From positions 17,867 to 81,866 of the forward strand of contig JBBIOI010000002.1 of assembly GCA_037443425.1 (NCBI GenBank): a stretch of 64,000 bases of DNA. The letters are read 5' to 3'. Shown here one piece after another: positions 1-64,000 of this stretch (positions are counted from its first letter, which is position 1; each line of letters starts with the position of its first letter). A program made the translations under genes and the position numbers. The notes below the pieces were generated by a model, which saw only the letters and a list, made by a program, of their open reading frames with translations, was not told the origin of the DNA and made no database searches. Source of the stretch: Deltaproteobacteria bacterium (GTDB taxonomy: Bacteria > Desulfobacterota > BSN033 > UBA1163).

Positions 1-284
1 TTTCTCTAAAAGCAATTCAGAATCGAAGGGAAAATTTGGAAAGAATTAAAGAGGTCTACACCAATTTCTTTAACAATAGTAAAGAGGTTCGATATCGGAT
101 TGAAGAAATAGAGATGAAAATTTACCAAAATACAGTTGAAGTCAAAGGCCGATATGAGATATTTCAGGTGACAAAGAAAGGCCAAGAAAGATTATGGAAG
201 GGAAATATTTGCTGGGTCCTTGGTAAGGAGGGTGGGAAGTTAAAGATTCTTTCGCTCGATTATCAGCATCAAAAATCTTCCTGA
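1..284 (+). CDS. 3' end of an unidentified CDS entering from upstream of the window
   Basis: The frame is open from base 3 to TGA 282-284 (SLKAIQNRRENLERIKEVYTNFF...). The 82-aa ORF-track entry starts at an internal TTG. No motif I can name. Confidence 0.4.
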   Translation, partial: SLKAIQNRRENLERIKEVYTNFFNNSKEVRYRIEEIEMKIYQNTVEVKGRYEIFQVTKKGQERLWKGNICWVLGKEGGKLKILSLDYQHQKSS

Positions 285-294
285 TGAGGTAAAG

Positions 295-1071
295 ATGATT
301 GACCTTCATTGTCATATTCTGCCAGGACTGGATGATGGGCCCGACAGTTTAGAGGAGGCCCTTCAAATGTGCCTTATATGCTATCGAGATGGTGTTAGGA
401 CCGTTGTTGCTACTCCTCACGTCATAAAAGGGGTTTATTCAAATAATCGTTCAATAATCCTGAAAAAAATTAGTCAACTCAAAGATGCCTTAAGACAGTT
501 TTTTCTATCAACTAATTCCGAATCTGACAATCCGCAATTACAATTAAGGATCATTCCAGGAGCAGATGTTTATTTTTCCGAGGACCTTTTGAGAAAAATT
601 GAGGATGGTCATCTCCTTACTATAGGGGATGAAGGGAAGTTTGTCTTGATTGAATTCCCCTTTCAAGGGATTCCTTATAGGGCAGAAGATCTTCTATTTC
701 AACTTTTAGGAAGGGGAATCACACCGATCATTACCCATCCAGAGAGGAATCTTGAGATTTCCCAGAGACCTAAACGATACTATGAGATGGTTCGGATGGG
801 ATGTCTAGGTGAACTGACAGCCATGAGCCTGACAGGTGAATTTGGGTCTGAGGTAAAAAAGGTAGCAGAAAAGTTTCTTCGGCATAAACTCGTTCATTTT
901 ATCGCCTCAGATGCCCATTCCATAAATGGTAGACCACCAATTCTTTCGAAAGCATTAAAAATTGCTGAAAAACTTATAGGTGAAGATGAAGCACGGAAAA
1001 TGGTGAAGGAAAATCCTTTAGCCGTTCTCAATGGTTATCTTCCCAATATACCTGCTCCCATCCCCTTATAA
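295..1071 (+). CDS. cpsB: PHP-domain protein-tyrosine phosphatase, CpsB/CapC/YwqE family
   Basis: The N-terminal MIDLHCHILPGLDDGP plus the THPERN and ASDAHS motifs are typical of the metal-dependent CpsB-type phosphatase. It sits at the head of a polysaccharide locus. Confidence 0.85.
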   Translation: MIDLHCHILPGLDDGPDSLEEALQMCLICYRDGVRTVVATPHVIKGVYSNNRSIILKKISQLKDALRQFFLSTNSESDNPQLQLRIIPGADVYFSEDLLRKIEDGHLLTIGDEGKFVLIEFPFQGIPYRAEDLLFQLLGRGITPIITHPERNLEISQRPKRYYEMVRMGCLGELTAMSLTGEFGSEVKKVAEKFLRHKLVHFIASDAHSINGRPPILSKALKIAEKLIGEDEARKMVKENPLAVLNGYLPNIPAPIPL

Positions 1072-1117
1072 AAAGAGAAATTTTCTAGTAGTTTTAAAGT
1101 AATACTTATATTGAAAT

Positions 1118-2542
1118 ATGATTAACTATTTTATCATATTTAATTTTATTTCTCTGCTTTTATTTACACCCATTGCCTTTGGTTCAATGGAGCTTTGGGC
1201 ATTTTCTTTAATGGAGTTGGGTATTCTTCTTATCCTTATCTTTTGGGCAATTCAGCAACTTGTAACTTCAAACTCTTTATCTTTAACTCGCTATTCTACA
1301 TTATGCAATCCATATCCATCTGTGGAATGGAAGCAATTTGCTGTTGTAATAATTCTTCTCTCTCTCTTTCTTCTTATCGTTCTATTACAGACTATTCCTC
1401 TTCCCTCTGACCTGATAAAGGTCATTTCGTCGAAAACTTTTTCCTTGCGTAATAAGTTACTATTTTTCAATGATCAATTATCCAGGACTACTTTAAGTTT
1501 TGTTCCTTTTCTTACTAGGGTCGAGTTCTTCAAATGGCTCACCCTCTCTGGGTTCTTCTTATTTTTTTTATTCTGGAAAGACTTAAGTGAAAAAACCCGG
1601 AACTTTTTGATTTTAACTATTCTCTTTATGGGGGTGGCTGAATCCCTTTATGGAATGTTTGAGTTTTTCAGTGGTCATCGGCACATTCTTCATATCAATA
1701 TGTCTGAAAGAATTTCCTCTGTTACGGGGACTTTTCCCAACCGCAACTATTTTGCTGGCTATTTACTAATGGTTATACCTCTTGCTATGGGATATCTATT
1801 TTACAGAAAGTCCCTGAAGTGGGGAGAATTTATTGGTTGGCGTGATAGGCTATCCAACTTCGATGGTAAGACTATCCTTATTGCCTTTGGAATTATCATT
1901 ATGATCCTTGCTCTTCTCTTTTCAGCCTCTCGAATGGGGATTATAAGTCTTCTGCTTTCATTTACACTTTTAAGCCTTGTTTTTAGGGGGCCTCAAAAAG
2001 GGGAACGGTTATCAAAGAGTTCGGTTTTGATACTGGGGCTAGCTGTTCTTTGGGCTTTCTGGATAGGGCTTGATGAAGTTATAAGTCGTTTTTTGGGAAC
2101 TTCGGAAAAGTTTAAATTTAGGTGGGTCTTTTGGTCAAATACCATTCAGATCTTAAAAGACTACCCCTTATTTGGTTCAGGACTTGGGACCTTTATTAAC
2201 ATCTTTCCCATGTATCGCTCATTCCACACAAGAGGACTTGCAACCCATGCTGAAAGTGATTGGCTTCAATTGGCATCAGAAGTAGGGTTTTTGGGAACAG
2301 GGGTGCTTCTGGTTCTTTTTATTTACCTTTTTTATAAAGCGGTCTCTAAGATTCGTTCCCTTTCTTATGAAGAACCCGAAAGATATATTGGAATAGGTGG
2401 ATTGGTGGGAATCCTTGCTCTAATGTTTCACAGCCTTGTGGAGCGAAACATTCAGGTTCCTGCCAATGCCTTTCTTTATACTTTACTGTGGGCTATCGTT
2501 CTTCGGATCAATGTTGGTAAAAAGGCTGAGGTGACCATATGA
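1118..2542 (+). CDS. O-antigen ligase / Wzy-like polymerase family membrane protein
   Basis: 474 aa and strongly hydrophobic with many TM helices. The block SASRMGIISLL...GSGLGTF...THAESDWLQLASEVGFLG is typical of the Wzy_C/O-antigen-ligase domain. Confidence 0.75.
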   Translation: MINYFIIFNFISLLLFTPIAFGSMELWAFSLMELGILLILIFWAIQQLVTSNSLSLTRYSTLCNPYPSVEWKQFAVVIILLSLFLLIVLLQTIPLPSDLIKVISSKTFSLRNKLLFFNDQLSRTTLSFVPFLTRVEFFKWLTLSGFFLFFLFWKDLSEKTRNFLILTILFMGVAESLYGMFEFFSGHRHILHINMSERISSVTGTFPNRNYFAGYLLMVIPLAMGYLFYRKSLKWGEFIGWRDRLSNFDGKTILIAFGIIIMILALLFSASRMGIISLLLSFTLLSLVFRGPQKGERLSKSSVLILGLAVLWAFWIGLDEVISRFLGTSEKFKFRWVFWSNTIQILKDYPLFGSGLGTFINIFPMYRSFHTRGLATHAESDWLQLASEVGFLGTGVLLVLFIYLFYKAVSKIRSLSYEEPERYIGIGGLVGILALMFHSLVERNIQVPANAFLYTLLWAIVLRINVGKKAEVTI

Positions 2543-3087
2543 ACCATAAAGACCAGATAGGTAAACTAAACCAAATGAAGCAACCTTCTTCAAGACTGTG
2601 GTATGTCATCCAGACCAAGCCTGCAAACGAACATCGGGTGGAAAGGAATCTAATCAACCAGGGGATTGAAACCTTTCTTCCTCTTATTGAGGTACACCAT
2701 TATATTAATGGAAAGATTGTCACAAAGACTAAACCCCTCTTCCCCAACTACCTTTTTGGAAAGTTAGATATAGAGTTTCACTATTTTCAGGTGAAATATA
2801 CAAGGGGAGTGAACAAGGTCCTCGGGTTTGCAGATGGTCCTATACCCATCTCTGAAAAAGTGATTGAGATGATCAGAGAGAGGGTGGGGGAGGGAAATGT
2901 TGTAAGGTTAGAAGAAGAGTTTAAAGAAGGTGACCAGGTTCAAATCTGTTCAGGGGTTTTTAAAGATTTGATAGGAGTTTTTCAGAAAAAGATTTCTGAT
3001 CAGGGAAGGGTGCGAATTCTTCTAGGCATGCTCGGAGTTGAGGTTCCTGTACAAATTTCAAAATGGCAGTTAAAGAAGGTAGCTTGA
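2539..3087 (+). CDS. NusG-like (RfaH/UpxY-type) transcription antiterminator
   Basis: WYVIQTKPANEHRVERNLINQGIETFLPL (NusG N-terminal domain) and a KOW-like GDQVQICSGVFKDLIGVFQ. ATGA start/stop overlap with the upstream gene. The true start may be an internal Met. Confidence 0.75.
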   Translation: MNHKDQIGKLNQMKQPSSRLWYVIQTKPANEHRVERNLINQGIETFLPLIEVHHYINGKIVTKTKPLFPNYLFGKLDIEFHYFQVKYTRGVNKVLGFADGPIPISEKVIEMIRERVGEGNVVRLEEEFKEGDQVQICSGVFKDLIGVFQKKISDQGRVRILLGMLGVEVPVQISKWQLKKVA

Positions 3088-3256
3088 TTAAATATTTTTT
3101 TGTTCCTTTTGTCTGCCCGGTTGAGTGGGCGACTGTATAAAAGAGAAAGGGCCGTTTGATTCGGCAACTAGCAAAAATTGACCACTATTTTGGCCGAAAT
3201 GACATAAATTTCGGGATGGCGGAAGCCTATTTATCTAACAAGAGGAGATTAAATTA

Positions 3257-4393
3257 ATGAAGGTTGTAATTATTGGTGCATCAATTTCGGGTTTATACTG
3301 TGCTTACCTCTTGGCAAGGAAGGGGGTTAGGGTTGAGGTTTACGACCAAATGGAAAGATTGGGTCCTCCTGCAAGGACGTTAATTGTTACAAGCAAAGTC
3401 AATGAAGTTCTCGGATTCGAACCTGAAGAGGCTATTATAAATAAAGTAATGAGATATGAATTTTTTTCACTGTCAAAAAAGGTAGAGCTGGACCTTCTTA
3501 CTCCTGAGTTAGTCATAGAGAGGGAAAGGCTGATTAAACTTTTAGCTCATCAAGCAGAAGTAGTGGGTGCAAGGATTATTTTGAACCACCAATTTGAAAG
3601 TTTTCATTATATTGGAGAAAAGATTGCTGTAAGTTTAAAAAATCTCATAACGATGGATACGTTCACTTTAATTGCCGACATACTCGTAGGGGCTGACGGG
3701 GTTTCGAGTAAAGTTGCGCGGGCAGTTTACTGCGATGGATACTATTCAACCGCTGCATTGCTTCAGGCAAAAGTAGTTTTACAGGAGGGAGTGGGTGCTG
3801 ATACCTGTCAGGTATGGTTCGATTCAAATCATACAAGGTATTTTTTCTGGTCAATTCCAGAGTCAGATCGGCTGGCATCAATTGGTTTAATTGCAGATAA
3901 CTCTAAGCAGGCAAATGAAAGCCTTAAAGTTTTTTTAGAAGAAAGGAATCTTAGGCCCCTTGAGTTTCAGGAAGGCAAGGTTCCTCTTCATAAGGCGAGC
4001 TGGGTGAATGGGAGAAATGCTTTTGGTAAGAAAGTCTTCCTTGTGGGTGATTCTGCTGCTCAGGTAAAGGTAACCACGGTGGGTGGGGTGGTCACAGGAC
4101 TTTATGGGGCAAAAGCACTTGCCAGTGCAATTCTTAATGGAAGGAACTATAAAAGGGAGCTTCGTGATCTCAATCTCGAACTGGATCTTCATCTTCTGAT
4201 TAGAAACGTTTTGAACCGATTTAACAATGAAAATTATGACAATTTATTGGGGAAAATTGACAGGGGGCTTAAGGGTATTTTTCAAAGATGGACACGTGAT
4301 GAACTGAGGTCTTTCTTTTTGAAAATGGCTTTGACAAAACCTCAACTTTTCTATTTAGGGTTGGGGGTTTTAACAAACGGGGCAGCAAGATAA
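3257..4393 (+). CDS. FAD-dependent oxidoreductase, geranylgeranyl-reductase-like family
   Basis: N-terminal dinucleotide fold VVIIGASISGLYCAYLLARKG, plus the VGADGVSSKVAR and FLVGDSAAQVK motifs. An AGGAG Shine-Dalgarno precedes the ATG. Confidence 0.7.
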   Translation: MKVVIIGASISGLYCAYLLARKGVRVEVYDQMERLGPPARTLIVTSKVNEVLGFEPEEAIINKVMRYEFFSLSKKVELDLLTPELVIERERLIKLLAHQAEVVGARIILNHQFESFHYIGEKIAVSLKNLITMDTFTLIADILVGADGVSSKVARAVYCDGYYSTAALLQAKVVLQEGVGADTCQVWFDSNHTRYFFWSIPESDRLASIGLIADNSKQANESLKVFLEERNLRPLEFQEGKVPLHKASWVNGRNAFGKKVFLVGDSAAQVKVTTVGGVVTGLYGAKALASAILNGRNYKRELRDLNLELDLHLLIRNVLNRFNNENYDNLLGKIDRGLKGIFQRWTRDELRSFFLKMALTKPQLFYLGLGVLTNGAAR

Positions 4394-4428
4394 TCTGATT
4401 GTCTTCTACTTAGAAAGGTAGATAGGAG

Positions 4429-5553
4429 ATGGAGACGATCCCAGTTTTTAAGCCATCCATAACTGAGGAGGAGGTTCAAGCGGTTAGGGAGGTGCTGTTG
4501 TCGGGGTGGCTTGGTTTAGGGCCGAAGACCAAAGAGTTTGAGGAGCGGTTTGCTCAGTTCTTGGGCGTGAAGTATGCGGTAGCTATGAATTCTTGTACCG
4601 CAGCACTGCATTTGGCCATAAAAGTTTTGGGGATAGGGCCAGGAGATGAGGTTATTACACCTTCACTTACGTTTGTTTCAACAAATCATGCCATTCTTTT
4701 CGAGGGGGCAACGCCGGTATTTGCCGATATAGACCCTGATACTTTAACGATTGATCCGGATGATGTTGCACAAAAAATCACACCAAGAACGCGATTAATT
4801 ATCTGTATGCATTATGGTGGTCATCCTTGTGATATGGATGAACTGTTGACTGTTGCTCGTAGCAGGAGGATTTTGATTCTTGAAGACGCTGCACATGCTT
4901 GCGGAGCTAAATACAAAGGGCGTCCCGCAGGTACGCTTGGAGACATAGCTTGTTTTAGTTTTCATGCAGTGAAGAATCTCACGACTGGGGAAGGAGGTAT
5001 GGTTGTAACGAATGATGAGGAAAAAGCAGAACGTTTACGAAAGTTGCGTTGGTGTGGCATTAACAAGGATACCTGGAAACGTTCTGAGGTAGGTAAACAC
5101 TATTCTTGGTACTATGAGGTTGAGGAACTTGGTTATAAGTATCACATGAATGATATTGCTGCTGCTATTGGTTTAGTACAGTTGCGTCGTCTTGAAGACC
5201 TCAATAGGAAGCGTCGACAAATTGTTTCTATCTATAATGCTGCGTTTCGCGATTTAGATTGGCTTAGAACTCCAGTGGAGAAAAGTTATGTAGAAAGTGC
5301 TCATCACAACTATGTTATTAAGACGTCGTTTCGTGATCCGCTCATTACTCATCTACAGAATTGTGGGGTATCTGCCAGTGTGCATTATATTCCCAATCAT
5401 TATTATGAGATGTACCGCGATTACTGTGCTGACGTGCCTGTAACCGAGTTTGTTTGGAAAAAGTTAGTAACATTGCCGTTATATCCAGATATGACAAATG
5501 CTGATATTGATACTGTTGTTAATGCAGTGACGAGTTTTAGACCAAATCAGTGA
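4429..5553 (+). CDS. DegT/DnrJ/EryC1/StrS-family PLP-dependent sugar aminotransferase
   Basis: GPKTKEFEERFAQFLGVKYAVAMNSCTAALHLA and FSFHAVKNLTTGEGG (PLP-lysine block) are family signatures. Confidence 0.9.
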   Translation: METIPVFKPSITEEEVQAVREVLLSGWLGLGPKTKEFEERFAQFLGVKYAVAMNSCTAALHLAIKVLGIGPGDEVITPSLTFVSTNHAILFEGATPVFADIDPDTLTIDPDDVAQKITPRTRLIICMHYGGHPCDMDELLTVARSRRILILEDAAHACGAKYKGRPAGTLGDIACFSFHAVKNLTTGEGGMVVTNDEEKAERLRKLRWCGINKDTWKRSEVGKHYSWYYEVEELGYKYHMNDIAAAIGLVQLRRLEDLNRKRRQIVSIYNAAFRDLDWLRTPVEKSYVESAHHNYVIKTSFRDPLITHLQNCGVSASVHYIPNHYYEMYRDYCADVPVTEFVWKKLVTLPLYPDMTNADIDTVVNAVTSFRPNQ

Positions 5554-6617
5554 TGAAGATTCTATTTCTTACCTTAGGGTCAATAGAACTGGCTAGTTCA
5601 CGAACACGAGTTTTTCAATATATCCCTTACTTAAGGGAATGGGGAGCTAAATGTAAAGTTGTTGTTCAGGGGGAACGGGCACGTGGCAAGGAGACTGAAG
5701 TAAGGCGTTTGTGGCGCAAGTATGTCTTGCCGTGGATGCGTTTTGTTAGATTCCTGGCTAACGTATTTTGCTATGATGTGATCTTTATTCAAAAAGTTTT
5801 GATTCCGGAGTGGATTTTTATCTTAATTCAATGGCTCGGAAAACCAATTGTTTTTGATTTTGACGATGCAATTTATACTATTAACCCATCCGGGCTGAGT
5901 ATCTCTAGAGATCGACATCGATTTGACCATATTGTGAAACATAGTAATTTGGTTGTTTTAGAGAATGAATACAATCGGCGGCAAGTAGAGACATTGGGGC
6001 AATATAATATTCTGATCATTACCGGACCTATTGACATCAATCGTTATCAGCCACGTGCCAAAATAGTCAACGGCCGGGAGGTAGTTATTGGCTGGATTGG
6101 AAGTTCTACAACGACACCTGACCTTGAGCTAGTATGGCCTGTTTTGCGCAAATTGGTAGTTAAGTATCCCAATGTGAGAGTAGAATTGGTTGGTGCTACA
6201 GGGTTGTTAGGCGTTGAACCAACTTACGTAACTATCAAGCCTTGGTCGCTTGATAGCGAGGTAGATGATTTAGCTCGTTTTGATATTGGTATCATGCCCC
6301 TAGCCGACAATGAGTGGACACGAGGTAAAGGCGGTTATAAGCTCCTGCAATATATGGCTATGGGTATTCCGTGCGTTGCTTCACCGGTAGGAGTAAACGT
6401 GAACATCGTGCGTGATGGAGTTAATGGATTTCTTGTCCGCTCGGTGTTAGAGTGGGAGCAAGCTTTGGAACGGTTGATCAGAGATCATGAGTTAAGAAGG
6501 CGGATGGGGGAGGAAGGAAGGAGGATTGCAATTCAGGAATATTCGTTTGAAGTGAGTGTACAGAAACTAATAGGAGCACTGAAAGCGATCAAGTCTTATG
6601 GGAATAAATTCTCGTAA
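5550..6617 (+). CDS. GT-B fold glycosyltransferase (GT4/GT1-like)
   Basis: The C-terminal block GIMPLADNEWTRGKGGYKLLQYMAMGIPCVASPVGVNVNIVRDGVNGFL is the typical GT-B nucleotide-sugar binding region. ATGA-type overlap with the upstream gene. Confidence 0.8.
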   Translation: MMKILFLTLGSIELASSRTRVFQYIPYLREWGAKCKVVVQGERARGKETEVRRLWRKYVLPWMRFVRFLANVFCYDVIFIQKVLIPEWIFILIQWLGKPIVFDFDDAIYTINPSGLSISRDRHRFDHIVKHSNLVVLENEYNRRQVETLGQYNILIITGPIDINRYQPRAKIVNGREVVIGWIGSSTTTPDLELVWPVLRKLVVKYPNVRVELVGATGLLGVEPTYVTIKPWSLDSEVDDLARFDIGIMPLADNEWTRGKGGYKLLQYMAMGIPCVASPVGVNVNIVRDGVNGFLVRSVLEWEQALERLIRDHELRRRMGEEGRRIAIQEYSFEVSVQKLIGALKAIKSYGNKFS

Positions 6618-6632
6618 TAGAGAGGTGTTTCT

Positions 6633-7643
6633 TTGGAATGGGTTCAATGTGCTATCTGTGGTAGCCAAGATTCAGAGATTGTATTAGAGGGCTGGGATTT
6701 TGACTTCGGGGCAACAAACGAAATCTTCCAGGTGGTGCGATGCCTATCTTGTGGGCTTGTGTATACGAATCCTAGACCCACTTCGTCTGAAATGATACGT
6801 TATTACCATGAAGGCTATGGACCTTATCATTTGACCGTTTCGAAGCGGAACATAAGGAGTTATTGGATTGAGCGTTTAAAGAATGCTGCTGAAGGGGCTT
6901 ATCTTAGAAGATATCGGGGTGAGATTTCTAAACATGACATTGGACAGTTATTCCTTGCTTGGCTTGGGAGACGACTGTATAGTAGTTTTTATAGTAAATT
7001 ACCCCCTTATCGAACTCAAGGTAGGCTTTTAGATGTTGGTTGTGGTAGTGGAATATTTCTCTGGAAAGCAAAGAGGGCTGGTTGGGAGTGCGTTGGTTTG
7101 GATTTAACATTTAAACCCTTGGTAACAGCCAAGGAGAGGTGGGGGATTAATGTTTTTCAAGCGAAGCTACCTTTAATAGGAATGACCGATAGGAGTTGTG
7201 ATGTTGTAACTATGTGGGCAGTTTTAGAACATATGCATGATCCAATTGCCAGTTTATTGGAATTAAAGCGAGTGATTCGGAAGGATGGACTGTTAATATT
7301 GTCGGTTCCAGATATTAGTACAATAGAAACGCATTGGTTTGGACCCTACTGGTATGCATGGAAACTCCCGCGACACTTATACCACTTTACGCCTGAAACA
7401 CTAACCAAGATTCTTCGCAATGGAGGTTTTGAGGTCATTGCTATAGAGCATGAACCCAATTTATTGAACTTGTTAGGAAGCATACGTAATGCCTTAAGTG
7501 CCCCTCAACCATACGGACGTATAGCAAGGAGGTTAGTTTGGATAAACTCACTGCCGGAGCAAATTCTTCGGTTTCTTGGTATCGTATGGGGGAAATTGGG
7601 CCAGAGTGGGAGGATGATGGTATTGGCAAAAGTTAAGGGTTAA
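6633..7643 (+). CDS. class I SAM-dependent methyltransferase with N-terminal zinc ribbon
   Basis: CAICGS...CLSCG zinc ribbon, SAM motif I LLDVGCGSGIF, and later VVTMWAVLEHMHDP. Confidence 0.8.
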   Translation: MEWVQCAICGSQDSEIVLEGWDFDFGATNEIFQVVRCLSCGLVYTNPRPTSSEMIRYYHEGYGPYHLTVSKRNIRSYWIERLKNAAEGAYLRRYRGEISKHDIGQLFLAWLGRRLYSSFYSKLPPYRTQGRLLDVGCGSGIFLWKAKRAGWECVGLDLTFKPLVTAKERWGINVFQAKLPLIGMTDRSCDVVTMWAVLEHMHDPIASLLELKRVIRKDGLLILSVPDISTIETHWFGPYWYAWKLPRHLYHFTPETLTKILRNGGFEVIAIEHEPNLLNLLGSIRNALSAPQPYGRIARRLVWINSLPEQILRFLGIVWGKLGQSGRMMVLAKVKG

Positions 7644-7688
7644 AAGAAAGGGAATTTCAATGTATTCGGAAAAGGTGGGGCGCAGTTT

Positions 7689-9059
7689 GTGAGATCTGGT
7701 TTTTTTTTAGGGATCTTATCTTTGACTCAATTATTGATTGGTCTAGTGGCCCGGACGATCTATGCAGGCATATTTGGCACATCACGCGAGATGGATGTCT
7801 TTTTGCTGGTAATGGGAGTGGTAACTTGGTTCACAGGTGTTGTGGCAGTAGCAGCGAACAAGGCTCTTGTTCCCAGTTTCGTTGAGGTGCGGGAGCGATT
7901 TGGAGAGCAGAATGCTTGGCGTATGGCAAGTACAGTTATTAATGGACTTTGGCTTATTTGTTTGATTTTCATTGTTTTGGGGTGGGTGCTAGCTAACAAG
8001 GTGGCGGTGGTTTTGGGTGCCGGACTCGAACCCGAAGCGAGGTTGTTATTTGCCAAACTATTCCGTATAGCTGTTCCGATAACTGCTTTCAACCTAATTG
8101 TTAGCATTTTTACTGCTATTCTCTTCAGCTATAACGATTTTGTTCTACCTCAAGCATTGCGGTTAATAGGGTTGATTACCACTATTGGCTCAGTAGTTAT
8201 ATTCTCTTCTTATATTGGGATTTATAGTATGGCTGTAGGGATGTTATTAGATGGAATAATTACCTGCGGTGTTTTAACTCTGCGAATTCATTGGAAAGGT
8301 TTTTCCTATAGTCCGTTTTGTTTAAATTGGAATGATAAAGAAGTGTTTCGTTTCATTCGTGTTACATTGCCGTTGATGGGTGCGGCTTTTTTTTCACGAG
8401 CTCAAGAACTAGTGGATCGTTTCTTTGCCTCATTTCTGACAGTAGGTAGCATTTCGTTTCTGAACTATGCCTATTTACTCATACATGTTCCTATGACCAT
8501 ATTAACCACAGCAATGCAGGTTGTCTTTCCTAAGTTTTCCCGTCTGGCGGCGTATAAGAAGAGAGTAGAGCTCCGGCAGGATGTGGAATCCAGTTTGAGT
8601 TTTGCCGTATTCATGGTAATTCCAGCCTTTGTAGGTTTATTGTGTTTAGCAAAACCGGCTATAGTTACACTATTTCAACATGGGAAATTTAATATAATAT
8701 CTACCGAGAATACTTGGGCTGCTTTACCTTTCTACTTTGGCCCACTTATAGTAGGCGTTCCCAGTGGAATTCTTGCGCTTGCACTCTATTCCCTAAAAGA
8801 AACACGAATAATTCTATGGATTGGTATTTGGACATTTATTAGCAATATCATTTTCAATTTGATATTCATACAATGGCTTGATTATATTGGGATTGCCCTA
8901 TCTACCTCAGTGGTCTATTTAATCAACGCATTCCTTTTAATAGTTGCCTTACGAAGAAAGATTGGTGACCTCAATTGGGGTCGTATTTTGTTTTCCCTTT
9001 TTAAGACCCTTATTTCTTCTCTGAGTATGGCAGTCGTAGTGCTTGTTGTAGCTAAGTAG
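7689..9059 (+). CDS. MurJ/MviN (MOP superfamily) polysaccharide or lipid-linked oligosaccharide flippase, ended prematurely by an in-frame TAG
   Basis: 456 aa, polytopic. The N-terminal ARTIYAGIFGTSREMDVFLL resembles the MurJ N-terminus. The ORF ends at TAG 9057-9059 but the same frame carries on. Confidence 0.75.
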   Translation: MRSGFFLGILSLTQLLIGLVARTIYAGIFGTSREMDVFLLVMGVVTWFTGVVAVAANKALVPSFVEVRERFGEQNAWRMASTVINGLWLICLIFIVLGWVLANKVAVVLGAGLEPEARLLFAKLFRIAVPITAFNLIVSIFTAILFSYNDFVLPQALRLIGLITTIGSVVIFSSYIGIYSMAVGMLLDGIITCGVLTLRIHWKGFSYSPFCLNWNDKEVFRFIRVTLPLMGAAFFSRAQELVDRFFASFLTVGSISFLNYAYLLIHVPMTILTTAMQVVFPKFSRLAAYKKRVELRQDVESSLSFAVFMVIPAFVGLLCLAKPAIVTLFQHGKFNIISTENTWAALPFYFGPLIVGVPSGILALALYSLKETRIILWIGIWTFISNIIFNLIFIQWLDYIGIALSTSVVYLINAFLLIVALRRKIGDLNWGRILFSLFKTLISSLSMAVVVLVVAK

Positions 9060-9317
9060 ATCGGAAGAGCTCCAGGAGATAAGTTACAATGGGTCAACCT
9101 TATTCGGTTGGGTGCTTTAATAGGTATCGGGATTCTTAGTTATACATTGTTTTCATACGCTGTTGGAAGCAGTGAAGTTCGCTATTTACTGTGGTGGTTA
9201 CGCAATGATGGGGGAAAGGTTTTGGAGAAGTTTCTGACTTTTTATAAAATTAGGTTTTTCGGAGAAGTTTCGCAAAAATTGGTGAATATTAAACATCCTC
9301 AAAAAACTCCTTTATAA
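9060..9317 (+). pseudogene. detached C-terminal segment of the MurJ-like flippase
   Basis: Same phase as 7689-9059, directly after the TAG. The translation IGRAPGDKLQWVNLIRLGALIGIGILSYTLFSYAVGSSEVRYLLW matches the W..RL....G...Y......G..E pattern of MurJ C-termini. The ORF track lists 9108-9317 from a TTG. Confidence 0.6.
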
Positions 9318-9375
9318 ACTCATCCGGTGTAAGTTCTTCTTGAATTTAAAAGTTATGTAGATAGGGAGAAGCTAA

Positions 9376-10476
9376 TTGGCAAGACTTCTTTTTATTTCCC
9401 ATAAGTCTAATTTGGGTGGACCCGTATATAGTCTGTTAAAGCTGATTAAGTATCTTAGTCAAGAGCATGAAATTGCTGTGGTAGCTCCTGGTTGTGGAGA
9501 AGTCTTTGGGGTTCTCAAAGGAATGGGTATTCCTACCTATCGGGTAGAACCGTCTGGGTTGACGTGGTCTTGTATCCCGTGGCTGTCGCGTCTAATTTTT
9601 CAAGGGAGATTTGATCTGGTCTATGGCAACAATTACAGTTCAGGTACACGCAACGCCCTTATCGCTTCCAAACTGGTTGGAAGACCTTTTGTATGGCACA
9701 TTCGGGAAATGTTGTGGGAGGCACACTGGCGAACAGCCTTCTTTCTAAAGTATGCCGATGCAATCATTGCTGTCTCGCAGGTCTGCGCCCAATCAGTGAA
9801 GCATTATGTGCCCAAAAAGGACATTAATGTCGTTTACAACGGTGTTGACTTAGAGGAATTTCAAACAGATGTGATGGGAGCAAGGCAGGGTGTGTCTTGT
9901 ACGTTAGGAATTTCACAGGAGCATTTAGTAATTGTCAGTGTTGGTAACGTTTGTGTCCGCAAGGGTCAAGGATATACAGTCAAAGTAGCGACTGAGGTTC
10001 TGAAGAATCACCCTACAGCTATATTCGTTTTTCTGGGTAGGTTAGACCTCGAACCGGAATACGCTCTTTGCTTACAACAGGAAGTATTTCGTTGTAAGTT
10101 GGAAGAAAAGGTGCGCTTTTTAGGATTTTGTGACAATGTCCCAAAGTTTCTTCAAGGATGTGATATTTTTCTTCATACCGCTATAAAGGATCCCAATCCC
10201 CGGGCAGTTTTGGAAGCCATGGCTGCCAAGCTTCCTGTAGTGGCTTTTGATGTAGATGGTATTAAGGAGATGGTAATTCATGGAGAGACTGGTTTTTTAG
10301 TTCCTGTTGGTAATATATCTGCCATGAAGGAAGCTCTTGGGGAACTCTTGGGTAATTTATCCTTGAGAACCCGCATGGGAGAAAAGGCTAGGGAAAGAGT
10401 TCAGACGATGTTCAACGCAAAGGAGACGACCAAAAGAGTCAGCGGTATCATTAATCATTTATTAAAAGCAAGATGA
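9376..10476 (+). CDS. GT4-family glycosyltransferase
   Basis: The EX7E-type block NPRAVLEAMAAKLPVVAFDVDGIKEMVIHGETGFLV. TTG start preceded by GGGAG. Confidence 0.85.
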   Translation: MARLLFISHKSNLGGPVYSLLKLIKYLSQEHEIAVVAPGCGEVFGVLKGMGIPTYRVEPSGLTWSCIPWLSRLIFQGRFDLVYGNNYSSGTRNALIASKLVGRPFVWHIREMLWEAHWRTAFFLKYADAIIAVSQVCAQSVKHYVPKKDINVVYNGVDLEEFQTDVMGARQGVSCTLGISQEHLVIVSVGNVCVRKGQGYTVKVATEVLKNHPTAIFVFLGRLDLEPEYALCLQQEVFRCKLEEKVRFLGFCDNVPKFLQGCDIFLHTAIKDPNPRAVLEAMAAKLPVVAFDVDGIKEMVIHGETGFLVPVGNISAMKEALGELLGNLSLRTRMGEKARERVQTMFNAKETTKRVSGIINHLLKAR

Positions 10477-11696
10477 ACAGCAACACAATAACTAATCAAA
10501 GATTACTATCTTCAGATAATCCGGTTGATGTATGTGTTGTTTGTAATTGGTTTTACCCAATATTTAGTGGTGCTGGAGAACGGTTTCGTCGATATGCACC
10601 AGGTTTAAGGGAGAGGGGGATACATTTACAGGTATTTACCATTAAATATCCAGGGCTATCACCTTTTGAGGTTGTGGATGGTATTCCAGTACAACGAGTA
10701 TCAGTAGACAAAAGCTCACGGTATTGTGATTTCATCCTTTTAAGTAAGCTGATTAGGTGGCTTTTGTGGAGCAAAAGACGGCCAGACGTTCTACAGTTTT
10801 TAAATCCCAGTTATTGGAACAGTCCTTTTGTCTGGATGTTACGGAAGCTTGGTATTCCTTGCATATTTGTCTTTACGCTTATGGGAGGAAATGACAGCTC
10901 ATGGATAAAGAAGCGTTTGCGCAAGGTCTATCGGCGATGGCTTTTTAAATCCTTCGATTATGTGGTTACGAGCACTGAGGTTATGGCGCAGGAGCTTAGA
11001 ACTAATGGGGTTCCTATGGCACATATCGAGACTATTCCTAACGGAGTGGATTTGATTCGTTTCCGCCCAGCAGAGTCACAGAATGAACGGTGGGAACTGC
11101 GGGAACTACTGGGTATACAGCCTGACAGTCAGGTAGTTGTCTTTGTAGGAGGTATTTTACCTCGAAAGGGGGTAGATATCCTTGTGACTAGCTGGTATGA
11201 GGTTGCCCGCCGTTATCATAAAGCCAAGCTGATATTGGTTGGGCCTTTTCATAAGGATCAGCTAAAGCACCAAAGTTTTTACAACAAGATTGACCGATTA
11301 GTAGCAGAGTCTCCAGCGCCTGAACAAATTATTTTTACAGGAACAGTACACAACGTAGAGGTGTTTCTTCGAGCTGCTGATGTATTTGTTTTACCCTCAG
11401 TTCGAGAGGGGATGACAAACGCAGTGCCAGAAGCAATGGCTACTGGGTTGCCATGTATTTTGACACCGTTTCTTGGTTTGTCTGCAGAGTTGGGTCAGGC
11501 AGGGCGAGAATACTATTTAGCTTCTAGGGATCCAGAATCTATTTCAACAGCAATTCTAGAGCTTTTGGGTGATGCTGAAAAAAGAAGGGTTATTGGGGAA
11601 CAGGCCCGACGTTGGGTTGAACAACATTTAAGCGTGGAGAGTAGCTTGGATAAATTTACCGAACTTTACCGTAAGTTGTCGGCTAGGTACCGTTAA
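10473..11696 (+). CDS. GT4-family glycosyltransferase
   Basis: LPSVREGMTNAVPEAMATGLPCILTP plus the upstream FVGGILPRKGVDIL block. ATGA overlap with the upstream gene. Confidence 0.85.
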   Translation: MNSNTITNQRLLSSDNPVDVCVVCNWFYPIFSGAGERFRRYAPGLRERGIHLQVFTIKYPGLSPFEVVDGIPVQRVSVDKSSRYCDFILLSKLIRWLLWSKRRPDVLQFLNPSYWNSPFVWMLRKLGIPCIFVFTLMGGNDSSWIKKRLRKVYRRWLFKSFDYVVTSTEVMAQELRTNGVPMAHIETIPNGVDLIRFRPAESQNERWELRELLGIQPDSQVVVFVGGILPRKGVDILVTSWYEVARRYHKAKLILVGPFHKDQLKHQSFYNKIDRLVAESPAPEQIIFTGTVHNVEVFLRAADVFVLPSVREGMTNAVPEAMATGLPCILTPFLGLSAELGQAGREYYLASRDPESISTAILELLGDAEKRRVIGEQARRWVEQHLSVESSLDKFTELYRKLSARYR

Positions 11697-11743
11697 ATGT
11701 TTTGTAGATTTTTCATTATTGAACTACGAAGGAAAGTATAGTT

Positions 11744-12844
11744 GTGATCCGAGTATTGATGGTTATTTCTTCTTTTTATCCCCAAATAGGAGGTGCAGAA
11801 AAGCAGGCATTTCTTTTAGCACGTGCTTTACCCAAGTTTGGTGTTGAGGCTACCATATTGACTCGCAGATGGCCTGGAACACCTCAGCGGGAGAACCTGA
11901 AAGGTGTTAATGTGATTCGAGTTGGTTTCCACCACCGTAATAAAATAGGATCGGCGCTTTCAGCTGGAGTCTGGTTATGGTTTTGCTGGAAAAATAGCTT
12001 ATTCTTTGATGTCTATCATGCTCATCAACCTTTTTCATCGGCTTTGGTTGCTGGGATTACAGGAAGGTTAACTGGTAAGCCGACAATTTGTAAGATTCCT
12101 GGAACTGCTTCTGCCGAATACTTTATTCGGCAAAAGGCACGTCCCTTGGATTTGTTGTTAGATGCTGTTGTTGTGGTTAATAAGGAAAACAAGCAGATTC
12201 TTGGTGAAAAACTAAAACGCCCCAAAATTCATTTAATTCCGAATGGAATTGATTTTGGTGAAGTTTTTAGGGCGAAACCCAGAACTTTAACAAGCAATGT
12301 GGTTTTAACCGTTAGTAGATTGGAGCCGGGCAAAGGAGTGGATTTGCTTCTTAGGGCATGGTCAAGAGTTATATCGGTGTGTCCTGCCGCGCAATTGATA
12401 GTGATCGGTTCAGGCACCCAGGAGCTTGATTTAAAATTGTTGAGTAGGAAGCTTGGGATACATGACAGGGTTCAATTTATAGGTCGAATAGATCCATTCA
12501 ACATCGATAATTACTACAGAGAGGCAGTATGTTACGTCAGTCCCAGTTTCTATGAGGGGATTAGTAACAGCTTACTTGAAGCGATCCGAGCTGGGGTACC
12601 AGTAGTAGCATCTCGAATACCCGGAAATGAAGATGTGGTTATCCATGGTGAAACAGGATTGCTTTTCGAACCAAATGATCCGGAGGCTCTCGCCGAAGAG
12701 ATTGTCTCGGTTTTACGCGACGGTGTTACGGCACGACATCTGGCGCTTAAGGCGTATGAATATGTAAGAAAGAACTTCGACATAAATCGAGTTGCCCACC
12801 AATATGCCGCGTTGTACAGGCAGTTACTAGAGGCTAGGACATAA
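11744..12844 (+). CDS. GT4-family glycosyltransferase
   Basis: GGAEKQAFLLARAL near the N-terminus and SPSFYEGISNSLLEAIRAGVPVVASRIPGNEDVVIHGETGLLF. GTG start. Confidence 0.85.
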   Translation: MIRVLMVISSFYPQIGGAEKQAFLLARALPKFGVEATILTRRWPGTPQRENLKGVNVIRVGFHHRNKIGSALSAGVWLWFCWKNSLFFDVYHAHQPFSSALVAGITGRLTGKPTICKIPGTASAEYFIRQKARPLDLLLDAVVVVNKENKQILGEKLKRPKIHLIPNGIDFGEVFRAKPRTLTSNVVLTVSRLEPGKGVDLLLRAWSRVISVCPAAQLIVIGSGTQELDLKLLSRKLGIHDRVQFIGRIDPFNIDNYYREAVCYVSPSFYEGISNSLLEAIRAGVPVVASRIPGNEDVVIHGETGLLFEPNDPEALAEEIVSVLRDGVTARHLALKAYEYVRKNFDINRVAHQYAALYRQLLEART

Positions 12845-14025
12845 TGAATTTTCCGTTGCATCTTGGTGTTATATCACATAAGGTGCTTTATGAACGAGAT
12901 GGGGAGTATTACACAGAGGGGGGATTTCCCCGTCAGATGGAAGCTCTGAAGCAGTTATTCGAGAAGGTAACCATCTGTGCTCCAGTTTGTAAAGGTTCGT
13001 TTCCCGAAGGTGTTGATAATCTTACTTTCAAAGGGTTGCTGGTAAACCCTTTACCTAATGTGCCAGTGGCTTCTATTCGAGATAAGTTGTTGTTTCTCCT
13101 GATTAGTCCTTATCTATTTTGGTGCATTTGGTGTTTTTGTAGGCGAGTTGATGTTGTTCAGGTCCGTATACCTAATTATATTGGGGTTTTAGGTGCTCTA
13201 GTAATGCGATGGCAGAAAAAGCCTACATTTGTATGGTTAGCTGCGGACTGGCCCGGTAGAATTCTTGCTTGTAACAACTCATGGTATAGGCGGCTTGTGG
13301 CCTCATTTTTTGCATGGCTTATACCTCATTTACTGAAAGACTGGCTGGTTTTTGTGCCTGAAATTAGTGTTCTCAAACACGCAAGGGCCACTCTTGTGCC
13401 CGTAGTGAATACCAGTGTATGGAGGTGTGAGTTACCATCGACTACAAAAGCTGTAATAAGAAATGATGACCACATATCAATTCTCTATGTGGGAAGGTTA
13501 AGTCCGGAGAAGGGGCTTCAACATCTCCTGGAAGCAGTGGCTAGACTACAAAGTTTGAATTGGAAGCTCACAATAGTCGGAGATGGGCTGGAGCGTATAC
13601 AGCTTGAAAGCCAGGCTTACCGTCTAGGGATTCAAGAGCGGGTGCATTTTATAGGAAGGCTTTCTCGGGAAAAAGTTTCGGAGTTTTATAAGAATGCAGA
13701 TATACTTGTTGTTCCTTCGCTAAATGAGATGTCCCCAAAAGTCGTCATGGAAGGTATGGCGTATGGATTGGCTGTAATAGCTTCTAGAGTTGGTGCTATT
13801 CCTAAGTTGTTACAAGATGGGCGGGGTATACTTATAGAGCCCGGCAGCCCTGAACATATTGTATCCGCCATAAAGACGTTAGCCGAAAATAGGGAGATGC
13901 TTGGTAAAATAGCTCAATGTGGGCTGGAGTATGCACAGCAACACACGCTTGATCAACTCAATTTGGTTATGGCGCATGCCCTACATTCCTATTTTGGTTT
14001 AAACTCGGAGCGAGACACAAGATGA
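12844..14025 (+). CDS. GT4-family glycosyltransferase
   Basis: YVGRLSPEKGLQHLL and PSLNEMSPKVVMEGMAYGLAVIASRVGAIPKLLQDGRGILI. Confidence 0.8.
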   Translation: MNFPLHLGVISHKVLYERDGEYYTEGGFPRQMEALKQLFEKVTICAPVCKGSFPEGVDNLTFKGLLVNPLPNVPVASIRDKLLFLLISPYLFWCIWCFCRRVDVVQVRIPNYIGVLGALVMRWQKKPTFVWLAADWPGRILACNNSWYRRLVASFFAWLIPHLLKDWLVFVPEISVLKHARATLVPVVNTSVWRCELPSTTKAVIRNDDHISILYVGRLSPEKGLQHLLEAVARLQSLNWKLTIVGDGLERIQLESQAYRLGIQERVHFIGRLSREKVSEFYKNADILVVPSLNEMSPKVVMEGMAYGLAVIASRVGAIPKLLQDGRGILIEPGSPEHIVSAIKTLAENREMLGKIAQCGLEYAQQHTLDQLNLVMAHALHSYFGLNSERDTR

Positions 14026-15461
14026 TAATGCTGTGGCATAAGAAGTTTGCTTTGCTATCACGCTGGAGTGTTGCAGCGGGAATAGTTCTTGCTATACTTT
14101 TGCTAGTATTCTGGGTTTACCTCCGTTTGGGAATCTCTTGGGACAATATACTTTTGGGTCTTTTGGTCGGTTATGGACTCCTGTTAGGAATCCGGTACCC
14201 CGTGTTCGCATTAGGCTTCGTTCTACTTTTATTGCCTCTTAAGGCACTGTATTTAGAAAGTGACCTTATTTATCTTCCGAAAGTGGCTATGGTTATACCC
14301 ATACTAGGCTTGCTGGCAGAGATATCGATAAGAAGGCGCCGATTACAATTGACGGGTTTGGAATGGCCTATTGGTATAACAGTCATACTCATAATGTTGC
14401 ACTATCCGAATAGTTTTCGTCCTTCCGAGGAACTCACTACCGTTTGGAGTCTATTATGCCTCTTTGGTCTTGTGGTAGTAATGGTAAATCTACTGACAGA
14501 TGAACGCTCACTGAGGTTTGCTGTTGTGCTATTCATGTTGTCGGCAGTAATTCCATCCTCCATTGCATACTTTCAATGGTTTACCGGACAACCTATCTTG
14601 GGTAGCGGGCCCATGTTTTTCCGCGATATCCCCAGAGCAACAGGCTCATTTACTAGTATCACCGGATTGGGTTGTTTCTTGAGTGCTTATTTTCCTTTCT
14701 ATGTTAGTTTACTTCTTCAGTGGCCGATTGCGTTTTTTCGGAAGAAACATTTAGATTGGATAGTCGTATTTTTCTGCTCTGGGCCGCTTATTATTGCATT
14801 TAATCGTGGTGGTATTTTTGCTGTTCTACTAGGTTTGTTGTTTTTAGTATATCGGTTGCGTAGTCATCGGAGGTTCAAGGTCAGTTTACTTATACTCGTA
14901 GGAGTAGGAGCATTACTGGTATTCATTTTATTTCACCCGGCATGGCAATTTAGGCTATTTGGCACGGGAGTGGGTAATACTCCAGAAGGCTACGAACAGC
15001 GGCTTCGTCAAACCAAAATGATTGGGTACATCCTTACAAATTATCCTCTCGGTGGTATTGGTCTTGGGAATTATCGCTTTCTAGCTACGGGCTGGCCACT
15101 TCGCCTTGCAGAGCAGCCACACAATTTACTGTTAACTTTTGCCGCAGCGGGGGGTGTTTTTGGTATTTTAACTCTGGCGTCGTTCATATTTATTCTTGCT
15201 AGGAAAGTCAGGCGCTCAAAAATTATTGATGTGCAACCAGTATTCTTATCAGGAGTGGTAGTAGAATCTACACTCGTTGCTCTTATTGGTTATACGGTGC
15301 AATTTCTAACTCATGGTGCCCTTGTGTCGGATACTCCATGGATATTGATAGGCTTTTTGATAGCAGGAAGCAATATCGTTCAGAGAGTTCAAAAAGAACG
15401 AAACCAAGTTATTTCCCAAGAAATACTTCAGAGGGCAAGGGCATTAAAGTGCCCACTTTAG
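14022..15461 (+). CDS. second O-antigen ligase / Wzy-like polymerase family membrane protein
   Basis: 479 aa, polytopic. The blocks NRGGIFAVLLGLLFL and GGIGLGNY...EQPHNLLLTFAAAGGVFG are typical of Wzy_C-type proteins. Ends at TAG 15459-15461. Confidence 0.7.
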   Translation: MIMLWHKKFALLSRWSVAAGIVLAILLLVFWVYLRLGISWDNILLGLLVGYGLLLGIRYPVFALGFVLLLLPLKALYLESDLIYLPKVAMVIPILGLLAEISIRRRRLQLTGLEWPIGITVILIMLHYPNSFRPSEELTTVWSLLCLFGLVVVMVNLLTDERSLRFAVVLFMLSAVIPSSIAYFQWFTGQPILGSGPMFFRDIPRATGSFTSITGLGCFLSAYFPFYVSLLLQWPIAFFRKKHLDWIVVFFCSGPLIIAFNRGGIFAVLLGLLFLVYRLRSHRRFKVSLLILVGVGALLVFILFHPAWQFRLFGTGVGNTPEGYEQRLRQTKMIGYILTNYPLGGIGLGNYRFLATGWPLRLAEQPHNLLLTFAAAGGVFGILTLASFIFILARKVRRSKIIDVQPVFLSGVVVESTLVALIGYTVQFLTHGALVSDTPWILIGFLIAGSNIVQRVQKERNQVISQEILQRARALKCPL

Positions 15462-15546
15462 ATAGCAATTCATAACAAAATAGAAGAAGTTAAAATCCCA
15501 CTTTTTCAAGAAAATACAAATATTGTTCAAAAAAGAAGGAGTAGTC

Positions 15547-16677
15547 TTGAAAATCAGGGTTCTTTCGCTCCAAAGTGGAGCCATTCTTGGTGGAAGTGAG
15601 CTGATGAATTTTTCAATTATTCGTAGGATGAACCGGAATCAGTTTGACATTACTATCTGTTTCCTGGACGAGGAAGGGCCAGTCAGTGAGTTTTACAAGA
15701 ACGAGGGTTTTCTGGTTTATCATTTAAATTACCACAAACGTTCTTTATTTTGGGTAATATGGGATTTATTGAGGTTCTTAAAGATTGGTAAGTTTGATAT
15801 TGTTCATATTTATGGTCTGCGGGCGAACCTCTTAGGAAGAGTTTTGGGCAGAATGGTGGGTTGTCGTACCATAGTAACATCGCAGCATAGTATAGATTCT
15901 TGGCGTAATAAGTGGCATGTATGGTTGGACCGGATTACATCTCGGTGGGTATCCCTATATATCTCGAATACCTATGCTGCAGCGGAGCGTTTATCCAGCG
16001 TAGAATGTATTCCCCGAAATAAGATTAGAGTCATTCAGAATGGTTTAGATTCCACGCCCTTTGAGTCTGTTTCCCCTGGTCAGGTGCGTTCTTCTTTGGG
16101 TATTGATTCAGGAAAACTAGTATTGGTCTGTGTAGCCAATATGCGAGTAGCTAAAGGGCACGAGGTTTTGCTGGATGCAGTTCATCTTCTAAATAGGGAA
16201 GGTTTATCGTTCTATCTCTGGTTAGTAGGGGATGGCGTTTTGCGAAAAGCGATTGAAGCCAAGGTCGAAGAATTGGGACTTTTACAGATCACATGGTTTT
16301 TAGGTCAGAGAACTGACATACCAGAGGTCTTAGCTGACTCAGATATTTTTGTATTGGCTTCCTATTGGGAAGGAATGCCTGGAGCAATAATGGAGGCTAT
16401 GGCAAGTAGATTACCAGTTGTAGCTACACGTGTGGGAGGTATACCTGAACTGGTAATAGATGGAGAGACAGGTTTTTTGGTTCCACCAAATAACAGAAAA
16501 GCCCTTGCTATTGCTTTAGGACGTTTAATGCGTGATACCAGACTTCGATACCAAATGGGGCAGGCAGGTTACCAACGCATCATCAAGTATTTCCGGTTGG
16601 AAGACAAAGTGAGAGAGCAAGAGGAGCTGTACGTCCAGTTGTTTACCTCTGCTAAAAAAATACAAGTAGTGCGTTGA
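15547..16677 (+). CDS. GT4-family glycosyltransferase
   Basis: ASYWEGMPGAIMEAMASRLPVVATRVGGIPELVIDGETGFLV. I prefer the TTG at 15547 (AAGGAG 5 nt upstream) to the ORF-track start at 15523. Confidence 0.85.
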   Translation: MKIRVLSLQSGAILGGSELMNFSIIRRMNRNQFDITICFLDEEGPVSEFYKNEGFLVYHLNYHKRSLFWVIWDLLRFLKIGKFDIVHIYGLRANLLGRVLGRMVGCRTIVTSQHSIDSWRNKWHVWLDRITSRWVSLYISNTYAAAERLSSVECIPRNKIRVIQNGLDSTPFESVSPGQVRSSLGIDSGKLVLVCVANMRVAKGHEVLLDAVHLLNREGLSFYLWLVGDGVLRKAIEAKVEELGLLQITWFLGQRTDIPEVLADSDIFVLASYWEGMPGAIMEAMASRLPVVATRVGGIPELVIDGETGFLVPPNNRKALAIALGRLMRDTRLRYQMGQAGYQRIIKYFRLEDKVREQEELYVQLFTSAKKIQVVR

Positions 16678-16736
16678 AATTAGTTAGTGTTGGTGACCGC
16701 TTGGAAGCAATAAATGGCTCTTAACAATTTACTATA

Positions 16737-17945
16737 GTGCCAAGTACAATTCCAATCGTTCTAATTGTAGGAGGTCCGGACGTAGACGCCCGTCTGGATT
16801 TAATGCGGTTTATGCGTAATGAATTCTACTTTATTGCCATTGGTTCATCTCATGAACTTAATCCCTGCTTTAGGAAAGCTGGTTTTACTTATCATGTTTA
16901 TCCATTGTCTAGGCAAGTTAATCCTATCAGCGATTTAGTGACCATTGGCTACTTATTGAAGCTTTTCAGGCGGCTCCAACCTCAAATTGTTCATACCTTC
17001 GATACCAAACCCGCTGTATTAGGTCGGTTGGCTGCTCGTTTAGCCAATGTGCCTATCGTCATTGGAACCCTGCCTGGACTAGGCTCACTTTATGTCAGTA
17101 ACAATTTAAGAATTCGTTTAATCCGCTCGGTATATCAACTGTTACAAAAACTAGCTTGCTATTTTTCTGATGTAACAATCTTTCAGACGCATGGTGATGC
17201 TCAAATGTTTATTGCGGAAAGTATTGTACCTAAGAGCAAAGCAGTGATTATCCCTGGGTCGGGTGTTCGGTGTGATTTATATAATCCAAACCGAGTTTCT
17301 CAGATTGAGCAAAAAAAAATACGGGCAGATTTAGGAGTTCGGGACGATGAAATAGTTATAACTATGGTTTCCCGTCTCATTCGTTCTAAAGGGGTGATGG
17401 AATTTGTTAAAGCTGCTAAGACCGTTCGACAGTTCAATCCCCAAGTAAGCTTTCTACTTGTTGGTCCACTTGATGAGGAAAGTGTGGATCCCCTTACGAC
17501 AGCGGAGTTATCTGAACTCAAGCAAACAGTTATTTGGGTAGGTAAACGGAATGATATTTTTAATATTTTAGCGGTATCTGACATCTTTGTTTTACCTTCT
17601 TTTTATCGCGAGGGAATTCCTCGTGTTCTGCTTGAGGCAGCTTCAATGGGTTTGCCAATTGTTACTACGAATTCGCCAGGTTGCAACGAAGTGGTTGAAC
17701 ATGGTGTCAATGGTTTTTTGGTCCCGGTACGTGATCCTAATGCACTTGCTGAAGCGATTTCAATTCTGGTCAAAAGGCTAGACTTACGCCTTCGATTTGG
17801 AGAAGAGTCCCGACGTCGGGCGGTAGCAAATTTTGATCTTTCGGTGATTGCGGAACAAACCCGGGCGATTTACCGAGAACTTTTAACCCGCAAGAGGTTG
17901 GCACCAGCGGAGGGATGTATTAATGGAGTATCAACGCATTCTTAA
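16737..17945 (+). CDS. GT4-family glycosyltransferase
   Basis: MVSRLIRSKGVMEF and PSFYREGIPRVLLEAASMGLPIVTTNSPGCNEVVEHGVNGFLV. GTG start. Confidence 0.85.
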   Translation: MPSTIPIVLIVGGPDVDARLDLMRFMRNEFYFIAIGSSHELNPCFRKAGFTYHVYPLSRQVNPISDLVTIGYLLKLFRRLQPQIVHTFDTKPAVLGRLAARLANVPIVIGTLPGLGSLYVSNNLRIRLIRSVYQLLQKLACYFSDVTIFQTHGDAQMFIAESIVPKSKAVIIPGSGVRCDLYNPNRVSQIEQKKIRADLGVRDDEIVITMVSRLIRSKGVMEFVKAAKTVRQFNPQVSFLLVGPLDEESVDPLTTAELSELKQTVIWVGKRNDIFNILAVSDIFVLPSFYREGIPRVLLEAASMGLPIVTTNSPGCNEVVEHGVNGFLVPVRDPNALAEAISILVKRLDLRLRFGEESRRRAVANFDLSVIAEQTRAIYRELLTRKRLAPAEGCINGVSTHS

Positions 17946-18408
17946 AGCCTACAAGATACGTGAGGCACGAGTCCAGTCCAGGCTATGCTTCTTTGAATAC
18001 GAAGACATAGCTCATGTTTATCGTGTACACGAACGTTATCGGGAGACTCTCCGATTGCTCAAGGCGGCTGGCTACCATCCCCTCTCTAATCTGTATATCC
18101 TTGACGTAGGCGCTGGCAATGGTAACATGTTGCGTCAGTTTCTGCAATGGGGTGCCGCGCCGGAACACCTGGCTGGTATTGAACTACGCCCTGAGCCGGT
18201 TCAAAAGGCTCTTCACCTCAGTCCTAACGTGGATATTCGCTGCGGCTCTGCCACTGAGCTTCCTTGGTCCGATGCTTCATTTGACTTGGTGTATCAGCAT
18301 ACTGTTTTCTCCTCTATATTGGATCCGTCTATGAAGCAGCAGATCACTGCTGAAATGAGAAGGGACTTGCGTCCGGGGGGCAGTGCTATGGTACGATTTC
18401 ATGTATGA
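17923..18408 (+). CDS. class I SAM-dependent methyltransferase, 5' portion (frameshifted at a G6 run)
   Basis: LDVGAGNGNMLRQF (SAM motif I) and FDLVYQHTVF. The ORF stops 10 codons after RPGG, and the expected continuation (VLWYDFMYDNPRNP...) lies in the next frame from the G6 run at 18375-18380. Confidence 0.7.
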   Translation: MEYQRILKAYKIREARVQSRLCFFEYEDIAHVYRVHERYRETLRLLKAAGYHPLSNLYILDVGAGNGNMLRQFLQWGAAPEHLAGIELRPEPVQKALHLSPNVDIRCGSATELPWSDASFDLVYQHTVFSSILDPSMKQQITAEMRRDLRPGGSAMVRFHV

Positions 18409-19864
18409 TAATCCTCGCAATCCTGACATGCATGGCGTAAGGGCTGGCAAAATCCGGGCATTCTTCTCGGGATTCGAAATATATTTACGTCGCATCACTC
18501 TGGCGCCTTTTATTGCTCGCCGCTTACCTGAATCTGTTTTCCCTGTCCTCTATCCCTTATTAGCAGTTATCCCACTACTTAGGACGCGCTATCTGGGACT
18601 ATTGGTGAAACCAAGCGCTGACTGCGGCTTCTTTCCGAGGCGGTGTGATCGTGTAAAAAAGGGACGTATTCGTAACAATTTTCTTTCATTCTCTCCACCC
18701 CTCATTGGCAGGGAAGAAATAGACGAAGTAGTTGACACCCTGCGCTCCGATTGGGTCACCACGGGTCCCAAAGTGAAACGTTTCGAGGAAGAATTCGCTG
18801 GCTTCATTGGTGCGCCGGCGGCTCTGGCCCTCAATTCTGGTACGGCTGCCTTGCACGTTGCTTTGGCTACTTTAGGGATTGGCTATGGTGATGCTGTCAT
18901 TACTACCCCCATGACCTTCTGCTCAAGTGTCCACGTCATCGAACATGTGGGTGCACGTTCCATCCTGGTTGATGTGGAACGGGATACGCTGAACATAAAT
19001 CCAGCCAAGATTTTGGATGTCATTAAATCTGAGATCCGAAATCCAAAATCTAAAATTAAGGCTATTCTGCCAGTTCACCTCTATGGACACCCCTGCGACA
19101 TGGACGCCCTCATCGAGATTGCTCGGGAATACGACCTGGCCATCATCGAAGATGCCGCCCATGCGCTCCCCGCCAAATATAAAGGCCAATTTATCGGTTC
19201 CTTTTCCACATCTTTCCCTTTTCCAGTTCTTACCTGCTTTTCCTTTTATGCTACTAAGAACTTGACTACTGCTGAAGGAGGAATGTTGACAGGTCCATCT
19301 GAACTTATAGAAGAAGCTCGAATTTGGAGTTTGCATGGTATGAGTCGTGACGCCTGGAAAAGGTACTCTGCTCATGGATCCTGGTACTACGAGGTTATAC
19401 GACCTGGTTTTAAGTATAACATGACTGATATTCAGGCGGCTCTTGGCATACACCAACTGCGAAAACTTCCTCAATTTCAGGCAAGACGTCGAGAAATTGT
19501 TAGACGTTATAATGAGGCATTTTCTAAAATCGAGGAACTTCAAATACCTTTAGAACGGAAAGGGGTAGAGCATGCCTGGCATCTTTATGTAATTCGTTTG
19601 AATTTGGAAATGATAAGTATTGATCGCGGGCAATTCATTGAGGAATTAAAAGCCCGAAATATAGGCACTAGCGTTCACTTCATTCCCATTCACCTGCACC
19701 CATATTATCGGGACAAATATGGATATAAGCCCGAAGACTTTCCTGTAGCCTATCACGAGTATCAAAGAATAGTTTCTCTGCCTTTATACCCACGAATGAG
19801 TGATAATGATGTCGATAATGTTATTGAAGCAGTATTAGACGTAATAAAAAAATACCGGAGATGA
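18383..19864 (+). CDS. DegT-family sugar aminotransferase ORF; its first ~75 codons are the displaced C-terminus of the upstream methyltransferase
   Basis: The aminotransferase domain starts near 18680 (PPLIGREEIDEVVDTLRSDWVTTGPKVKRFEEEFAGFIGA; FSFYATKNLTTAEGG with the PLP lysine). The only in-frame NTG codons just upstream of the domain are TTG 18602 and GTG 18605, so the true start is uncertain. Confidence 0.8.
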   Translation: MLWYDFMYDNPRNPDMHGVRAGKIRAFFSGFEIYLRRITLAPFIARRLPESVFPVLYPLLAVIPLLRTRYLGLLVKPSADCGFFPRRCDRVKKGRIRNNFLSFSPPLIGREEIDEVVDTLRSDWVTTGPKVKRFEEEFAGFIGAPAALALNSGTAALHVALATLGIGYGDAVITTPMTFCSSVHVIEHVGARSILVDVERDTLNINPAKILDVIKSEIRNPKSKIKAILPVHLYGHPCDMDALIEIAREYDLAIIEDAAHALPAKYKGQFIGSFSTSFPFPVLTCFSFYATKNLTTAEGGMLTGPSELIEEARIWSLHGMSRDAWKRYSAHGSWYYEVIRPGFKYNMTDIQAALGIHQLRKLPQFQARRREIVRRYNEAFSKIEELQIPLERKGVEHAWHLYVIRLNLEMISIDRGQFIEELKARNIGTSVHFIPIHLHPYYRDKYGYKPEDFPVAYHEYQRIVSLPLYPRMSDNDVDNVIEAVLDVIKKYRR

Positions 19865-20478
19865 TTGATTCCATATTTAAGCGATTATTCGATTTGATCA
19901 TTTCTACTATAGTCATAATAGTTTCTTTACCTCTTTGGCTTTCCGTAGCAATTGCGATTAAATTTGACTCACCGGGACCAGTTTTTTATCGAGGTAAAAG
20001 AGTGGGAAAGAATATGAAGATTTTTTCTATTCTTAAATTTCGAACCATGCTTGTAAATGCTCCTAATCTTGGACCTGCTATTACTCACTCTGATGATCAA
20101 AGAATTACTCCTGTGGGTAGAATCTTGCGTAAGCTTAAGATTGATGAAATGCCCCAATTAATCAATGTGCTTAAAGGGGAAATGAGTATAGTAGGTCCCA
20201 GACCAGAAGATCCGAAATATGTTGCTTATTACCCCGAAGAATATGAACAAATTCTCAAAGTAAGGCCAGGAATGGCCAGTCCTGCTTTCATAAAATACAG
20301 ACATGAGGAAAAGTTACTTCTAAAAGCGAAGGATAAAATTGAAAACTTTTATATTACAGAAATTCTTCCTGACAAGCTTCGCTTGGATATTGAATATGCA
20401 AAAAATCATTCACTTAAAGGAGATTTGTTTATATTTGTCAAAGCTGCTTTATCGTTATTTAAAAAAGGGAATAAATGA
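19861..20478 (+). CDS. small bacterial sugar transferase (PglC/WbaP C-domain-like polyprenyl-phosphate phosphoglycosyl transferase)
   Basis: One N-terminal TM helix, then GPVFYRGKRVGKNMKIFSILKFRTM and DEMPQLINVLKGEMSIVGPRP, which are signature blocks of the family. ATGA overlap with the upstream gene. Confidence 0.9.
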   Translation: MIDSIFKRLFDLIISTIVIIVSLPLWLSVAIAIKFDSPGPVFYRGKRVGKNMKIFSILKFRTMLVNAPNLGPAITHSDDQRITPVGRILRKLKIDEMPQLINVLKGEMSIVGPRPEDPKYVAYYPEEYEQILKVRPGMASPAFIKYRHEEKLLLKAKDKIENFYITEILPDKLRLDIEYAKNHSLKGDLFIFVKAALSLFKKGNK

Positions 20479-20504
20479 GGCTTGTTGGTATAAATTAGGA
20501 AGCT

Positions 20505-22526
20505 ATGTATAATCTTTTTCGAAATAAACACTTTTATTTACTAGTCTTGCTTGACAGTTTATTGATTGGACTTGCTTATTTTTTAGCTTATCTTTTGCGT
20601 TTTGAATGGAATCTTCCAGGTGGGGAAATTAATAATTTTACTTCCTCCCTTCCTTATATTATTTTAGCTAAATTATTTATTTTCTATGTTTTTGGTCTTT
20701 ATCGGGGAATGTGGCGTTATACAAGCTTTATTGATATTTTGAATATTTTGAAAGCTTCAATAATTTCGTCAGCATTTATTATTTTGATAATTCTTTTTCT
20801 TTACCGCTTTCGAGGGTTTTCGCGCTCAGTCTTTGTCATTGATTCCTTCTTGACCTTTGTCTTCATTTCTGGCGTTCGGCTTTCCATCCGTCTCTTTCTT
20901 TTAAAAAAAGGGTTAAGATTCATTTTTATTAAAGAACCCCTATTTTTCAAACCTACTAAGCATAAGAAGAAAAAATTGCTTATTATTGGAGCCGGGGATG
21001 CAGGTGAAAAAATTCTTCGGGAAATAATTGATAATCCGAGAATCGAGTACAAAGTAGTTGGTTTTCTTGATGATGAGCCTAGAAAGCTGGGAATGAGGAT
21101 TCACGGTATTCCTGTGCTTGGAACGGTAAATGAGTTGCAAGATTTTGCTCGAAAGGGAATGGTTGACGAGATATTAATTGCCATTCCATCTGCAACAGCC
21201 AAACAGATGCGTAGAATAGTTGAGGTATGTGAGGCAACAGGTCTTAAATACAGAACGACACCTGGTATTGGTGAACTTATCAATGGAAAAATCTCTTTTA
21301 AGATGGTTAGAGAGGTTTCTTATGAAGATCTTCTTGGACGCGAGCAGGTGTCAATTGATGTAAAAGAGATTGGTAACTATTTAAAGGACAAGATTGTTCT
21401 TGTTACAGGAGCTGGGGGGTCAATTGGTTCAGAACTATGTCGGCAGATATCTCTTTTTAACCCTAAAGATCTTATTCTATTTGATAAGACTGAAAATAAT
21501 CTTTTTAACATTGAGATGGAGCTTCGCCAGATGTTCCCCGAAATTCCAATTTCTCCCATTCTTGGGGATGTTCAAAATAAGAATTATCTTGATAAAGTAT
21601 TTTCCCACTATAAACCTCAGGTGGTTTTCCATGCTGCGGCTTTTAAACATGTTCCTATTGTTGAGTTAAACCCATGGGAAGGGGTTTTTAATAACATAAT
21701 TGGAACCAGGAATATTGTAGAAGTCTCGGTTCAGTATGGAACGGAAAGATTTGTATTTATATCTACAGATAAAGCTGTTCGACCGGCTAGCGTTATGGGG
21801 GCAACCAAAAAAGTAGGCGAAATGATTACAAGGTACTATGGGGAAAATCATCATTGCAAATCAAATAGAGGAAGGTTTGTTTCAGTAAGATTTGGTAATG
21901 TGATTGGAAGTGAAGGAAGTGTTGTTCATCTATTTAGAAAACAGATTGAGAGACTTGGACCAGTAACTGTAACTCATCCAGAGGTGGCTCGTTATTTTAT
22001 GACTATCTCGGAAGCATGTAGATTAATTTTACAGGCAGGGACTATGGGAGATGGAGGGGAAGTATTTATTCTCGATATGGGGTCGCCTATTAAAATAATG
22101 GACATGGCTCGTGATCTAATTAAAAGGTCTGGTTTTAGACCGGATGTGGATATTGAAATTAAAGTGGTGGGTCTTAGACCCGGAGAAAAACTGCAAGAGG
22201 AGTTAATTACAGAGGAAGAGGATATTGTTCATTCACCGCACAAAAGGATCTTTATCTTAAGACCAAAAAATAAATGTGATGTTGATTGGCTAAATCAGAA
22301 AATTGAAGAACTTATACAGTTTGCTATGGTTCAAGATGTCCTGGGCATTAAATTGAAATTAAAAGAAATCGTTCCAGAATACCAACCAACCTTTTTTGAA
22401 CAGGTAAATTCCTTTTCTTTTCAGGGGAAAATTCAAGAACTAATTACAAAAGGAGAAAACTTAGTTCCTTCCCCACAAGAGAAGATATTTGTTTTGCAGT
22501 CGGGGGATAAACATGACATTTTATAA
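20505..22526 (+). CDS. membrane-anchored nucleotide-sugar 4,6-dehydratase/epimerase, CapD/PglF/WbpM family
   Basis: Four N-terminal TM helices, two Rossmann motifs (LLIIGAGDAGEKILREI; VLVTGAGGSIGSELCRQ) and STDKAVRPASVMGATKKVGE. Confidence 0.9.
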   Translation: MYNLFRNKHFYLLVLLDSLLIGLAYFLAYLLRFEWNLPGGEINNFTSSLPYIILAKLFIFYVFGLYRGMWRYTSFIDILNILKASIISSAFIILIILFLYRFRGFSRSVFVIDSFLTFVFISGVRLSIRLFLLKKGLRFIFIKEPLFFKPTKHKKKKLLIIGAGDAGEKILREIIDNPRIEYKVVGFLDDEPRKLGMRIHGIPVLGTVNELQDFARKGMVDEILIAIPSATAKQMRRIVEVCEATGLKYRTTPGIGELINGKISFKMVREVSYEDLLGREQVSIDVKEIGNYLKDKIVLVTGAGGSIGSELCRQISLFNPKDLILFDKTENNLFNIEMELRQMFPEIPISPILGDVQNKNYLDKVFSHYKPQVVFHAAAFKHVPIVELNPWEGVFNNIIGTRNIVEVSVQYGTERFVFISTDKAVRPASVMGATKKVGEMITRYYGENHHCKSNRGRFVSVRFGNVIGSEGSVVHLFRKQIERLGPVTVTHPEVARYFMTISEACRLILQAGTMGDGGEVFILDMGSPIKIMDMARDLIKRSGFRPDVDIEIKVVGLRPGEKLQEELITEEEDIVHSPHKRIFILRPKNKCDVDWLNQKIEELIQFAMVQDVLGIKLKLKEIVPEYQPTFFEQVNSFSFQGKIQELITKGENLVPSPQEKIFVLQSGDKHDIL

Positions 22527-22568
22527 ACCTTAGGGATAGTAAGCAGATTTTTTCTCTACCTTGTTTAT

Positions 22569-22600
22569 CCTTCCCATATTCGGAGGTCTTTTATTTTTTT
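22569..22600 (+). terminator. weak intrinsic terminator after the capD-like gene
   Basis: CCTTCC/GGAGGT hairpin (one mismatch, one G-U pair) with loop CATATTC, followed by CTTTTATTTTTTT. Confidence 0.35.
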
Positions 22601-22798
22601 AATGAAGGTAGAAATGCAGGGGACCTATAATTCAGGTTTTGTCCGAGCAAGGCTAAACCATACTGGAAAGAGCCCTACTCAATAGAATTTGGGAATTTTT
22701 AATTAGATTTATAAAAGATGATTAATATGAGGATATGAGTTTGCACTCCAAGAACTGAAGAAGTCCTGATAAGCCGATAATAATAAAAATGGTTTAAA

Positions 22799-22830
22799 GC
22801 CTCTGGGTTTTCGGACTCAGGTGCTTTTTT
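22799..22830 (+). terminator. orphan intrinsic terminator (no upstream ORF)
   Basis: 22799-22808 pairs with 22815-22824 over 10 positions (7 Watson-Crick, 2 G-U, 1 mismatch). The loop is TTTCGG and a T6 tail follows at 22825-22830. Confidence 0.5.
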
Positions 22831-23018
22831 GTTTAATCGAATTGAACTTGTTAAAAATATATGATAATATAAAAATAATTATGAAAAGGTTGGGGCTTGA
22901 AATGGTTGAAGTTAGAATCTTGGAATTGAAAAATCTTAAGGTGTGTGATATCGCCTTTTGCACAAGGTTTGCACCACATAAAAATTAAGCTAAGTTATTG
23001 AAATTATTAGGATTGTAT

Positions 23019-23046
23019 AGAGGTTCAAATCCTCTCGCCCCGACCA
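23019..23046 (+). other. tRNA 3' fragment (T-arm, acceptor 3' strand and CCA), tRNA-Pro-like
   Basis: AGAGG-TTCAAAT-CCTCT CGCCCCG A CCA: a perfect 5-bp T-stem, a canonical T-loop, a 7-nt acceptor half, a discriminator A and CCA. No D-arm or anticodon arm lies upstream. Confidence 0.6.
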
Positions 23047-23061
23047 TCCTTTTATTGAAAA

Positions 23062-23817
23062 ATGACAGAAAAAAAGAGAATACTGGTTACAAATGATGAT
23101 GGAATCCATTCTGAAGGGATTCTCATTTTAGCAAAGGCCCTTGAGAAAGTAGGTGAAGTATACATTGTTGCCCCTGACAGAGAGAGAAGTGCGATAGCTC
23201 ACTCTCTTACCCTCCATAGACCATTAAGGGTCGAAAAGATTCGAAAAAATGTCTATTCAGTTGATGGTACACCTGCTGATTGTGTTCACCTTGGAGTTCA
23301 TGCAATTTTGCCCAAAAGACCTCATTTGATTGTTTCAGGAATTAATAAAGGGGGAAATCTTGGGGATGATATCACATATTCAGGAACTGTATCTGCAGCC
23401 TTTGAAGGAACGTTATTAGGAATTCCTTCATTCGCCATATCTATTGTTTCAAGAAGCAATTTTAAATTTATGACTGCAGCAAAATTTGCTCTAAGGGTAG
23501 CACGGTTTATTCTGAAGCATGGTCTTCCAAAGGATACTTTGTTAAATATCAATGTGCCAAATCTTAATGAAAAGGATATAAAATCTTATAAAATCACAAA
23601 GCAAGGAAGATGGATACACAATGGAAATGCTGTAATAGAAAAGGTTGATCCCAGGGGGAAAAAATATTACTGGATTGGAAGTGGAGAATTGATTTTTAAT
23701 CAAGACAGGGATACAGATTTTGAAGCAGTATCAAATTCTTATATCTCAATCACCCCTCTCCATCTTGATTTGACAAATTATGCCTCGATCAGGCAACTGA
23801 AGAGATGGAGGATTTAA
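23062..23817 (+). CDS. surE: 5'/3'-nucleotidase SurE
   Basis: ILVTNDDGIHSEGI and SGINKGGNLGDDITYSGTVSAAFEG are SurE signatures. Confidence 0.9.
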   Translation: MTEKKRILVTNDDGIHSEGILILAKALEKVGEVYIVAPDRERSAIAHSLTLHRPLRVEKIRKNVYSVDGTPADCVHLGVHAILPKRPHLIVSGINKGGNLGDDITYSGTVSAAFEGTLLGIPSFAISIVSRSNFKFMTAAKFALRVARFILKHGLPKDTLLNINVPNLNEKDIKSYKITKQGRWIHNGNAVIEKVDPRGKKYYWIGSGELIFNQDRDTDFEAVSNSYISITPLHLDLTNYASIRQLKRWRI

Positions 23818-23884
23818 ACCTTTAATTGATCTATTCTTAAATTTAAGCCTAATTTTTATAAAGATATTAAGAAAGGAGATCGAT

Positions 23885-24982
23885 ATGAGAACAACATTAA
23901 GTGTTATTAAGGCAGATATTGGAAGTATAGGGGGGCATATACGCCCAAGCGAGAGATTGATAAAATCTATTAGGAATTATATCCAAGATAAAGGAAAAGG
24001 GATTATTGAGGATTTCTATGTTAGCCATACAGGAGATGATATTGCTATACTATTTTCACATTTTCTTGGCAAAGCCAATGAAAAGGTACATCGTCTTGCA
24101 TGGGATGCATTTACAGAAGGCACAAAAGTAGCCAAAGAACAAGGTCTATATGGTGCAGGTCAAGATCTTTTAAAAGATTCTTTTTCAGGTAATGTAAAGG
24201 GAATGGGGCCTGCCGTTGCAGAGATGGAATTCGAGGAGAGACCGAATGAGCCATTTCTTTTCTTTGCTGCTGATAAAACAGACCCAGGTGCTTATAACCT
24301 GCCCCTTTATTTAGCATTTGCTGATCCAATGTATAATGCAGGATTGATTCTGAGTCCATCGATGAATAAAGGATTCAAATTTGTTATCATGGATGTGAAT
24401 TATACTGAGGGAGACAGGGTTATTGAGCTCAATGCACCAGAAGATCTATATGACATTGCTGCCCTCTTAAGGGACAATCAACGATTCGTTATAGAGGCTA
24501 TTTATTCGAGAAATAATGGTGAGATTGCTGTTTCAGTAAGTACTACAAGGCTTCACAATATAGCGGGGAAATATACAGGTAAGGATGACCCTGTGATGCT
24601 TGTAAGAGTTCAAGGTGCATTTCCAGCAACAGGCGAGGTTTTAGCTCCCTTTAATATTGGTCATTATGTAGCAGGTTTCATGAGGGGGAGCCATACAGGG
24701 CCACTTATGCCTGTAAGGATTAATTCAGGTACCTCTTACTTCGATGGACCTCCTATCGTGGCATGTCATGCATTTTGCGTGCACAATGGTAAGCTGACAG
24801 AGCCTGCTGATGCATTTGATCATCCATATTGGGATTGGGTGAGGAATAATGTCTCTCAGAAGGCAACAGAAATGAGGAGGCAGGGTTTCTCAGGGGCTGC
24901 AATGCTTCCCTATGACGAACTTGAATACGGTGGGATTGTTGAAAAGATGAAGATCCTTGAGACAAAATTTAAAATAAGATAA
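23885..24982 (+). CDS. fbp: bifunctional fructose-1,6-bisphosphate aldolase/phosphatase (class V FBPase)
   Basis: The N-terminal LSVIKADIGSIGGH, the ~365 aa length and the overall pattern match the archaeal/deep-branching bacterial FBP aldolase/phosphatase. Confidence 0.85.
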   Translation: MRTTLSVIKADIGSIGGHIRPSERLIKSIRNYIQDKGKGIIEDFYVSHTGDDIAILFSHFLGKANEKVHRLAWDAFTEGTKVAKEQGLYGAGQDLLKDSFSGNVKGMGPAVAEMEFEERPNEPFLFFAADKTDPGAYNLPLYLAFADPMYNAGLILSPSMNKGFKFVIMDVNYTEGDRVIELNAPEDLYDIAALLRDNQRFVIEAIYSRNNGEIAVSVSTTRLHNIAGKYTGKDDPVMLVRVQGAFPATGEVLAPFNIGHYVAGFMRGSHTGPLMPVRINSGTSYFDGPPIVACHAFCVHNGKLTEPADAFDHPYWDWVRNNVSQKATEMRRQGFSGAAMLPYDELEYGGIVEKMKILETKFKIR

Positions 24983-25006
24983 TGGTTTTTTATAAAAAAG
25001 AGGGAT

Positions 25007-26332
25007 ATGGAAAGACGTGTATATATTGAAACATACGGATGCCAAATGAATGAAAATGATTCAGAGATGATTCTTAGGCTCCTCGAGAAGAGAAATTATC
25101 GTAAGACCGAGGAGCCTAAAGAGGCAGATCTTATTCTTATAAATACGTGCAGTGTTCGAGAAAAACCAGAACATAAGGTTTATAGTGCACTTGGAAGATT
25201 CAAGAACCTGAAGGAGAGAAAAGGGGTGATTATAGGGGTTTCGGGTTGTGTAGCACAACAAGAAGGAGAAAACCTTTTAGATAGGATTCCATACCTCGAT
25301 ATAGTTTTAGGGACACAGGCTATTCCACTTCTTCCAGAAATATTGGATAGAGTTGAGGTTTCTGGTGAAAGGGTATGCGAGGTAGGTTTTGATTCTGGAG
25401 GGAGGTATCTTGAATCGCAGCTTCCACAAAGGCCGTTAGATCAGGTTAAAGCCTTTGTTACGGTCATGCAGGGTTGTGATCATTTTTGTTCCTTCTGCAT
25501 TGTTCCATATGTAAGGGGAAGGGAGCGAAGCAGGCCAAGTAAGGATATTATTGAGGAGATTAGACACCTTGTTGGAATGGGTGTAAAAGAGGTTTGTCTA
25601 CTGGGACAGAATGTGAATTCATATGGGAAAGGGATAGAGGGCGAATTAAGATTCTATGAGCTTCTAAAAGAGATAAATAAGATTGAAGGGCTTGAAAGGA
25701 TTCGTTTTACTACATCACATCCTGTAGACCTATCTAAGGAATTGATATGGGCATTTTCAGAACTTGAAAAACTCTGTGAACATATCCATCTCCCTTTTCA
25801 ATCTGGTTCTAACAAGATTCTAAAGACAATGCATAGGGGCTATACACGTGAGGCCTATCTTGAAAAAGTGGAGGAGTTAAAGATGGTATGCCCTTCAATT
25901 GCCATCACATCAGATGTTATTGTTGGTTTTCCTGGTGAAGATGATGAAGATTTTAAAGAAACCATTCAACTTATAGAAAAGGTTCAATTTGATGACCTCT
26001 ATTCATTCAAATATTCTCCAAGGAAGGGTACACGGGCAGCAAAGCTTCCAAATCAGGTTGATGAAAAGCTGAAAGAGGAGAGACTTTCAATTTTACAGAG
26101 TATACAGAAGGAGATCACATATAAGAAGAATAAGTCGCTTGTGGGTAAAATCGAAGAGATTCTTGTAGAAGGCCAGAGTAAGAAAGGCAATCGGGATCTG
26201 ACAGGAAGGACAAGGACCAATAAAGTAGTAAATTTTGAAGGAGGGTTTGACCTTAAAGGAAAATTAGTCTCAGTACAGATTACAAATGCTTATCCACATT
26301 CCCTCCGTGGTGAGTTAGTTACAACCCATTAA
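25007..26332 (+). CDS. miaB: tRNA-2-methylthio-N6-dimethylallyladenosine synthase MiaB
   Basis: UPF0004 N-domain (ETYGCQMNENDSE), radical-SAM CDHFCSFCIVPYVRG and a C-terminal TRAM domain. Confidence 0.9.
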   Translation: MERRVYIETYGCQMNENDSEMILRLLEKRNYRKTEEPKEADLILINTCSVREKPEHKVYSALGRFKNLKERKGVIIGVSGCVAQQEGENLLDRIPYLDIVLGTQAIPLLPEILDRVEVSGERVCEVGFDSGGRYLESQLPQRPLDQVKAFVTVMQGCDHFCSFCIVPYVRGRERSRPSKDIIEEIRHLVGMGVKEVCLLGQNVNSYGKGIEGELRFYELLKEINKIEGLERIRFTTSHPVDLSKELIWAFSELEKLCEHIHLPFQSGSNKILKTMHRGYTREAYLEKVEELKMVCPSIAITSDVIVGFPGEDDEDFKETIQLIEKVQFDDLYSFKYSPRKGTRAAKLPNQVDEKLKEERLSILQSIQKEITYKKNKSLVGKIEEILVEGQSKKGNRDLTGRTRTNKVVNFEGGFDLKGKLVSVQITNAYPHSLRGELVTTH

Positions 26333-26342
26333 TTATTGAGTC

Positions 26343-27434
26343 TTAAATTCTCCCTTTTTCTTTCATAAGGCGGGTGATCAGATCTTTATAAGTTTTAGGT
26401 GGTATAACTCTTTTTTTCCTTTCTTTCATCTCGATTGCCCCAGTGGGGCAGAAATGGGCACAGACACCGCAACCAAGGCATGTTTCTTGGTCTGGAACCG
26501 GGTAATCTCCAACCATCTTTATTGCTTTAATCTGACAGTGCTCTTCACATTGAGCGCATCCATTACATTTTTCAAGAATAACGCTTGTAATATAGTTTGT
26601 AGTGGTAACAGCATTTTTTAAATGGTGTTTTGTTATTCCTTCAAGTAGTCCGCAACAACATCCGCAACAGTTACAGATAAAGGTGGTCTGTTCCATCACA
26701 TTGTCTCCCATATGAACTAAACCATAGTCTTCTGCCCTCTTTAATGCATCTAACAATTGATCCACATTGGCCCTCTTTGCAAATCCTTGTTCTACTAAAA
26801 AGTCTGATGCAGTCCCAAGGCTCATACAAATATCTTCAATCGGAGCAGAGCAGTTCTTTCCGAGATGCCATGCCTCATGACGACAATAACACCTCCCCAG
26901 ACTTCCACGGCCTGCCTTTCGTATATGTTCTTCTGCTTGATCAAAACTTAAAACCTCACTTCTTACTTTTGGGATAGCGTCACTGTACAGATAGGCTTTA
27001 GTCCTTGGTGTCTGGGAGAAAAATTCTTTGATAAATTCATTTGTGTTTCTATAAGTATACATCAATTCTGCAAGCCTTTTCATTGGAAGGGATTCATCCG
27101 TACGCATAAAGGTCATCTCAAAAAAACCAGTGACCCCTGGCGAGAGAAGATATTTCGTCTCTCCGCCCTTTAATGAAGAATAGATGAGTCCCTTTTTGAT
27201 CATTCCTTTTAAAATTTCTTCAAGCTCTTTTCGTTCCATTTCGGTTGCCTTTTGAATCTCATCAAATGTGACAAAACCAAATGGAAACTTCGATCCTACC
27301 TCAGCCTCCTTTTCACTAAAAAGGATTGCAAGGATTTCATAAAGACTGCTATGCTCGGGAAGGCCTATTGGATTATGATTAAGCCTCTTTTGAAGTTCTT
27401 TTAGAATATCCATTTTGCTCATTATGTGGCCCAT
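26343..27434 (-). CDS. Cys-rich Fe-S protein with two ferredoxin-type 4Fe-4S motifs and an N-terminal winged-helix-like segment
   Basis: CNGCAQCEEHCQ...CLGCGVCAHFCP (2 x CX2CX2CX3C), plus CYCRHEAWHLGKNC...C and the FICNCCGCCCGLL clusters. It is the last gene of the minus-strand operon. Confidence 0.6.
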   Translation of the reverse strand: MGHIMSKMDILKELQKRLNHNPIGLPEHSSLYEILAILFSEKEAEVGSKFPFGFVTFDEIQKATEMERKELEEILKGMIKKGLIYSSLKGGETKYLLSPGVTGFFEMTFMRTDESLPMKRLAELMYTYRNTNEFIKEFFSQTPRTKAYLYSDAIPKVRSEVLSFDQAEEHIRKAGRGSLGRCYCRHEAWHLGKNCSAPIEDICMSLGTASDFLVEQGFAKRANVDQLLDALKRAEDYGLVHMGDNVMEQTTFICNCCGCCCGLLEGITKHHLKNAVTTTNYITSVILEKCNGCAQCEEHCQIKAIKMVGDYPVPDQETCLGCGVCAHFCPTGAIEMKERKKRVIPPKTYKDLITRLMKEKGRI

Positions 27435-27459
27435 AATAAGTTTACCTCCTCTTTATATA

Positions 27460-27753
27460 TCAAACCCTGAAATGCTCTCCACTTGCCTTTCTTTTCCATC
27501 GAACCCTCTGAATAAGCGGAAGATTCAACTTAAGCGCACCTTTCCTTGGGCAATGCATAACACAAATCCCACAATACCAGCATTCATCAGGGAAGAGAAT
27601 AATAGGGGTTGATCCTTTTTGCGGATTTGGAATTAGAATATCCATGGGACATATATTAACACATATGTTACAGCCGTTACATCGTTTTTCATTAAAGATA
27701 AGAGGTCTGTTTGGTGTTATAGGATTCGGGATTGCATAGATTTTGGTTTTCAT
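27460..27753 (-). CDS. AprB-like 2x[4Fe-4S] ferredoxin subunit (short form)
   Basis: CNGCNICVNICPMDIL...FPDECWYCGICVMHCP. 4-nt overlap with the upstream flavoprotein gene. Confidence 0.7.
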   Translation of the reverse strand: MKTKIYAIPNPITPNRPLIFNEKRCNGCNICVNICPMDILIPNPQKGSTPIILFPDECWYCGICVMHCPRKGALKLNLPLIQRVRWKRKASGEHFRV

Positions 27754-29744
27754 TTCAACCCTTTCTTTTCCTTTATAGCTTGATTTTTTAAATATTCTTT
27801 ATTCCTTGATTCATAATTATCACTTAGAGAACCATAAAAATCGATTGGGAGATATGAAATTTTTACATCACCATCTACCTGTTTAAGGATAATAAACCTT
27901 TTCCATTCTGGTGGGTCCATCTCAGGAAAGTCATATCTATTAAAACCAAGAAATTTACTGCTTGCCTTTCTTGCAAGTGAACTATGTAGAATCATTTCAC
28001 AGCAAGTTAATATATCAATGACCTCGAGTGTTCGCATCAATCTATGGGGATCTGGTGCATAAAGTCGCGGCACCTCATTTTTAAAAATATCTTTAAACCA
28101 TAGAAGGCCAATCTTAAGAAGTTCCTCATTTTTTTGATCCCCACAATAGTTCTGCATAATCCTTGAACTTGCAGCATTCAGTTCCTTCCAATTGAGACCT
28201 TTTAAACGAGTATTTTTTGTAAGTGAATATATTCGAATCTTTTCTTCCTCCACCTGTTTTCTATCTATTTTTGCCTTTTTTATTTTATTAAGATTTTGAG
28301 AAGCCTTTCTTCCAGCATATCTCCCAGTTGCAGCAGCATGGTGATGATAATTTGAAGAAAAGAGTTGATCACCCGCAGCATAGAGACATTCAAGAGAGGT
28401 TTGGAGATTCCAATCTACCATTAGGCCCCCACATGGGCCGACTTCACCAAAAATCCTTTTATTGGGAGAAGCGGGGGTGCGAAGAGGATCTGAGCCTAAA
28501 AAAAGGTAGCTTTGAAGGAGGTCCTTATCAGGACAAAACCCAGCCCTTGTATAATTCTCATATATTGGGATTCTTGTTTTTCCCTCTTCACCCACCATCA
28601 ATCCCCAAATAACACGACGCTCATCATCGGGCATTCCTGGAAGGTCGGCGTATAATGGAAGAACAAACTCTCCCTTTCTTATTTTTTCTTCAAGATCAGG
28701 AATAAGTTGGGGTCTTTTGTATTCATAGGATTGAGACCTTTCCCCTAAAAATTTCTGACCCGAAGCTGGGATGCAACGTTCAAGAACCGTTTTCAGTATT
28801 TTTTCATTTCGATCAACCCATGGGATCTGCTTTCCATTTGCATCTACCATTGAACAGGGATACCATGTATTGAATGGATTTCCCTGACCATAAATTGGAA
28901 AGCCATTGCCACTTCCCATGATATGAGGGGTTGATTTTTCCATGAGTGTAAATTCAGCCCCTGCTCTGTATGCAATTGCATGACCATCACCCACATTTGT
29001 CTGTGGTCTTAATGTATCAAAACCAGTCAGTTCTGATTGGAATTGCCAGATCCTTTGTGGCCGAGAAAGGCAAAGTATCGTAGCCTTAGCATTGAATATA
29101 AAGAATTCACCCGTTCTAACATTGATTCCAGTGGCTCCAATAATCCTTTGCCCTTGCCTTCCTCTTTCATTTAATAATGAGGTGGCCATTATGCGGTCAA
29201 AAATCTTTACACCTAATCGTTTACATTCTTTGAACAACGAGGGTTTAAATGTTGTTCCCCATACTCTAAAATGAATCTTATTTTCATAATCATAAGCGAA
29301 GAGAAATTTTGTCTTTTCATCCCTAAATTTTGCCCCTTTGAATTCATCCTCAGTATCTCGAATCTTTCCCCCAATCTCCTCCAATTCAAGCAAGGTATCG
29401 AAGCTTTCCCTTGCTGATATATAGAAGGATATTGCATTGCAATAACCTCCTGAATCCAGTTGTTCAGCCTCTAAAATATCTTCAGCCGTAATTTTGGATA
29501 ATGGGTTTGGTGTTAGCACCCAATGGTCACAACCCGCCCCTCCAGCTCCGCTTCTTATGGTTGCTGCCTTCTCTACAATAGTAACATCTGCACCATTTCT
29601 CGAAGCACTAATAGCTGCCCAGCAGCCAGCAATACCGCCACCAAGGACAAGTATATCGGTTTCAATCAGGGTCTCTTTATCATAACGAATGGGATAAGGC
29701 CATTCAGGTAGGCCATAGCGCTTTATATATTCATTCCAGTCCAT
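27750..29744 (-). CDS. AprA / fumarate-reductase-like FAD flavoprotein (paralog 2, 664 aa)
   Basis: TDILVLGGGIAGCWAAISASRNG dinucleotide fold, a late LYAAGDQ motif, and a C-terminal capping region FNRYDFPEMDPPEWKRF. Confidence 0.75.
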   Translation of the reverse strand: MDWNEYIKRYGLPEWPYPIRYDKETLIETDILVLGGGIAGCWAAISASRNGADVTIVEKAATIRSGAGGAGCDHWVLTPNPLSKITAEDILEAEQLDSGGYCNAISFYISARESFDTLLELEEIGGKIRDTEDEFKGAKFRDEKTKFLFAYDYENKIHFRVWGTTFKPSLFKECKRLGVKIFDRIMATSLLNERGRQGQRIIGATGINVRTGEFFIFNAKATILCLSRPQRIWQFQSELTGFDTLRPQTNVGDGHAIAYRAGAEFTLMEKSTPHIMGSGNGFPIYGQGNPFNTWYPCSMVDANGKQIPWVDRNEKILKTVLERCIPASGQKFLGERSQSYEYKRPQLIPDLEEKIRKGEFVLPLYADLPGMPDDERRVIWGLMVGEEGKTRIPIYENYTRAGFCPDKDLLQSYLFLGSDPLRTPASPNKRIFGEVGPCGGLMVDWNLQTSLECLYAAGDQLFSSNYHHHAAATGRYAGRKASQNLNKIKKAKIDRKQVEEEKIRIYSLTKNTRLKGLNWKELNAASSRIMQNYCGDQKNEELLKIGLLWFKDIFKNEVPRLYAPDPHRLMRTLEVIDILTCCEMILHSSLARKASSKFLGFNRYDFPEMDPPEWKRFIILKQVDGDVKISYLPIDFYGSLSDNYESRNKEYLKNQAIKEKKGLK

Positions 29745-29780
29745 ATTTATCCTTCTTCATCAAATGGTGTTAATCTTTTG

Positions 29781-31559
29781 TTACTGAATAGGTATTTTAT
29801 TAAATTTCCAGTCACCAGTTTCATCTCTGCTTATAGCAAGAAATACATACCAATTATCATTGTCCTCCTCAGGATACTCTCTTCTATAAAAATCAAAGGC
29901 AGCTCTACTTTCTTTTCTCTCAATGGATGACCTCAATATCAATTCAGCATTATCAATAATCGATTTCACTTCAAGGCTTCTACTTAATTCGTGAGGATTT
30001 TCAGCCTTAAGCGGAGCTTGTTTTGCATCCTCAAGCCTTGTAAGTCCTCTTTTAAGGAGGCCCTCACCACGGATATCGCCACAATAAAAATCAATAAGAT
30101 TTTGAACATAGATTTCAACCTCTTTCCAGTAAAAGCCTTTTTTGCAATTCAAGATTTGACTGTATATCTCTCTTCTTTTCATTATCGTTTCTTTATCTAC
30201 TGAAAGAAATGCATTCTGTTCTTTAGCCCTTTTCTTTGCCATCTCACCTGCTCGCCAACCCATTGTCAGTGCACCAGGACCAGAGGCCCAGGGGACACCA
30301 CCTACCTCGTCTCCTGCCCCAAAAAGATTTCTAATATCTGTTTCCAAATCTTTATTTACCCATAATCCTTTAGCTGCTGTTCCTGCTAATTCACGGTTTG
30401 CCCAGCCTGCATATTCCTGAGGGTTCCTTCTTAAATCAAGTCTTTCCTCTTCTTCGAAATAACGCATAAACTGTGTACCCTTTCCTTCATTTCTTATTGA
30501 CCATCTTATATAATCAATTTCGTAATCAGTGGCTTCGGAGAAATCAAGAAAGAATGGCCCCTCTCCCTTAGAGACTCTTCTCGGTAACGAGGCACGACCA
30601 CCACGCCAGAGCTTTCTATCCTCCAGCCATTTTTTCCTTGTTTCAATGGGATCAAATCTTTCTTTACCAAGATTATCCCAATCATAAAAGTAGGTCCTCG
30701 GAACGATTATATTTCCAAAACCATCTATAATTCGAGCTGAAGGTTGAACCGTGTTTCTTGGATCACCATAATTTGGAGAATAGTATCCGCACACGGATAA
30801 TAGTCTTGAGCTTAGAAATTCGATATTAATTATTGGTAATCCAATTCTTATGGCCATAGATGTTCCATCACCTGTTAAAGTAGGTGGAAGCCTTGTATTG
30901 AAATCAACTCCCGAGGGATTTCTACTTAATCTATTAGACCTTCCTGAGGAGAGGATAACTGCCTTTGCTTTAAAAAAGTAGATATCTGCTGTGCGAGTGC
31001 CTATTCCTACAGCACCTGAAATCTGTCCATCAGTCTTTATTAGATCGGTCATCTGAACTCGATTAATAATATTAACCCCTCTTTTTTTTGCCTCATTTGT
31101 TAGTTTAAGCTTTAAAAATCTTCCGTCAAAATTAAAAGATGATGGTACACTATGGAATTGATATACGATTCTGAATTTGCCAGGGGCTTTGCTATCTTCA
31201 TATCTGAAATTTATACCAAATCTTTCAAGATCAAGAACCCTATCATATATCGATTCTGCAATTAGATAGAATAAGTCTTTTCTTAAAAAGCCAAAGGCCA
31301 CTGCCTGTTTATGATCCTCAAACATATCTTCGATACTGTAGCCCATCTTTTCATGAACCGGTGGTATATAGGCCCATAGGTGGTCTATACCCGATGAGGC
31401 ACATCCACTTGCAATAGTATTCGATTTTTCAACAAGCGTTACTTTTATATCCTGATCCTCAGATGCCTTTATTGCAGCCATTAGGCCTGCCAGTCCACCG
31501 CCAATTATCAAGACATCCGTTTCTAATGGAATTATTTGAGGTTCCATTTTAGCCTCCAC
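29781..31559 (-). CDS. AprA / fumarate-reductase-like FAD flavoprotein (paralog 1, 592 aa)
   Basis: TDVLIIGGGLAGLMAAIKAS dinucleotide fold, a late LFGAGDEVGG motif, and a C-terminal FYRREYPEEDNDNWYVF. Confidence 0.75.
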   Translation of the reverse strand: MEAKMEPQIIPLETDVLIIGGGLAGLMAAIKASEDQDIKVTLVEKSNTIASGCASSGIDHLWAYIPPVHEKMGYSIEDMFEDHKQAVAFGFLRKDLFYLIAESIYDRVLDLERFGINFRYEDSKAPGKFRIVYQFHSVPSSFNFDGRFLKLKLTNEAKKRGVNIINRVQMTDLIKTDGQISGAVGIGTRTADIYFFKAKAVILSSGRSNRLSRNPSGVDFNTRLPPTLTGDGTSMAIRIGLPIINIEFLSSRLLSVCGYYSPNYGDPRNTVQPSARIIDGFGNIIVPRTYFYDWDNLGKERFDPIETRKKWLEDRKLWRGGRASLPRRVSKGEGPFFLDFSEATDYEIDYIRWSIRNEGKGTQFMRYFEEEERLDLRRNPQEYAGWANRELAGTAAKGLWVNKDLETDIRNLFGAGDEVGGVPWASGPGALTMGWRAGEMAKKRAKEQNAFLSVDKETIMKRREIYSQILNCKKGFYWKEVEIYVQNLIDFYCGDIRGEGLLKRGLTRLEDAKQAPLKAENPHELSRSLEVKSIIDNAELILRSSIERKESRAAFDFYRREYPEEDNDNWYVFLAISRDETGDWKFNKIPIQ

Positions 31560-31561
31560 CT

Positions 31562-31798
31562 TTACCTAAGAAATCCACCTCTCATGGGAAATGGTGTCAC
31601 TATCTTAATAGCCCCTTTTTCACTTTGGGGACAGAATGTTATACAGCATCCACAGAACCAGCATTCATCAGGATACATCTCAATAGGTGGCTTCCCTTTT
31701 TGTGGATTTGGGGCTAATGCATCACACATACAAACATCTACACAGACATTACAGCCAGTACATGAATCTTCACTAAAATATATATGTCTGTAACCCAT
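31562..31798 (-). CDS. AprB-like 2x[4Fe-4S] ferredoxin subunit (short form)
   Basis: CTGCNVCVDVCMCDAL...YPDECWFCGCCITFCP. It lies 2 nt upstream of the flavoprotein gene and overlaps the permease stop by 26 nt. Confidence 0.7.
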   Translation of the reverse strand: MGYRHIYFSEDSCTGCNVCVDVCMCDALAPNPQKGKPPIEMYPDECWFCGCCITFCPQSEKGAIKIVTPFPMRGGFLR

Positions 31799-33680
31799 TT
31801 CTTAACCTCCAAGTTTTGTTCCTTTTCCAGTTATAAATTATTGCAATTATTAATAGTATAGTCCCTGATATGAATAAAATGGTCTTGAAATCCATTATGA
31901 AGTATAAAAATAAAAGGATACCTCCTGCGCCAGTTAATATCCTTTCGAATAATTTACAATTGGTAAAGATAAATCCTACAAAGTTTATTTCAAATGCAAG
32001 AAGGCAGGTAGCACTTGCAATAATAGAAATTATCCCCTGGAAGGGTTCTTTAGATTTAAGCAATAAAAAAGGTGAATAAATAAACATAAATGGGATAAGG
32101 AATCCTCCTATTGCAATCTTCATTGATTCCACTGCTGTCTTCATATATTTTGCATTTGCAAGCTTTGCGGCTACAAGGGATGCCATTGCAACAGGAGGTG
32201 TAACAAATGCAAAGCTTGCCATGTACATAATAAAAAAGTTTGCCTCTTCAAACCCCACTTTCATTTTAACGAGTGCAGGGACTGCAAATACAGAAAGAAT
32301 GAAATATGCAGTAAGGGCAGCACCAGCACATCCCAAGACAAAACAGATGGCCGCAATGATCAGCAGGGCAAGAAATAGGTATCCCCCACTCCATAACATT
32401 ATTCCTGATGAGAGCTTAACTCCTAAGCCACTTAGTGTAAGTGTGGCCATAACCATTCCAATACAGGCTGCCGATACTCCAATGCCTGCTCCAGCCCTTG
32501 CGCCCTTTACAAATCCCTCGATTATGTCAGTCAGTTTTGGACGATCTTCCTTCAGGAAATTAATGAGGATCGAGCTTATAATAGCCCAAAAGGCTACATA
32601 CATAACACTGTAGCCCTTTATCAAGAGATATATTATAACCAAAAAAGGTATAAGGAAGATTAAAAGGGAGAGAATGATTTCTTTTAACTCTATCTTTTCT
32701 TCAGGTATTCTACCTATCTGAAGTTTTCCAGATCTTAGGTAAACATATAAACCAACTCCCCAGTAGTATAACAGTGCTGGGATAACAGCCATGGTAATTA
32801 TCTTTAAATAAGGAATACCAGTAAGCCCAGCCATTCCAAAGGCTACGATTCCCATAACAGGTGGCATTATCAGTCCACCTGTGGAGGCGGAAGCCTCAAT
32901 TGCAGCTGCGTGCTCAGGTTTGTAGCCCGTCTTCTTCATTAGGGGAATGGTAAATGATCCTGTAATCACAACATTTGCAGCTGCACTCCCTGTTATCGAG
33001 CCCACAATAGAGCTACTGATTACTGCCATCATCCCAGGGCCTCCTCTGATTCTACTTGCCAGTATCCGAGCCAGTATCATAAATATACGTGTTCCTCCAA
33101 GTGATTGAAGTACAGCCCCGAAGATTACAAATAAGAAGATAAAATTGGCAGATGTTGGCAGTGCAACTCCAAATATTCCATTAACAAGGCCAATAGAAAG
33201 ATTTGATATGGTCTGGGCAATATCATATGCAGTGCAACGAAAAGGTTCTGGAAGATTTTTTCCAATAAAAGGATAACCTATAGCAATAATAGTAATAATT
33301 GGAAGTATTAAACCAAATTCCCTGCGAGTTGCCTCGATAACGAGGATAATGAGTATGACACCAGTGATTAAATCCAGTGTCGTATTGAAATAGGCTCTAT
33401 TTTCAAGCTCTTTCCAATTTAATTGGATATAGCCTGTTGAGAGAAAAGAAAAAACCGCAAGGACTAAAAAACATAACTTCGAGAGGCGGGTCTTTCCTTT
33501 GAGGATTCCGTCAAAAAATACCAACAAAAGTGATAAACCAAGGTGAGTATTTAGATGGGGTTTTGGGGCCTGAAGTAGCACCTGGGAGGAAATCATATGA
33601 TAGGCAGACATAAAGATACCAAGGATGAGAAATAGAAGATATAATCTGTTTTCCCTGACTTCTTTTAGCCAGTTTGACAT
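31773..33680 (-). CDS. TRAP transporter fused (4TM+12TM) permease, TAXI-associated type
   Basis: 635 aa and highly hydrophobic, the length typical of fused TRAP permeases. It is adjacent to a TAXI-like binding protein. Confidence 0.8.
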   Translation of the reverse strand: MSNWLKEVRENRLYLLFLILGIFMSAYHMISSQVLLQAPKPHLNTHLGLSLLLVFFDGILKGKTRLSKLCFLVLAVFSFLSTGYIQLNWKELENRAYFNTTLDLITGVILIILVIEATRREFGLILPIITIIAIGYPFIGKNLPEPFRCTAYDIAQTISNLSIGLVNGIFGVALPTSANFIFLFVIFGAVLQSLGGTRIFMILARILASRIRGGPGMMAVISSSIVGSITGSAAANVVITGSFTIPLMKKTGYKPEHAAAIEASASTGGLIMPPVMGIVAFGMAGLTGIPYLKIITMAVIPALLYYWGVGLYVYLRSGKLQIGRIPEEKIELKEIILSLLIFLIPFLVIIYLLIKGYSVMYVAFWAIISSILINFLKEDRPKLTDIIEGFVKGARAGAGIGVSAACIGMVMATLTLSGLGVKLSSGIMLWSGGYLFLALLIIAAICFVLGCAGAALTAYFILSVFAVPALVKMKVGFEEANFFIMYMASFAFVTPPVAMASLVAAKLANAKYMKTAVESMKIAIGGFLIPFMFIYSPFLLLKSKEPFQGIISIIASATCLLAFEINFVGFIFTNCKLFERILTGAGGILLFLYFIMDFKTILFISGTILLIIAIIYNWKRNKTWRLRNGLQTYIF

Positions 33681-33709
33681 ATTTAAATTTTTAAGTAAAG
33701 GATAGGCAA

Positions 33710-34756
33710 TTAAAACCCAAGTCCCTTTATTTTAACTCCTTTCTCTTTGAAGAATTTCTGGGCTGATGGATGATATGCCACCTCTGGAATTCCTAAAGAG
33801 GCCAGGGATTCTTTTGTTATGATCTCAGCCATTGGGGTATACTCTTTTAATAGATGTGCATTCTCATAAACCACCCTCAGTATCTCCTGTACAACATCTT
33901 CGGGCATGTCTATGTGGGCACAAAAACCAAGGGGTTTAAGAAGAATTGTATAGGGTTCTGTTTGAAGTGGCCCCAGGATTTTTGGTGGTAATACCTGAAA
34001 GTCTACAGGATGTCCTGTTTTATCCTTGAAGGATTTTATTCCCTTCTCTTCGAAAGAGATAAAGTATACATTTTTTGTTGCAACAAGTTCAGCAGTAAAA
34101 GGACTTGCCACATGGGTGTGAGGCAGTGTTTTTATTGCTGATCCACTATAGATGACATCTGCCATGCCATCTCTTAATGCTGCTGAGGCAGATTCACCAG
34201 ATGCATATTGATATTTCAATTTATCTACTGGAATACCAAGCTCATTCATTATACCCTTGTAGACAATTTCACGACCACCACCAGGTGTTGAGTCAAAGAT
34301 AACCCTTTTACCAATCATATCCTTTAGGGTCTTTAAGTTTGGATCAAGTGTACAGAGTCCATTTCCTGCAACTCCCATTAAAAAGATAAAACGGAACTCA
34401 TCATAATTGAATGGAACCTTTTCAAAAGGTCCTATCCTCTTTTTAGCCTCCCATATATCCCAGGTTGTATTAAAAAAGAGATAATTCTTTCTTTTTTCAG
34501 GCTTTGTAATCAATGTCCTCATATGAACTACTGGACTTCGTCCCTCAATATGAGTAGCCTTTATCATTGTACTCTTCTTATTGATCAGATCAGCCAGCCC
34601 AACACCTATAAGATAGGAGGCAAACCCTGTTGGAAGGGTTGATATCTCAAGCTGAAAGGGTTCCCTCTTAGTTTGAGCCTTTAAATGAGAAGAGAAAGTG
34701 AATAGATAAATTATTATTAAAACAATGTTTAGAAGAATGTACTTTCTTCTTGGCAT
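33710..34756 (-). CDS. TAXI-family TRAP transporter solute-binding protein
   Basis: Signal peptide (LNIVLIIIYLFTFSSHLKAQ) and a ~350 aa periplasmic-binding-like protein directly upstream of the fused permease. The assignment rests on context plus general resemblance. Confidence 0.65.
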   Translation of the reverse strand: MPRRKYILLNIVLIIIYLFTFSSHLKAQTKREPFQLEISTLPTGFASYLIGVGLADLINKKSTMIKATHIEGRSPVVHMRTLITKPEKRKNYLFFNTTWDIWEAKKRIGPFEKVPFNYDEFRFIFLMGVAGNGLCTLDPNLKTLKDMIGKRVIFDSTPGGGREIVYKGIMNELGIPVDKLKYQYASGESASAALRDGMADVIYSGSAIKTLPHTHVASPFTAELVATKNVYFISFEEKGIKSFKDKTGHPVDFQVLPPKILGPLQTEPYTILLKPLGFCAHIDMPEDVVQEILRVVYENAHLLKEYTPMAEIITKESLASLGIPEVAYHPSAQKFFKEKGVKIKGLGF

Positions 34757-34776
34757 GTTTCCCTCCTTTAATGATA

Positions 34777-35178
34777 TTATTTAATACCTAATCTTGATGC
34801 AATTCGACTATTGATTGTTTGAGAATAGGTCTCATCACCAAATATTCCTACCCGAATCTTTAGAAGTGTTGTTCCCGTTCCCCCTTGCGAAAGTTCGATC
34901 TTGATTTTTGTTCCATCGTTTCTTCTTGCCTCAATATTACCTGTTATTTTGTCCCTTTCTGTGTGAATAACTTTTATGTCAAGATCTTTTAGCGCCCCAA
35001 GGGTAGCATCCCATGCCCTGTCTAAAGTCGTAGGGTAGGTTGTTTGTAATTCACCTTTAATATAGGAAACCGTTGCCACTCCAGCACCAGCTCCAGCACC
35101 TACAGCTAAAAGCATACAACCCTGAATCAATAGATTCAGGGACAAGATCAATAATGAGAATATCTTCAAAATATTCAC
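34777..35178 (-). CDS. small lipoprotein, DUF3568-like
   Basis: Lipobox LIQGC after a signal peptide. A 133-aa beta-rich protein ending IRVGIFGDETYSQTI. The DUF number is from memory. Confidence 0.5.
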   Translation of the reverse strand: MNILKIFSLLILSLNLLIQGCMLLAVGAGAGAGVATVSYIKGELQTTYPTTLDRAWDATLGALKDLDIKVIHTERDKITGNIEARRNDGTKIKIELSQGGTGTTLLKIRVGIFGDETYSQTINSRIASRLGIK

Positions 35179-35194
35179 AAAAATTACCTCCCCT

Positions 35195-36727
35195 TTATGT
35201 TATCAAATTTCTATCCAGGCTTCGATATTGAATTGCCTCAGAGAGATGGTGTGAGAGAATATTTTCTTCACCCTCAAGATCTGCAATTGTGCGGGCAACC
35301 TTCAGTATACGAGTATACGCCCTTGCACTTAAACCAAACTTATCAATAGCGGTTTCGAGTAATTTCTGACTTGCTTCATCAATCTGACAGAACTTCTTTA
35401 TGTGACGATTATTCATCTGTGCATTACAGTAAATCTTCATCCCTTTAAACCTATCAAGTTGAATCTTTCTTGCCTTATTGACCCTCTTCTTTATCTCACT
35501 TGATGGTTCACCTGGGTCTCGGCTTGCAAGATCACGATACTTAACAGCAGGAACCTCGATATGGATATCTATTCGATCCATTAGTGGCCCAGAAATCTTT
35601 GAACGATATCGGTGGATCTGAGGTAGGGTACAGCTGCATTCATTATTTGGATCACCGAAATAACCACAGGGACATGGATTCATTGCTGCAATCAGCATGA
35701 ATCGGGCAGGATATGTAAGGGATGTGGCAGCACGAGAGATTGTTACCCTCTCTTCCTCCAATGGCTGGCGCATTACTTCAAGGACATTTTTTTTAAATTC
35801 CGGCAATTCATCAAGGAATAGCACGCCATTATGTGAAAGACTTACTTCACCTGGTTTTGGAATCTGGCCCCCACCAATGAGTCCTGCATCTGAAATTGTA
35901 TGATGTGGACTTCTAAAAGGTCTTGTAACTATCAAAGAACTATCAGGAGGAATAAGCCCCATAACGCTATGGATCTTTGTAGTTTCGAGACTTTCTTCGA
36001 AATTCATATCAGGCAAGATGGTTGGTAATCGTTTTGCAAGCATTGTCTTTCCAGATCCAGGAGGGCCGATCATAATGACGTTATGTCCTCCGGCAGCTGC
36101 AACTTCAAGACATCGCTTAACATGCTCCTGACCTTTTACATCATTGAAATCTACCTGATAGTTTGACTCTGTTCTAAAGATTTCATCAAGATCAACTTCA
36201 ACAGGATTGACATGGATGTTTCCATTAAGAAATTCAACACACTGGGATAGGGTGTCCAATGGTAGGACCTCTATCCCCTTTACGACTGCTGCCTCCTTGG
36301 AGTTGGATCTTGGAAGAAGGACTCCCTTTAGGCCCGAATCCCTTGCAGCAACAGCAATTGGTAGTGTCCCTTTTATGGGTTTTATCTGACCATCGAGTGA
36401 TAACTCACCAAGAATAAAATAGTCATTAAGTTTTTCCTTTTTTACAATCTCTGTTGCGGTAAGGATTCCAATGGCTATTGGTAAATCAAATGCAGCACCC
36501 TCCTTTTTAATATCAGCAGGGGCAAGGTTTACAGTAATTCTCCTTGATGGAAAATCGTAGCCACAATTCTTTATCGCTGCTTTTACTCTATCCTTCGACT
36601 CTTTTACTGCCCCTTCAGGAAGTCCAACAGTTGCAAAAGTTGGAAGGCCAAGAGATATGTCAACCTCTACCTCAACCACATAAGCATCTATCCCAAAAAC
36701 TGCACTGCTAAGAACTCGAGCTAACAT
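35195..36727 (-). CDS. comM: YifB/ComM-family Mg-chelatase-like AAA+ ATPase
   Basis: Lon-like N-domain, Walker [19 protein letters not shown], Walker [12 protein letters not shown], and a C-terminal ChlI-like tail. Confidence 0.9.
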
Positions 36728-36876
36728 TGGAAGAATTTATATCAAAATTTAATCCATAAGGCAAGTAAAAATTTAAACCTTATGTTATCTTTACATATTA
36801 AAACATATTTGATATAAAGATTTAATAAAGGTCTATTTTTAAGATGTTATTGAAATTATAAAAAAGGTATGCAAAT

Positions 36877-37131
36877 TTGAATGAAAAAGAAAGAAGGAAC
36901 GAGGATCGAAAAATAAGATTTTTAAGATACCTTGTAGATTTTTCTATCCTCTCTATCGAGCAAGAAGATCTTACGTTAGATATGGCATTAAAGATTGTTG
37001 AAGATGTTAAACAGGCAGTTCTGAATCTTTTCCCAGACAAGGAGAGTGTGTTTGAATTGATTTATCGTCCAAGATTTAATAGGGTCATTGAAGAAAGGTT
37101 TGGTGTCAAGCTTGATAGGCCGAAATTTTAA
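36877..37131 (+). CDS. hypothetical small protein
   Basis: An 84-codon ORF from a TTG start in a divergent intergenic position. No motif and no clear Shine-Dalgarno. Confidence 0.3.
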   Translation: MNEKERRNEDRKIRFLRYLVDFSILSIEQEDLTLDMALKIVEDVKQAVLNLFPDKESVFELIYRPRFNRVIEERFGVKLDRPKF

Positions 37132-37134
37132 TAT

Positions 37135-38325
37135 TTAATCACTTTCAATATAAATGATACCATCTTCAGCATGAGTAAGACGTTCAACCCCTTTTTCTGT
37201 GACAACATAGTCGTCCTCGAAGGCAACAACACCAATCTCTGGGAATATAAACTTCGGTTCAAAAGCAAAAACCATACCTGGCTGTAGAGGTTTTGAAAAG
37301 CCTCTTGAGAGCAAAGGAAACTCATCAATTTCAAGCCCGATTCCATGTCCAACAAAAGGGGCCTGATCTTTCTTTGTACCAATGAAATAATCTTCTAATC
37401 CATGTTTTTTAACTATCTTTGAGCAATGATAATATATTTCGGAACATAGGACACCAGGTTTTGCAATCCTTTCCATTTTGTCTCTAATCTCTAAACCAAC
37501 TTTATATGCATCTTTAAGTCTTTCAGGAAGGCAGCCAATAACATAAGTCCTTGTTCCGTCCGTAATGTAACCATTGTAGGCAATACTGAAATCAATCTGG
37601 ATAGGAGTATCTTTTTTAATCCTATTGTAACTTGACCCCTGAGGGAAGGCAGGAGAGATCCCTGGTCCAATGACTGATACATCTAAATGGGTTAACGAAG
37701 TCCCTGATTTTCCCGAAAGAACAGATGCATTAACCATATCCTGATTCCATGCCCTCATTCTTGTAATCCCTTGATGACCTTTGCGACGTCCATATTCGAT
37801 TAATATTGATTCAACATCGATCTCTGTCATTTCAGGTTTTATTATACTTTTCGCATAGAAAAAGACCTCGTCAAGGATTTTGGCTGAATGCCTTAGTAAG
37901 CTTATCTCATAATTTGATTTAATCATCCTTATCTCTTTAATCCCACGGGATATGTCCAGAAATTCAGATTGTGGAAAAATTCTTTCAATTTGCCTAAAGA
38001 TATTTACTGGCAGTACATCAAATTCGAGACCAATCTTTTTTGTTTTTCTTTGTTTCTTAAGAATCTGTGAGATAAGTCTTGGTCTTTCAATATAAACTAT
38101 ATCTTTAATTGGTGATTCCCTTTTTGCGCGATCAAAGTCCTTTTGAACAAAAAGGATCGGCTCATCGTCGACGGGGATAAAAAGATGAGCTTTCTGTATG
38201 GTACCAGAGAAGTAAAAGAGATCTACATTTTGCAAAATAATACAAGACTCTATCCCTGCTTTTCTCATGAGGGATTGAAGTCTTTCAATCCTATACGAAA
38301 TCTCTTCATATGATAAGGTTTCCAT
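37135..38325 (-). CDS. M24-family Xaa-Pro aminopeptidase / creatinase-fold peptidase
   Basis: Creatinase-like N-domain and an M24 core with VGHGIGLEIDEFP and VFAFEP metal-ligand blocks. Confidence 0.85.
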   Translation of the reverse strand: METLSYEEISYRIERLQSLMRKAGIESCIILQNVDLFYFSGTIQKAHLFIPVDDEPILFVQKDFDRAKRESPIKDIVYIERPRLISQILKKQRKTKKIGLEFDVLPVNIFRQIERIFPQSEFLDISRGIKEIRMIKSNYEISLLRHSAKILDEVFFYAKSIIKPEMTEIDVESILIEYGRRKGHQGITRMRAWNQDMVNASVLSGKSGTSLTHLDVSVIGPGISPAFPQGSSYNRIKKDTPIQIDFSIAYNGYITDGTRTYVIGCLPERLKDAYKVGLEIRDKMERIAKPGVLCSEIYYHCSKIVKKHGLEDYFIGTKKDQAPFVGHGIGLEIDEFPLLSRGFSKPLQPGMVFAFEPKFIFPEIGVVAFEDDYVVTEKGVERLTHAEDGIIYIESD

Positions 38326-38326
38326 C

Positions 38327-40042
38327 TTAGCTATTTAACTCTTTAGAGATCATTTTTTCTAATTCACCTAAGACCTTTTCCTTCTCAATAAGAATAATCT
38401 CACCTGTTTTTCTCTTTTTAATCTCAATAAGACCTTTTTTTAAATTCTTCTCCCCAATTGTCAATCTTATCGGAATACCAATGAGATCTGCATCTTTAAA
38501 TTTCACACCAGGCGTCTCATCTCTATCATCATATAGAACCTCTATCCCCCTTTCAGTTAAATCTTGATAAAGTCTTTCAGCGGTCTCTCGTATCAATTCT
38601 ACTTTTATATTAACAGGGAGAATAATGACCTGAAATGGAGCAATTGGCATTGGGAAGATAATACCGTTCTCATCGTGAGACTGCTCTATGGCTGCTGCAA
38701 CAGTCCTTCCCACCCCAATACCGTAGCAGCCCATCACAATCTCCTTCTCATTACCTTTTTCATCAATGAAGGTCGCCCCCATGGCCTTGCTGTATTTTGT
38801 TCCAAGCTTAAATGTATGACCTACCTCAATTCCCTTATCCATTCTTGTCTCAGATCCACAATGAGGGCAGAGATCTCCAGGTGCATATCTACGGATATCC
38901 AAAAATTGTGAAACCTTAAAATCTCTGTCTAAATTTACATTTATGTAGTGCGCGTCTTTCTCATTTGCTCCTGTAACAAAGTTATACATTTTTTTAATAT
39001 CGATGTCTGCAAAGATAGGGATTGATAGCCCTATCGGCCCTGAGAATCCTTTTGGTGAATTAGATAGCTTTTCGATGCTTTTTTCATCAGCAAGCTGAAT
39101 ATGTGTGAGAGAAAGTTTATCTTTAACCCTTTTTTCATTAACTTCATGATCTCCTCGTACTAAAACGGCTATATATCCTTTGTCCGTTTCAAAGATAAGG
39201 GTTTTAACTAAATCTTTTGCCGAAACCCCAAGAAATTGGGTAACCTCCTCTACGGTTTTCTTCTCAGGTGTAAAGACCTTTTGGAGGGGCCTTAGAGTTG
39301 GATTTTCGGTATGGAATAGATTTCTTTTAAATTCTGCCTTTTCTATATTTGCTGCATAGGAACATTTTATACAACTTACGATGGTCTCTTCTCCGGTTTC
39401 TGCTAAAACCATAAATTCATGTGAGAATGTTCCACCAATAAGACCTGTTTCTGCCTCAACAGCCTTAAATTTTAACCCGCATCTTGTAAATATACGGGAG
39501 TAAGTGTCTAACATTTTTTGGTAGCTTTCGTCTGCACCTTTTTCATCTACATCGAAGCTATAGGCATCCTTCATAATAAATTCCCTTGCACGCATCACTC
39601 CAAAGCGGGGTCTTATCTCATCCCTAAATTTTGTTTGAATCTGATAGAGATTAAGGGGCATCTGCCTATATGAACGGATTTCTTTGCGTGCAATGTCTGT
39701 AATTATTTCTTCATGGGTTGGACCCAAGCAACAATCACGATCGTGGCGATCTTTAAATCTTGCCAGTTCCTTTCCGTATTCTTCCCATCGATGACTTTCC
39801 TGCCAGAGTTCTGCAGGCTGTACAAACGGCAGAAGTACCTCTATTGCCCCAGCCCTATCCATCTCTTCACGAATAATCTGTTCAACTTTGCGTATCGCCC
39901 TTAATCCAAAAGGCAGATAAGAATAGATCCCTGAGCTGACTTTACGAATCATGCCTGCCCGATACATCAGTTGATGGCTTGGAACTTCTGCCTCTGAAGG
40001 TGTCTCCCTCATAGTGGGAAGGAAATACTTTGAATAACGCAT
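38327..40042 (-). CDS. proS: proline--tRNA ligase (bacterial type with INS editing domain)
   Basis: MRYSKYFLPTMRETPSEAEV..., YRAGMIRKVSSGIYSYLP, and class II motifs FRDEIRPRFGVMRAREFIMKDAYSF. AAGGAGGAG lies 6 nt upstream of the ATG at 40042, so the 26-codon extension in the ORF track is probably not translated. Confidence 0.9.
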   Translation of the reverse strand: MRYSKYFLPTMRETPSEAEVPSHQLMYRAGMIRKVSSGIYSYLPFGLRAIRKVEQIIREEMDRAGAIEVLLPFVQPAELWQESHRWEEYGKELARFKDRHDRDCCLGPTHEEIITDIARKEIRSYRQMPLNLYQIQTKFRDEIRPRFGVMRAREFIMKDAYSFDVDEKGADESYQKMLDTYSRIFTRCGLKFKAVEAETGLIGGTFSHEFMVLAETGEETIVSCIKCSYAANIEKAEFKRNLFHTENPTLRPLQKVFTPEKKTVEEVTQFLGVSAKDLVKTLIFETDKGYIAVLVRGDHEVNEKRVKDKLSLTHIQLADEKSIEKLSNSPKGFSGPIGLSIPIFADIDIKKMYNFVTGANEKDAHYINVNLDRDFKVSQFLDIRRYAPGDLCPHCGSETRMDKGIEVGHTFKLGTKYSKAMGATFIDEKGNEKEIVMGCYGIGVGRTVAAAIEQSHDENGIIFPMPIAPFQVIILPVNIKVELIRETAERLYQDLTERGIEVLYDDRDETPGVKFKDADLIGIPIRLTIGEKNLKKGLIEIKKRKTGEIILIEKEKVLGELEKMISKELNS

Positions 40043-40122
40043 TTTTTTCTCCTCCTTGACTGAAAGATCTCTTATGAGAGGTTGATTTTTTTCATGCACT
40101 AATTTATATAAGATTTTCAATT

Positions 40123-40980
40123 ATGAAAAGGATTGTTCCTGTTCAAGGGTTAACCATTTTTTTTATAATCGGTCTTCTAATCCTGACCATTGTTTCTCAT
40201 CCGAGGATACCCCTTTGGCAATCCTTAGTCCTTTTCTATCTGATGTTATTGACCTCCTTATTCGCCCTTAAATATTCTTTTGATAAAATTGGTGGAAGAT
40301 TAATCGAATTCTTATTTGACTTTTCACCAGTCATATTTGTTATTCTTATCTATGAATCGCTTGGAAGTCTAATACCATATATTCGATCCGATATCGATCC
40401 TTTACTAATCAAAATTGATTTTTTTATCTTTGGCAATCATCCAAGCCTATGGATGGAGCGTTTTACCACCCCCTGGTTTACAGATCTTATGTCACTTTCG
40501 TATTTGAGTTATTATTTTATTCCAGTCGTTTTAATTTCAGTCCTTTATCTAAAGGATAAGATAATAGAGTTTAATAATGCCATGTTTGTGCTTACATTTG
40601 GATACTATCTTTCATTTGTTGGATATATCCTCTTTCCAGCAATAGGTCCTCGTTTTACCCTTGAAAATCTATATTCAATCCCTCTGAAAGGAAGCTTTAT
40701 TACAGATTTCGTAAGAGATACATTAAATGCACTTGAGCATAATAAAAGGGATTGCATGCCGAGTGGACATACCCAGATTGTCCTCATGGTTTTATATCTT
40801 GCCTCGAGATATGAAAGACTCCTTTTCTATATATTTTTACCAATCATCTGCCTACTTATTCTATCTACTATTTATCTGAGATACCATTATGTAGTTGACC
40901 TATTTGCCGGAGTTATTTTTGCAATTACCTCCATCTTAGTATCAAACTACATATATAAAAAATGGCAAAAAGGGTTTTAA
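40123..40980 (+). CDS. PAP2_C-type membrane enzyme (inositol-phosphorylceramide / sphingomyelin-synthase-like)
   Basis: Six or more TM helices. CMPSGHTQIV (SGHT) and RYHYVVDLFAG (HYxxD) resemble the D3/D4 motifs of the sphingomyelin/IPC synthase family. Confidence 0.65.
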   Translation: MKRIVPVQGLTIFFIIGLLILTIVSHPRIPLWQSLVLFYLMLLTSLFALKYSFDKIGGRLIEFLFDFSPVIFVILIYESLGSLIPYIRSDIDPLLIKIDFFIFGNHPSLWMERFTTPWFTDLMSLSYLSYYFIPVVLISVLYLKDKIIEFNNAMFVLTFGYYLSFVGYILFPAIGPRFTLENLYSIPLKGSFITDFVRDTLNALEHNKRDCMPSGHTQIVLMVLYLASRYERLLFYIFLPIICLLILSTIYLRYHYVVDLFAGVIFAITSILVSNYIYKKWQKGF

Positions 40981-42086
40981 ATTTCACTCTCATATATTCT
41001 ATAAGTTTTATAGCGTCTCCCTCCCATTGCCTCAATTCCACGTTGCATAAGAATATTGTTCTCCAATATCCAGGAGCATTCTGCATGCTTATAGCCTTTT
41101 TCGATTCCCCTTTTAAAGGTTTCAATATAAAGTAATGCCTCAACCCCCCTCTTCTGAAAATCATTTCTTACCCCTAAGAGCATAACCCGAAGGGTCTTGA
41201 TCATTCTTGAGTAGTAAAGATATTTGAAAAACCCAGTGATCCCAATCCTACCATTAAGGTGTTTAAGTACTTCGTTATAATCTGGAAGTGAAACTGAAAA
41301 TCCAACAGGTTTATCTTCCATATATGCGAAAAGAACCAATTCTGGGACAGAGATTGGCTTAAGGTCTTTTGCCAGGTGGTCAATCTCCTCATCTGTCATC
41401 GGAACAAAACCCCAATTATTGGTCCAAGCGTCATTATATATGTCTTTTATGATATTTAATTCATTTTTAAAATCCTTAAGATTAAGACTACGTACCCATA
41501 GCCTTGGTTCTTTTCTTTTAATCTTTTCCTCAAATCGGAAGAGACGATCTGAAAGGAATGTCTCCCTATCCAGCCAATACGCATAGAGGTCCATTGCCTT
41601 TCTTAACCCAAATTCTTCAATCAATTGAGGGTAGTATGGAGGATTATAAGGCATCATTAAACAGGGATATAATTCAAAGCCATCGATTAGTAAACCACAT
41701 TCATCATTAGTTGAAGGATTCATTGGTCCTGCCATTCTTTGCATTCCATGATCTTTAAGCCATTCTTTGACGTTTGTCAGTAGTACCTTAGAGACTTCAG
41801 AATCATATATGGATTCAAAAAATCCGAAGAAACCAAGCCTTTCATTATGGAAACGAATATAATGATGATCGATAATACCTGCAATCCTACCTACAACCTC
41901 GCCTCCTCTTTGTGCTAAAAGTAATATCAAATCAGAATGGGATAAAAATGGGTTTTGAGGGCTAAATTTTTTAAGCTGGTCTTTAATTAATGGTGGTACC
42001 CATCGGTCACAATCTTTGTATATCTTCCATGGTAGTTTAATAAAATCTAATAGTTCCTTTTTATCTTTTACCTCTTTTATAATCAC
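40977..42086 (-). CDS. GNAT-fold acyltransferase, candidate bacterial ceramide synthase
   Basis: 369 aa, with WVPPLIKDQ..., GRIAGIIDH...GFFGFFES, and a C-terminal GVRNDFQKRGVEALLY acyl-CoA-binding-like block. The functional call rests on synteny with the Spt and SDR genes. Confidence 0.5.
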   Translation of the reverse strand: MIIKEVKDKKELLDFIKLPWKIYKDCDRWVPPLIKDQLKKFSPQNPFLSHSDLILLLAQRGGEVVGRIAGIIDHHYIRFHNERLGFFGFFESIYDSEVSKVLLTNVKEWLKDHGMQRMAGPMNPSTNDECGLLIDGFELYPCLMMPYNPPYYPQLIEEFGLRKAMDLYAYWLDRETFLSDRLFRFEEKIKRKEPRLWVRSLNLKDFKNELNIIKDIYNDAWTNNWGFVPMTDEEIDHLAKDLKPISVPELVLFAYMEDKPVGFSVSLPDYNEVLKHLNGRIGITGFFKYLYYSRMIKTLRVMLLGVRNDFQKRGVEALLYIETFKRGIEKGYKHAECSWILENNILMQRGIEAMGGRRYKTYRIYESEI

Positions 42087-42113
42087 GTTGCCTCTATCTA
42101 CCCATCCTTTCCT

Positions 42114-43295
42114 TCAGATCAATCCCAACTGTTTTCCTACCTTCTCAAATGCTGAAAGCACATGATCCAGTTGCTCCTCTGTATGGGTGGCCATATAACT
42201 TGTTCTTAATAGTTCTCTTCCAGGGGGAACAGCAGGGCTAACAACAGCATTTACAAAGACTCCATTTTCAAAAAGAAGCTTACACATCTGATACACTTTC
42301 ATATTGTCTTTAATAATTATAGGAATAATAGGAGTTTCACTTACCCCTGTATCGAAGCCAAGGCTCTTATAACCTTTTAGCATCTTATGTGTATTTTTCC
42401 ATAGCTGAATTCTCAATTCAGGTTGTTCCTCGATTATGTCAAGGGCTGTACTTACAGAGGCTACCAAGGCAGGAGGAAGACTTGCACTAAAGATCATAGA
42501 ACGGCCCATATGCTTGATAAAATTTATTACCTCCTTTGAGCCTGCAACAAATCCTCCAATAGCTGCAAGGGATTTACTATATGTTCCCATTATAAGGTCA
42601 ACCTTATCTTCAAGCCCGAAGTGCTCTGCAGTTCCTCTTCCTCCATCTCCAAGGACACCAATTGCATGGGCATCGTCTACCATAATCCTTGCCTCATAGG
42701 CCTCGGCCAGTTTTACAATAGAGGGAAGGTCAGCTATATCTCCTTCCATACTAAATATGCCATCTACAATGATTAACTTACCTTTTCCTTTTAAACCTTC
42801 AAGAACCCTTTCAAGATCTTTCATATCATTATGTTTAAACTTTTTGACCTGACCGAAGGAGAGGCGACATCCATCGATAATACTTGCATGATCATACTTA
42901 TCAATAATGGCTACATCATTTCTGCCAATCAGCGCAGAGATGGTCCCGAGATTTGTTTGATAACCTGTTGCAAAGACAAGGGCAGCTTCTTTTCGGAAAA
43001 ATTTTGCAAGTTTAGCCTCTAACTCTTCATGGATCTCAAGGTTCCCATTAAGAAACCTTGAGCCAGCACAACCACTTCCATATCTCTCGATTGCCTTTAT
43101 AGCTGCCTCTTTTACCCTTGGATGATTGGTTAAACCAAGATAATTGTTTGAACCAATCATAATTACCCTTTTACCATTAACCATAACTTCAGAGTCCTGT
43201 GGTGATTCAAGTCTCCTAAAGAAGAAATAATGACCGCTGTCTCTTAATTCCTGTGTTTGTTCATATATTTTTGAACATTTTTCAAATACGTCCAT
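42114..43295 (-). CDS. alpha-oxoamine synthase family enzyme, serine palmitoyltransferase-like
   Basis: GSNNYLGL, GSRFLNGN, DDAHAIG, and GTYSKSLAAIGGF (PLP lysine). The C-terminal VNAVVSPAVPPGRELLRTSYMATHT parallels Sphingomonas Spt as I recall it. Confidence 0.75.
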   Translation of the reverse strand: MDVFEKCSKIYEQTQELRDSGHYFFFRRLESPQDSEVMVNGKRVIMIGSNNYLGLTNHPRVKEAAIKAIERYGSGCAGSRFLNGNLEIHEELEAKLAKFFRKEAALVFATGYQTNLGTISALIGRNDVAIIDKYDHASIIDGCRLSFGQVKKFKHNDMKDLERVLEGLKGKGKLIIVDGIFSMEGDIADLPSIVKLAEAYEARIMVDDAHAIGVLGDGGRGTAEHFGLEDKVDLIMGTYSKSLAAIGGFVAGSKEVINFIKHMGRSMIFSASLPPALVASVSTALDIIEEQPELRIQLWKNTHKMLKGYKSLGFDTGVSETPIIPIIIKDNMKVYQMCKLLFENGVFVNAVVSPAVPPGRELLRTSYMATHTEEQLDHVLSAFEKVGKQLGLI

Positions 43296-43310
43296 TTATA
43301 TCTCCTTCTC

Positions 43311-44291
43311 TTATAACCATTTTTCCTTTTTATACCATTCAAAGGTTAATTTTACACCTTCGGGTAATTTGATCTTTGGGTTATAGCCAAGCATTGTTTT
43401 TGCTTTCGTAATATCACATAACCAATTTGGTTTGGTAATCTCATTTAATTTACCTCTATTAAGAATGGGAGGTTTTTTTGAGATTTTAGAATAATATTCT
43501 GATATATAAGCAACTCCCCAGAGAAAAGATTTCGGAATGGGAATCTCCAATGCATTTACACCAATTGCCTCTGAAAAGATATCACCAATCTGTTTTAATT
43601 GATAATCTTCACCATCTGAAAGGAAGAATATCTCACCGCTATTTAATGGAGATTCAGAAGCAAGAATAATGCCATCTATGATGTCTTGGATATAACAGAG
43701 GCTTAAAAGTTGCTTTCCACCCCAAAAAATTGGTTTTATTCCTTTTGATATGCATTTAAAAAAAGAATATATATCCTTTTCCCTTGGTCCATAAACTGCA
43801 CAGGGCCTAAGAATAACAACTGGAAGCTCTTTACTTAGGGCAAGGGCAAATTCTTCTCCCATTCTTTTACTTTTACCATATGGAGAGACGGGTTCACAAG
43901 GGTCCTCTTCACACTTTTTTTCTCCATTATTACAGGGGCCAGAGGCTGCCTGGCTCGAGAGATAGACAAATCTTTTTAGGCCTGGATTATTTTTTATACA
44001 TGCCATTAGAAGGTTTTTAGTACCAATTGCATTTACTTTAAAATAAGTCTCTTCATCGATACTCTTTGTAACACCTGCAATATGAAAGACCATATCAACT
44101 GACTTTACTGCCTTTGTTAGGGAGGATTCATCAGTACAGTCACCATAAGCAATATCTATTGGAAGTCCATCTAACCATCTGAGATTACTCCTTTCCCTAA
44201 TAAGGCAACGAACCTTGTAGCCCCTTTTTATAAGATTCTCGACTAAATGACTTCCAATAAATCCTGTCCCACCTGTTACCAATGCAATCAA
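43311..44291 (-). CDS. NAD-dependent epimerase/dehydratase-family extended SDR (candidate ceramide/3-keto reductase)
   Basis: VTGGTGFIGSHLVENL Rossmann motif and a YGKSK catalytic YxxxK. Confidence 0.8.
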   Translation of the reverse strand: MIALVTGGTGFIGSHLVENLIKRGYKVRCLIRERSNLRWLDGLPIDIAYGDCTDESSLTKAVKSVDMVFHIAGVTKSIDEETYFKVNAIGTKNLLMACIKNNPGLKRFVYLSSQAASGPCNNGEKKCEEDPCEPVSPYGKSKRMGEEFALALSKELPVVILRPCAVYGPREKDIYSFFKCISKGIKPIFWGGKQLLSLCYIQDIIDGIILASESPLNSGEIFFLSDGEDYQLKQIGDIFSEAIGVNALEIPIPKSFLWGVAYISEYYSKISKKPPILNRGKLNEITKPNWLCDITKAKTMLGYNPKIKLPEGVKLTFEWYKKEKWL

Positions 44292-44365
44292 GCAAAACTC
44301 CTTTGTCAGAAATTAAAATTTTATATCTTTTTATTAAATTGTCAATGCAATCTCGATTTCAATTT

Positions 44366-45742
44366 TTATATTTCTCCAATTAATCTTATATCAGTTATTC
44401 TATGAAGAAGAGAACCGTCTGGACCAGATCCTCCAAGACTAAGATCTGTTATTGCGACTTTACCAATCTTGTAAATAAATGTAGAACCTGATTTATCCGT
44501 TCTCTGTACCCCCCAAATGCTGTGAATAACATAATATTTCTCATTATCTTTTCCGAGGTATAACATTATATGGCCAGGAAGCCTTAGAATAGTTGCAAGC
44601 GGTGGAGCACTCTCAAGAATCATCCTCTTTTTCTCTATATCATCTTTGTCAAATTCGCTAATAGGCTTTCCAACCTGGGCTTGAAATCTTGAGTTTCGTG
44701 GCATTATGATTCCAAAACTTGAAAATACATCCATAATAAACCTTGAACAATCTATTCCTCCACCTTTATCACCCCAGCTATATTTTTTGTTCAGTAATTT
44801 AAATGCCTGAAAAGCAATATTCTCTTGGGTGTAAGGCAGAAACCCTTGATGCACATTTTTATTTGCAATAACATAAGCCTTTTTAAAGCCAAGGCCTCCA
44901 TCGGGTTTATTAAATGGTATCTTGATAATATATTTACTATCAGATCCTTCAGGGGCCTTAATGATTGGGAAAAGGCAACCCATATTTGCCTCAAAGGCCT
45001 TTCTTTTAAAAGATGGATCTTCAAAGACCTCAATATTATCTCCGGTTATGAGTAATCGATTTTTTTCTTCAACATAATTCTTTACATAATCTTTACTTTT
45101 TGCAATTGCTATATCTTTCCTTCTTACCCAGCCACGGATAAAACCAGTCTGGACGTATGCCCATTGATGGTCTCGGCTAAAGTGATATATTGCAATGGGC
45201 GAACCCGGAGAAATTGATGAGTGTTGGAATCTATCAAAGTCATAGAGGTCTGGATTTGAAACAGAGATTTCATAAGTAGGAAAGACCCTGATATCTGTTC
45301 GTGCAGTTATAAATCCAAAAGAGATCTGATTTTTATCCCTGAGTACATCCCGATTCATATTATTTATTAATTTTTCCCAGAAGAGACCATTTAATATCTT
45401 TCCATTTCTTCCATATCTCACTTCTTCTGTTTTTCCAAAACCTTTCAAATCCTCCTCGAACAGGCTTAGTATCTCTTCTTTAGTCCATTCATCCTTGAGT
45501 GATAACACATCACAAAGATAAAGATCTTGTCTTTTTAAATTCTCTTGATTCATTTTTTGTATCTGGTTTTCAGTTAATAAAATACGGTCAGGGCTTTTTA
45601 ATTTTTTAATCCAAAAAAGAGGGTCTTCCATTTCTTTTGAGACGTTGGGGATTAAATTTGAAGCAAATAGATTTAAGTTAAATAGATTCGTATAGAGAAA
45701 AAGGATAGAAAAAATAGAGATGATTAACTTTTTTGATCTCAT
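44366..45742 (-). CDS. secreted NlpC/P60 (C40) peptidase with N-terminal and SH3-like domains
   Basis: Signal peptide. The catalytic-Cys block GIDCSRFIMDVFSSFGIIMPRNS and a downstream HIMLYLG His block. Confidence 0.8.
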   Translation of the reverse strand: MRSKKLIISIFSILFLYTNLFNLNLFASNLIPNVSKEMEDPLFWIKKLKSPDRILLTENQIQKMNQENLKRQDLYLCDVLSLKDEWTKEEILSLFEEDLKGFGKTEEVRYGRNGKILNGLFWEKLINNMNRDVLRDKNQISFGFITARTDIRVFPTYEISVSNPDLYDFDRFQHSSISPGSPIAIYHFSRDHQWAYVQTGFIRGWVRRKDIAIAKSKDYVKNYVEEKNRLLITGDNIEVFEDPSFKRKAFEANMGCLFPIIKAPEGSDSKYIIKIPFNKPDGGLGFKKAYVIANKNVHQGFLPYTQENIAFQAFKLLNKKYSWGDKGGGIDCSRFIMDVFSSFGIIMPRNSRFQAQVGKPISEFDKDDIEKKRMILESAPPLATILRLPGHIMLYLGKDNEKYYVIHSIWGVQRTDKSGSTFIYKIGKVAITDLSLGGSGPDGSLLHRITDIRLIGEI

Positions 45743-45777
45743 ATTGACAAAAAAAAATTAATATGTTAACTTAAATT

Positions 45778-45806
45778 AAGTTACCAATTCGGTAACTTTT
45801 TTTTTA
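45778..45806 (+). terminator. orphan terminator-like hairpin in a divergent intergenic region
   Basis: AAGTTACC/GGTAACTT perfect 8-bp stem with loop AATTC, followed by a run of T's. No + strand gene lies upstream. Confidence 0.4.
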
Positions 45807-45879
45807 TCTTTAATTTAAAAATAAAATGCTATTATTTTCAATAGAATAAAAAACTTAAAAGGAAAGGGGGTTGATTGCC

Positions 45880-46167
45880 ATGGTTTGTCAAACTATCAAG
45901 CCAGGAACAGAATGCATCTTTATGAAGAAGAACGGCTGTTCCTACAACGGTGGGAGATGTTATCCCATCGTGGAGTCTTGCAAGGGGTGCGATAGGGTTG
46001 TTGAGTACCCAACAGGGCTTTATTGCAAGACCTATTGTGAGCCTGCTTTGAAATGGGCTAAGGGGCCTTGCAATTTTGCCAGCCATATTAAAAGAGAGGT
46101 CAAAGAAGAGCCGATTAAGATAAACCCCTTAAAGGCTTCTAAGAGAGGCATTAGCCAGAAGATTTAA
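45880..46167 (+). CDS. small Cys-rich protein (PxxKW-type)
   Basis: Nine Cys in the first 64 residues, including CKGC, and the motif EPALKW. The ATG at 45880 has GAAAGGGGG 9 nt upstream. The family name is from memory. Confidence 0.6.
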   Translation: MVCQTIKPGTECIFMKKNGCSYNGGRCYPIVESCKGCDRVVEYPTGLYCKTYCEPALKWAKGPCNFASHIKREVKEEPIKINPLKASKRGISQKI

Positions 46168-46184
46168 AGGGTTTTTCTTTTTTT

Positions 46185-46225
46185 GCCCTTCTTTTCCTTA
46201 TATCTGAATTAGAGGAGAGAAGGGC
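46185..46225. terminator. long hairpin between convergent genes
   Basis: GCCCTTCT.../...AGAAGGGC forms a ~12-bp stem around a 16-nt loop. The flanking T-run is on the 5' side, so it is not a canonical terminator. Confidence 0.35.
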
Positions 46226-46226
46226 A

Positions 46227-47180
46227 TTATCGTTTTAAAATAAACCAGAATATAATTGCCATAATAAGGCAAATGATAAATATCAGTGTATGAACTGCAA
46301 AACCTGATGCTATTGCGTCTTGCCTGGATAATCCAGCTATCAAAAATCCAGCTGCCCATCCAAGTTCTAACATCCCCCAATTACCGATAGCCCCCAGGGG
46401 AATGGCACTTGTAATTATAGCAAGTGATGAAGAAAAGATAACATTTAGGAGAGGGAGTTTAATCTCTAATCCCCTTAAGAATGAGTAAAAAGTCAAAAAG
46501 ATCATAATCCATGAAATAATACTTGAACTTGAAACCTGTAGTGTTGTTTTTCTTGCTTTAATGGCATAGAAGTCTTCAGCAAATTGGTTTATCTTTTTCT
46601 GAATACATTGCCAGGGGCTCAAATTTCTAAGGGTTCCTTTTTGAGATAAGATTTTTAAGAGAGTCAAAACTCCCTGAAGAATCTTATCCATGTAGACAAA
46701 AAGCATAAGTATTATGAGGATGGAGGTTATTATAAGGACAAGGTTATAAAAAGATGATGTTTGAAGATGGGCTTGGAGATAAGTCGAGGTAATGAGTAAG
46801 ATTACAAGGAGGATAAAGAAGTCATATATTCTTGAGGCAATCAAAGAGGCCAGGCCTTCTGTAATGCTTCTTCCGCTAATCTTATTTAAAAGGTATGGAA
46901 AAGAGAGTTCCCCGAGTTTTGAAGGGAGAATCATAATTGAGAGATTGTAAAGCACCGAAATCTTAAAAAGCTCGCTGATTGGAATTTCTCTTGTGTAGAT
47001 AAGCCATTTAAACCTTAGTGCCCTGAAAAAAGTAGAAATGATATAAAACCCAGATCCTAAGACCGCCCATAAAGGGTCTATCCTTTTTAGCAGAATGTAT
47101 ATATCTTTTAAAGAGATCTGTGTAAAAAATAATATAATGATTATTAAAGTTATAAAGACTGATATAATTAAGCGCTTCAA
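46227..47180 (-). CDS. UPF0104 / lysylphosphatidylglycerol-synthase-TM-region-like flippase-like membrane protein
   Basis: 317 aa with about 8 TM helices and an early RALRFKWLI segment. 4-nt overlap with the upstream MFS gene. Confidence 0.55.
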   Translation of the reverse strand: MKRLIISVFITLIIIILFFTQISLKDIYILLKRIDPLWAVLGSGFYIISTFFRALRFKWLIYTREIPISELFKISVLYNLSIMILPSKLGELSFPYLLNKISGRSITEGLASLIASRIYDFFILLVILLITSTYLQAHLQTSSFYNLVLIITSILIILMLFVYMDKILQGVLTLLKILSQKGTLRNLSPWQCIQKKINQFAEDFYAIKARKTTLQVSSSSIISWIMIFLTFYSFLRGLEIKLPLLNVIFSSSLAIITSAIPLGAIGNWGMLELGWAAGFLIAGLSRQDAIASGFAVHTLIFIICLIMAIIFWFILKR

Positions 47181-48388
47181 TTACTAATCCCTTTTTTTAT
47201 CGGAAAAAGTAGTAAAAATGAAGCTAAAGAGCATAACATAGCCAAGATAAAGGCCCAGAAATAGGTTTTAGTCACATCTATAATCAAACCGCTAAGAGAA
47301 GGGGAGATTATTGAACCAAGACCATGATACAGTGTCCAGAGCCCTATAACAGTTCCAGAATAATCCTTGTGGAAAAGATCCCTTGCAGAGGCAGCGTAAA
47401 CAGGCCAAATTGTCCCATAGCCCACACCAAATAAGATTGAAAAAATAAAAAGCATGGATAATTTTCCACTAAATGCCATACCCACAGTTCCAGAAGCTAC
47501 AAGCAGCCCGCAAAGCATCATGATTTTTATTCTTCCAGCTTTATCTGAGACATATCCTAAAACTAATTTACCTATTGCACCACTTATAGCAATCACCACC
47601 AGCAAACTGGCTGAGTTGGCATAGGGTATCATCAATTCCTGTGTTGCATATGTCGCTAAAAATGTAAAAGGAATAAGTATTGAGAAGCTGATTAGTAGAT
47701 AAGAAAGACCAATTAAATAAAATTTTGAATCACGAAATATATTTTTATATGCTTCTTTGATGGGAATCTTTATGTTTTGCCCATTTTTAAATTCTTTTAT
47801 ATCGGGCTGACTTGGGGGATGGCTTCTTACAAAAAAGAAATTCATTGCCGAAACAGCAAATGCTGTTAGACCAAGATTAATCCATACAGTTCTCCAGTTG
47901 AAACTTTGTATTATTATTGGTATTATGATGCTCCAGACTGCTATCCCTGCAGTGCTTCCAAGATCGACAATCGAGATAATCATTCCCCTCCTTCTTTGAC
48001 TAACCCATCGCATGACTACTGTTACAACAGGGGCCCAGCAAGCAGAGTGTCCTACCCCTACAAGTGCAAAGAAGATGCATGCCTGAATTACTGAAGAAGA
48101 GAATGACATAAGATAGGAGCCAAGGCCCAAAATAGCTACAAATATTGTGAGGATCAATCTTGTGTCAAATCTGTCTCCAAGCATTCCAAAAACTGGCGCA
48201 AGGAGTGTTGCTGTAATGAAATAAGAAGAAAAAATGACACCAGCTTCAGTTTTGGAGATTGCCAGCGAAGAAAGCATATATGGTAATATTAACCCATAAG
48301 AGTATCTTATGGAAAAAGCAATGAAAAGTGTAAAAAAGCCTGAAACAATAACACCTACTTTGCGTTTTGTCATATCCTTAACCCTCAA
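47177..48388 (-). CDS. MFS transporter
   Basis: 403 aa with 12 TM helices and a loop 2-3 motif GMLGDRFDTR. Confidence 0.85.
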   Translation of the reverse strand: MRVKDMTKRKVGVIVSGFFTLFIAFSIRYSYGLILPYMLSSLAISKTEAGVIFSSYFITATLLAPVFGMLGDRFDTRLILTIFVAILGLGSYLMSFSSSVIQACIFFALVGVGHSACWAPVVTVVMRWVSQRRRGMIISIVDLGSTAGIAVWSIIIPIIIQSFNWRTVWINLGLTAFAVSAMNFFFVRSHPPSQPDIKEFKNGQNIKIPIKEAYKNIFRDSKFYLIGLSYLLISFSILIPFTFLATYATQELMIPYANSASLLVVIAISGAIGKLVLGYVSDKAGRIKIMMLCGLLVASGTVGMAFSGKLSMLFIFSILFGVGYGTIWPVYAASARDLFHKDYSGTVIGLWTLYHGLGSIISPSLSGLIIDVTKTYFWAFILAMLCSLASFLLLFPIKKGISN

Positions 48389-48556
48389 AAAGAATTATTT
48401 ACCGATTAAAAAACACTTCAACAGAAGGTTACCTCTATCCTTAGCTTGTTTGTGGATAGTAATATACACTTTTTTCAAAAATAAGGAAAGCCCATTCATT
48501 AATATGAAGATTTATGCCAGGGCAAGGAATTTTGAGGTAAGCAAAATAAATCCCTC

Positions 48557-49885
48557 TTATATATCTTTTAACTTAATATTATTCGAGTGTTTCTCAATTG
48601 TTTCAGAGATATCATTTAGAAGCATAGAAATCTTATCTGTCTCTTCGTTTTGATAAGGAGGGACCTTTGAGATTCCATACTTTTCATATTCATCGATTAA
48701 AGACTTTATAGTAATGTTTTCGATTGTTTTACCTGGTTGAAATGCTGGTTCACTCTTTGATCCCCTTGTAGTTTCTGCAACCAGTCCTATATCTATCAAT
48801 TCATAAAGAATATTCTTTACAAGACGAACTGGGATTTCCAATGTATTGGCAATCTGATGGACATTTAATGGCATCTCTCCCTGAGAGAATCTTTTTGTGA
48901 GAAGATGAAATATTCTGAGCATAAGAAGTTTTTTTGAATATATACTGAGGCGAGAATAGTCTGGATGAAATCCAAATGTTTCATAATGTTCATGTGCATG
49001 TGCAACCTCTGCTCCAAAAAGGATAATCATCCAGCTAATCTGTAGCCATACTAAAAGAAGTGGCAATGCAGCAAAACTACCATAGATTGCACCATATTTT
49101 GCCACACCTATCTGAAACTTAAAATATAACCACTGAACAATCTGAGCAATTGTACCAGCTACAATACCCCCAAAGATTGCTGAACGAATTGGGATTTTAG
49201 TATTAGGTAAAATGATATAAAACATTATCAAAAGAATCCAAATGGATATATATGGTAGTATGTTTAAAAGAAATATTATCAGGGAGCTGAAAACTCCCAA
49301 TAAAGCAATTTTCTGCATTATTATTTTTAACTGGCCAGTTATTAAAATGGTGGCACTGCTTGAAATTACAATAAGAATTGGAGCAAAGACAATCAAAGAA
49401 ATATAGTCACTAAATTTTCTTACAAATGTCCTTGCCTTTCTTACCTCCCAGATATCATTAAAAGCAGTCTCTATCTTGCCCAAGATGGAAATGACTGTCC
49501 AAAAGAGTATTACAACACCTATACCAGCAATTACTCCACCCTTAGTACTATCAAGTACTCGATGAGCAAAAGAAATAATATGATTTGTCATATCGGCCTG
49601 CCAGTTAGCTCTTTCTGCAATTTGAGTAATCTGCTTTAAAATAACCTTTTCAAGACCAAAACCTTTAGCTACACCAAAGGCAACTGCAACAATTGGTACA
49701 ATATTGAGAAGCGAATAATAAGTCAAAGTAGAAGCAACCCTTTGAGAGTGATTTTTCAGAAATCCATTTGATGCTAATAGGAAAATTCTTAAATATTTAA
49801 TAAAAAAATATTCTAACGAAGAGAGTTCTTTTAATCGAATCTCCCAGATTCCAGTGTTGATAAAATGGATTAGTTTCGGGATCAT
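48557..49885 (-). CDS. YihY/BrkB-family membrane protein with a C-terminal winged-helix-like extension
   Basis: TLTYYSLLNIVPIVAVAFGV and YGSFAALPLLLVWLQISWMIILFGAE. A ~130-aa soluble tail carries VHQIANTLEIPVRLVKNILYELIDIGLV. Confidence 0.8.
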   Translation of the reverse strand: MIPKLIHFINTGIWEIRLKELSSLEYFFIKYLRIFLLASNGFLKNHSQRVASTLTYYSLLNIVPIVAVAFGVAKGFGLEKVILKQITQIAERANWQADMTNHIISFAHRVLDSTKGGVIAGIGVVILFWTVISILGKIETAFNDIWEVRKARTFVRKFSDYISLIVFAPILIVISSSATILITGQLKIIMQKIALLGVFSSLIIFLLNILPYISIWILLIMFYIILPNTKIPIRSAIFGGIVAGTIAQIVQWLYFKFQIGVAKYGAIYGSFAALPLLLVWLQISWMIILFGAEVAHAHEHYETFGFHPDYSRLSIYSKKLLMLRIFHLLTKRFSQGEMPLNVHQIANTLEIPVRLVKNILYELIDIGLVAETTRGSKSEPAFQPGKTIENITIKSLIDEYEKYGISKVPPYQNEETDKISMLLNDISETIEKHSNNIKLKDI

Positions 49886-49913
49886 GGTGGTTATCTTTTA
49901 AAAAAAGATTTCT

Positions 49914-50369
49914 CTAACTTGTTTTGAGTTCCGAAGTACAATATGGGCATCTAATTGCCTTAATTGGAATTGTAGAATAGCAGTAATTGCACTCCTTAGT
50001 TTTTGCTTCGGCAGGTTTTGCCTCTGCTTGGCGTTTCAATTTATTAACTCCCCTGACAAGAAGAAATACTGAAAAGGCAATAATGACAAAGCTTACGATT
50101 GTATTTATGAACAACCCATAATTGATTGTAACAGCACCTGCTGCCTTTGCAGCTGCAACTGATGCATATGGTCCAGCAACTTTACCTTCTTTAAGGACAA
50201 GAAAGAAATTTGAGAAATCAATATTCCCTAAGAGGAGACCAATGGGGGGCATTATCATATCTGAAACTAATGAATTTACAATACCACCAAATGAAGCACC
50301 AATTATTATACCAACAGCCATATCAATCACATTTCCTCTAATTGCAAATTCCTTAAAATCCTTCAACAT
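49914..50369 (-). CDS. mscL: large-conductance mechanosensitive channel MscL with a C-terminal zinc-ribbon tail
   Basis: [44 protein letters not shown] is the canonical MscL N-terminus. The tail is CNYC...CPYC. Confidence 0.9.
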
Positions 50370-50392
50370 ATCTGTACTCCTTTCTTAAACTT

Positions 50393-53300
50393 TTATTTGA
50401 TTTTAAGTTCTACTCGACTATTTTTTAGATTTTCCTTCTTTTCTGGTTCAAGCGACCTTGACTCAATAATAAATATCCTTTCTGGCTCTATCTTTCCCGA
50501 TTTCAATATGGCATCCTTTACTTTAGTTGCCCTTTGTATAGCAAGATTCCTGAGATCGCTTTCCTTTATTTCGATATGGGTAAGAATCAGTTTTTCCATT
50601 TCTGGGGCGGGAAGTTTTTTAGGGATACCCAAAATGTTTCTCGGTTTTGGAAACTTTTCCTCCTTATAAGCCATTGTTAAGTATTTTTCATATTCCGTTG
50701 GTTCAATCTTAACATCATCCACTGCGATAGCAGGCTGCCCTTTCTTAATCATCTCTTTCAGTTTTTGGAATTTTAATTTCCTTTGAAAAAAGTACTGTTT
50801 CAATCCATCCCTATCCCTTTCCAAATCAACATATCCTGCTATATCTATCTTGAGTGAAGGTCTCTCATAAAGAACTTTGGTTAATGTTTCAATCTTTTTC
50901 GAGTTATTCTCCGTAAGTAAATTACTTCCGTAATCAAACTCCAGATAGCTTAACTCCTCTCCACCTCCAAATATAGCACCGATAAGGGCAAAAGGTGAAG
51001 TTACGGCCTTTGTAATCAGATTAATAATAATCTGTAGAATAATCCTTCCTATGCTGAACTTAGGGTCATCAAGACTCCCTCTCACAGGGATATCAAGTTT
51101 TATCTCTCCATTTCTATCCTTGAGGAGAGCTATTGCAAGTTTAACAGGTAATTTTGTTGCATGTGGGCTCTCCACCTTTTCTCCAAAATTAAATTGGTCT
51201 AAGAAGATATAATTTTTTGCATTAAGCCTTCTTTTATCTATTTGATATTCTAAATCAAAAGAAAGTTTTCCCTTCTCAATAGTATATCCAACATATTTCC
51301 CTGAGTATGGGGTCATTGGACTTAGATCCATATCTTTGAACCTTACCTTAAGGTCCACATAAAGGTCTTCTCTTAAGAGATTTAGCTTGCCCGTAATCTC
51401 AAGAGGTGCATAATTATCCAGTTTTGCACGCAAATCCAAATCTCCAAATACAGTCTCTTCAGAGGATAATCCTGATACCCTTCCCAATATCTCAACCAAT
51501 TTTGATGAATATTCTGGCTTAATAGAGCGGTCAGTAAATTCTATCGTTCCGCCTTGAAGTGTAATTGTATCTATTTTAATATTTCTTTCTATTTTTTTAT
51601 CTTTTGAAGATGCTACACCCTCTTCCTTCTGCTTTTTGTCCTCTTTTGGGACTTCCTTTTTTAAGATATCTTGAATATTTAGTTTACCATCAGGGTTTAT
51701 TATTATACGGGCATAGAAATCGGTCAATGAGATACCTTTTATATCAACCAAAATTGGACTATACCCTATATTTAAATCATTGAATGATAGAGAACTCCAT
51801 TTTAAAAAATCATCCCCATTAATTTTATCAATTGAAGCAAATCTCGATAAAGTAGCTTCTCCTTTATAATTAAATTTGATATCCCTTTCCTCAGAAATTT
51901 TTATAGAAAGATTACCAGCTGTTGAGATTGAACCTTCTGTTACCGTAATCTTTACCTTATCTGTGAAGTATGCCTGAAATGGCCGTATTTCTAAATCCTT
52001 TATCTCCATATTTAAATTGGCATCAACAGGATTTAGAGCGATTGTCCCTGAAGTACTAATCCTTCCTTTATTATTTAAAAGGAGAGACAAAGAAAGTTTC
52101 CCTTTACTATTTTCTTTATTTGAAACGTTTTCGGCTATTAAATTTATATCCTCTGCTGTGACGTCAACAGGTTCTGAAGTCATTTCATCCACAAATTTAA
52201 CTTTGTATCTTTCAAGGACAATCTTTCCGACATTGACTAACCATTTTTTATCAGGTCTAACTTCAGAAACTTTTTCAGCCTCCTGATGTGATATTTCTAC
52301 GGGTTTTTGCGATTCCACAAGTAATGTCTGAAGATTTAATTTCCCATCTTTATATCGTCTGACAAGGAGGGAGCCCATTTGAGTAGATATTTCTCCAATA
52401 GAAAGTTCTTGAGCTGTTAAATTTAGGTTTAAATTATTTATTAAAGATATTGGGAGAAATACAAAACTTTTCTCCTCGTACCTTTTTTTCAACATAAGAT
52501 TTGATAAAGAGATAGACCCCTTTGAAATTTTAAGTTCCTGTTCTTTGTCTGTTTTCTTGAAGATATAATTCGCTAAAATAACGGCCTCACCTTCTTCAAT
52601 ATCAAAAAGGACTCTTTCATGTATGTAGATCAAATAATTCTTCAGAGCGATATTTCTTATATCGAGCGACCCTTCTATATTTATAGGATCTATACCTATA
52701 GTACCTTTTGTTGAGATATAGCCTTTCTTATCCAGCAATAAAGAGAGATAAAACCTACCCTTAACATTTTTCATAGTTGTCAGGTTTTCGCCACTAAATC
52801 TGATATTTTCTCCAAGAAGTATGTTTGGGACAGGGGTACTAAAGTCGGTCATTTTTACGTTATATTTATCTAATAAAAATTTCTCAATTGTAATGCTCCA
52901 AGATTTTTCTCTACCTTTAATAGAGTGGTTTTTCCCAAATTCTTTTTTGGCAGGAGAAGGAAAAAGTTTCACTAAATCGAAATCCCCATTTTTAAGGCGA
53001 TTAAGAATAAGTATTCCTTTCTCAGTAAAAAAACTTCCTATCTTGATCTCTTTTTGTGTAAAATCCAATTGAGTATCTTTCAGCGAAATAACGGGGGCTT
53101 TAAAAAAATCATTATCTTCGCCTTTTTTTCTTAATCTCAATGAACTCAGGGTAGCAGAAATTCCTGAAAGAAGTATTTTCGGTTCATCTTTATCTTTCTC
53201 ATATTGATAATTAGTTAAAAGGTCAAGCTTCCCGTCATCTATATCAAAGAGGATATTCTCCATATAGTAAGGTGAATATTTTTTTATGTATAACGATTTT

Positions 53301-54637
53301 GCTTCTAATAGCCCCTTAACCCAAATTGGATTTATAGAAAAATTCCCAGCAAGTCTTATTACCTCATTTCTCTCTGTTTTAAATGAAAAAAGATAACTTG
53401 GTTTTTTATTCAGTTCATTACTAAAATTATTTATCTTTAATTCAATTGAATCAATTTTTGTTCTAAATGGTTTTGGCCTTGATTGATCTGAAAAAGAAAG
53501 CTTCCCTTCATTCAGTTCAAAATCATCAATATTTATTGATAAATAAGCCTGCCCTCCCTTTTTTTCATTAGGAGACGGAGTCTTTGCCTCTATCTTTTTA
53601 GATAAAACAGATTCAATATTTAGAACACCCTTGGAATCTCTCTGTATATCAATTTCTGGCGATTGTATTGATAGTTTTGATAGATGAAAGAATCTTCTCA
53701 GAGGTTCTGTTGGAGCAATTCCAACTTCAATGAGGGGTATCCTTAAAATAGGTTTTCCCTTTATATCATTCATAACAACATTCTTTATTGAAATGCTACC
53801 TGAAACTATCAATGATGGTACTTTATTTTTATGCTGAATAAATGATAGGTTTGTTTTTACATCAAGATAGGTAGAGACTAAAATAAAATTCAATTTAAGA
53901 GGCAGATAGGTAAGGTAGTTTGGTAAATCTAAATCCTTAATGGTTAAATCCACAGTTGTTTCAAAAGATTCAGAGAATGGTTTTGTCTTGCCGGAAATTG
54001 AATAAAAGGTATCATTGATTTTCGCCGAAAATTTTGGTTGGACAAATATTTCGATATAATAAGGTAAGTTTGATAAAAAAGGAACGGCTATATTCAGTTC
54101 CCTTACTGTATGCTTTTTCCCTTTCGGTTCATCCCAGAAGTCGATGTTACCATTTATAATCTGTATATTATTTAAAGAAAATCTTAATGGTTTCGCCTTT
54201 TCTTCTTTTTTAGATTCTTTCTTTGGTATTAGATCAGAGAAATTATAGGAGAGGTCTTTGTATCTATCGATTTTTATAAATGGGTTGATTAATTTGATTT
54301 CTTTAACAATAATCGCTCGCTTAATTGCTGAAAGGCTTTGGAGATTGAGATAGAGTTCATCAAAGGATAAAAAGACACCAGAGCCTTTACGCTCTTTCAC
54401 CTTAAATCCTCTTACTGTTGCCGAGAGTAAATAGGGATTAACTTTGATCTTATCGATTGTTACCTCACGGTGGATTTTTTCAGAAATTTTTTTAATCAAT
54501 ATTGATTTAAGAATAGGAGGAAATACAAAAAAGCCAAATATGGTAAAAATTGCAAAGAATATTGCCAGTCCAATTAGACATTTTTTTATGTATTTAATAT
54601 TAAAAACCTTCATTTTATTACCTTTGTTTTGAGGCAT
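50393..54637 (-). CDS. giant DUF748 / AsmA-like envelope protein
   Basis: 1414 aa with an N-terminal TM anchor and at least 3-4 internal repeats of the type KG+.(S/Y)LSLLL..KG.IST.GTI..(N/D)P, followed by a C-terminal conserved tail. The start could be Met9 (54613). Confidence 0.7.
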   Translation of the reverse strand: MPQNKGNKMKVFNIKYIKKCLIGLAIFFAIFTIFGFFVFPPILKSILIKKISEKIHREVTIDKIKVNPYLLSATVRGFKVKERKGSGVFLSFDELYLNLQSLSAIKRAIIVKEIKLINPFIKIDRYKDLSYNFSDLIPKKESKKEEKAKPLRFSLNNIQIINGNIDFWDEPKGKKHTVRELNIAVPFLSNLPYYIEIFVQPKFSAKINDTFYSISGKTKPFSESFETTVDLTIKDLDLPNYLTYLPLKLNFILVSTYLDVKTNLSFIQHKNKVPSLIVSGSISIKNVVMNDIKGKPILRIPLIEVGIAPTEPLRRFFHLSKLSIQSPEIDIQRDSKGVLNIESVLSKKIEAKTPSPNEKKGGQAYLSINIDDFELNEGKLSFSDQSRPKPFRTKIDSIELKINNFSNELNKKPSYLFSFKTERNEVIRLAGNFSINPIWVKGLLEAKSLYIKKYSPYYMENILFDIDDGKLDLLTNYQYEKDKDEPKILLSGISATLSSLRLRKKGEDNDFFKAPVISLKDTQLDFTQKEIKIGSFFTEKGILILNRLKNGDFDLVKLFPSPAKKEFGKNHSIKGREKSWSITIEKFLLDKYNVKMTDFSTPVPNILLGENIRFSGENLTTMKNVKGRFYLSLLLDKKGYISTKGTIGIDPINIEGSLDIRNIALKNYLIYIHERVLFDIEEGEAVILANYIFKKTDKEQELKISKGSISLSNLMLKKRYEEKSFVFLPISLINNLNLNLTAQELSIGEISTQMGSLLVRRYKDGKLNLQTLLVESQKPVEISHQEAEKVSEVRPDKKWLVNVGKIVLERYKVKFVDEMTSEPVDVTAEDINLIAENVSNKENSKGKLSLSLLLNNKGRISTSGTIALNPVDANLNMEIKDLEIRPFQAYFTDKVKITVTEGSISTAGNLSIKISEERDIKFNYKGEATLSRFASIDKINGDDFLKWSSLSFNDLNIGYSPILVDIKGISLTDFYARIIINPDGKLNIQDILKKEVPKEDKKQKEEGVASSKDKKIERNIKIDTITLQGGTIEFTDRSIKPEYSSKLVEILGRVSGLSSEETVFGDLDLRAKLDNYAPLEITGKLNLLREDLYVDLKVRFKDMDLSPMTPYSGKYVGYTIEKGKLSFDLEYQIDKRRLNAKNYIFLDQFNFGEKVESPHATKLPVKLAIALLKDRNGEIKLDIPVRGSLDDPKFSIGRIILQIIINLITKAVTSPFALIGAIFGGGEELSYLEFDYGSNLLTENNSKKIETLTKVLYERPSLKIDIAGYVDLERDRDGLKQYFFQRKLKFQKLKEMIKKGQPAIAVDDVKIEPTEYEKYLTMAYKEEKFPKPRNILGIPKKLPAPEMEKLILTHIEIKESDLRNLAIQRATKVKDAILKSGKIEPERIFIIESRSLEPEKKENLKNSRVELKIK

Positions 54638-54668
54638 ACTAAAAAATATTATTTAATCTTTTTAAAAA

Positions 54669-55580
54669 TTAGGGGCTTTTTACTTCTTGAGCTTTGTAAA
54701 CCCCGATTGGACCCCACTCATATATCCCTCCTTTATTTACAAGAGACAATCCCGAAAAATTGGTTCTGTAAAAAATTTCATAAGTGGTGAGTATCTCCTT
54801 ACCGTCTACGATTAAACGCATTCTTCCCTGGGCATCTCTAATCCACTGTAATCGATGTGGCATCCCATCATCAAGAAATGGATACTGAGAGGCAGTTTCA
54901 ATAAGGAAGCTTCTTCCATCCCATTCACGGTATATCTCTATTGGACGACTTGCAGAAGGAGAGGCTTGATAAACTAATCTATATAAGGGCACAGGAGGGT
55001 TTCCACCAATAAGAATAACCTCCATTGATCCCCAAGATGACCCCGAAACCATTGTAATGTCTACTTCAAAGTCTGGTTCTATTTTTGCGAGTGTATAAAT
55101 CCGTGCTTCTTTAACTACCGAAGGTTTATCAACTGGCTTTTTCTCCTCGGAAGGGGCCTTGAGTATCTCCCTCAAAAAACCACCGATAGGACTTTCTCGC
55201 TCAGGTGTTTGTGCTGGAGTTTCGGATGGATACCTCTCTACATAAACCTCGCTAAGGAGCCTTCGAGAAGATGTTACTTTAAATACACCAGATTCGATTA
55301 TCCAAGTTGGATTATACCTTAATTCGCCATCAGAAAAATCATCATAAATAAATACTGAACGTAATTTTGAACGGTATTGTTTGACCAAAGACAGAAGCTC
55401 TTCAATAAATTTCGGGTGGGCTATCATTCGTTTATCAGCCTCTTTAACCTTTTGTTCCAGCTCATTTAGAAGTTCATTAAGGACCTTTCTATCCTGATCT
55501 GTACTAAATCCAAAATTTGGTAAAATAGATATTAGAAACATTGAAATAAAAAGAATCATGATCCATTTATATAGTTTCAT
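54669..55580 (-). CDS. hypothetical secreted protein
   Basis: Signal peptide, a coiled-coil-like N-terminal segment and a beta-rich C-terminal half. It lies 31 nt downstream of the DUF748 gene. Confidence 0.5.
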   Translation of the reverse strand: MKLYKWIMILFISMFLISILPNFGFSTDQDRKVLNELLNELEQKVKEADKRMIAHPKFIEELLSLVKQYRSKLRSVFIYDDFSDGELRYNPTWIIESGVFKVTSSRRLLSEVYVERYPSETPAQTPERESPIGGFLREILKAPSEEKKPVDKPSVVKEARIYTLAKIEPDFEVDITMVSGSSWGSMEVILIGGNPPVPLYRLVYQASPSASRPIEIYREWDGRSFLIETASQYPFLDDGMPHRLQWIRDAQGRMRLIVDGKEILTTYEIFYRTNFSGLSLVNKGGIYEWGPIGVYKAQEVKSP

Positions 55581-55762
55581 AAATCCCTCCTAAGTGTTAT
55601 TGGAAATATTATTTCCTAATTAAATAATATTTTTTTTTACTCTCTAATGTCAATGATTTTTTTGGAGTCTTCTGAAAAACTATTTAAAATCTTTTCAGAT
55701 TGGGGAGGTGGTGTGAAAAAGCCTTCGAGGAGATACCTTTTATAGATTGAGTGATCTTGTAT

Positions 55763-55866
55763 AGATTGTCATTACGAGACGAAGCCGAAGCAATCTCTCC
55801 AAAATTTTCATTCTAAGCTAAGCGAGTAATCTATGAGCTTACTCGTCTCCCGCATCAAGTGCGGGA
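55763..55866. repeat. cluster of three GC-rich hairpins in an AT-rich spacer
   Basis: AGATTG...CAATCT (55763-55796), CGAGTAA/TTACTCG (55823-55845) and TCCCGCA/TGCGGGA (55848-55866). Confidence 0.5.
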
Positions 55867-55900
55867 TCCTCAAAACGACTTTGTCAGATTACGATCTAAC

Positions 55901-56665
55901 TCAAAGATTTACCCGTAACCCCTTTTCCTTTAAATATTCCTTAACCTGTTTAATGCTGAGGATGCGATAATGAAAGACTGAAGCAGCAAGTAGAATTTGA
56001 GCCCCGCCTTTCACAACCGCCTCGTAGAAATGCTCAAGTTTTCCTGCTCCACCTGAGGCAACCACAGGTATACTCACTACTTCTGAAATTGCTTTTATAA
56101 ATTCGAGATCGTAACCCGCTTGAGTTCCATCTCCATCTATACTCGTAGGAAGAATGATTCCTGCACCCATATCCTCACACTGTTTAGCCCAGCTAACAGC
56201 ATCTTTTCCAACAGGCATTGTACCACCTGCGACGACCAGTTCAAAACCAGATGGCATTGACCTATTTCTTCGTGCGTCAATAGCAATAGTTATTCGGTCT
56301 TTGCCAAATTTTTTGGAGGCCTGTCTTATTAAGTCAGGATTTTTAACTGCAGCACTATTCATAGAAATTCTATCTGCACCAGCATTCAGAACTAACTCAA
56401 TATCTTCAAGTGTAGATATACCACCACCAACGGTCAGTGGTATGTTAATAACTGAAGAAACATTTTTAACCCATTCAAGTCTGGTCTTACGGTTTTCTAC
56501 TGTAGCAGAGATGTCAAGCATTGCAAGTTCATCAGCGCCTTCCTTTTCATAAAATTTAGCATTTTCAATAGGGTCGCCCGCATCTTTGATATTCACAAAA
56601 TGGATGCCCTTTACCACTCGACCATCTTTCATATCCAAACATGGCATAATTTTTATAGTAATCAT
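55901..56665 (-). CDS. hisF: imidazole glycerol phosphate synthase cyclase subunit HisF
   Basis: IMPCLDMKDGRVVKG, GADRISMNSAAV and VASGGAG blocks. No other his genes are adjacent. Confidence 0.9.
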   Translation of the reverse strand: MITIKIMPCLDMKDGRVVKGIHFVNIKDAGDPIENAKFYEKEGADELAMLDISATVENRKTRLEWVKNVSSVINIPLTVGGGISTLEDIELVLNAGADRISMNSAAVKNPDLIRQASKKFGKDRITIAIDARRNRSMPSGFELVVAGGTMPVGKDAVSWAKQCEDMGAGIILPTSIDGDGTQAGYDLEFIKAISEVVSIPVVASGGAGKLEHFYEAVVKGGAQILLAASVFHYRILSIKQVKEYLKEKGLRVNL

Positions 56666-56831
56666 TGAGGATTTCCTTTCAAAAAAATTAAATTAATTAT
56701 ATTTCCTAAGTTAATCAAAGTCAATGCTACTGGCAGAAACTATCCAAACATATATAATTTCCTTATATATTATTTTAAAAACTTTAAAAACTTATCTTGA
56801 ATAAAATTTTTCACTGTATAATAATTTTATT

Positions 56832-57149
56832 ATGAGTAAAGTAATTCAAGTTAAGGTAGTTTCTTTAGAGAATTGTAAAGCAACACCCCTTACCATTTCA
56901 TTATTAAAAGAGATTGCCAAGGAGATGGGATTGGATATTGAATTAATACACACGATTGTTAAGACACCTGAAGAGGCTAAAGAGCATCACCATATTGGAA
57001 GTCCAACTGTCCAAATTAATGGCTTGGATATAGAGCCTGAGGCAAGAAACATCGAGCAATTTGGTATTACTTGAAGAAGTTATGGGACATCGTCGATGCC
57101 CTCAAGAGAACTTATCAAGGCATCATTTTACGAAGCATTGAAAAAATGA
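56832..57149 (+). CDS. small thioredoxin-fold-like protein, candidate selenoprotein (in-frame TGA at 57072-57074)
   Basis: The conventional ORF is 56832-57074 (80 aa). The same frame stays open for 24 more codons to TGA 57147-57149. HIGSPTVQINGLDIEP...FGIT[TGA]RSYG fits a family in which I recall a Cys at the TGA position. A stem-loop starts 9 nt after the TGA. Confidence 0.5.
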
Positions 57150-57375
57150 TTTTAATAATACAGAGAAGTGTAAGACCTCTGAAAAAGTATTTAGAATGGA
57201 TTAATAGATAGGAGAAGAAAAGCTTTATTGTGGACGACATCCTAAGTTAATTCAGCAGGGGTTTTTTCTAAAGCGATTTTTAGAAATTTAAACATTAAAA
57301 GCCCGCATTCGAAGGGTTTTGAACCCTACCTCCCCGGTCTTTCAAAGACTTTTTCGGAAGTCTCTAGTACAAATA

Positions 57376-57404
57376 TTGACAATGGGTTGTTAATGTGGGA
57401 TAAA
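57376..57404 (+). promoter_or_regulatory. candidate sigma70-type promoter for tadA
   Basis: TTGACA (57376-57381), a 17-nt spacer and GATAAA (57399-57404), 18 nt before the ATG. Confidence 0.3.
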
Positions 57405-57421
57405 AATATCGAAGGCTTAAA

Positions 57422-57919
57422 ATGTTTGAAAGGAACATCGAGATCGATAAAAGATTTATGAGAGAGGCATTAAAAGAGGCAGAGATAGCTGAAAAGGATG
57501 GTGAGGTCCCGATAGGTGCTGTTATAGTAAGAGACGGAGAGATTATTACAAAAGCACACAACCGTTGTATAGAACTTAATGATCCAACTGCACATGCTGA
57601 GATATTGGTAATAAGAGAGGCGGGAAGAATTTTGAAAAATTATAGATTAGGAAATACTGTTATATATGTAACTGCTGAGCCTTGTGCAATGTGTGTTTCA
57701 GCAATGGTAAATGGAAGGATTTCAAGGCTGGTTTTCGGGGCACTGGAGCCGAAGACAGGTGCTGTGGAGTCAAGATTGAGATTGCTTGATGGTAATAATT
57801 TTAACCACAAAATAGAGGTTGAAAAAGGAGTACTTGAAGAGGAGTGTTTGGAAATCTTAAGGTCTTTTTTCAGAAGGAGGAGGATGGAGAGAAGGGGAGA
57901 GGTTGCCGAGCTGGTTTAA
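57422..57919 (+). CDS. tadA: tRNA adenosine(34) deaminase TadA
   Basis: Zinc motifs TAHAEILVIREAG and TAEPCAMCVSAM. The last 8 codons are read from a truncated tRNA-Ser copy. Confidence 0.85.
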   Translation: MFERNIEIDKRFMREALKEAEIAEKDGEVPIGAVIVRDGEIITKAHNRCIELNDPTAHAEILVIREAGRILKNYRLGNTVIYVTAEPCAMCVSAMVNGRISRLVFGALEPKTGAVESRLRLLDGNNFNHKIEVEKGVLEEECLEILRSFFRRRRMERRGEVAELV

Positions 57920-57966
57920 GGCGCCGCTCTCGAAAAGCGGTTCTCCCCAAAGGAGACGTGGGTTCG
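57896..57966 (+). repeat. truncated duplicate of the 5' 71 nt of tRNA-Ser(CGA)
   Basis: Identical base for base to 58083-58153. It breaks off inside the T-loop and overlaps the tadA 3' end. Confidence 0.85.
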
Positions 57967-58006
57967 GCGACCAGAGGGAGGCGGAGTGAGCGTTAGCGAG
58001 CGAGCA

Positions 58007-58049
58007 CATCCCACTCTCTGGCACTAAACGTGCCAGAGTAGGTGGGATG
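58007..58049. repeat. 43-nt near-perfect palindrome with T-stem-like outer arms
   Basis: CATCCCAC-T-CTCTGGCAC-TAAAC-GTGCCAGAG-TAG-GTGGGATG gives 17 bp of stem. The outer arms contain the tRNA-Ser T-stem sequence. Confidence 0.8.
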
Positions 58050-58082
58050 AGAACCCACAGATAGGAGTTAGAAATAAATAAT

Positions 58083-58172
58083 GGAGAGGTTGCCGAGCTG
58101 GTTTAAGGCGCCGCTCTCGAAAAGCGGTTCTCCCCAAAGGAGACGTGGGTTCGAATCCCACCCTCTCCGCCA
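58083..58172 (+). tRNA. tRNA-Ser (anticodon CGA)
   Basis: Hand-folded cloverleaf: acceptor GGAGAGG/CCTCTCC, anticodon stem CCGCT/AGCGG with loop CTCGAAA, long variable arm, T-arm GTGGG-TTCGAAT-CCCAC, and encoded CCA. Confidence 0.9.
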
Positions 58173-58222
58173 ATTATAAGAAGAGTATAGTAACGAGCGA
58201 TATTAGCTGAGCGGTTATAAAT

Positions 58223-58317
58223 GGAGAGATGCCCGAGTTGGCCGAAGGGGCACGACTGGAAATCGTGTGTTCCGACTAAAATCGGAACCGAGGGTTCGAA
58301 TCCCTCTCTCTCCGCCA
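58223..58317 (+). tRNA. tRNA-Ser (anticodon GGA)
   Basis: Acceptor GGAGAGA/TCTCTCC, anticodon stem CACGA/TCGTG with loop CTGGAAA, long variable arm GTTCCGA/TCGGAAC, T-arm GAGGG-TTCGAAT-CCCTC, and encoded CCA. Confidence 0.9.
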
Positions 58318-58352
58318 TAATCTGATGGATTTATATAGAGCTTGAAAAGGTC

Positions 58353-58464
58353 TTGTTGATAGTCGGGTCCTGCGCAACAAAGAATTACAAACCCCGCCAG
58401 GTCCGGAAGGAAGCAACGGTAGTAATCTCCTTTGTGTGCCGCAGGGGAGCCTGACTATCAACAA
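58353..58464 (+). ncRNA. ffs: signal recognition particle RNA (small 4.5S type)
   Basis: Terminal helix TTGTTGATAGTC/GACTATCAACAA and the conserved domain IV motif CCAGGTCCGGAAGGAAGCAAC. A T-run follows. The position upstream of dnaX is classic. Confidence 0.85.
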
Positions 58465-58509
58465 ATTATTTTTTATGCAAAATAGATTTCAATCTTAGGT
58501 TAGAGAGAT

Positions 58510-60282
58510 ATGTCATATTTGGTTTTAGCAAGGAAATGGAGACCACAGGTCTTTGAGGATGTTGTTGGACAGAGACATATCACAAAAACACTCCAAAATG
58601 CAATCTCTCAAAACCGTGTCTCACATGCATTTCTTTTTACAGGTTCAAGAGGGGTTGGAAAGACCTCTACTGCACGGATACTTGCAAAGGCACTGAATTG
58701 TGAGCGAGGGCCAGATATTAATCCATGTAATCAATGTAAAACATGTGAAGAGATTACACATGGTACATCGCTGGATGTTATCGAAATCGATGGCGCCTCC
58801 AATCGTGGCATAGATGAGATTAGGGAATTAAGAGAAAATGCCCGCTACACGCCTGCAAAGAGTCGCTACAAGATTTACATAATTGATGAAGTTCATATGT
58901 TGACAAGGGAGGCCTTCAATGCACTGCTTAAGACCCTGGAAGAACCACCTCCTCATATAATCTTCATATTTGCCACTACAGAGCCTCATAAAATTCCTGA
59001 AACCATACTTTCTCGCTGCCAAAGATATGACTTTAGAAGGATCCCATTGAGGTTGATTATCGAAAGCCTTAAACGTATTGTTGATGAGGAAAAGATCAAT
59101 ATAAGTGAGAGAGGAATTTTCTTTATTGCTCAAGAATCTGATGGAAGCTTGAGGGATGCACAGAGTATTCTTGATCAGGTTATTTCATATAGCGGAAAAG
59201 AGATAAAGGATGAGGATATTGCTGATATCCTTGGTCTAATTGATAGGCAAATTATCTATGACACAATAGAGGCAGTAATAGAAAGAGACGCAGCAAGATG
59301 TCTTAGGATTGTAGATCATGTTTATCAATATGGAATCGATCTTCAGCATTTTTGTAGAGAACTTCTCAAATATATTAGAAACTTGATTATTATGAAGGTG
59401 AGTAAAAATCCTGAAGCCCTTCTGGAGTTAACAGAAGATGAATTTGAAATTTTAAAGAACCAGGCAGAAAATCTGGATATTGAGCAACTTAATCATCTTT
59501 TTAGTATACTTTTAAAAGGAGAGGAAGAGATAGCTCAATCAACATTTCCAAGGGTTATGCTTGAGATGACATTGATAAGGATGGCAAATATCAAACAGAT
59601 TGTTCAAATAGATGAGATCATAAAGAAGTTAGAGAAGATGGAAAAGATAGGTTTTAAAGCTAACATCTCCGATTATGATGCTTCTCTGAGTAAGACTCTT
59701 TTAGTCCCTGAAAATATTGAGATGGAGATTAGCACCAATAAATTAGCTGACTCGGAAAGAGTAAAGGGTGATGAATTTAGGGAGGAGAAATCTTTATATC
59801 TTAATGAAAATCCTGAAATTAGTTCTTCTGAAATAGAAGAAGGATTTAAATCTCCTGTTGAGGAGGAATCTCTGCCTCAAGAGAATTATCAAGATCTCTG
59901 GAAAGGTCTGGTTGAATACACAAAAACAAAAAATCCAATCCTTGGTTCTTTTCTTGCCCTGGGTTCTCTTATAAAGATTAATGATGAAAAGGTTGAACTT
60001 GGCTTTGAAAAGGATTCGTTCCATTACGATAGGATTTTGGAAAGGGAGAATAAGAAACAACTTGAATCTATTTGTAAAGAGTTTTTTAAAAAGGATTTAA
60101 AGCTCGTCATTACCCCTTTTGAAGCGAAAGAAAAAATAAACAATCGTTTTGAGGCAAAGGCTAAGATGAGTAACCATTTTAACCTTGAAACCCAAAAAGA
60201 GGAAAAGATAGAAAACCCTTTAATAAAAGAGATCATTAGTACCTTTAATGGGAAGATAATCCAGAATAGAACAGGAGAATAA
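58510..60282 (+). CDS. dnaX: DNA polymerase III subunit gamma/tau
   Basis: VVGQRHITKTLQNAI..., Walker A GSRGVGKTSTARILAKALNCE, Zn module CNQCKTCEEI, and IIDEVHML. Confidence 0.9.
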   Translation: MSYLVLARKWRPQVFEDVVGQRHITKTLQNAISQNRVSHAFLFTGSRGVGKTSTARILAKALNCERGPDINPCNQCKTCEEITHGTSLDVIEIDGASNRGIDEIRELRENARYTPAKSRYKIYIIDEVHMLTREAFNALLKTLEEPPPHIIFIFATTEPHKIPETILSRCQRYDFRRIPLRLIIESLKRIVDEEKINISERGIFFIAQESDGSLRDAQSILDQVISYSGKEIKDEDIADILGLIDRQIIYDTIEAVIERDAARCLRIVDHVYQYGIDLQHFCRELLKYIRNLIIMKVSKNPEALLELTEDEFEILKNQAENLDIEQLNHLFSILLKGEEEIAQSTFPRVMLEMTLIRMANIKQIVQIDEIIKKLEKMEKIGFKANISDYDASLSKTLLVPENIEMEISTNKLADSERVKGDEFREEKSLYLNENPEISSSEIEEGFKSPVEEESLPQENYQDLWKGLVEYTKTKNPILGSFLALGSLIKINDEKVELGFEKDSFHYDRILERENKKQLESICKEFFKKDLKLVITPFEAKEKINNRFEAKAKMSNHFNLETQKEEKIENPLIKEIISTFNGKIIQNRTGE

Positions 60283-60284
60283 CT

Positions 60285-60599
60285 ATGTCGAAAGGTCTTG
60301 GTAATATATTGAAACAGGCACAGCAGATTCATTCAAAGATATCACAACTTCAGGAAGAGATGGCACAAAAGACCGTAGAGGCAAGCTCTGGTGGCGGAAT
60401 GGTGAATGTTGTGATGAATGGACGTCAGCAGGTTATATCTATTCGAATAGATCCAGAGGTTGTTAATCGTGATGATATAGATATGCTACAGGATCTGATC
60501 ATGGCTGCTGTAAACGAGGCTATAAAAAAAACGCAGGAGATGGTAACCGAAGAGATGAAGAGGATCACAGGAGGTTTTAGTATTCCGGGATTATTTTAA
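60285..60599 (+). CDS. ybaB: YbaB/EbfC-family nucleoid-associated protein
   Basis: 104 aa, with NILKQAQQIHSKISQLQEEM...GGGMVNVVMNG. Conserved position between dnaX and recR. Confidence 0.9.
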   Translation: MSKGLGNILKQAQQIHSKISQLQEEMAQKTVEASSGGGMVNVVMNGRQQVISIRIDPEVVNRDDIDMLQDLIMAAVNEAIKKTQEMVTEEMKRITGGFSIPGLF

Positions 60600-60668
60600 A
60601 ATCCCTTGATTTTTCTATTCTTCATCTATCTTATTTAATCCTATTAAAGAAAGGAAAAATCTTTACAA

Positions 60669-61268
60669 ATGGCTATCTATGCCAAATCTATTGACCAACT
60701 AATCGATGCACTTTCAAAACTTCCTGGTATCGGTAGAAAGACCGCTACGAGATTGGCATTCCATATCTTAAGGAGTAATTCATCCGAGGCAGAGGCGCTT
60801 GCAAAGGCAATCCTTGATGTGAAAGAGAAGATTCGTCTCTGTTCAATCTGTTTTAACCTAACCGATGAAGATCCATGTTATATATGCAGGGACGAGAGAC
60901 GTAATAAAGAGGTGCTCTGTGTAGTTGAAGGCCCTAATGATCTGATTGCAATTGAGAATACAGGCGAATATCATGGTCTTTATCATGTACTTCATGGCAG
61001 ACTCTCTCCACTCGAAGGTATTGGTCCTGAAGAACTTAAAATCAGGGAACTTATGGACCGTTTGAGAAATGGAAAATGGAGTGAGGTGATCCTTGCAAAT
61101 AATCCAACCGTAGAAGGAAGTGCCACTGCCCTTTACCTGATAGATCTAATAAAACCCCTTGGAATAAAGGTGTCAAGGATTGCCTATGGTATACCTATGG
61201 GAGGTGAAATTGAATATTCAGATGGGATGACACTATCTAAGGCGCTTGAGGGAAGGAAAGAGGTTTAA
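60669..61268 (+). CDS. recR: recombination protein RecR
   Basis: HhH motif LPGIGRKTATRLAFH, Cys4 finger CSICFNLTDEDPCYIC, and Toprim VCVVEGPNDLIAIE. Confidence 0.9.
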   Translation: MAIYAKSIDQLIDALSKLPGIGRKTATRLAFHILRSNSSEAEALAKAILDVKEKIRLCSICFNLTDEDPCYICRDERRNKEVLCVVEGPNDLIAIENTGEYHGLYHVLHGRLSPLEGIGPEELKIRELMDRLRNGKWSEVILANNPTVEGSATALYLIDLIKPLGIKVSRIAYGIPMGGEIEYSDGMTLSKALEGRKEV

Positions 61269-61313
61269 CGTTAACATTTTTCTAACTTCTTGAATTTTTT
61301 AAGGAAAAAAAAT

Positions 61314-61342
61314 TTGAAAAAACGTAATAAATATTTTATAAA
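61314..61342 (+). promoter_or_regulatory. candidate sigma70-type promoter for the oxidoreductase operon
   Basis: TTGAAA (61314-61319), a 17-nt spacer and TATAAA (61337-61342). AGGAG lies 7 nt before the ATG at 61368. Confidence 0.35.
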
Positions 61343-61367
61343 GAATCATAAACTTTAGGAGATTAAA

Positions 61368-61916
61368 ATGATAGAGATTAGGTTTCACGGAAGAGGAGGG
61401 CAAGGCGCAGTAACCTCAGCAGAACTCTTAGCCCTCGCTGCAATTGAAGAAGGTAAATATGCCCAGGCATTCCCAAGTTTTGGTCCAGAGAGAAGGGGTG
61501 CCCCTGTTTTGGCATTCTGCCGAATAAGTGATGAACCAATTAAAATAAGGGCAAATATTTATGAACCTGATATTGTCGTTGTCCTTGATTCAAGTTTGTT
61601 AACTATAGTTGATGTAGCGGCAGGCATAAAACCAGAGGGTATTGTAGTTACAACGAGTAAGGATTCTCCTGAAAAGGTTCGTGAAATCCTGAAGATAAAA
61701 AACAAGATAGGTGTTGTGGATGCAGTTAAGATTTCAAGAGAGGTCCTTGGGGTTCCCATTACAAATACGACCATGCTTGGTGCCTTAATTAAGGTATCGG
61801 GCTTGATAAAAAAGGAGTCCTTTTTTATGCCTTTTAAGAAACGTTTTGGAAGGATTGCAGACAAAAATATCTCTGCCTTCGAACGTGCCTACGAAGAGAC
61901 TACTTTTATTCAATAA
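61368..61916 (+). CDS. porC: 2-oxoacid (pyruvate-type):ferredoxin oxidoreductase gamma subunit
   Basis: [19 protein letters not shown] is the gamma-subunit N-terminus. The gamma-delta-alpha-beta gene order is typical of POR/VOR. Substrate specificity was not determined. Confidence 0.8.
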
Positions 61917-61934
61917 TCCAGAAGGGGTTTAAAA

Positions 61935-62234
61935 ATGACAAAACCAGAATATGAATGGACCTGGAAAGAAATACCCGTTGGAAATGTCGTTTTAGAACCA
62001 GGAAATGCAAGTCAGTATAGGACAGGAGATTGGAAGACATTAAAACCTGTTTTAAACAAAGAGCTATGTATTCATTGTGGGCTCTGTTATATCTACTGTC
62101 CTGATATGGCATACAATCTCGATGAAGAGGATTATTTTATTGTGGACCTCTTTTACTGTAAAGGTTGTGGTATATGTGCTAAGGAATGTCCAACGGGAGC
62201 AATCACCATGGTCTTAGAGAAAGAGGAGGGATGA
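61935..62234 (+). CDS. porD: 2-oxoacid:ferredoxin oxidoreductase delta subunit (2x[4Fe-4S])
   Basis: CIHCGLCYIYCP and CKGCGICAKECP motifs in a 99-aa protein. Confidence 0.85.
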   Translation: MTKPEYEWTWKEIPVGNVVLEPGNASQYRTGDWKTLKPVLNKELCIHCGLCYIYCPDMAYNLDEEDYFIVDLFYCKGCGICAKECPTGAITMVLEKEEG

Positions 62235-62236
62235 GA

Positions 62237-63412
62237 ATGGGAAAAAGGGTTGGAATGGAGGTTTCAATTGCTGCAGCCGAAGCGGTTAAGCAATGTAATG
62301 TTGATGTAATATCAGCCTATCCCATAACACCTCAAACACATATTGTTGAGCATCTTTCAGAACTTGTAGCAAATGGTGAACTTGATGCAGAGTTTTTCTG
62401 TGTGGAATCAGAACATTCAGCACTTAGCGTTTGCGTTGGTGCATCAGCAGCAGGTGCAAGGGCATTTACCTGTACGAGCTCTCAAGGTCTCGCACTGATG
62501 AGTGAGATTACATACATTGCATCCGGGTTGAGACTGCCAATCCTCATGATCCTTGCAAACCGAACACTTTCTTCACCTCTAAGTATATGGAATGATCACA
62601 GTGATGCTATGATGATAAGGGATTGTGGCTGGATTCAGTTCTTTGTAGAAAACGGGCAGGAGGTTTACGATCATGTTTTTATATCCTACCGTTTAGGAGA
62701 AGATAGATCGGTTCTCTTTCCTGTAGTTATAAATATGGATGGATTTATCCTAAGTCATGTGATTGAACCTATCGAGCTTATTGAGCAGGAGAAGATAGAC
62801 CAGTTTCTTCCACCTTATGAACCACTTTATAGACTTCATCCTGATAGACCAATTACAATGGGTGCTTTTGCACTTCCAAGCATATTCGCAGAGACAAAGA
62901 AGGCACAAGAGGTTGCAATCAGATCTTCCTTCCCAAAGATACTCGAAGTATGGAAGGCCTTTGGAGATATGACGGGAAGATATTACCACCCTGTGGAAAC
63001 ATATAAGTCTGAAGATGCTGAGACATTGATTTTAACAATGGGAAGTATTGGGGAAACAGCCTCAGTGGCTGTTGATATGATGAGAAAAGAAGGAAGGTCA
63101 GTTGGACTTGTAAGGCTTAGACTCTGGAGGCCTTTTCCTTTTGAAGATCTTAGAAAGGCAACCCTTCATGCAAAGAATTTGATTGTAATCGATAGATGCG
63201 TATCGGTTGGAGGCCCTGGCGGTCCTGTAGCCTCAGAGGTCAGGTCAGCACTTTATGGAGAGGATCGAAGGCCTATTGTTTATAATTTTGTCGCCGGTAT
63301 CTCTGGAAGAGATGTAGCGCCTTCCGATTTTATCAAGATGGTTGATAAGGCCGAGATAGAGATAGAGGAAGGAAAGCGTGATGGTTATGAACTATACGGG
63401 GTGAGAGAATGA
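62237..63412 (+). CDS. porA: 2-oxoacid:ferredoxin oxidoreductase alpha subunit
   Basis: [15 protein letters not shown] near the N-terminus. GAGGAGGG lies 6 nt upstream of the ATG at 62237, so the ORF-track start at 62186 overlaps porD and is unlikely. Confidence 0.85.
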
Positions 63413-64000
63413 TTGAAAAATTAAATGTTTATGCAGTTAGGACATTGACACAAAAAGAGTATTTTGCACCCGGACATCGTTCATGTCAGGGATGTGCAGA
63501 GGCCTTGGCCGTAAGATTGGTCTGTAAAGCCCTTGGAAGGAATGTAATAATTGCAGCTGCAACAGGCTGTATGGAGATTGTTTCTTCCCCCCTTCCATTT
63601 ACATCATGGAGGGTTCCATGGTTTCATTGCGCCTTTGAGAATACGGCTGCTGTTGCTTCAGGGATTGAGGCAGGACTCAAGGTTTTAATGAGAAAGGGGA
63701 GAATTCCAAGGAAGAAGATTGTAACCCTTGCCATGGCTGGAGATGGAGGAACAGCTGATATTGGATTGCAGGCACTTTCTGGGGCACTCGAAAGGGGTCA
63801 CGATTTTATCTATGTGTGTACTGATAATGAAGCATATATGAATACTGGTATCCAGCGATCTTCTTCTACACCCTTCGGGGCATCAACCACTACATCGCCT
63901 GCTGGAAAGTTAAAACCTGGGCAGATTACATGGAAGAAAAATATGCCCGAGATCGCAGCTGCACATAAAATTCCATATGTTGCAACAGCATGTCCGAGTT
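63409..64000 (+). CDS. porB: 2-oxoacid:ferredoxin oxidoreductase beta subunit (TPP-binding), 5' part, truncated by the window end
   Basis: My own translation from ATG 63409 (ATGA overlap with porA): [37 protein letters not shown]...[11 protein letters not shown]...[19 protein letters not shown]. The frame is open to base 64000. Not in the ORF track because no stop lies in the window. Confidence 0.85.

Follow-up and report, generated by a model that had tools for sequence, protein, structure and literature searches.

A minus-strand gene cluster comprising seven open reading frames (ORFs) lies at positions 26343-34756 of the 64-kb window, that is, the whole stretch of DNA analysed (64,000 nucleotides), and all seven ORFs were recovered at the positions given in the initial annotation. 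Together with the two genes that precede them, the features are as follows.

comM, 35195-36727, minus strand: separated by a 16-nt gap from the DUF3568 gene
DUF3568 lipoprotein gene, 34777..35178, minus strand: lipobox-like LIQGC, Pfam DUF3568 at 101.6 bits, lineage-specific companion
TAXI, 33710..34756, minus strand: TRAP solute-binding protein of the TAXI family, 348 aa, whose N-terminal segment is hydrophobic and signal-like
TRAP, 31773..33680, minus strand: fused permease of DctQ-DctM type, 635 aa
Fd78, 31562..31798, minus strand: 2x[4Fe-4S] small subunit, partner of Fl592, with an AprB/PAPSR-beta-like core and no tail
Fl592, 29781..31559, minus strand: FAD flavoprotein in a new clade of AprA-like proteins, with the signature G57-I-D59-H60-L-W62
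Fl664, 27750..29744, minus strand: FAD flavoprotein paralogous to Fl592, in a second new clade with the signature G71-C-D73-H74-W75
Fd97, 27460..27753, minus strand: 2x[4Fe-4S] small subunit, partner of Fl664
FeS363, 26343..27434, minus strand: 363-aa Cys-rich Fe-S protein, lineage-specific neighbour outside the core

Gene layout

From TAXI to FeS363 the junctions calculated from the coordinates are +29, -26, +2, +36, -4 and +25 nt, the negative values being overlaps, of TRAP with the start of Fd78 (26 nt) and of Fd97 with the stop of Fl664 (4 nt). The tight co-directional run of seven genes with gaps of 0-36 nt or overlaps, as initially described, thus stands, except that the full run counts nine genes, because comM and the DUF3568 gene precede TAXI with gaps of 16 and 20 nt. 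Homologues at 60-88% identity, numbering in the hundreds to thousands for every gene, show that the genes are real. Fl592 starts with GTG, and gene callers elsewhere take an ATG 12 nt downstream, giving 588 aa. Scans for promoters, terminators and riboswitches at the cluster found nothing; from gene spacing alone, we infer that the cluster is co-transcribed. The absence of sat, qmo and dsr, first remarked on for the surroundings of the cluster, extends over the whole 64-kb window, which also holds no apr gene.

The importer genes

By its Pfam match (NMT1_3, 68 bits) the binding protein clearly classifies as NMT1_3/TAXI, despite an NCBIfam TRAP_TAXI score of 83.2 bits that falls just below the cut-off of 84.35; solved TAXI proteins are only remote matches to it (E about 1e-5). 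The permease scores 497.5 bits with TIGR02123 (TRAP_fused, cut-off 320.65) and also matches Pfam DctM. TRAP and TTT systems are mainly known as importers of carboxylates or sulfonates, in part from PMC4646407.

The flavoproteins Fl592 and Fl664

Profile searches found FAD_binding_2 and Succ_DH_flav_C domains in both large proteins, which are 30% identical (E = 3e-58) and keep their FAD-binding motifs. The AprA/fumarate-reductase architecture attributed to them agrees with domains and fold alike, and the strings on which this attribution was based are present, namely DVLIIGGGLAGLMAAIKAS and DILVLGGGIAGCWAAISAS in the N-terminal FAD fold, the late motif GAGDE/AAGDQ and the C-terminal YRREYPEEDNDNW and NRYDFPEMDPPEW. 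The best PDB match is the PAPS reductase chain 8a8o_A for Fl592 (E = 6e-42) as for Fl664 (E = 3e-24), and both have the AprA/PAPS-reductase fold (TM 0.75-0.80 to 8a8o). For the AlphaFold2 model of Fl592 (pLDDT 82.7), Foldseek gave TM values of 0.75/0.80 to 8a8o and 0.76/0.70 to 2fja. The best curated model of Fl592 is PRK08275 (246 bits, cut-off 587); aprA gives 113 bits (cut-off 642), and Fl664 likewise stays far under both cut-offs (218 and 96 bits).

In AprA, the sulfo group is held by N74, H398, W234 and R265 (PMC2211403), residues that are kept wholly or partly in PAPSR and in the PRK08275 clade. In both window clades Asn74, Trp234 and His398 are replaced and Arg265 is unconserved. The place of the Asn74 stretch is occupied by a G-x-D-H-(x)-W motif, invariant in all Fl592-like and Fl664-like sequences, distant ones included. 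As initially pointed out, SGAGGAGCDHW is present where AprA has SGAVAQGLSAIN, a string that is correct for A. fulgidus AprA. The loops standing in for W234, R265 and H398 are of low confidence in the Fl592 model, and the capping domain cannot be aligned with that of AprA and carries insertions. A distance tree places both clades outside the grouping of AprA, PAPSR and PRK08275, so that neither flavoprotein lies inside bona fide AprA. With their catalytic residues replaced, the large proteins do not count as orthodox AprA.

The small subunits Fd78 and Fd97

The two ferredoxins are 49% identical and both carry CxxCxxCxxxC...PDECW(F/Y)CGxC...CP. Fd78 matches Pfam Fer4_7 and, over the ferredoxin core only (positions 7-61 of 132), the aprB model at 20.5 bits; Fd97 matches Fer4 and the core of aprB at 30.3 bits, with PDB matches that include PAPSR beta (8a8o_C, 1.5e-6) and AprB (1jnr_B, 1.4e-4). 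An AprB-like signature lacking the long C-terminal tail, as first reported, is thus what these proteins have, and it resembles the core of AprB and PAPSR beta.

Conservation of the module

The order TAXI-TRAP-Fd-Fl-Fl-Fd recurs in about ten species-level genomes, all metagenome-assembled genomes (MAGs), at 52-72% identity per gene. TAXI orthologues (52-89% identity) adjoin redox genes in about 45 loci, and a reverse search from the binding protein yielded 39 metagenome loci with TRAP and AprA-like genes downstream wherever sequence allows. The proposed tie between redox genes and TAXI-TRAP importer is thereby borne out in both search directions. A GntR/FCD regulator usually accompanies the module and lies upstream in about 20 distinct loci. 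All module loci come from uncultured organisms, mostly Desulfobacterales/Syntrophobacterales-type MAGs, with relatives in Acidobacteria, Gemmatimonadales, Moorellales and Chloroflexota MAGs.

The two pairs can be separated. The orthologous importer is found with the Fl592 pair only (L048-50), with the Fl664 pair only (L069/70) or with two Fl664-type genes (L052), and other importers adjoin either pair alone or otherwise combined (L003, L008, L016, L017, L025). Four other importer types (DctP-TRAP, TTT, LIV-type ABC and Opp-type ABC) also have related pairs next to them. Since some importer loci keep only one pair, the heterotetramer or two successive steps suggested at first are unlikely as obligate arrangements. 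Nor does the mirror order of the pairs have special meaning, because each subfamily has its own fixed gene order: an Fd78-type gene precedes the Fl592-type gene in almost all loci that include this region, and an Fd97-type gene follows the Fl664-type gene in nearly all complete loci, the second copy in L052 being without one.

Among the loci compared, neither conserved downstream pathway genes nor a conserved product exporter were found. Some lineages have catabolic neighbours (Mo-hydroxylase, CoA ligase, Amidohydrolase_2, a reductive-dehalogenase (RDH)-like gene), and five loci contain 5-oxoprolinase genes.

FeS363, initially counted with the redox genes, belongs to a separate three-gene set and is absent from most module loci. 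It adjoins Fd97 in the lineage of the window (L031-33, L040), the only loci in which the DUF3568 gene is kept with the cluster, and is otherwise absent except in L074, where it follows a 2-hydroxyacid dehydrogenase (2-HADH) gene. Elsewhere its family forms a widespread set with RDH-like and 2-HADH genes (RDH-like/2-HADH/FeS364), and this trio is found repeatedly, though just in some cases, at the edge of the module. Apart from the C-terminal 2x[4Fe-4S] domain, nothing in FeS363 is recognised, and its model is weak (pLDDT 60; residues 31-97 may form a winged helix). The protein may serve as an electron conduit or a sensor, as first suggested.

Relation to known systems

The best match in sequence and fold is MtPAPSR of Methanothermococcus thermolithotrophicus (PDB 8a8o; Jespersen et al. 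2023, PMC10322725). With this enzyme and with the 'AprAB-like' paralogues of the DiSCo paper (PMC8477390) the window pairs share an FAD alpha subunit, a 2x[4Fe-4S] beta subunit that is short (about 100 aa) and tail-less, and the lack of a Qmo partner. However, identity to MtPAPSR is only 24-28%; MtPAPSR keeps the AprA catalytic residues, whereas the window proteins have N74, W234 and H398 replaced and possess the D-H...W motif and capping-domain insertions. The context also differs, an organic-anion importer as opposed to sulfate-assimilation genes.

AprAB (PDB 1jnr/2fja, 3gyx) shares the superfamily branch, the overall domain plan (TM 0.76/0.70), an S-G motif of the non-covalent-FAD type and, from sequence, the PDxCW-type Trp after the first Cys of the second cluster motif of the small subunit. 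Unlike AprAB, the window proteins score far under the TIGR02061/TIGR02060 cut-offs and have neither the AprB tail nor sat/qmo linkage, in addition to the residue changes given above.

The PRK08275 clade of cultured aerobes (for example Aquabacterium olei pTB101 WP_109038721.1, Paraburkholderia sprentiae and Pseudanabaena), on which no publication was found in the searched literature, has the locus GntR - flavoprotein - ferredoxin - SsuA-like ABC importer - HEAT-repeat protein and in many cases TauE/SafE in the vicinity. It resembles the window in uniting regulator, importer, AprA-like flavoprotein (27-30% full-length identity) and small ferredoxin, but retains Asn74 and His398, has an aromatic residue where AprA has Trp234, groups with PAPSR/AprA and uses a sulfonate-type ABC importer with a HEAT protein.

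FrdA, SdhA and NadB have the same two Pfam domains (TM about 0.70 to E. coli FrdA), and their theme, hydride chemistry at FAD N5 on carboxylates, may hold for the window enzymes too. Identity is 15-20%, the window proteins have neither the covalent-FAD His nor the Arg/His set that binds dicarboxylates, and the partner is an 8-Cys ferredoxin in place of the three-cluster SdhB-type subunit with a membrane anchor. In Salmonella, TcuABC (tricarballylate utilisation) joins a transporter to a flavoprotein dehydrogenase of the fumarate-reductase family and an Fe-S partner for electron transfer; together they make a usable metabolite from an imported carboxylate, and no other dedicated pathway genes are needed. 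With TcuA distant (NF006130, 29-43 bits), TcuB a membrane Fe-S/haem protein and the transporter of another family, the likeness is an analogy of design only, not membership.

Proposed function and alternatives

Searches of literature and homology found no characterised close homologue or relative, and the initial statement that no characterised enzyme has this organisation agrees with the searched literature. An AprA-like build without the AprA catalytic residues probably means that this operon, conserved in uncultured sulfate-reducer-type bacteria, performs redox chemistry not yet described. The core would be a six-gene, substrate-inducible module in which the TAXI protein and the fused TRAP permease bring in an organic anion. 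It would be acted on by Fd78-Fl592 and Fl664-Fd97, two cytoplasmic enzymes paralogous to each other. Each combines an FAD subunit with a tail-less 2x[4Fe-4S] subunit, as AprAB and PAPS reductase do; neither is an APS or PAPS reductase. Their two sister clades have lost the sulfo-group-binding residues and gained the invariant Asp-His...Trp, which would lie beside the flavin N5 edge, together with a remodelled, enlarged capping domain rich in conserved Arg. At FAD N5 a carboxylate would undergo ordinary two-electron (hydride-type) chemistry, with catabolic dehydrogenation perhaps the likeliest direction; this account as a whole is preferred tentatively, at a probability somewhat under one half. 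From alignment position, the conserved His might serve as acid/base along with roles for Asp and Trp, and capping-domain Arg residues could hold the anion. Electrons would leave by way of the small subunit's two clusters for an external carrier, which could be a ferredoxin or an Fe-S protein like FeS363. The pairs are presumably independent alpha-beta (or alpha2-beta2) enzymes, because either occurs alone with the orthologous importer, and probably serve two related forms or steps of one imported compound.

The same architecture might run reductively, as in cytoplasmic fumarate-, urocanate- or enoate-like reductases or a reductive catabolic step, low-potential electrons from the [4Fe-4S] subunit reducing a C=C or similar bond of the imported acid. 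The superfamily is rich in reductases, the nearest characterised relatives (AprAB in sulfate reducers, PAPSR) both run reductively, L018 and L041-L043 have a gene of the reductive-dehalogenase family next to the module, and a conserved unit of importer, enzyme and regulator without downstream pathway genes is what would be expected if the product were simply released. High-affinity binding-protein importers and GntR/FCD regulators, however, go more typically with the catabolism of nutrients than with bulk electron acceptors; furthermore, no product exporter is conserved and fumarate-type residues are absent, with no HGANRLG-type Arg after the AAGD motif, making this direction rather unlikely. 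Retained sulfur chemistry is a more doubtful proposal still: a sulfo group (sulfonate, sulfate ester or sulfite addition) of an imported organosulfur acid would be cleaved or formed via a flavin N5-sulfite adduct as in AprA, with sulfite going to respiration or assimilation. In its favour are the nearest characterised enzymes (APS and PAPS reductases), the SsuA/TauA-like importer, HEAT and TauE/SafE genes of the next clade (PRK08275), a TauE/SafE gene directly upstream of the GntR gene in the TAXI-type L015, a Cys/Met PLP enzyme gene downstream in L052 and the predominantly Desulfobacterales/Syntrophobacterales-type hosts. Yet the sulfo-group residues (roles: PMC2211403) are lost or unconserved in both clades, TauE occurs in just 1 of about 60 loci, the 64-kb window has no sulfur-metabolism genes, and relatives extend to the four other host groups named above.

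It is quite improbable that both pairs form one obligate alpha-beta-alpha'-beta' enzyme replacing alpha2-beta2, in which perhaps just one site is catalytic or the two flavins bifurcate electrons. AprAB and PAPSR are indeed alpha2-beta2 heterotetramers, the pairs are adjacent and co-conserved in most TAXI-type loci, and both flavoproteins keep FAD-binding motifs; against this stand the loci with a single pair type or with the pairs otherwise combined, and neither flavoprotein looks like a degenerate subunit because both clades keep the full D-H...W motif. That the proteins are divergent but genuine APS or PAPS reductases is almost certainly wrong, even though PAPSR and AprA are the top PDB and fold matches and a homologue carries the name 'adenylylsulfate reductase, subunit A' in one JGI record. 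Scores of 96-113 bits (aprA) and 218-246 bits (PRK08275) already contradict this identity, as do the replaced catalytic residues, and the unalignable capping domain, the missing AprB tail and the lack of sat, qmo or sulfate-assimilation genes nearby point the same way.

Counter to the main reading, still the best explanation, run the sulfite chemistry of both closest characterised relatives, AprA and PAPSR, and the TauE/SafE gene beside the regulator in one locus and the Cys/Met PLP enzyme in another.

Gene organization of the module and its importer

All seven minus-strand genes described in the initial annotation are present at their positions, every motif quoted for them is found in the translations, and Pfam and NCBIfam bear out the domains assigned to the flavoproteins, ferredoxins, TRAP permease and TAXI protein. 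Together with the two genes preceding them, they are as follows.

35195-36727, same direction as the module: comM
34777-35178, same direction: DUF3568 lipoprotein gene, wedged between comM and TAXI
33710-34756, minus strand: TAXI binding protein (NMT1_3/TAXI)
31773-33680, minus strand: TRAP fused permease (TRAP_fused, 497.5 bits; cut-off 320.65)
31562-31798, minus strand: Fd78, small ferredoxin (eight-Cys di-cluster; Pfam/NCBIfam)
29781-31559, minus strand: Fl592, flavoprotein (FAD_binding_2 and Succ_DH_flav_C)
27750-29744, minus strand: Fl664, flavoprotein (FAD_binding_2 and Succ_DH_flav_C)
27460-27753, minus strand: Fd97, small ferredoxin (eight-Cys di-cluster; Pfam/NCBIfam)
26343-27434, minus strand: FeS363, Cys-rich Fe-S protein

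From TAXI to FeS363 the successive junctions measure +29, -26, +2, +36, -4 and +25 nt. The tight co-directional run begins two genes earlier, with comM and the DUF3568 gene (gaps of 16 and 20 nt); outside the window's lineage (related loci L031-33 and L040), the DUF3568 gene does not accompany the cluster. A TAXI-type binding protein and a fused DctQM permease are encoded together; the binding protein scores 68 bits on NMT1_3 (cut-off 27) and 83.2 bits on TRAP_TAXI, marginally under the cut-off of 84.35. Solved TAXI structures match it only at E ~1e-5, which is too remote for ligand transfer. The Rfam scan found no RNA element near the operon, its only hits being one SRP RNA and two tRNAs far away, and the promoter and terminator scans, which gave fewer matches than shuffled sequence, are uninformative.

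Family affiliation and fold

Fl592 and Fl664 are paralogues (30% identity, E = 3e-58), and their partner ferredoxins Fd78 and Fd97 share 49% identity. Both flavoproteins possess the superfamily-level domains of succinate dehydrogenase/fumarate reductase (Sdh/Frd) flavoproteins, with FAD_binding_2 and Succ_DH_flav_C over the Pfam gathering scores (75-102 and 33-40 bits, respectively). Among curated models the best match is PRK08275 (NF006131), on which Fl592 and Fl664 reach 246 and 218 bits against a cut-off of 587 and a score of 1110 for a true member (Aquabacterium). The model of the APS reductase alpha subunit AprA (TIGR02061) follows with 112.6 and 96.3 bits, far under its cut-off of 641.75, and the SdhA, FrdA, TfrA and NadB models all score lower, at 40-128 bits against cut-offs of 450-930. 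The best solved structure is the PAPS reductase of M. thermolithotrophicus (PAPSR or MtPAPSR, 8a8o; E = 6e-42 for Fl592 and 3e-24 for Fl664), with Archaeoglobus fulgidus AprA second and SdhA/FrdA after. The AlphaFold2 model of Fl592 (73 sequences; pLDDT 82.7, pTM 0.89) superposes most closely, in Foldseek, on 8a8o (TM 0.75/0.80) and 2fja (0.76/0.70), with FrdA (~0.70) behind them, at an identity of just 21-24%.

The small subunits match PAPSR-beta (8a8o_C, 104 aa) at 1.5e-6 and AprB at 1.4e-4, in both cases through the ferredoxin core alone; on the 132-position aprB model they cover only positions 3-61, with 20-30 bits for a cut-off of 135.65. AprB consists of a ferredoxin core and a long C-terminal tail wrapped around AprA (about 150 aa), whereas Fd78 and Fd97, with 78 and 97 aa, lack this tail. 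As in PAPSR-like systems, each is a tail-less 2x[4Fe-4S] subunit encoded by a gene that adjoins or overlaps a flavoprotein gene. 'AprAB-like' paralogues devoid of the AprB tail had already been described and proposed to act in sulfur assimilation (PMC8477390), a role demonstrated later (PMC10322725). Curated models, solved structures, predicted fold and small-subunit matches therefore establish an AprAB/PAPSR-like architecture, in agreement with the AprA-like architecture originally read for both pairs.

Neither the scores nor the partner subunit nor the substrate residues allow assignment as fumarate reductase, SDH or NadB, which is rejected. Sdh/Frd enzymes use an SdhB-type [2Fe-2S][4Fe-4S][3Fe-4S] partner, in contrast to the eight-Cys di-cluster ferredoxins of the window, and the HGANR-type Arg of Frd, one of its dicarboxylate-binding His/Arg residues, is missing from the segment after the AAGD motif in the window flavoproteins. 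The module also resembles the TcuABC-type design, in which a transporter accompanies a Frd-family flavoprotein and an Fe-S partner, but is not a member of that family.

An active site distinct from that of APS and PAPS reductases

In AprA the flavin is surrounded by Leu70, Asn74, Trp234, Arg265 and His398, in addition to an adenine clamp (PMC2211403), and MtPAPSR keeps the catalytic set of APS reductase (PMC10322725). To compare the corresponding sites, Fl592 and Fl664 were aligned with PAPSR-alpha (covering residues 9-562) and the greater part of AprA, both rebuilt from HMMER printouts, as well as with three genuine PRK08275 members and eleven relatives.

Active-site segments of AprA-type flavoproteins and of the two clades of the window (AprA numbering)
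Site 68-76: AprA, QGLSAINTY; PAPSR, AGVNAINAY; PRK08275, MGMDGLNNA; Fl592-like, (S/T)G(I/V)DHxW(A/S)Y; Fl664-like, xG(C/V)DHWxxx
Around Trp234: AprA, TWY; PAPSR, MWY; PRK08275, TYE; Fl592-like, NTR/NRR; Fl664-like, TLR/FRP etc.
Site 260-268: AprA, RFIPFRFKD; PAPSR, RFIALRVKD; PRK08275, (Y/F)QINPL(I/M)KD; Fl592-like and Fl664-like, 13-residue insertion, KD missing
His398 region: AprA, outside the rebuilt fragments; PAPSR, GGHGQAG; PRK08275, SGHSASG; Fl592-like, GTAAKG / SSA(A/S)G; Fl664-like, no equivalent

The catalytic residues of AprA are replaced or not conserved. Asn74 becomes Trp in Fl592 and Val in Fl664, Trp234 becomes Arg or Leu, and His398 is either Thr or has no equivalent; Arg265 corresponds merely to a non-conserved Arg (R252) in some Fl592 members and is absent from Fl664, a 13-aa insertion lying at this site. 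The window proteins differ from PAPSR at four of its four sites (GVNAIN, MWY, RFIALRVKD and GGHGQAG). Each of the two family alignments, like the combined one of 73 sequences, instead shows an invariant Asp-His...Trp motif. The capping domain cannot be aligned with that of AprA by phmmer or profile search, including the region of the Arg-A317/Leu-A278 adenine clamp and the hydrophobic nucleotide channel; it holds an insertion of ~45-60 residues with conserved Arg, e.g. GDPRNTVQPxxR in Fl592. The low-confidence loops of the Fl592 model (217-229, 252-260 and 388-392) fall on the stretches that replace W234, R265 and H398.

A neighbour-joining tree, indicative only, since it is midpoint-rooted on 519 columns without bootstrap or Sdh/Frd outgroup and combines a partial AprA with a near-full PAPSR, separates three groups: Fl664-like, Fl592-like and PRK08275 with PAPSR and AprA. 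The first two thus appear, by this indicative placement, to be clades outside AprA/PAPSR/PRK08275. The initial view that the flavoproteins are not orthodox AprA holds, both in the replaced catalytic residues and in curated scores far under cut-off, and the phylogeny it called for does not place them, indicatively, inside bona fide AprA. A canonical APS or PAPS reductase is rejected on the same scores and residues. The reported lack of nearby sulfur genes is likewise correct: none of sat, apr, qmo and dsr occurs in the 64-kb window, and linkage to sat/qmoABC (or aprM/hdr) is found neither there nor in ~60 related loci.

A search of plasmid proteins retrieved a related clade in cultured aerobes, composed of true PRK08275 flavoproteins (1110 bits). 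In the three cases examined, from Aquabacterium olei, Paraburkholderia sprentiae and Pseudanabaena sp. (L037:7253-14209, L038:7243-14276 and L039:2195-14038), the cluster comprises a GntR or LysR regulator, the PRK08275 flavoprotein, an 81-aa ferredoxin, an SsuA/TauA-like ABC importer and a HEAT-repeat protein, and two of the three also have TauE/SafE close by; 57 plasmid records match. In contrast to the clades of the window, this clade keeps Asn74 and His398 and groups with PAPSR, which fits sulfur chemistry. The cluster has the appearance of an AprA-like system for organosulfur compounds or sulfite, so far uncharacterised.

Conservation of the module

Homologues of Fl592 and Fl664 are numerous, mostly in MAGs of Deltaproteobacteria/Thermodesulfobacteriota, and bear generic names ('FAD-dependent oxidoreductase', 'succinate dehydrogenase/fumarate reductase flavoprotein'), except in one source that labels a homologue 'adenylylsulfate reductase, subunit A'. 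A scan with one genome per species yielded 25 loci, without exception in MAGs. When the window proteins are mapped onto the loci, the order TAXI-TRAP-Fd78-Fl592-Fl664-Fd97 recurs in ~10 species, with each gene 52-72% identical. In the nearest relatives (L031-L033, 83-99% identity) the whole block from DUF3568 to FeS363 is retained, in the same chromosomal neighbourhood. Conversely, when metagenome contigs were scanned with an alignment of the binding protein, 39 loci were obtained in which, wherever downstream DNA suffices, a TRAP permease and then AprA-like genes follow, mostly in the standard order. The predicted co-conservation of importer and redox genes is therefore borne out from both search directions. 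In a comparison of 64 loci, no partner recurs broadly except importer components and a regulator of the GntR/FCD type; this regulator lies upstream of TAXI in ~20 distinct loci, though not in the window's lineage. The module is real, widespread and uncharacterised, and comes from uncultured organisms only. The literature searched on AprA-like proteins, TAXI, PRK08275, HEAT/sulfonate systems and proteomics includes the 'AprAB-like' family of sulfur assimilation and no paper on the clades of the window; the ORM2 benzene paper deals with canonical AprAB only.

Variants and genomic neighbours

Fl592-type genes always have the ferredoxin gene in front of them and Fl664-type genes always have it behind, so that the 'mirror order' stressed initially means no more than the juxtaposition of two fixed subfamily orders. 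One locus, L017:287-6398, reads TRAP - Fd - Fl592-like - Fl592 - Fd, still B-A-A-B with both flavoproteins of Fl592 type. Orthologous binding proteins (55-64% identity) also accompany Fd78-Fl592 only (L048-50, with a CMD-family gene next), Fl664-Fd97 only (L069/70) or two Fl664-type genes (L052, which has a Cys/Met PLP enzyme as neighbour). These single-pair loci argue against an obligate alpha-beta-alpha'-beta' complex and against the fixed two-step route suggested at first; they favour two independent enzymes, which would share one imported compound or act on closely related ones. Pairs of these clades are also found beside DctP-type TRAP, TTT (TctC), LIV-type ABC and Opp-type ABC importers.

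Lineage-specific neighbours hint at catabolism without agreeing on a substrate. Five loci (L015:931-5468, L001:4424-4927, L061:4488-6202, L064:125-898 and L071:6743-8472) carry 5-oxoprolinase-type genes (PxpA/B/C) upstream of the GntR-TAXI module and divergent from it, and L015 has genes for D-glutamate cyclase and a TauE/SafE permease in addition; they may be a substrate hint (glutamate or a lactam-type compound) or merely reflect shared synteny of related lineages. Amidohydrolase_2 genes occur in four loci (L006, L041, L043 and L057). In L041:1408-9756, the genes running in the same direction as the module are those of a molybdenum hydroxylase with three subunits (MoCo, FAD and 2Fe-2S), of a CoA ligase of the AMP-forming type, of Amidohydrolase_2 and of a reductive-dehalogenase (RDH)-like protein, an aromatic or heteroaromatic-acid catabolic context seen in one lineage.

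FeS363 and the RDH-like trio

FeS363, initially counted in the module, is missing from most module loci and has its own conserved context; a core-subunit role is thereby rejected, and the protein is treated as accessory, a candidate electron conduit or sensor. Its family is very uniform (364 aa, ~70% identity, ~3000 matches) and belongs, in other Thermodesulfobacteriota, to a trio made of a cytoplasmic RDH-family protein (TIGR02486, 193 bits; cut-off 160), a D-2-hydroxyacid dehydrogenase (2-HADH) and FeS364, with NUDIX, EamA, HDAC-like and PaaK-like genes nearby (L034:3893-7095, L035 and L036). The FeS363 model is weak (pLDDT 60); its C-terminal part is a di-cluster domain, and residues 31-97 may form a winged helix. 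Foldseek returns local ferredoxin-domain matches only, those to winged helices being insignificant.

Trio members border the module repeatedly: Fd97 is followed by FeS363 in the window's lineage and by the RDH-like gene in L018, the RDH-like gene lies directly upstream of TAXI in L041-L043, and L074 has the order Fd97, 2-HADH, FeS363. L074 appears to be of the same lineage as L041, judged from identical scores on shared genes alone, in which case the trio encloses the module at this locus. The proximity could mark an ancestral site of insertion or denote a functional link (electron partner, shared pathway). The HDAC-like gene that usually neighbours the trio is present in L078 too, and the next ORF resembles, by eye, a PaaK-type ligase. 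RDH-like matches after Fd97 in L009, L010 and L015 were discarded as most likely alternative-frame artefacts over conserved Fd97, as judged from frame and coordinate overlap only.

Proposed function

The analysis shows two FAD/2x[4Fe-4S] enzymes, coupled to an importer and controlled by a regulator, that combine the AprAB/PAPSR architecture with a different active site. An imported organic acid, its anion held by Arg residues of the capping domain, would undergo two-electron chemistry at FAD N5, with the conserved His, assisted by Asp, as putative acid/base, and electrons would be exchanged, through the small subunit, with ferredoxin or with an Fe-S partner. For this chemistry, catabolic dehydrogenation is tentatively favoured, at somewhat under even probability; operation of the pairs as reductases seems unlikely, and retention of sulfur chemistry, by enzymes of this architecture that differ from PAPSR at every compared site, quite improbable. 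It is possible, if rather doubtful, that the G-x-D-H-(x)-W clades form an unrecognised branch of the AprA lineage in which sulfite-adduct chemistry was swapped for ferredoxin-linked oxidation or reduction of organic acids, that importer and enzymes act as a plug-in toolkit of uncultured sediment Desulfobacterota, and that the paralogues of the TAXI form take two isomers or related forms of one compound; the lineage-specific neighbours would then point to glutamate/5-oxoproline-type compounds or (halo)aromatic acids as candidate substrates.

Sulfate reduction and sulfur oxidation are traced with AprA-type flavoenzymes as markers, and a large sister group that shares their architecture but has another active site can be mis-annotated, which can distort metagenomic inferences on the sulfur cycle; the D-H...W signature is a simple discriminator from AprA-type enzymes. 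Because uncultured Desulfobacterota commonly carry these genes, and always beside dedicated importers, the genes probably represent an unrecognised route of sediment anaerobes to dissolved organic acids. The layout, a single importer with two enzymes, offers a tractable entry point, since the ligand of the binding protein identifies the enzyme substrate.

Other features of the window

The remainder of the window consists of a polysaccharide-biosynthesis cluster (295-22526) and housekeeping genes. Within this cluster, a NusG-family gene (2539-3087) may encode a specialised RfaH-like antiterminator for this long operon. Three sizeable ORFs have no Pfam match at E <= 1e-12 (14022-15461, 479 aa; 40977-42086, 369 aa; 54669-55580, 303 aa). 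A very large DUF748 protein of 1414 aa is encoded at 50393-54637 (Pfam, 1152 bits over four matched stretches), and at 58083-58459 two tRNA genes and then a small SRP RNA lie just upstream of dnaX (58510-60282).

What the first reader, a model, noticed from the sequence alone, without database searches (positions are those of the whole stretch)
56832..57149. Candidate selenoprotein: thioredoxin-like small ORF with an in-frame TGA followed by a SECIS-like hairpin
The 80-codon ORF ends FGIT-TGA, yet the same frame stays open for 24 further codons (RSYGTSSMPSRELIKASFYEALKK) to a second TGA at 57147-57149. The combined 105-aa product fits a small-protein family that I recall as ...GCPxx...(F/I)GSPT(I/V)x(V/I)(N/D)GxD(I/V)EP...(F/L)Gxx-C-RxY...G.P....I..AL. 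Here the TGA falls exactly where that family has its second Cys, and C15 (ENCKATP) would be the redox partner. Nine nt after the TGA the RNA can fold as GGG-A-CAU [CGUCG] AUG-CCC, extendable by AAGUU/AACUU. The apical loop contains GU and sits about 19 nt from the UGA, within the range I recall for bacterial SECIS elements. There is no Shine-Dalgarno before the ATG, and a TATAAT box ends 9 nt upstream, so the mRNA may be nearly leaderless.
Basis: partly seen in the sequence, partly recalled or inferred. Interest (0 to 1): 0.65.

Follow-up and report, generated by a model that had tools for sequence, protein, structure and literature searches.

The report
Selenocysteine gene of known DF family
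The small gene at 56832-57149 is almost certainly a real selenoprotein gene, its in-frame TGA read as selenocysteine with the help of a conserved RNA hairpin, but it belongs to a family ("hypothetical protein DF", NCBIfam NF049942) that was already described as a selenoprotein in 2025, so it is a correct catch rather than a discovery.

Summary
An 80-codon ORF ends FGIT-TGA (57072-57074), and the frame stays open for 24 more codons to TGA 57147-57149.

- **Family:** with U read as C, the 105-aa product scores 96.5 bits (cutoff 70) over the whole NCBIfam model NF049942, "DF family (seleno)protein".
- **Recoding:** in 68 related loci the codon at this position is always TGA. Three Cys-type loci have TGC. 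The downstream peptide (RRYGASSMPSKELIKAAF.EAL) is conserved with coding-type codon-position variation.
- **Hairpin:** GGGACAUC-GUC-GAUGCCCU (57084-57102) starts 9 nt after the TGA. It is 93% paired across 55 distinct Sec-type sequences, shows compensatory changes, is absent from the Cys forms, and meets the published bacterial SECIS criteria.
- **Strains:** the TGA, hairpin and extension are identical in strain variants from three metagenome runs.

Two things stay open. selA, selB, selD and tRNA-Sec are not in the window, and the rest of the genome could not be reached.

The family was published in 2025 (deep-Sep) and its function is unknown. I add that Sec forms are widespread, that the fold is thioredoxin-like, and that Cys forms sit in merR-DF-merT arrays.

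The parts
56832..57149 (+). Full coding sequence of a DF-family selenoprotein: 105 aa including Sec81, plus the terminal stop. Public gene calls truncate it to 80 aa (P0001).
   Evidence: Searches give the sequence. NF049942 scores 96.5 bits against a cutoff of 70, matching residues 7-97 to model positions 1-95 of 96; 68 TGA-containing loci and 3 TGC-containing loci share the same architecture.
56874..56876 (+). Codon of Cys15 (ENCKATP). This is the invariant N-terminal Cys, at the position where thioredoxins carry CxxC. It is the presumed partner of Sec81.
   Evidence: The column is invariant in alignments A1, A3 and A5. In the AF2 model of Cys homologue P0129 it lies in the loop between strand 1 and helix 1, two residues before helix 1 starts. 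That it pairs with Sec81 is inference.
56997..57008 (+). GSPT motif (G56-S57-P58-T59), the conserved Pro loop before strand 3 of the thioredoxin-like fold.
   Evidence: G56 and P58 are invariant; S57 and T59 are at least 90% conserved. The assignment as the cis-Pro loop comes from general knowledge of the Trx fold together with the model.
57072..57074 (+). In-frame TGA, read as selenocysteine (U81).
   Evidence: It aligns with Cys (TGC) in L008-L010 and in more than 100 Cys-form proteins. The codon is TGA in 68 of 68 Sec-lineage loci and never TAA or TAG. It is unchanged in strain variants from three runs.
57075..57146 (+). The 24 codons translated after Sec81 (RSYGTSSMPSRELIKASFYEALKK). They form the loop and the C-terminal helix of the fold.
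   Evidence: The peptide is conserved in all 68 loci, and R82 and Y84 are invariant. Codon-position diversity downstream of the hairpin is 0.41/0.25/0.65, against 0.35/0.23/0.65 in the upstream ORF. pN/pS is 0.40 against 0.34.
57084..57102 (+). Bacterial SECIS-type hairpin. The 5' arm is 57084-57091 (GGGACAUC), the loop is 57092-57094 (GUC), and the 3' arm is 57095-57102 (GAUGCCCU). A57087 is bulged or mismatched.
   Evidence: 93.4% of cells are paired in 55 distinct sequences, against 38-53% in the slid controls. Pair 17-27 changes CG to UA seven times. Third-position diversity falls to 0.28 in the hairpin codons. Folding energy is -7.6 kcal/mol here and -10 to -14 in relatives, but only -1.5 to -3.7 at the same place in Cys forms. 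It meets the bSECIS constraints quoted in PMC13188914.
57147..57149 (+). True stop codon (TGA).
   Evidence: In relatives the extension ends 22-39 codons after the Sec codon, apart from one 75-codon read-through (L023), at TAA, TAG or TGA.
56817..56822 (+). TATAAT hexamer 9 nt upstream of the ATG. It is a possible -10 box only. No SD lies between it and the ATG.
   Evidence: Sequence. The scan found only a 9-of-12 TTGAAT-17-AATAAT match at 56797-56825, and 6 promoter-like sites against 4.0 +/- 2.1 in shuffles. It is unverified.

Best explanation
The gene at 56832-57149 encodes a 105-residue selenoprotein with a thioredoxin-like fold, a member of the DF family (NCBIfam NF049942). The host is an uncultured Thermodesulfobacteriota-like bacterium from subsurface sediment.

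How the recoding would work:
- During translation the ribosome reaches UGA81.
- The hairpin that starts 9 nt downstream (57084-57102, loop GUC) is bound by SelB carrying GTP and Sec-tRNA(Sec).
- Selenocysteine is inserted instead of termination, and translation runs on for 24 codons to the real stop.

What the protein would do: Sec81 (FGIT-U-RSY) lies in the loop after strand 4. Together with the invariant Cys15, which sits just before helix 1 where thioredoxins carry CxxC, it would form a Cys/Sec selenenylsulfide centre. That centre could act in redox chemistry or bind a soft metal.

Shown here:
- family membership;
- the Cys/Sec correspondence;
- exclusive use of TGA at this position;
- coding conservation of the extension;
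- a conserved, covarying hairpin that fits the bSECIS rules;
- TGA used as an ordinary stop elsewhere in the window.

Inferred:
- the SelB mechanism, from established knowledge of bacterial Sec insertion;
- the presence of selABCD elsewhere in the genome;
- the Cys15-Sec81 pairing;
- the biochemical role.
For: - **Family.**: NF049942 scores 96.5 bits (cutoff 70) over its full length.
- **Cys homologues.**: called homologues stop at FGIT, but the Cys forms continue as C-RRY..G.PS.ELIR.A. The Cys column is invariant.
- **Codon at the position.**: TGA in 68 loci, TGC in 3, with a conserved extension.
- **Coding signature.**: the extension has coding-type codon-position diversity and pN/pS of 0.40. 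Synonymous variation is suppressed only in the hairpin codons (0.28 against 0.65).
- **Hairpin.**: it is conserved (93% paired), has compensatory changes, and is absent in Cys forms.
- **SECIS rules.** (PMC13188914) gives the constraints. The loop must be 3-9 nt (here 3). The upper stem must be at least 4 bp (here CAUC/GAUG). G must lead the loop, followed by U (here GUC). The spacing must be 16-37 nt (here 17). MFE must be at most -7.5 kcal/mol (here -7.6).
- **Genetic code.**: 14 of 47 long ORFs end in TGA, so the code is standard.
- **Strains.**: the TGA, hairpin and extension are identical in strain variants from two studies.
- **Lineage.**: the closest named ProRS relatives are Thermodesulfobacteriota. 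(review): that phylum is named among the anaerobic groups most enriched in selenoprotein genes.
- **Fold.**: the AF2 model of Cys homologue P0129 has pLDDT 91.6, and its top PDB matches are thioredoxins and SelW-related proteins (TM 0.5-0.56).
- **Literature.**: the family is published as a predicted selenoprotein.
Against: - selA, selB, selD and tRNA-Sec are not in the 64-kb window, and no second selenoprotein gene is there either. Sec competence of this genome is therefore inferred, not shown.
- The window's hairpin is the weakest of the set because of A57087, and it only just passes the -7.5 kcal/mol rule.
- No experimental evidence exists for any member of the family.
- Foldseek E-values are weak (about 0.01). 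Pfam Thioredoxin_3 is below cutoff (22.1 against 24.8 bits), and there is no CxxC.
Confidence: 0.88

Rival explanations
1. The TGA is an ordinary stop. The product is the 80-aa protein, as public gene calls have it, and the open frame and hairpin downstream are untranslated, for example a chance ORF or a terminator-like structure.
For: All database gene calls end at FGIT. On single-sequence statistics, neither the open frame nor the hairpin is significant. No Sec machinery is seen in the window.
Against: The extension is conserved as protein in 68 loci, with third-position-biased variation and pN/pS of 0.40. The stop is always TGA. Cys homologues read through the same position into the same peptide. 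An 80-aa product would lack the C-terminal helix of the fold. No T-run terminator is present.
Confidence: 0.03
2. The UGA is read through, but as an amino acid other than Sec. One route is Cys delivered by a tRNA(Sec)-like tRNA(Cys). Another is near-cognate Trp or Cys insertion when selenium is scarce. Either way a 105-aa non-seleno protein is made, possibly alongside the truncated form.
For: Sequence analysis cannot tell which residue is inserted. From my own recollection, not checked here, tRNA(Sec)-like tRNAs that insert Cys at UGA have been reported in some anaerobic bacteria (Mukai et al.). The Sec machinery was not found in the window.
Against: The hairpin fits the SelB-type bSECIS model. 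The family has been catalogued as Sec-using in a proven Sec-utilising organism. The lineage is among those richest in selenoproteins. TGA is a normal stop elsewhere in the window.
Confidence: 0.05
3. This is a pseudogene. A Cys codon (TGC/TGT) recently mutated to TGA in this lineage, or the organism has lost Sec decoding and the gene is decaying.
For: TGC or TGT to TGA is a single-base change. Sec machinery is not demonstrated for this genome.
Against: TGA is shared by 68 diverged loci that are only 41-69% identical at the protein level. The extension and hairpin are intact in the window and invariant among strain variants, while the flanks vary. Within-ORF strain differences are 4 synonymous and 3 conservative, judged from the positions.
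Confidence: 0.02

Closest known systems
"Hypothetical protein DF" / DF family (seleno)protein (NCBIfam NF049942). It was first reported in Desulfosediminicola flagellatus IMCC35005 by deep-Sep (Xiao & Zhang 2025, PMC12013277) and is listed in the 2026 review PMC13188914.
   Same: The full-length HMM match is above cutoff. The Sec/Cys position and flanking motif (FG[IL][TM]-U/C-R.Y) are the same. A SECIS-like hairpin lies immediately downstream. Cys homologues are abundant.
   Different: The paper reported no TGA-containing homologues in other Sec-utilising bacteria and no conserved domain. Here, 68 TGA-containing loci were found and a thioredoxin-like fold is predicted. The window copy has no signal peptide, whereas many Sec forms carry a lipoprotein-type signal.
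Small thioredoxin-fold redox proteins: Pfam Thioredoxin_3 PF13192, MJ0307/MtH895-type thioredoxins, and the thioredoxin-like selenoproteins Sec.1/Sec.2 in the review's list.
   Same: The size is similar (about 80-105 aa). The predicted b-a-b-a-b-b-a topology is shared. A Cys sits just before helix 1, and there is a conserved Pro loop (GSPT). Top structural matches are thioredoxins.
   Different: There is no CxxC or UxxC; the N-terminal motif is C-K-A-T here and C-P-N-H in Cys forms. The second redox residue, Sec or Cys, is 66 residues downstream in the loop after strand 4. Pfam scores are below the gathering cutoff.
SelW / Rdx-family (SelW-related) proteins.
   Same: These are also small thioredoxin-like-fold (seleno)proteins, and they appear among the Foldseek hits (2ojl, 2p0g, 2fa8; TM 0.48-0.53).
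   Different: In Rdx proteins the Sec or Cys is in an N-terminal CxxU/CxxC motif. No sequence similarity to them was detected.
Accessory proteins of mer (mercury-resistance) operons, such as MerP and the NmerA-type Hg(II) hand-off domains.
   Same: Cys forms of the DF family sit between a merR-family gene and merT or merC in 7 of 7 Cys-form loci that showed mer genes. Six are on Acidobacteriota-type records, and L100 (a Logan contig) is unassigned. In one locus (L008) the DF domain is fused in frame to a MerT-like domain. Both kinds of protein have two conserved thiols.
   Different: The fold is different: MerP and NmerA are HMA ferredoxin-like domains with GMxCxxC. No merA was seen nearby. 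The window's Sec form and most other Sec forms have no mer neighbours. Metal binding is untested.

Membership tests
DF family (seleno)protein, NCBIfam NF049942 | The whole-protein HMM score reaches the curated cutoff (70 bits) over the full model. | tested here: met
   96.5 bits, E = 6.9e-28, residues 7-97 matched to model positions 1-95 of 96 (U entered as C).
DF family (seleno)protein, NCBIfam NF049942 | A Sec (TGA) or Cys at the conserved position in FG[IL][TMS]-[U/C]-R-x-Y, plus an invariant N-terminal Cys. | tested here: met
   the C15 and C/U81 columns are invariant; the codon is TGA in 68 loci and TGC in 3.
Bacterial selenoprotein gene (SelB/SECIS-dependent UGA recoding) | An in-frame UGA aligned with Cys in homologues, with coding conservation downstream. 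| tested here: met
Bacterial selenoprotein gene (SelB/SECIS-dependent UGA recoding) | A bSECIS hairpin with a 3-9 nt apical loop, an upper stem of 4-16 bp, G in the first two loop positions, 16-37 nt between UGA and loop, and MFE of -7.5 kcal/mol or lower (constraints as quoted in PMC13188914). | tested here: met
   The loop is GUC, the upper stem is CAUC/GAUG plus GGG/CCC, the spacing is 17 nt, and the MFE is -7.6 kcal/mol (borderline). bSECISearch itself was not available.
Bacterial selenoprotein gene (SelB/SECIS-dependent UGA recoding) | The genome encodes selA, selB, selC (tRNA-Sec) and selD. | not testable with these tools
   None were found in the 64-kb window. The rest of the genome could not be fetched. 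The lineage (Thermodesulfobacteriota) is typically Sec-utilising.
Bacterial selenoprotein gene (SelB/SECIS-dependent UGA recoding) | Selenium is actually incorporated into the protein. | not testable with these tools
   This needs 75Se labelling or mass spectrometry. No member of the family has been tested.
Thioredoxin_3 (Pfam PF13192) / classical thioredoxin | The HMM score is above the gathering cutoff and a CxxC active site is present. | tested here: not met
   22.1 bits against a cutoff of 24.8. The motif is C-K-A-T, with a single Cys. Only the fold resemblance holds.
DUF2703 (PF10865) and Sp-DndD (PF20306) | The HMM score is above the gathering cutoff. | tested here: not met
   DUF2703 scores 15.6 against 23.6 bits, and Sp-DndD 22.4 against 27.2 bits. 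Both matches are partial.
mer-operon component | The gene is adjacent to merR, merT, merC or merA. | tested here: not met
   The window neighbours are hisF (55901-56665, minus strand) and tadA (57422-57919). No MerR, MerT or MerC homologue is in the window. The feature is met only for Cys forms and one Sec form, L089.

The most novel reading that the evidence does not exclude
The DF family may be a soft-metal (Hg(II)-type) handling module rather than a general thiol oxidoreductase. Cys forms are fixed components of merR-DF-merT/merC arrays and are once fused to MerT. The Sec forms of Thermodesulfobacteriota would then be Cys/Sec chelators with much higher affinity for mercury or other thiophilic metals. 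Many of them are lipoproteins; the window copy is cytoplasmic and stands alone. If so, this would be a selenoprotein dedicated to metal detoxification or trafficking in sulfate-reducer-type anaerobes.
Probability: 0.2. Interest if true: 0.6.

Novelty: new member of a known kind. Interest (0 to 1): 0.3.

Why it matters
For annotation, the gene is mis-called as an 80-aa hypothetical protein in public data, as are nearly all of its Sec-type relatives. The correct product is a 105-aa selenoprotein.

For the field, the gain is incremental. The DF family was published in 2025 from a single genome, with the statement that no other TGA-containing homologues exist and that it has no recognisable domain. 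The data here add four points:
- The Sec form is common in sediment and subsurface Thermodesulfobacteriota.
- It carries a strongly conserved SECIS that leaves a footprint on synonymous sites.
- It has a thioredoxin-like fold with a split Cys...Sec centre.
- Its Cys relatives are embedded in mer-like operons, which gives a testable lead to a function that is so far unknown.

Tried and rejected
- **Pfam.** Only sub-threshold hits to Thioredoxin_3, Sp-DndD and DUF2703, so I did not file the gene under any of them.
- **Rfam.** Nothing relevant at gathering or E-value thresholds around the gene. This copy appears to hold no general bacterial SECIS model.
- **Lower stem.** I rejected it as part of the element.
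- **Sec machinery and other selenoproteins in the window.** I scanned 40 of the 47 long (>=150 aa) ORFs against NCBIfam and saw no SelA, SelB or SelD. The second half was filtered at E<=1e-40. The ORFs beyond 55.6 kb and the 1414-aa ORF were identified by eye only. There is no tRNA-Sec. A scan for TGA-interrupted frames gave only chance cases, plus one pair of adjacent genes in the same frame at 42116.
- **Conserved neighbourhood of the Sec forms.** None bears on function. MORN-repeat proteins flank one clade (14 of 150 neighbour ORFs), and there are no mer genes except in L089.
- **RNA-seq.** Only DNA metagenome runs hold the sequence, so the promoter and leaderless claims could not be tested.
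- **Repeated element at 57260-57365.** No matches in the loci, viral contigs or plasmids.

Full report
**Observation.**
The sequence is exactly as described. The ATG is at 56832. Eighty codons follow, ending ...NIEQFGIT. TGA is at 57072-57074. Twenty-four more open codons follow (RSYGTSSMPSRELIKASFYEALKK), ending at TGA 57147-57149. Nine nucleotides after the first TGA lies GGGACAUC-GUC-GAUGCCCU (57084-57102).

On its own this is not beyond chance. At 39% GC a 24-codon open stretch has a probability of about 0.2 (my arithmetic). Eighteen TGA sites in the window pass comparable open-frame criteria. The hairpin is weak, at -7.6 kcal/mol with z = -1.7 for the core and z = -0.6 for 45 nt. The case rests on comparison with relatives.

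**Family.**
Pfam gives only sub-threshold hits: Thioredoxin_3 at 22.1 against 24.8 bits, plus Sp-DndD and DUF2703. NCBIfam is clear. With U entered as C, the 105-aa product matches NF049942, "DF family (seleno)protein", at 96.5 bits (cutoff 70). The match covers residues 7-97 and model positions 1-95 of 96, so it runs across the TGA.

A first protein search found 71 relatives. Nearly all were called as ending ...QFGIT. Two Cys-containing ones continue as ...FSLT-C-RMYGSSGVPSRELIASAL and ...FGLM-C-RRYAGGVPSRELIRAAV. A profile search then found more than 3,000 relatives. The best-scoring are 100-115-aa Cys forms, and the few that carry names are from Acidobacteriota.

The invariant columns are C15, A49, G56, P58, G64, D66, P69 and the Cys/Sec column. 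I67, E70, R82 and Y84 are also invariant in the 11-sequence alignment A3.

**The TGA is recoded.**
I fetched DNA for 9 genome loci and 80 metagenome loci. Of these, 68 have TGA at the position, never TAA or TAG. Three have TGC: two Acidobacteriota and one Kiritimatiellales. In every TGA locus the frame continues for 22-39 codons, apart from one 75-codon read-through. The continuation has a conserved peptide (consensus RRYGASSMPSKELIKAAF.EAL) and ends at TAA, TAG or TGA.

Codon-position diversity in the extension downstream of the hairpin is 0.41/0.25/0.65. That is the same as in the 60 codons upstream of the TGA (0.35/0.23/0.65). pN/pS for the window against the others is 0.40, compared with 0.34 upstream. 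The extension is therefore translated and under purifying selection.

TGA is an ordinary stop for 14 of 47 long ORFs in the window. The genetic code is therefore standard, and a site-specific mechanism is needed.

**SECIS.**
All 55 distinct Sec-type sequences fold the same hairpin at the same distance. On an ungapped alignment the 8-bp helix is 93.4% paired, against 38-53% when the partner is slid by 1-3 columns. Pair 17-27 changes CG to UA in seven sequences, with matching amino-acid changes (A/T to V, and M to I/T). Third-position diversity drops to 0.28 in the hairpin codons, which is an RNA-structure footprint on synonymous sites. At the same place the Cys forms have no hairpin, folding at -1.5 to -3.7 kcal/mol against -7.6 to -14.2.

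The element meets the bSECIS constraints quoted in PMC13188914:

| Constraint | Required | Window |
|---|---|---|
| Apical loop | 3-9 nt | 3 nt (GUC) |
| Loop start | G in first two positions | G first, then U |
| Upper stem | at least 4 bp | CAUC/GAUG |
| UGA-to-loop spacing | 16-37 nt | 17 nt |
| MFE | -7.5 kcal/mol or lower | -7.6 kcal/mol |

The window's copy is the weakest of the set because A57087 faces C. Seven of the 55 sequences lack a standard pair at that position.

**Independent assemblies.**
Logan contigs of three runs from two studies (subsurface and sediment metagenomes) cover the gene. Two strain variants differ at 12-13 of 601 positions. Neither has any change between 57024 and 57215, which spans the TGA, the hairpin and the whole extension. 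The seven differences inside the ORF are four synonymous and three conservative changes, including H53R towards the family consensus.

**Host and machinery.**
ProRS from the window is 76-79% identical to proteins named from Thermodesulfobacteriota and Syntrophaceae MAGs. The window has 38.8% GC. The review names that phylum among the anaerobic groups most enriched in selenoprotein genes.

The window itself holds no tRNA-Sec; it has only two tRNA-Ser genes and an SRP RNA. No SelA, SelB or SelD turned up among the 40 long ORFs scanned, and there is no second selenoprotein gene.

**Protein and likely function.**
An AF2 model of the Cys homologue P0129 is confident (pLDDT 91.6, pTM 0.83). P0129 is 42% identical to the window protein and has the same architecture. 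Its order of elements is strand, helix, strand, helix, strand, strand, loop, C-terminal helix.

The N-terminal Cys sits two residues before helix 1. The Cys that corresponds to Sec81 sits in the loop after strand 4. The best PDB matches are thioredoxins, SelW-related (Rdx) proteins and KaiB, at TM 0.5-0.56 and weak E-values of about 0.01. There is no CxxC.

The most economical reading is a thioredoxin-like protein with a split Cys15...Sec81 centre.

**Context.**
The window gene lies between hisF (minus strand) and tadA. Neighbourhoods of other Sec forms are not conserved. They include DsbD and rhodanese in one locus, and MORN-repeat proteins in one clade (14 of 150 neighbour ORFs).

The Cys forms are different. 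In 7 of 7 Cys-form loci that showed mer genes, the DF gene lies directly after a merR-family gene and directly before merT, merT-HMA or merC. In L008 the DF domain is fused in frame to a MerT-like domain. Six of these loci are on Acidobacteriota-type records; the seventh, L100, is an unassigned Logan contig. The Kiritimatiellales Cys form (L010) showed no MerR, MerT or MerC hit.

One Sec form (L089) also has merR upstream. This suggests an ancestral role in handling Hg(II)-type thiophilic metals. For the window's stand-alone Sec form it is only a lead.

About half of the Sec forms carry an N-terminal lipoprotein-type signal peptide. The window copy cannot have one, because an in-frame stop lies 10 codons upstream of the ATG.

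**Literature and novelty.**
The family is "hypothetical protein DF" of the deep-Sep paper (Xiao & Zhang 2025, PMC12013277). It was predicted in Desulfosediminicola flagellatus IMCC35005 with Cys homologues and a bSECIS-like structure. The paper states that no TGA-containing homologues occur in other Sec-utilising bacteria and that there is no conserved domain. The family is listed with NF049942 in the 2026 review PMC13188914. No experimental work on it was found.

The finding is therefore a new, mis-annotated member of a known predicted selenoprotein family. The increments here are these:
- The Sec form is widespread.
- The SECIS is quantified.
- The fold is thioredoxin-like.
- Some Sec forms are lipoproteins.
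- The Cys forms are linked to mer-like operons.

The TATAAT at 56817-56822 and the missing SD are real. However, promoter-like matches are no commoner than in shuffled sequence (6 against 4.0 +/- 2.1), and no RNA data exist. The "nearly leaderless" idea therefore stays a guess.

**Verdict.**
The gene is a genuine selenoprotein gene of the DF family with probability of about 0.9. Novelty is low, because the family is already catalogued, so interest is modest at 0.3.

Noticed in passing
window 57260-57365 (intergenic, between the DF gene and tadA): In two metagenomes this 60-100-nt stretch has contig word depth up to about 14,600 (X1) and 9,200 (X3), against about 18-24 for its flanks. More than 200 contigs break at its edges with unrelated flanking sequence, so it is an element repeated hundreds of times in these communities. 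The window holds only one copy. It has no Rfam, tRNA, viral or plasmid match. The minus strand contains a T-arm-like GGGUUCAAAACCC. It remains unexplained.
   Followed up: partly
L096-L101, L008, L009 (Cys-form DF loci, mostly Acidobacteriota-type records): Cys forms of the family sit in merR - (small ORF) - DF - merT/merC arrays in 7 of 7 Cys-form loci that showed mer genes; the Kiritimatiellales locus L010 showed none. In L100 the MerT is fused to an HMA domain, and in L008 the DF domain is fused in frame to a MerT-like domain. No merA was seen within about 4 kb.
   Followed up: partly
L011-L053 and others (Sec-form loci); window 56802-56831 for comparison: About half of the Sec forms have an N-terminal signal peptide with a lipobox-type Cys (for example ...GIIAAC, ...LILGC, ...PMLAC), which predicts exported lipoprotein selenoproteins. 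The window copy lacks one, because an in-frame stop lies 10 codons upstream of the ATG.
   Followed up: partly
L018, L024, L027 and about 11 other Sec-form loci: MORN-repeat proteins are the commonest neighbours of Sec-form DF genes (14 of 150 neighbour ORFs), probably within one marine-sediment clade. Their significance is unknown.
   Followed up: no
window 58083-58459: Two tRNA-Ser genes (anticodons CGA and GGA) are followed directly by the small SRP RNA (80.8 bits), and then by dnaX (58510-60282).
   Followed up: no
window 1-22526: A long polysaccharide or O-antigen-type biosynthesis cluster. It has an RfaH/UpxY-like antiterminator (2539-3087), several GT4 glycosyltransferases, two PseC-like aminotransferases, a PseB-like dehydratase, a MurJ-like flippase and a priming phosphotransferase.
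   Followed up: no
window 17923-19864: A short (161-aa) methyltransferase-domain ORF overlaps the start of an aminotransferase ORF. The aminotransferase match begins only at residue 98 of that ORF. This may be a mis-started or fused gene pair.
   Followed up: no
window 40977-43295 (minus strand): A BioF/Kbl/serine-palmitoyltransferase-like gene (42114-43295) ends in TGA and is followed in the same frame by the next ORF (40977-42086). It looks like ordinary adjacent genes, not a selenoprotein. No homology check of the junction was done.
   Followed up: partly
window 27750-31559 (minus strand): Two tandem paralogous flavoprotein genes (664 and 592 aa) resemble the alpha subunits of fumarate reductase, succinate dehydrogenase and APS reductase, well below the equivalog cutoffs.
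   Followed up: no
window 56989 (codon 53 of the DF gene): Strain variants in runs X2 and X3 carry A>G here (His53 to Arg). This restores the family consensus (E-H-R-H-IGSPT), so the window's HHH is a strain-specific variant.
   Followed up: yes
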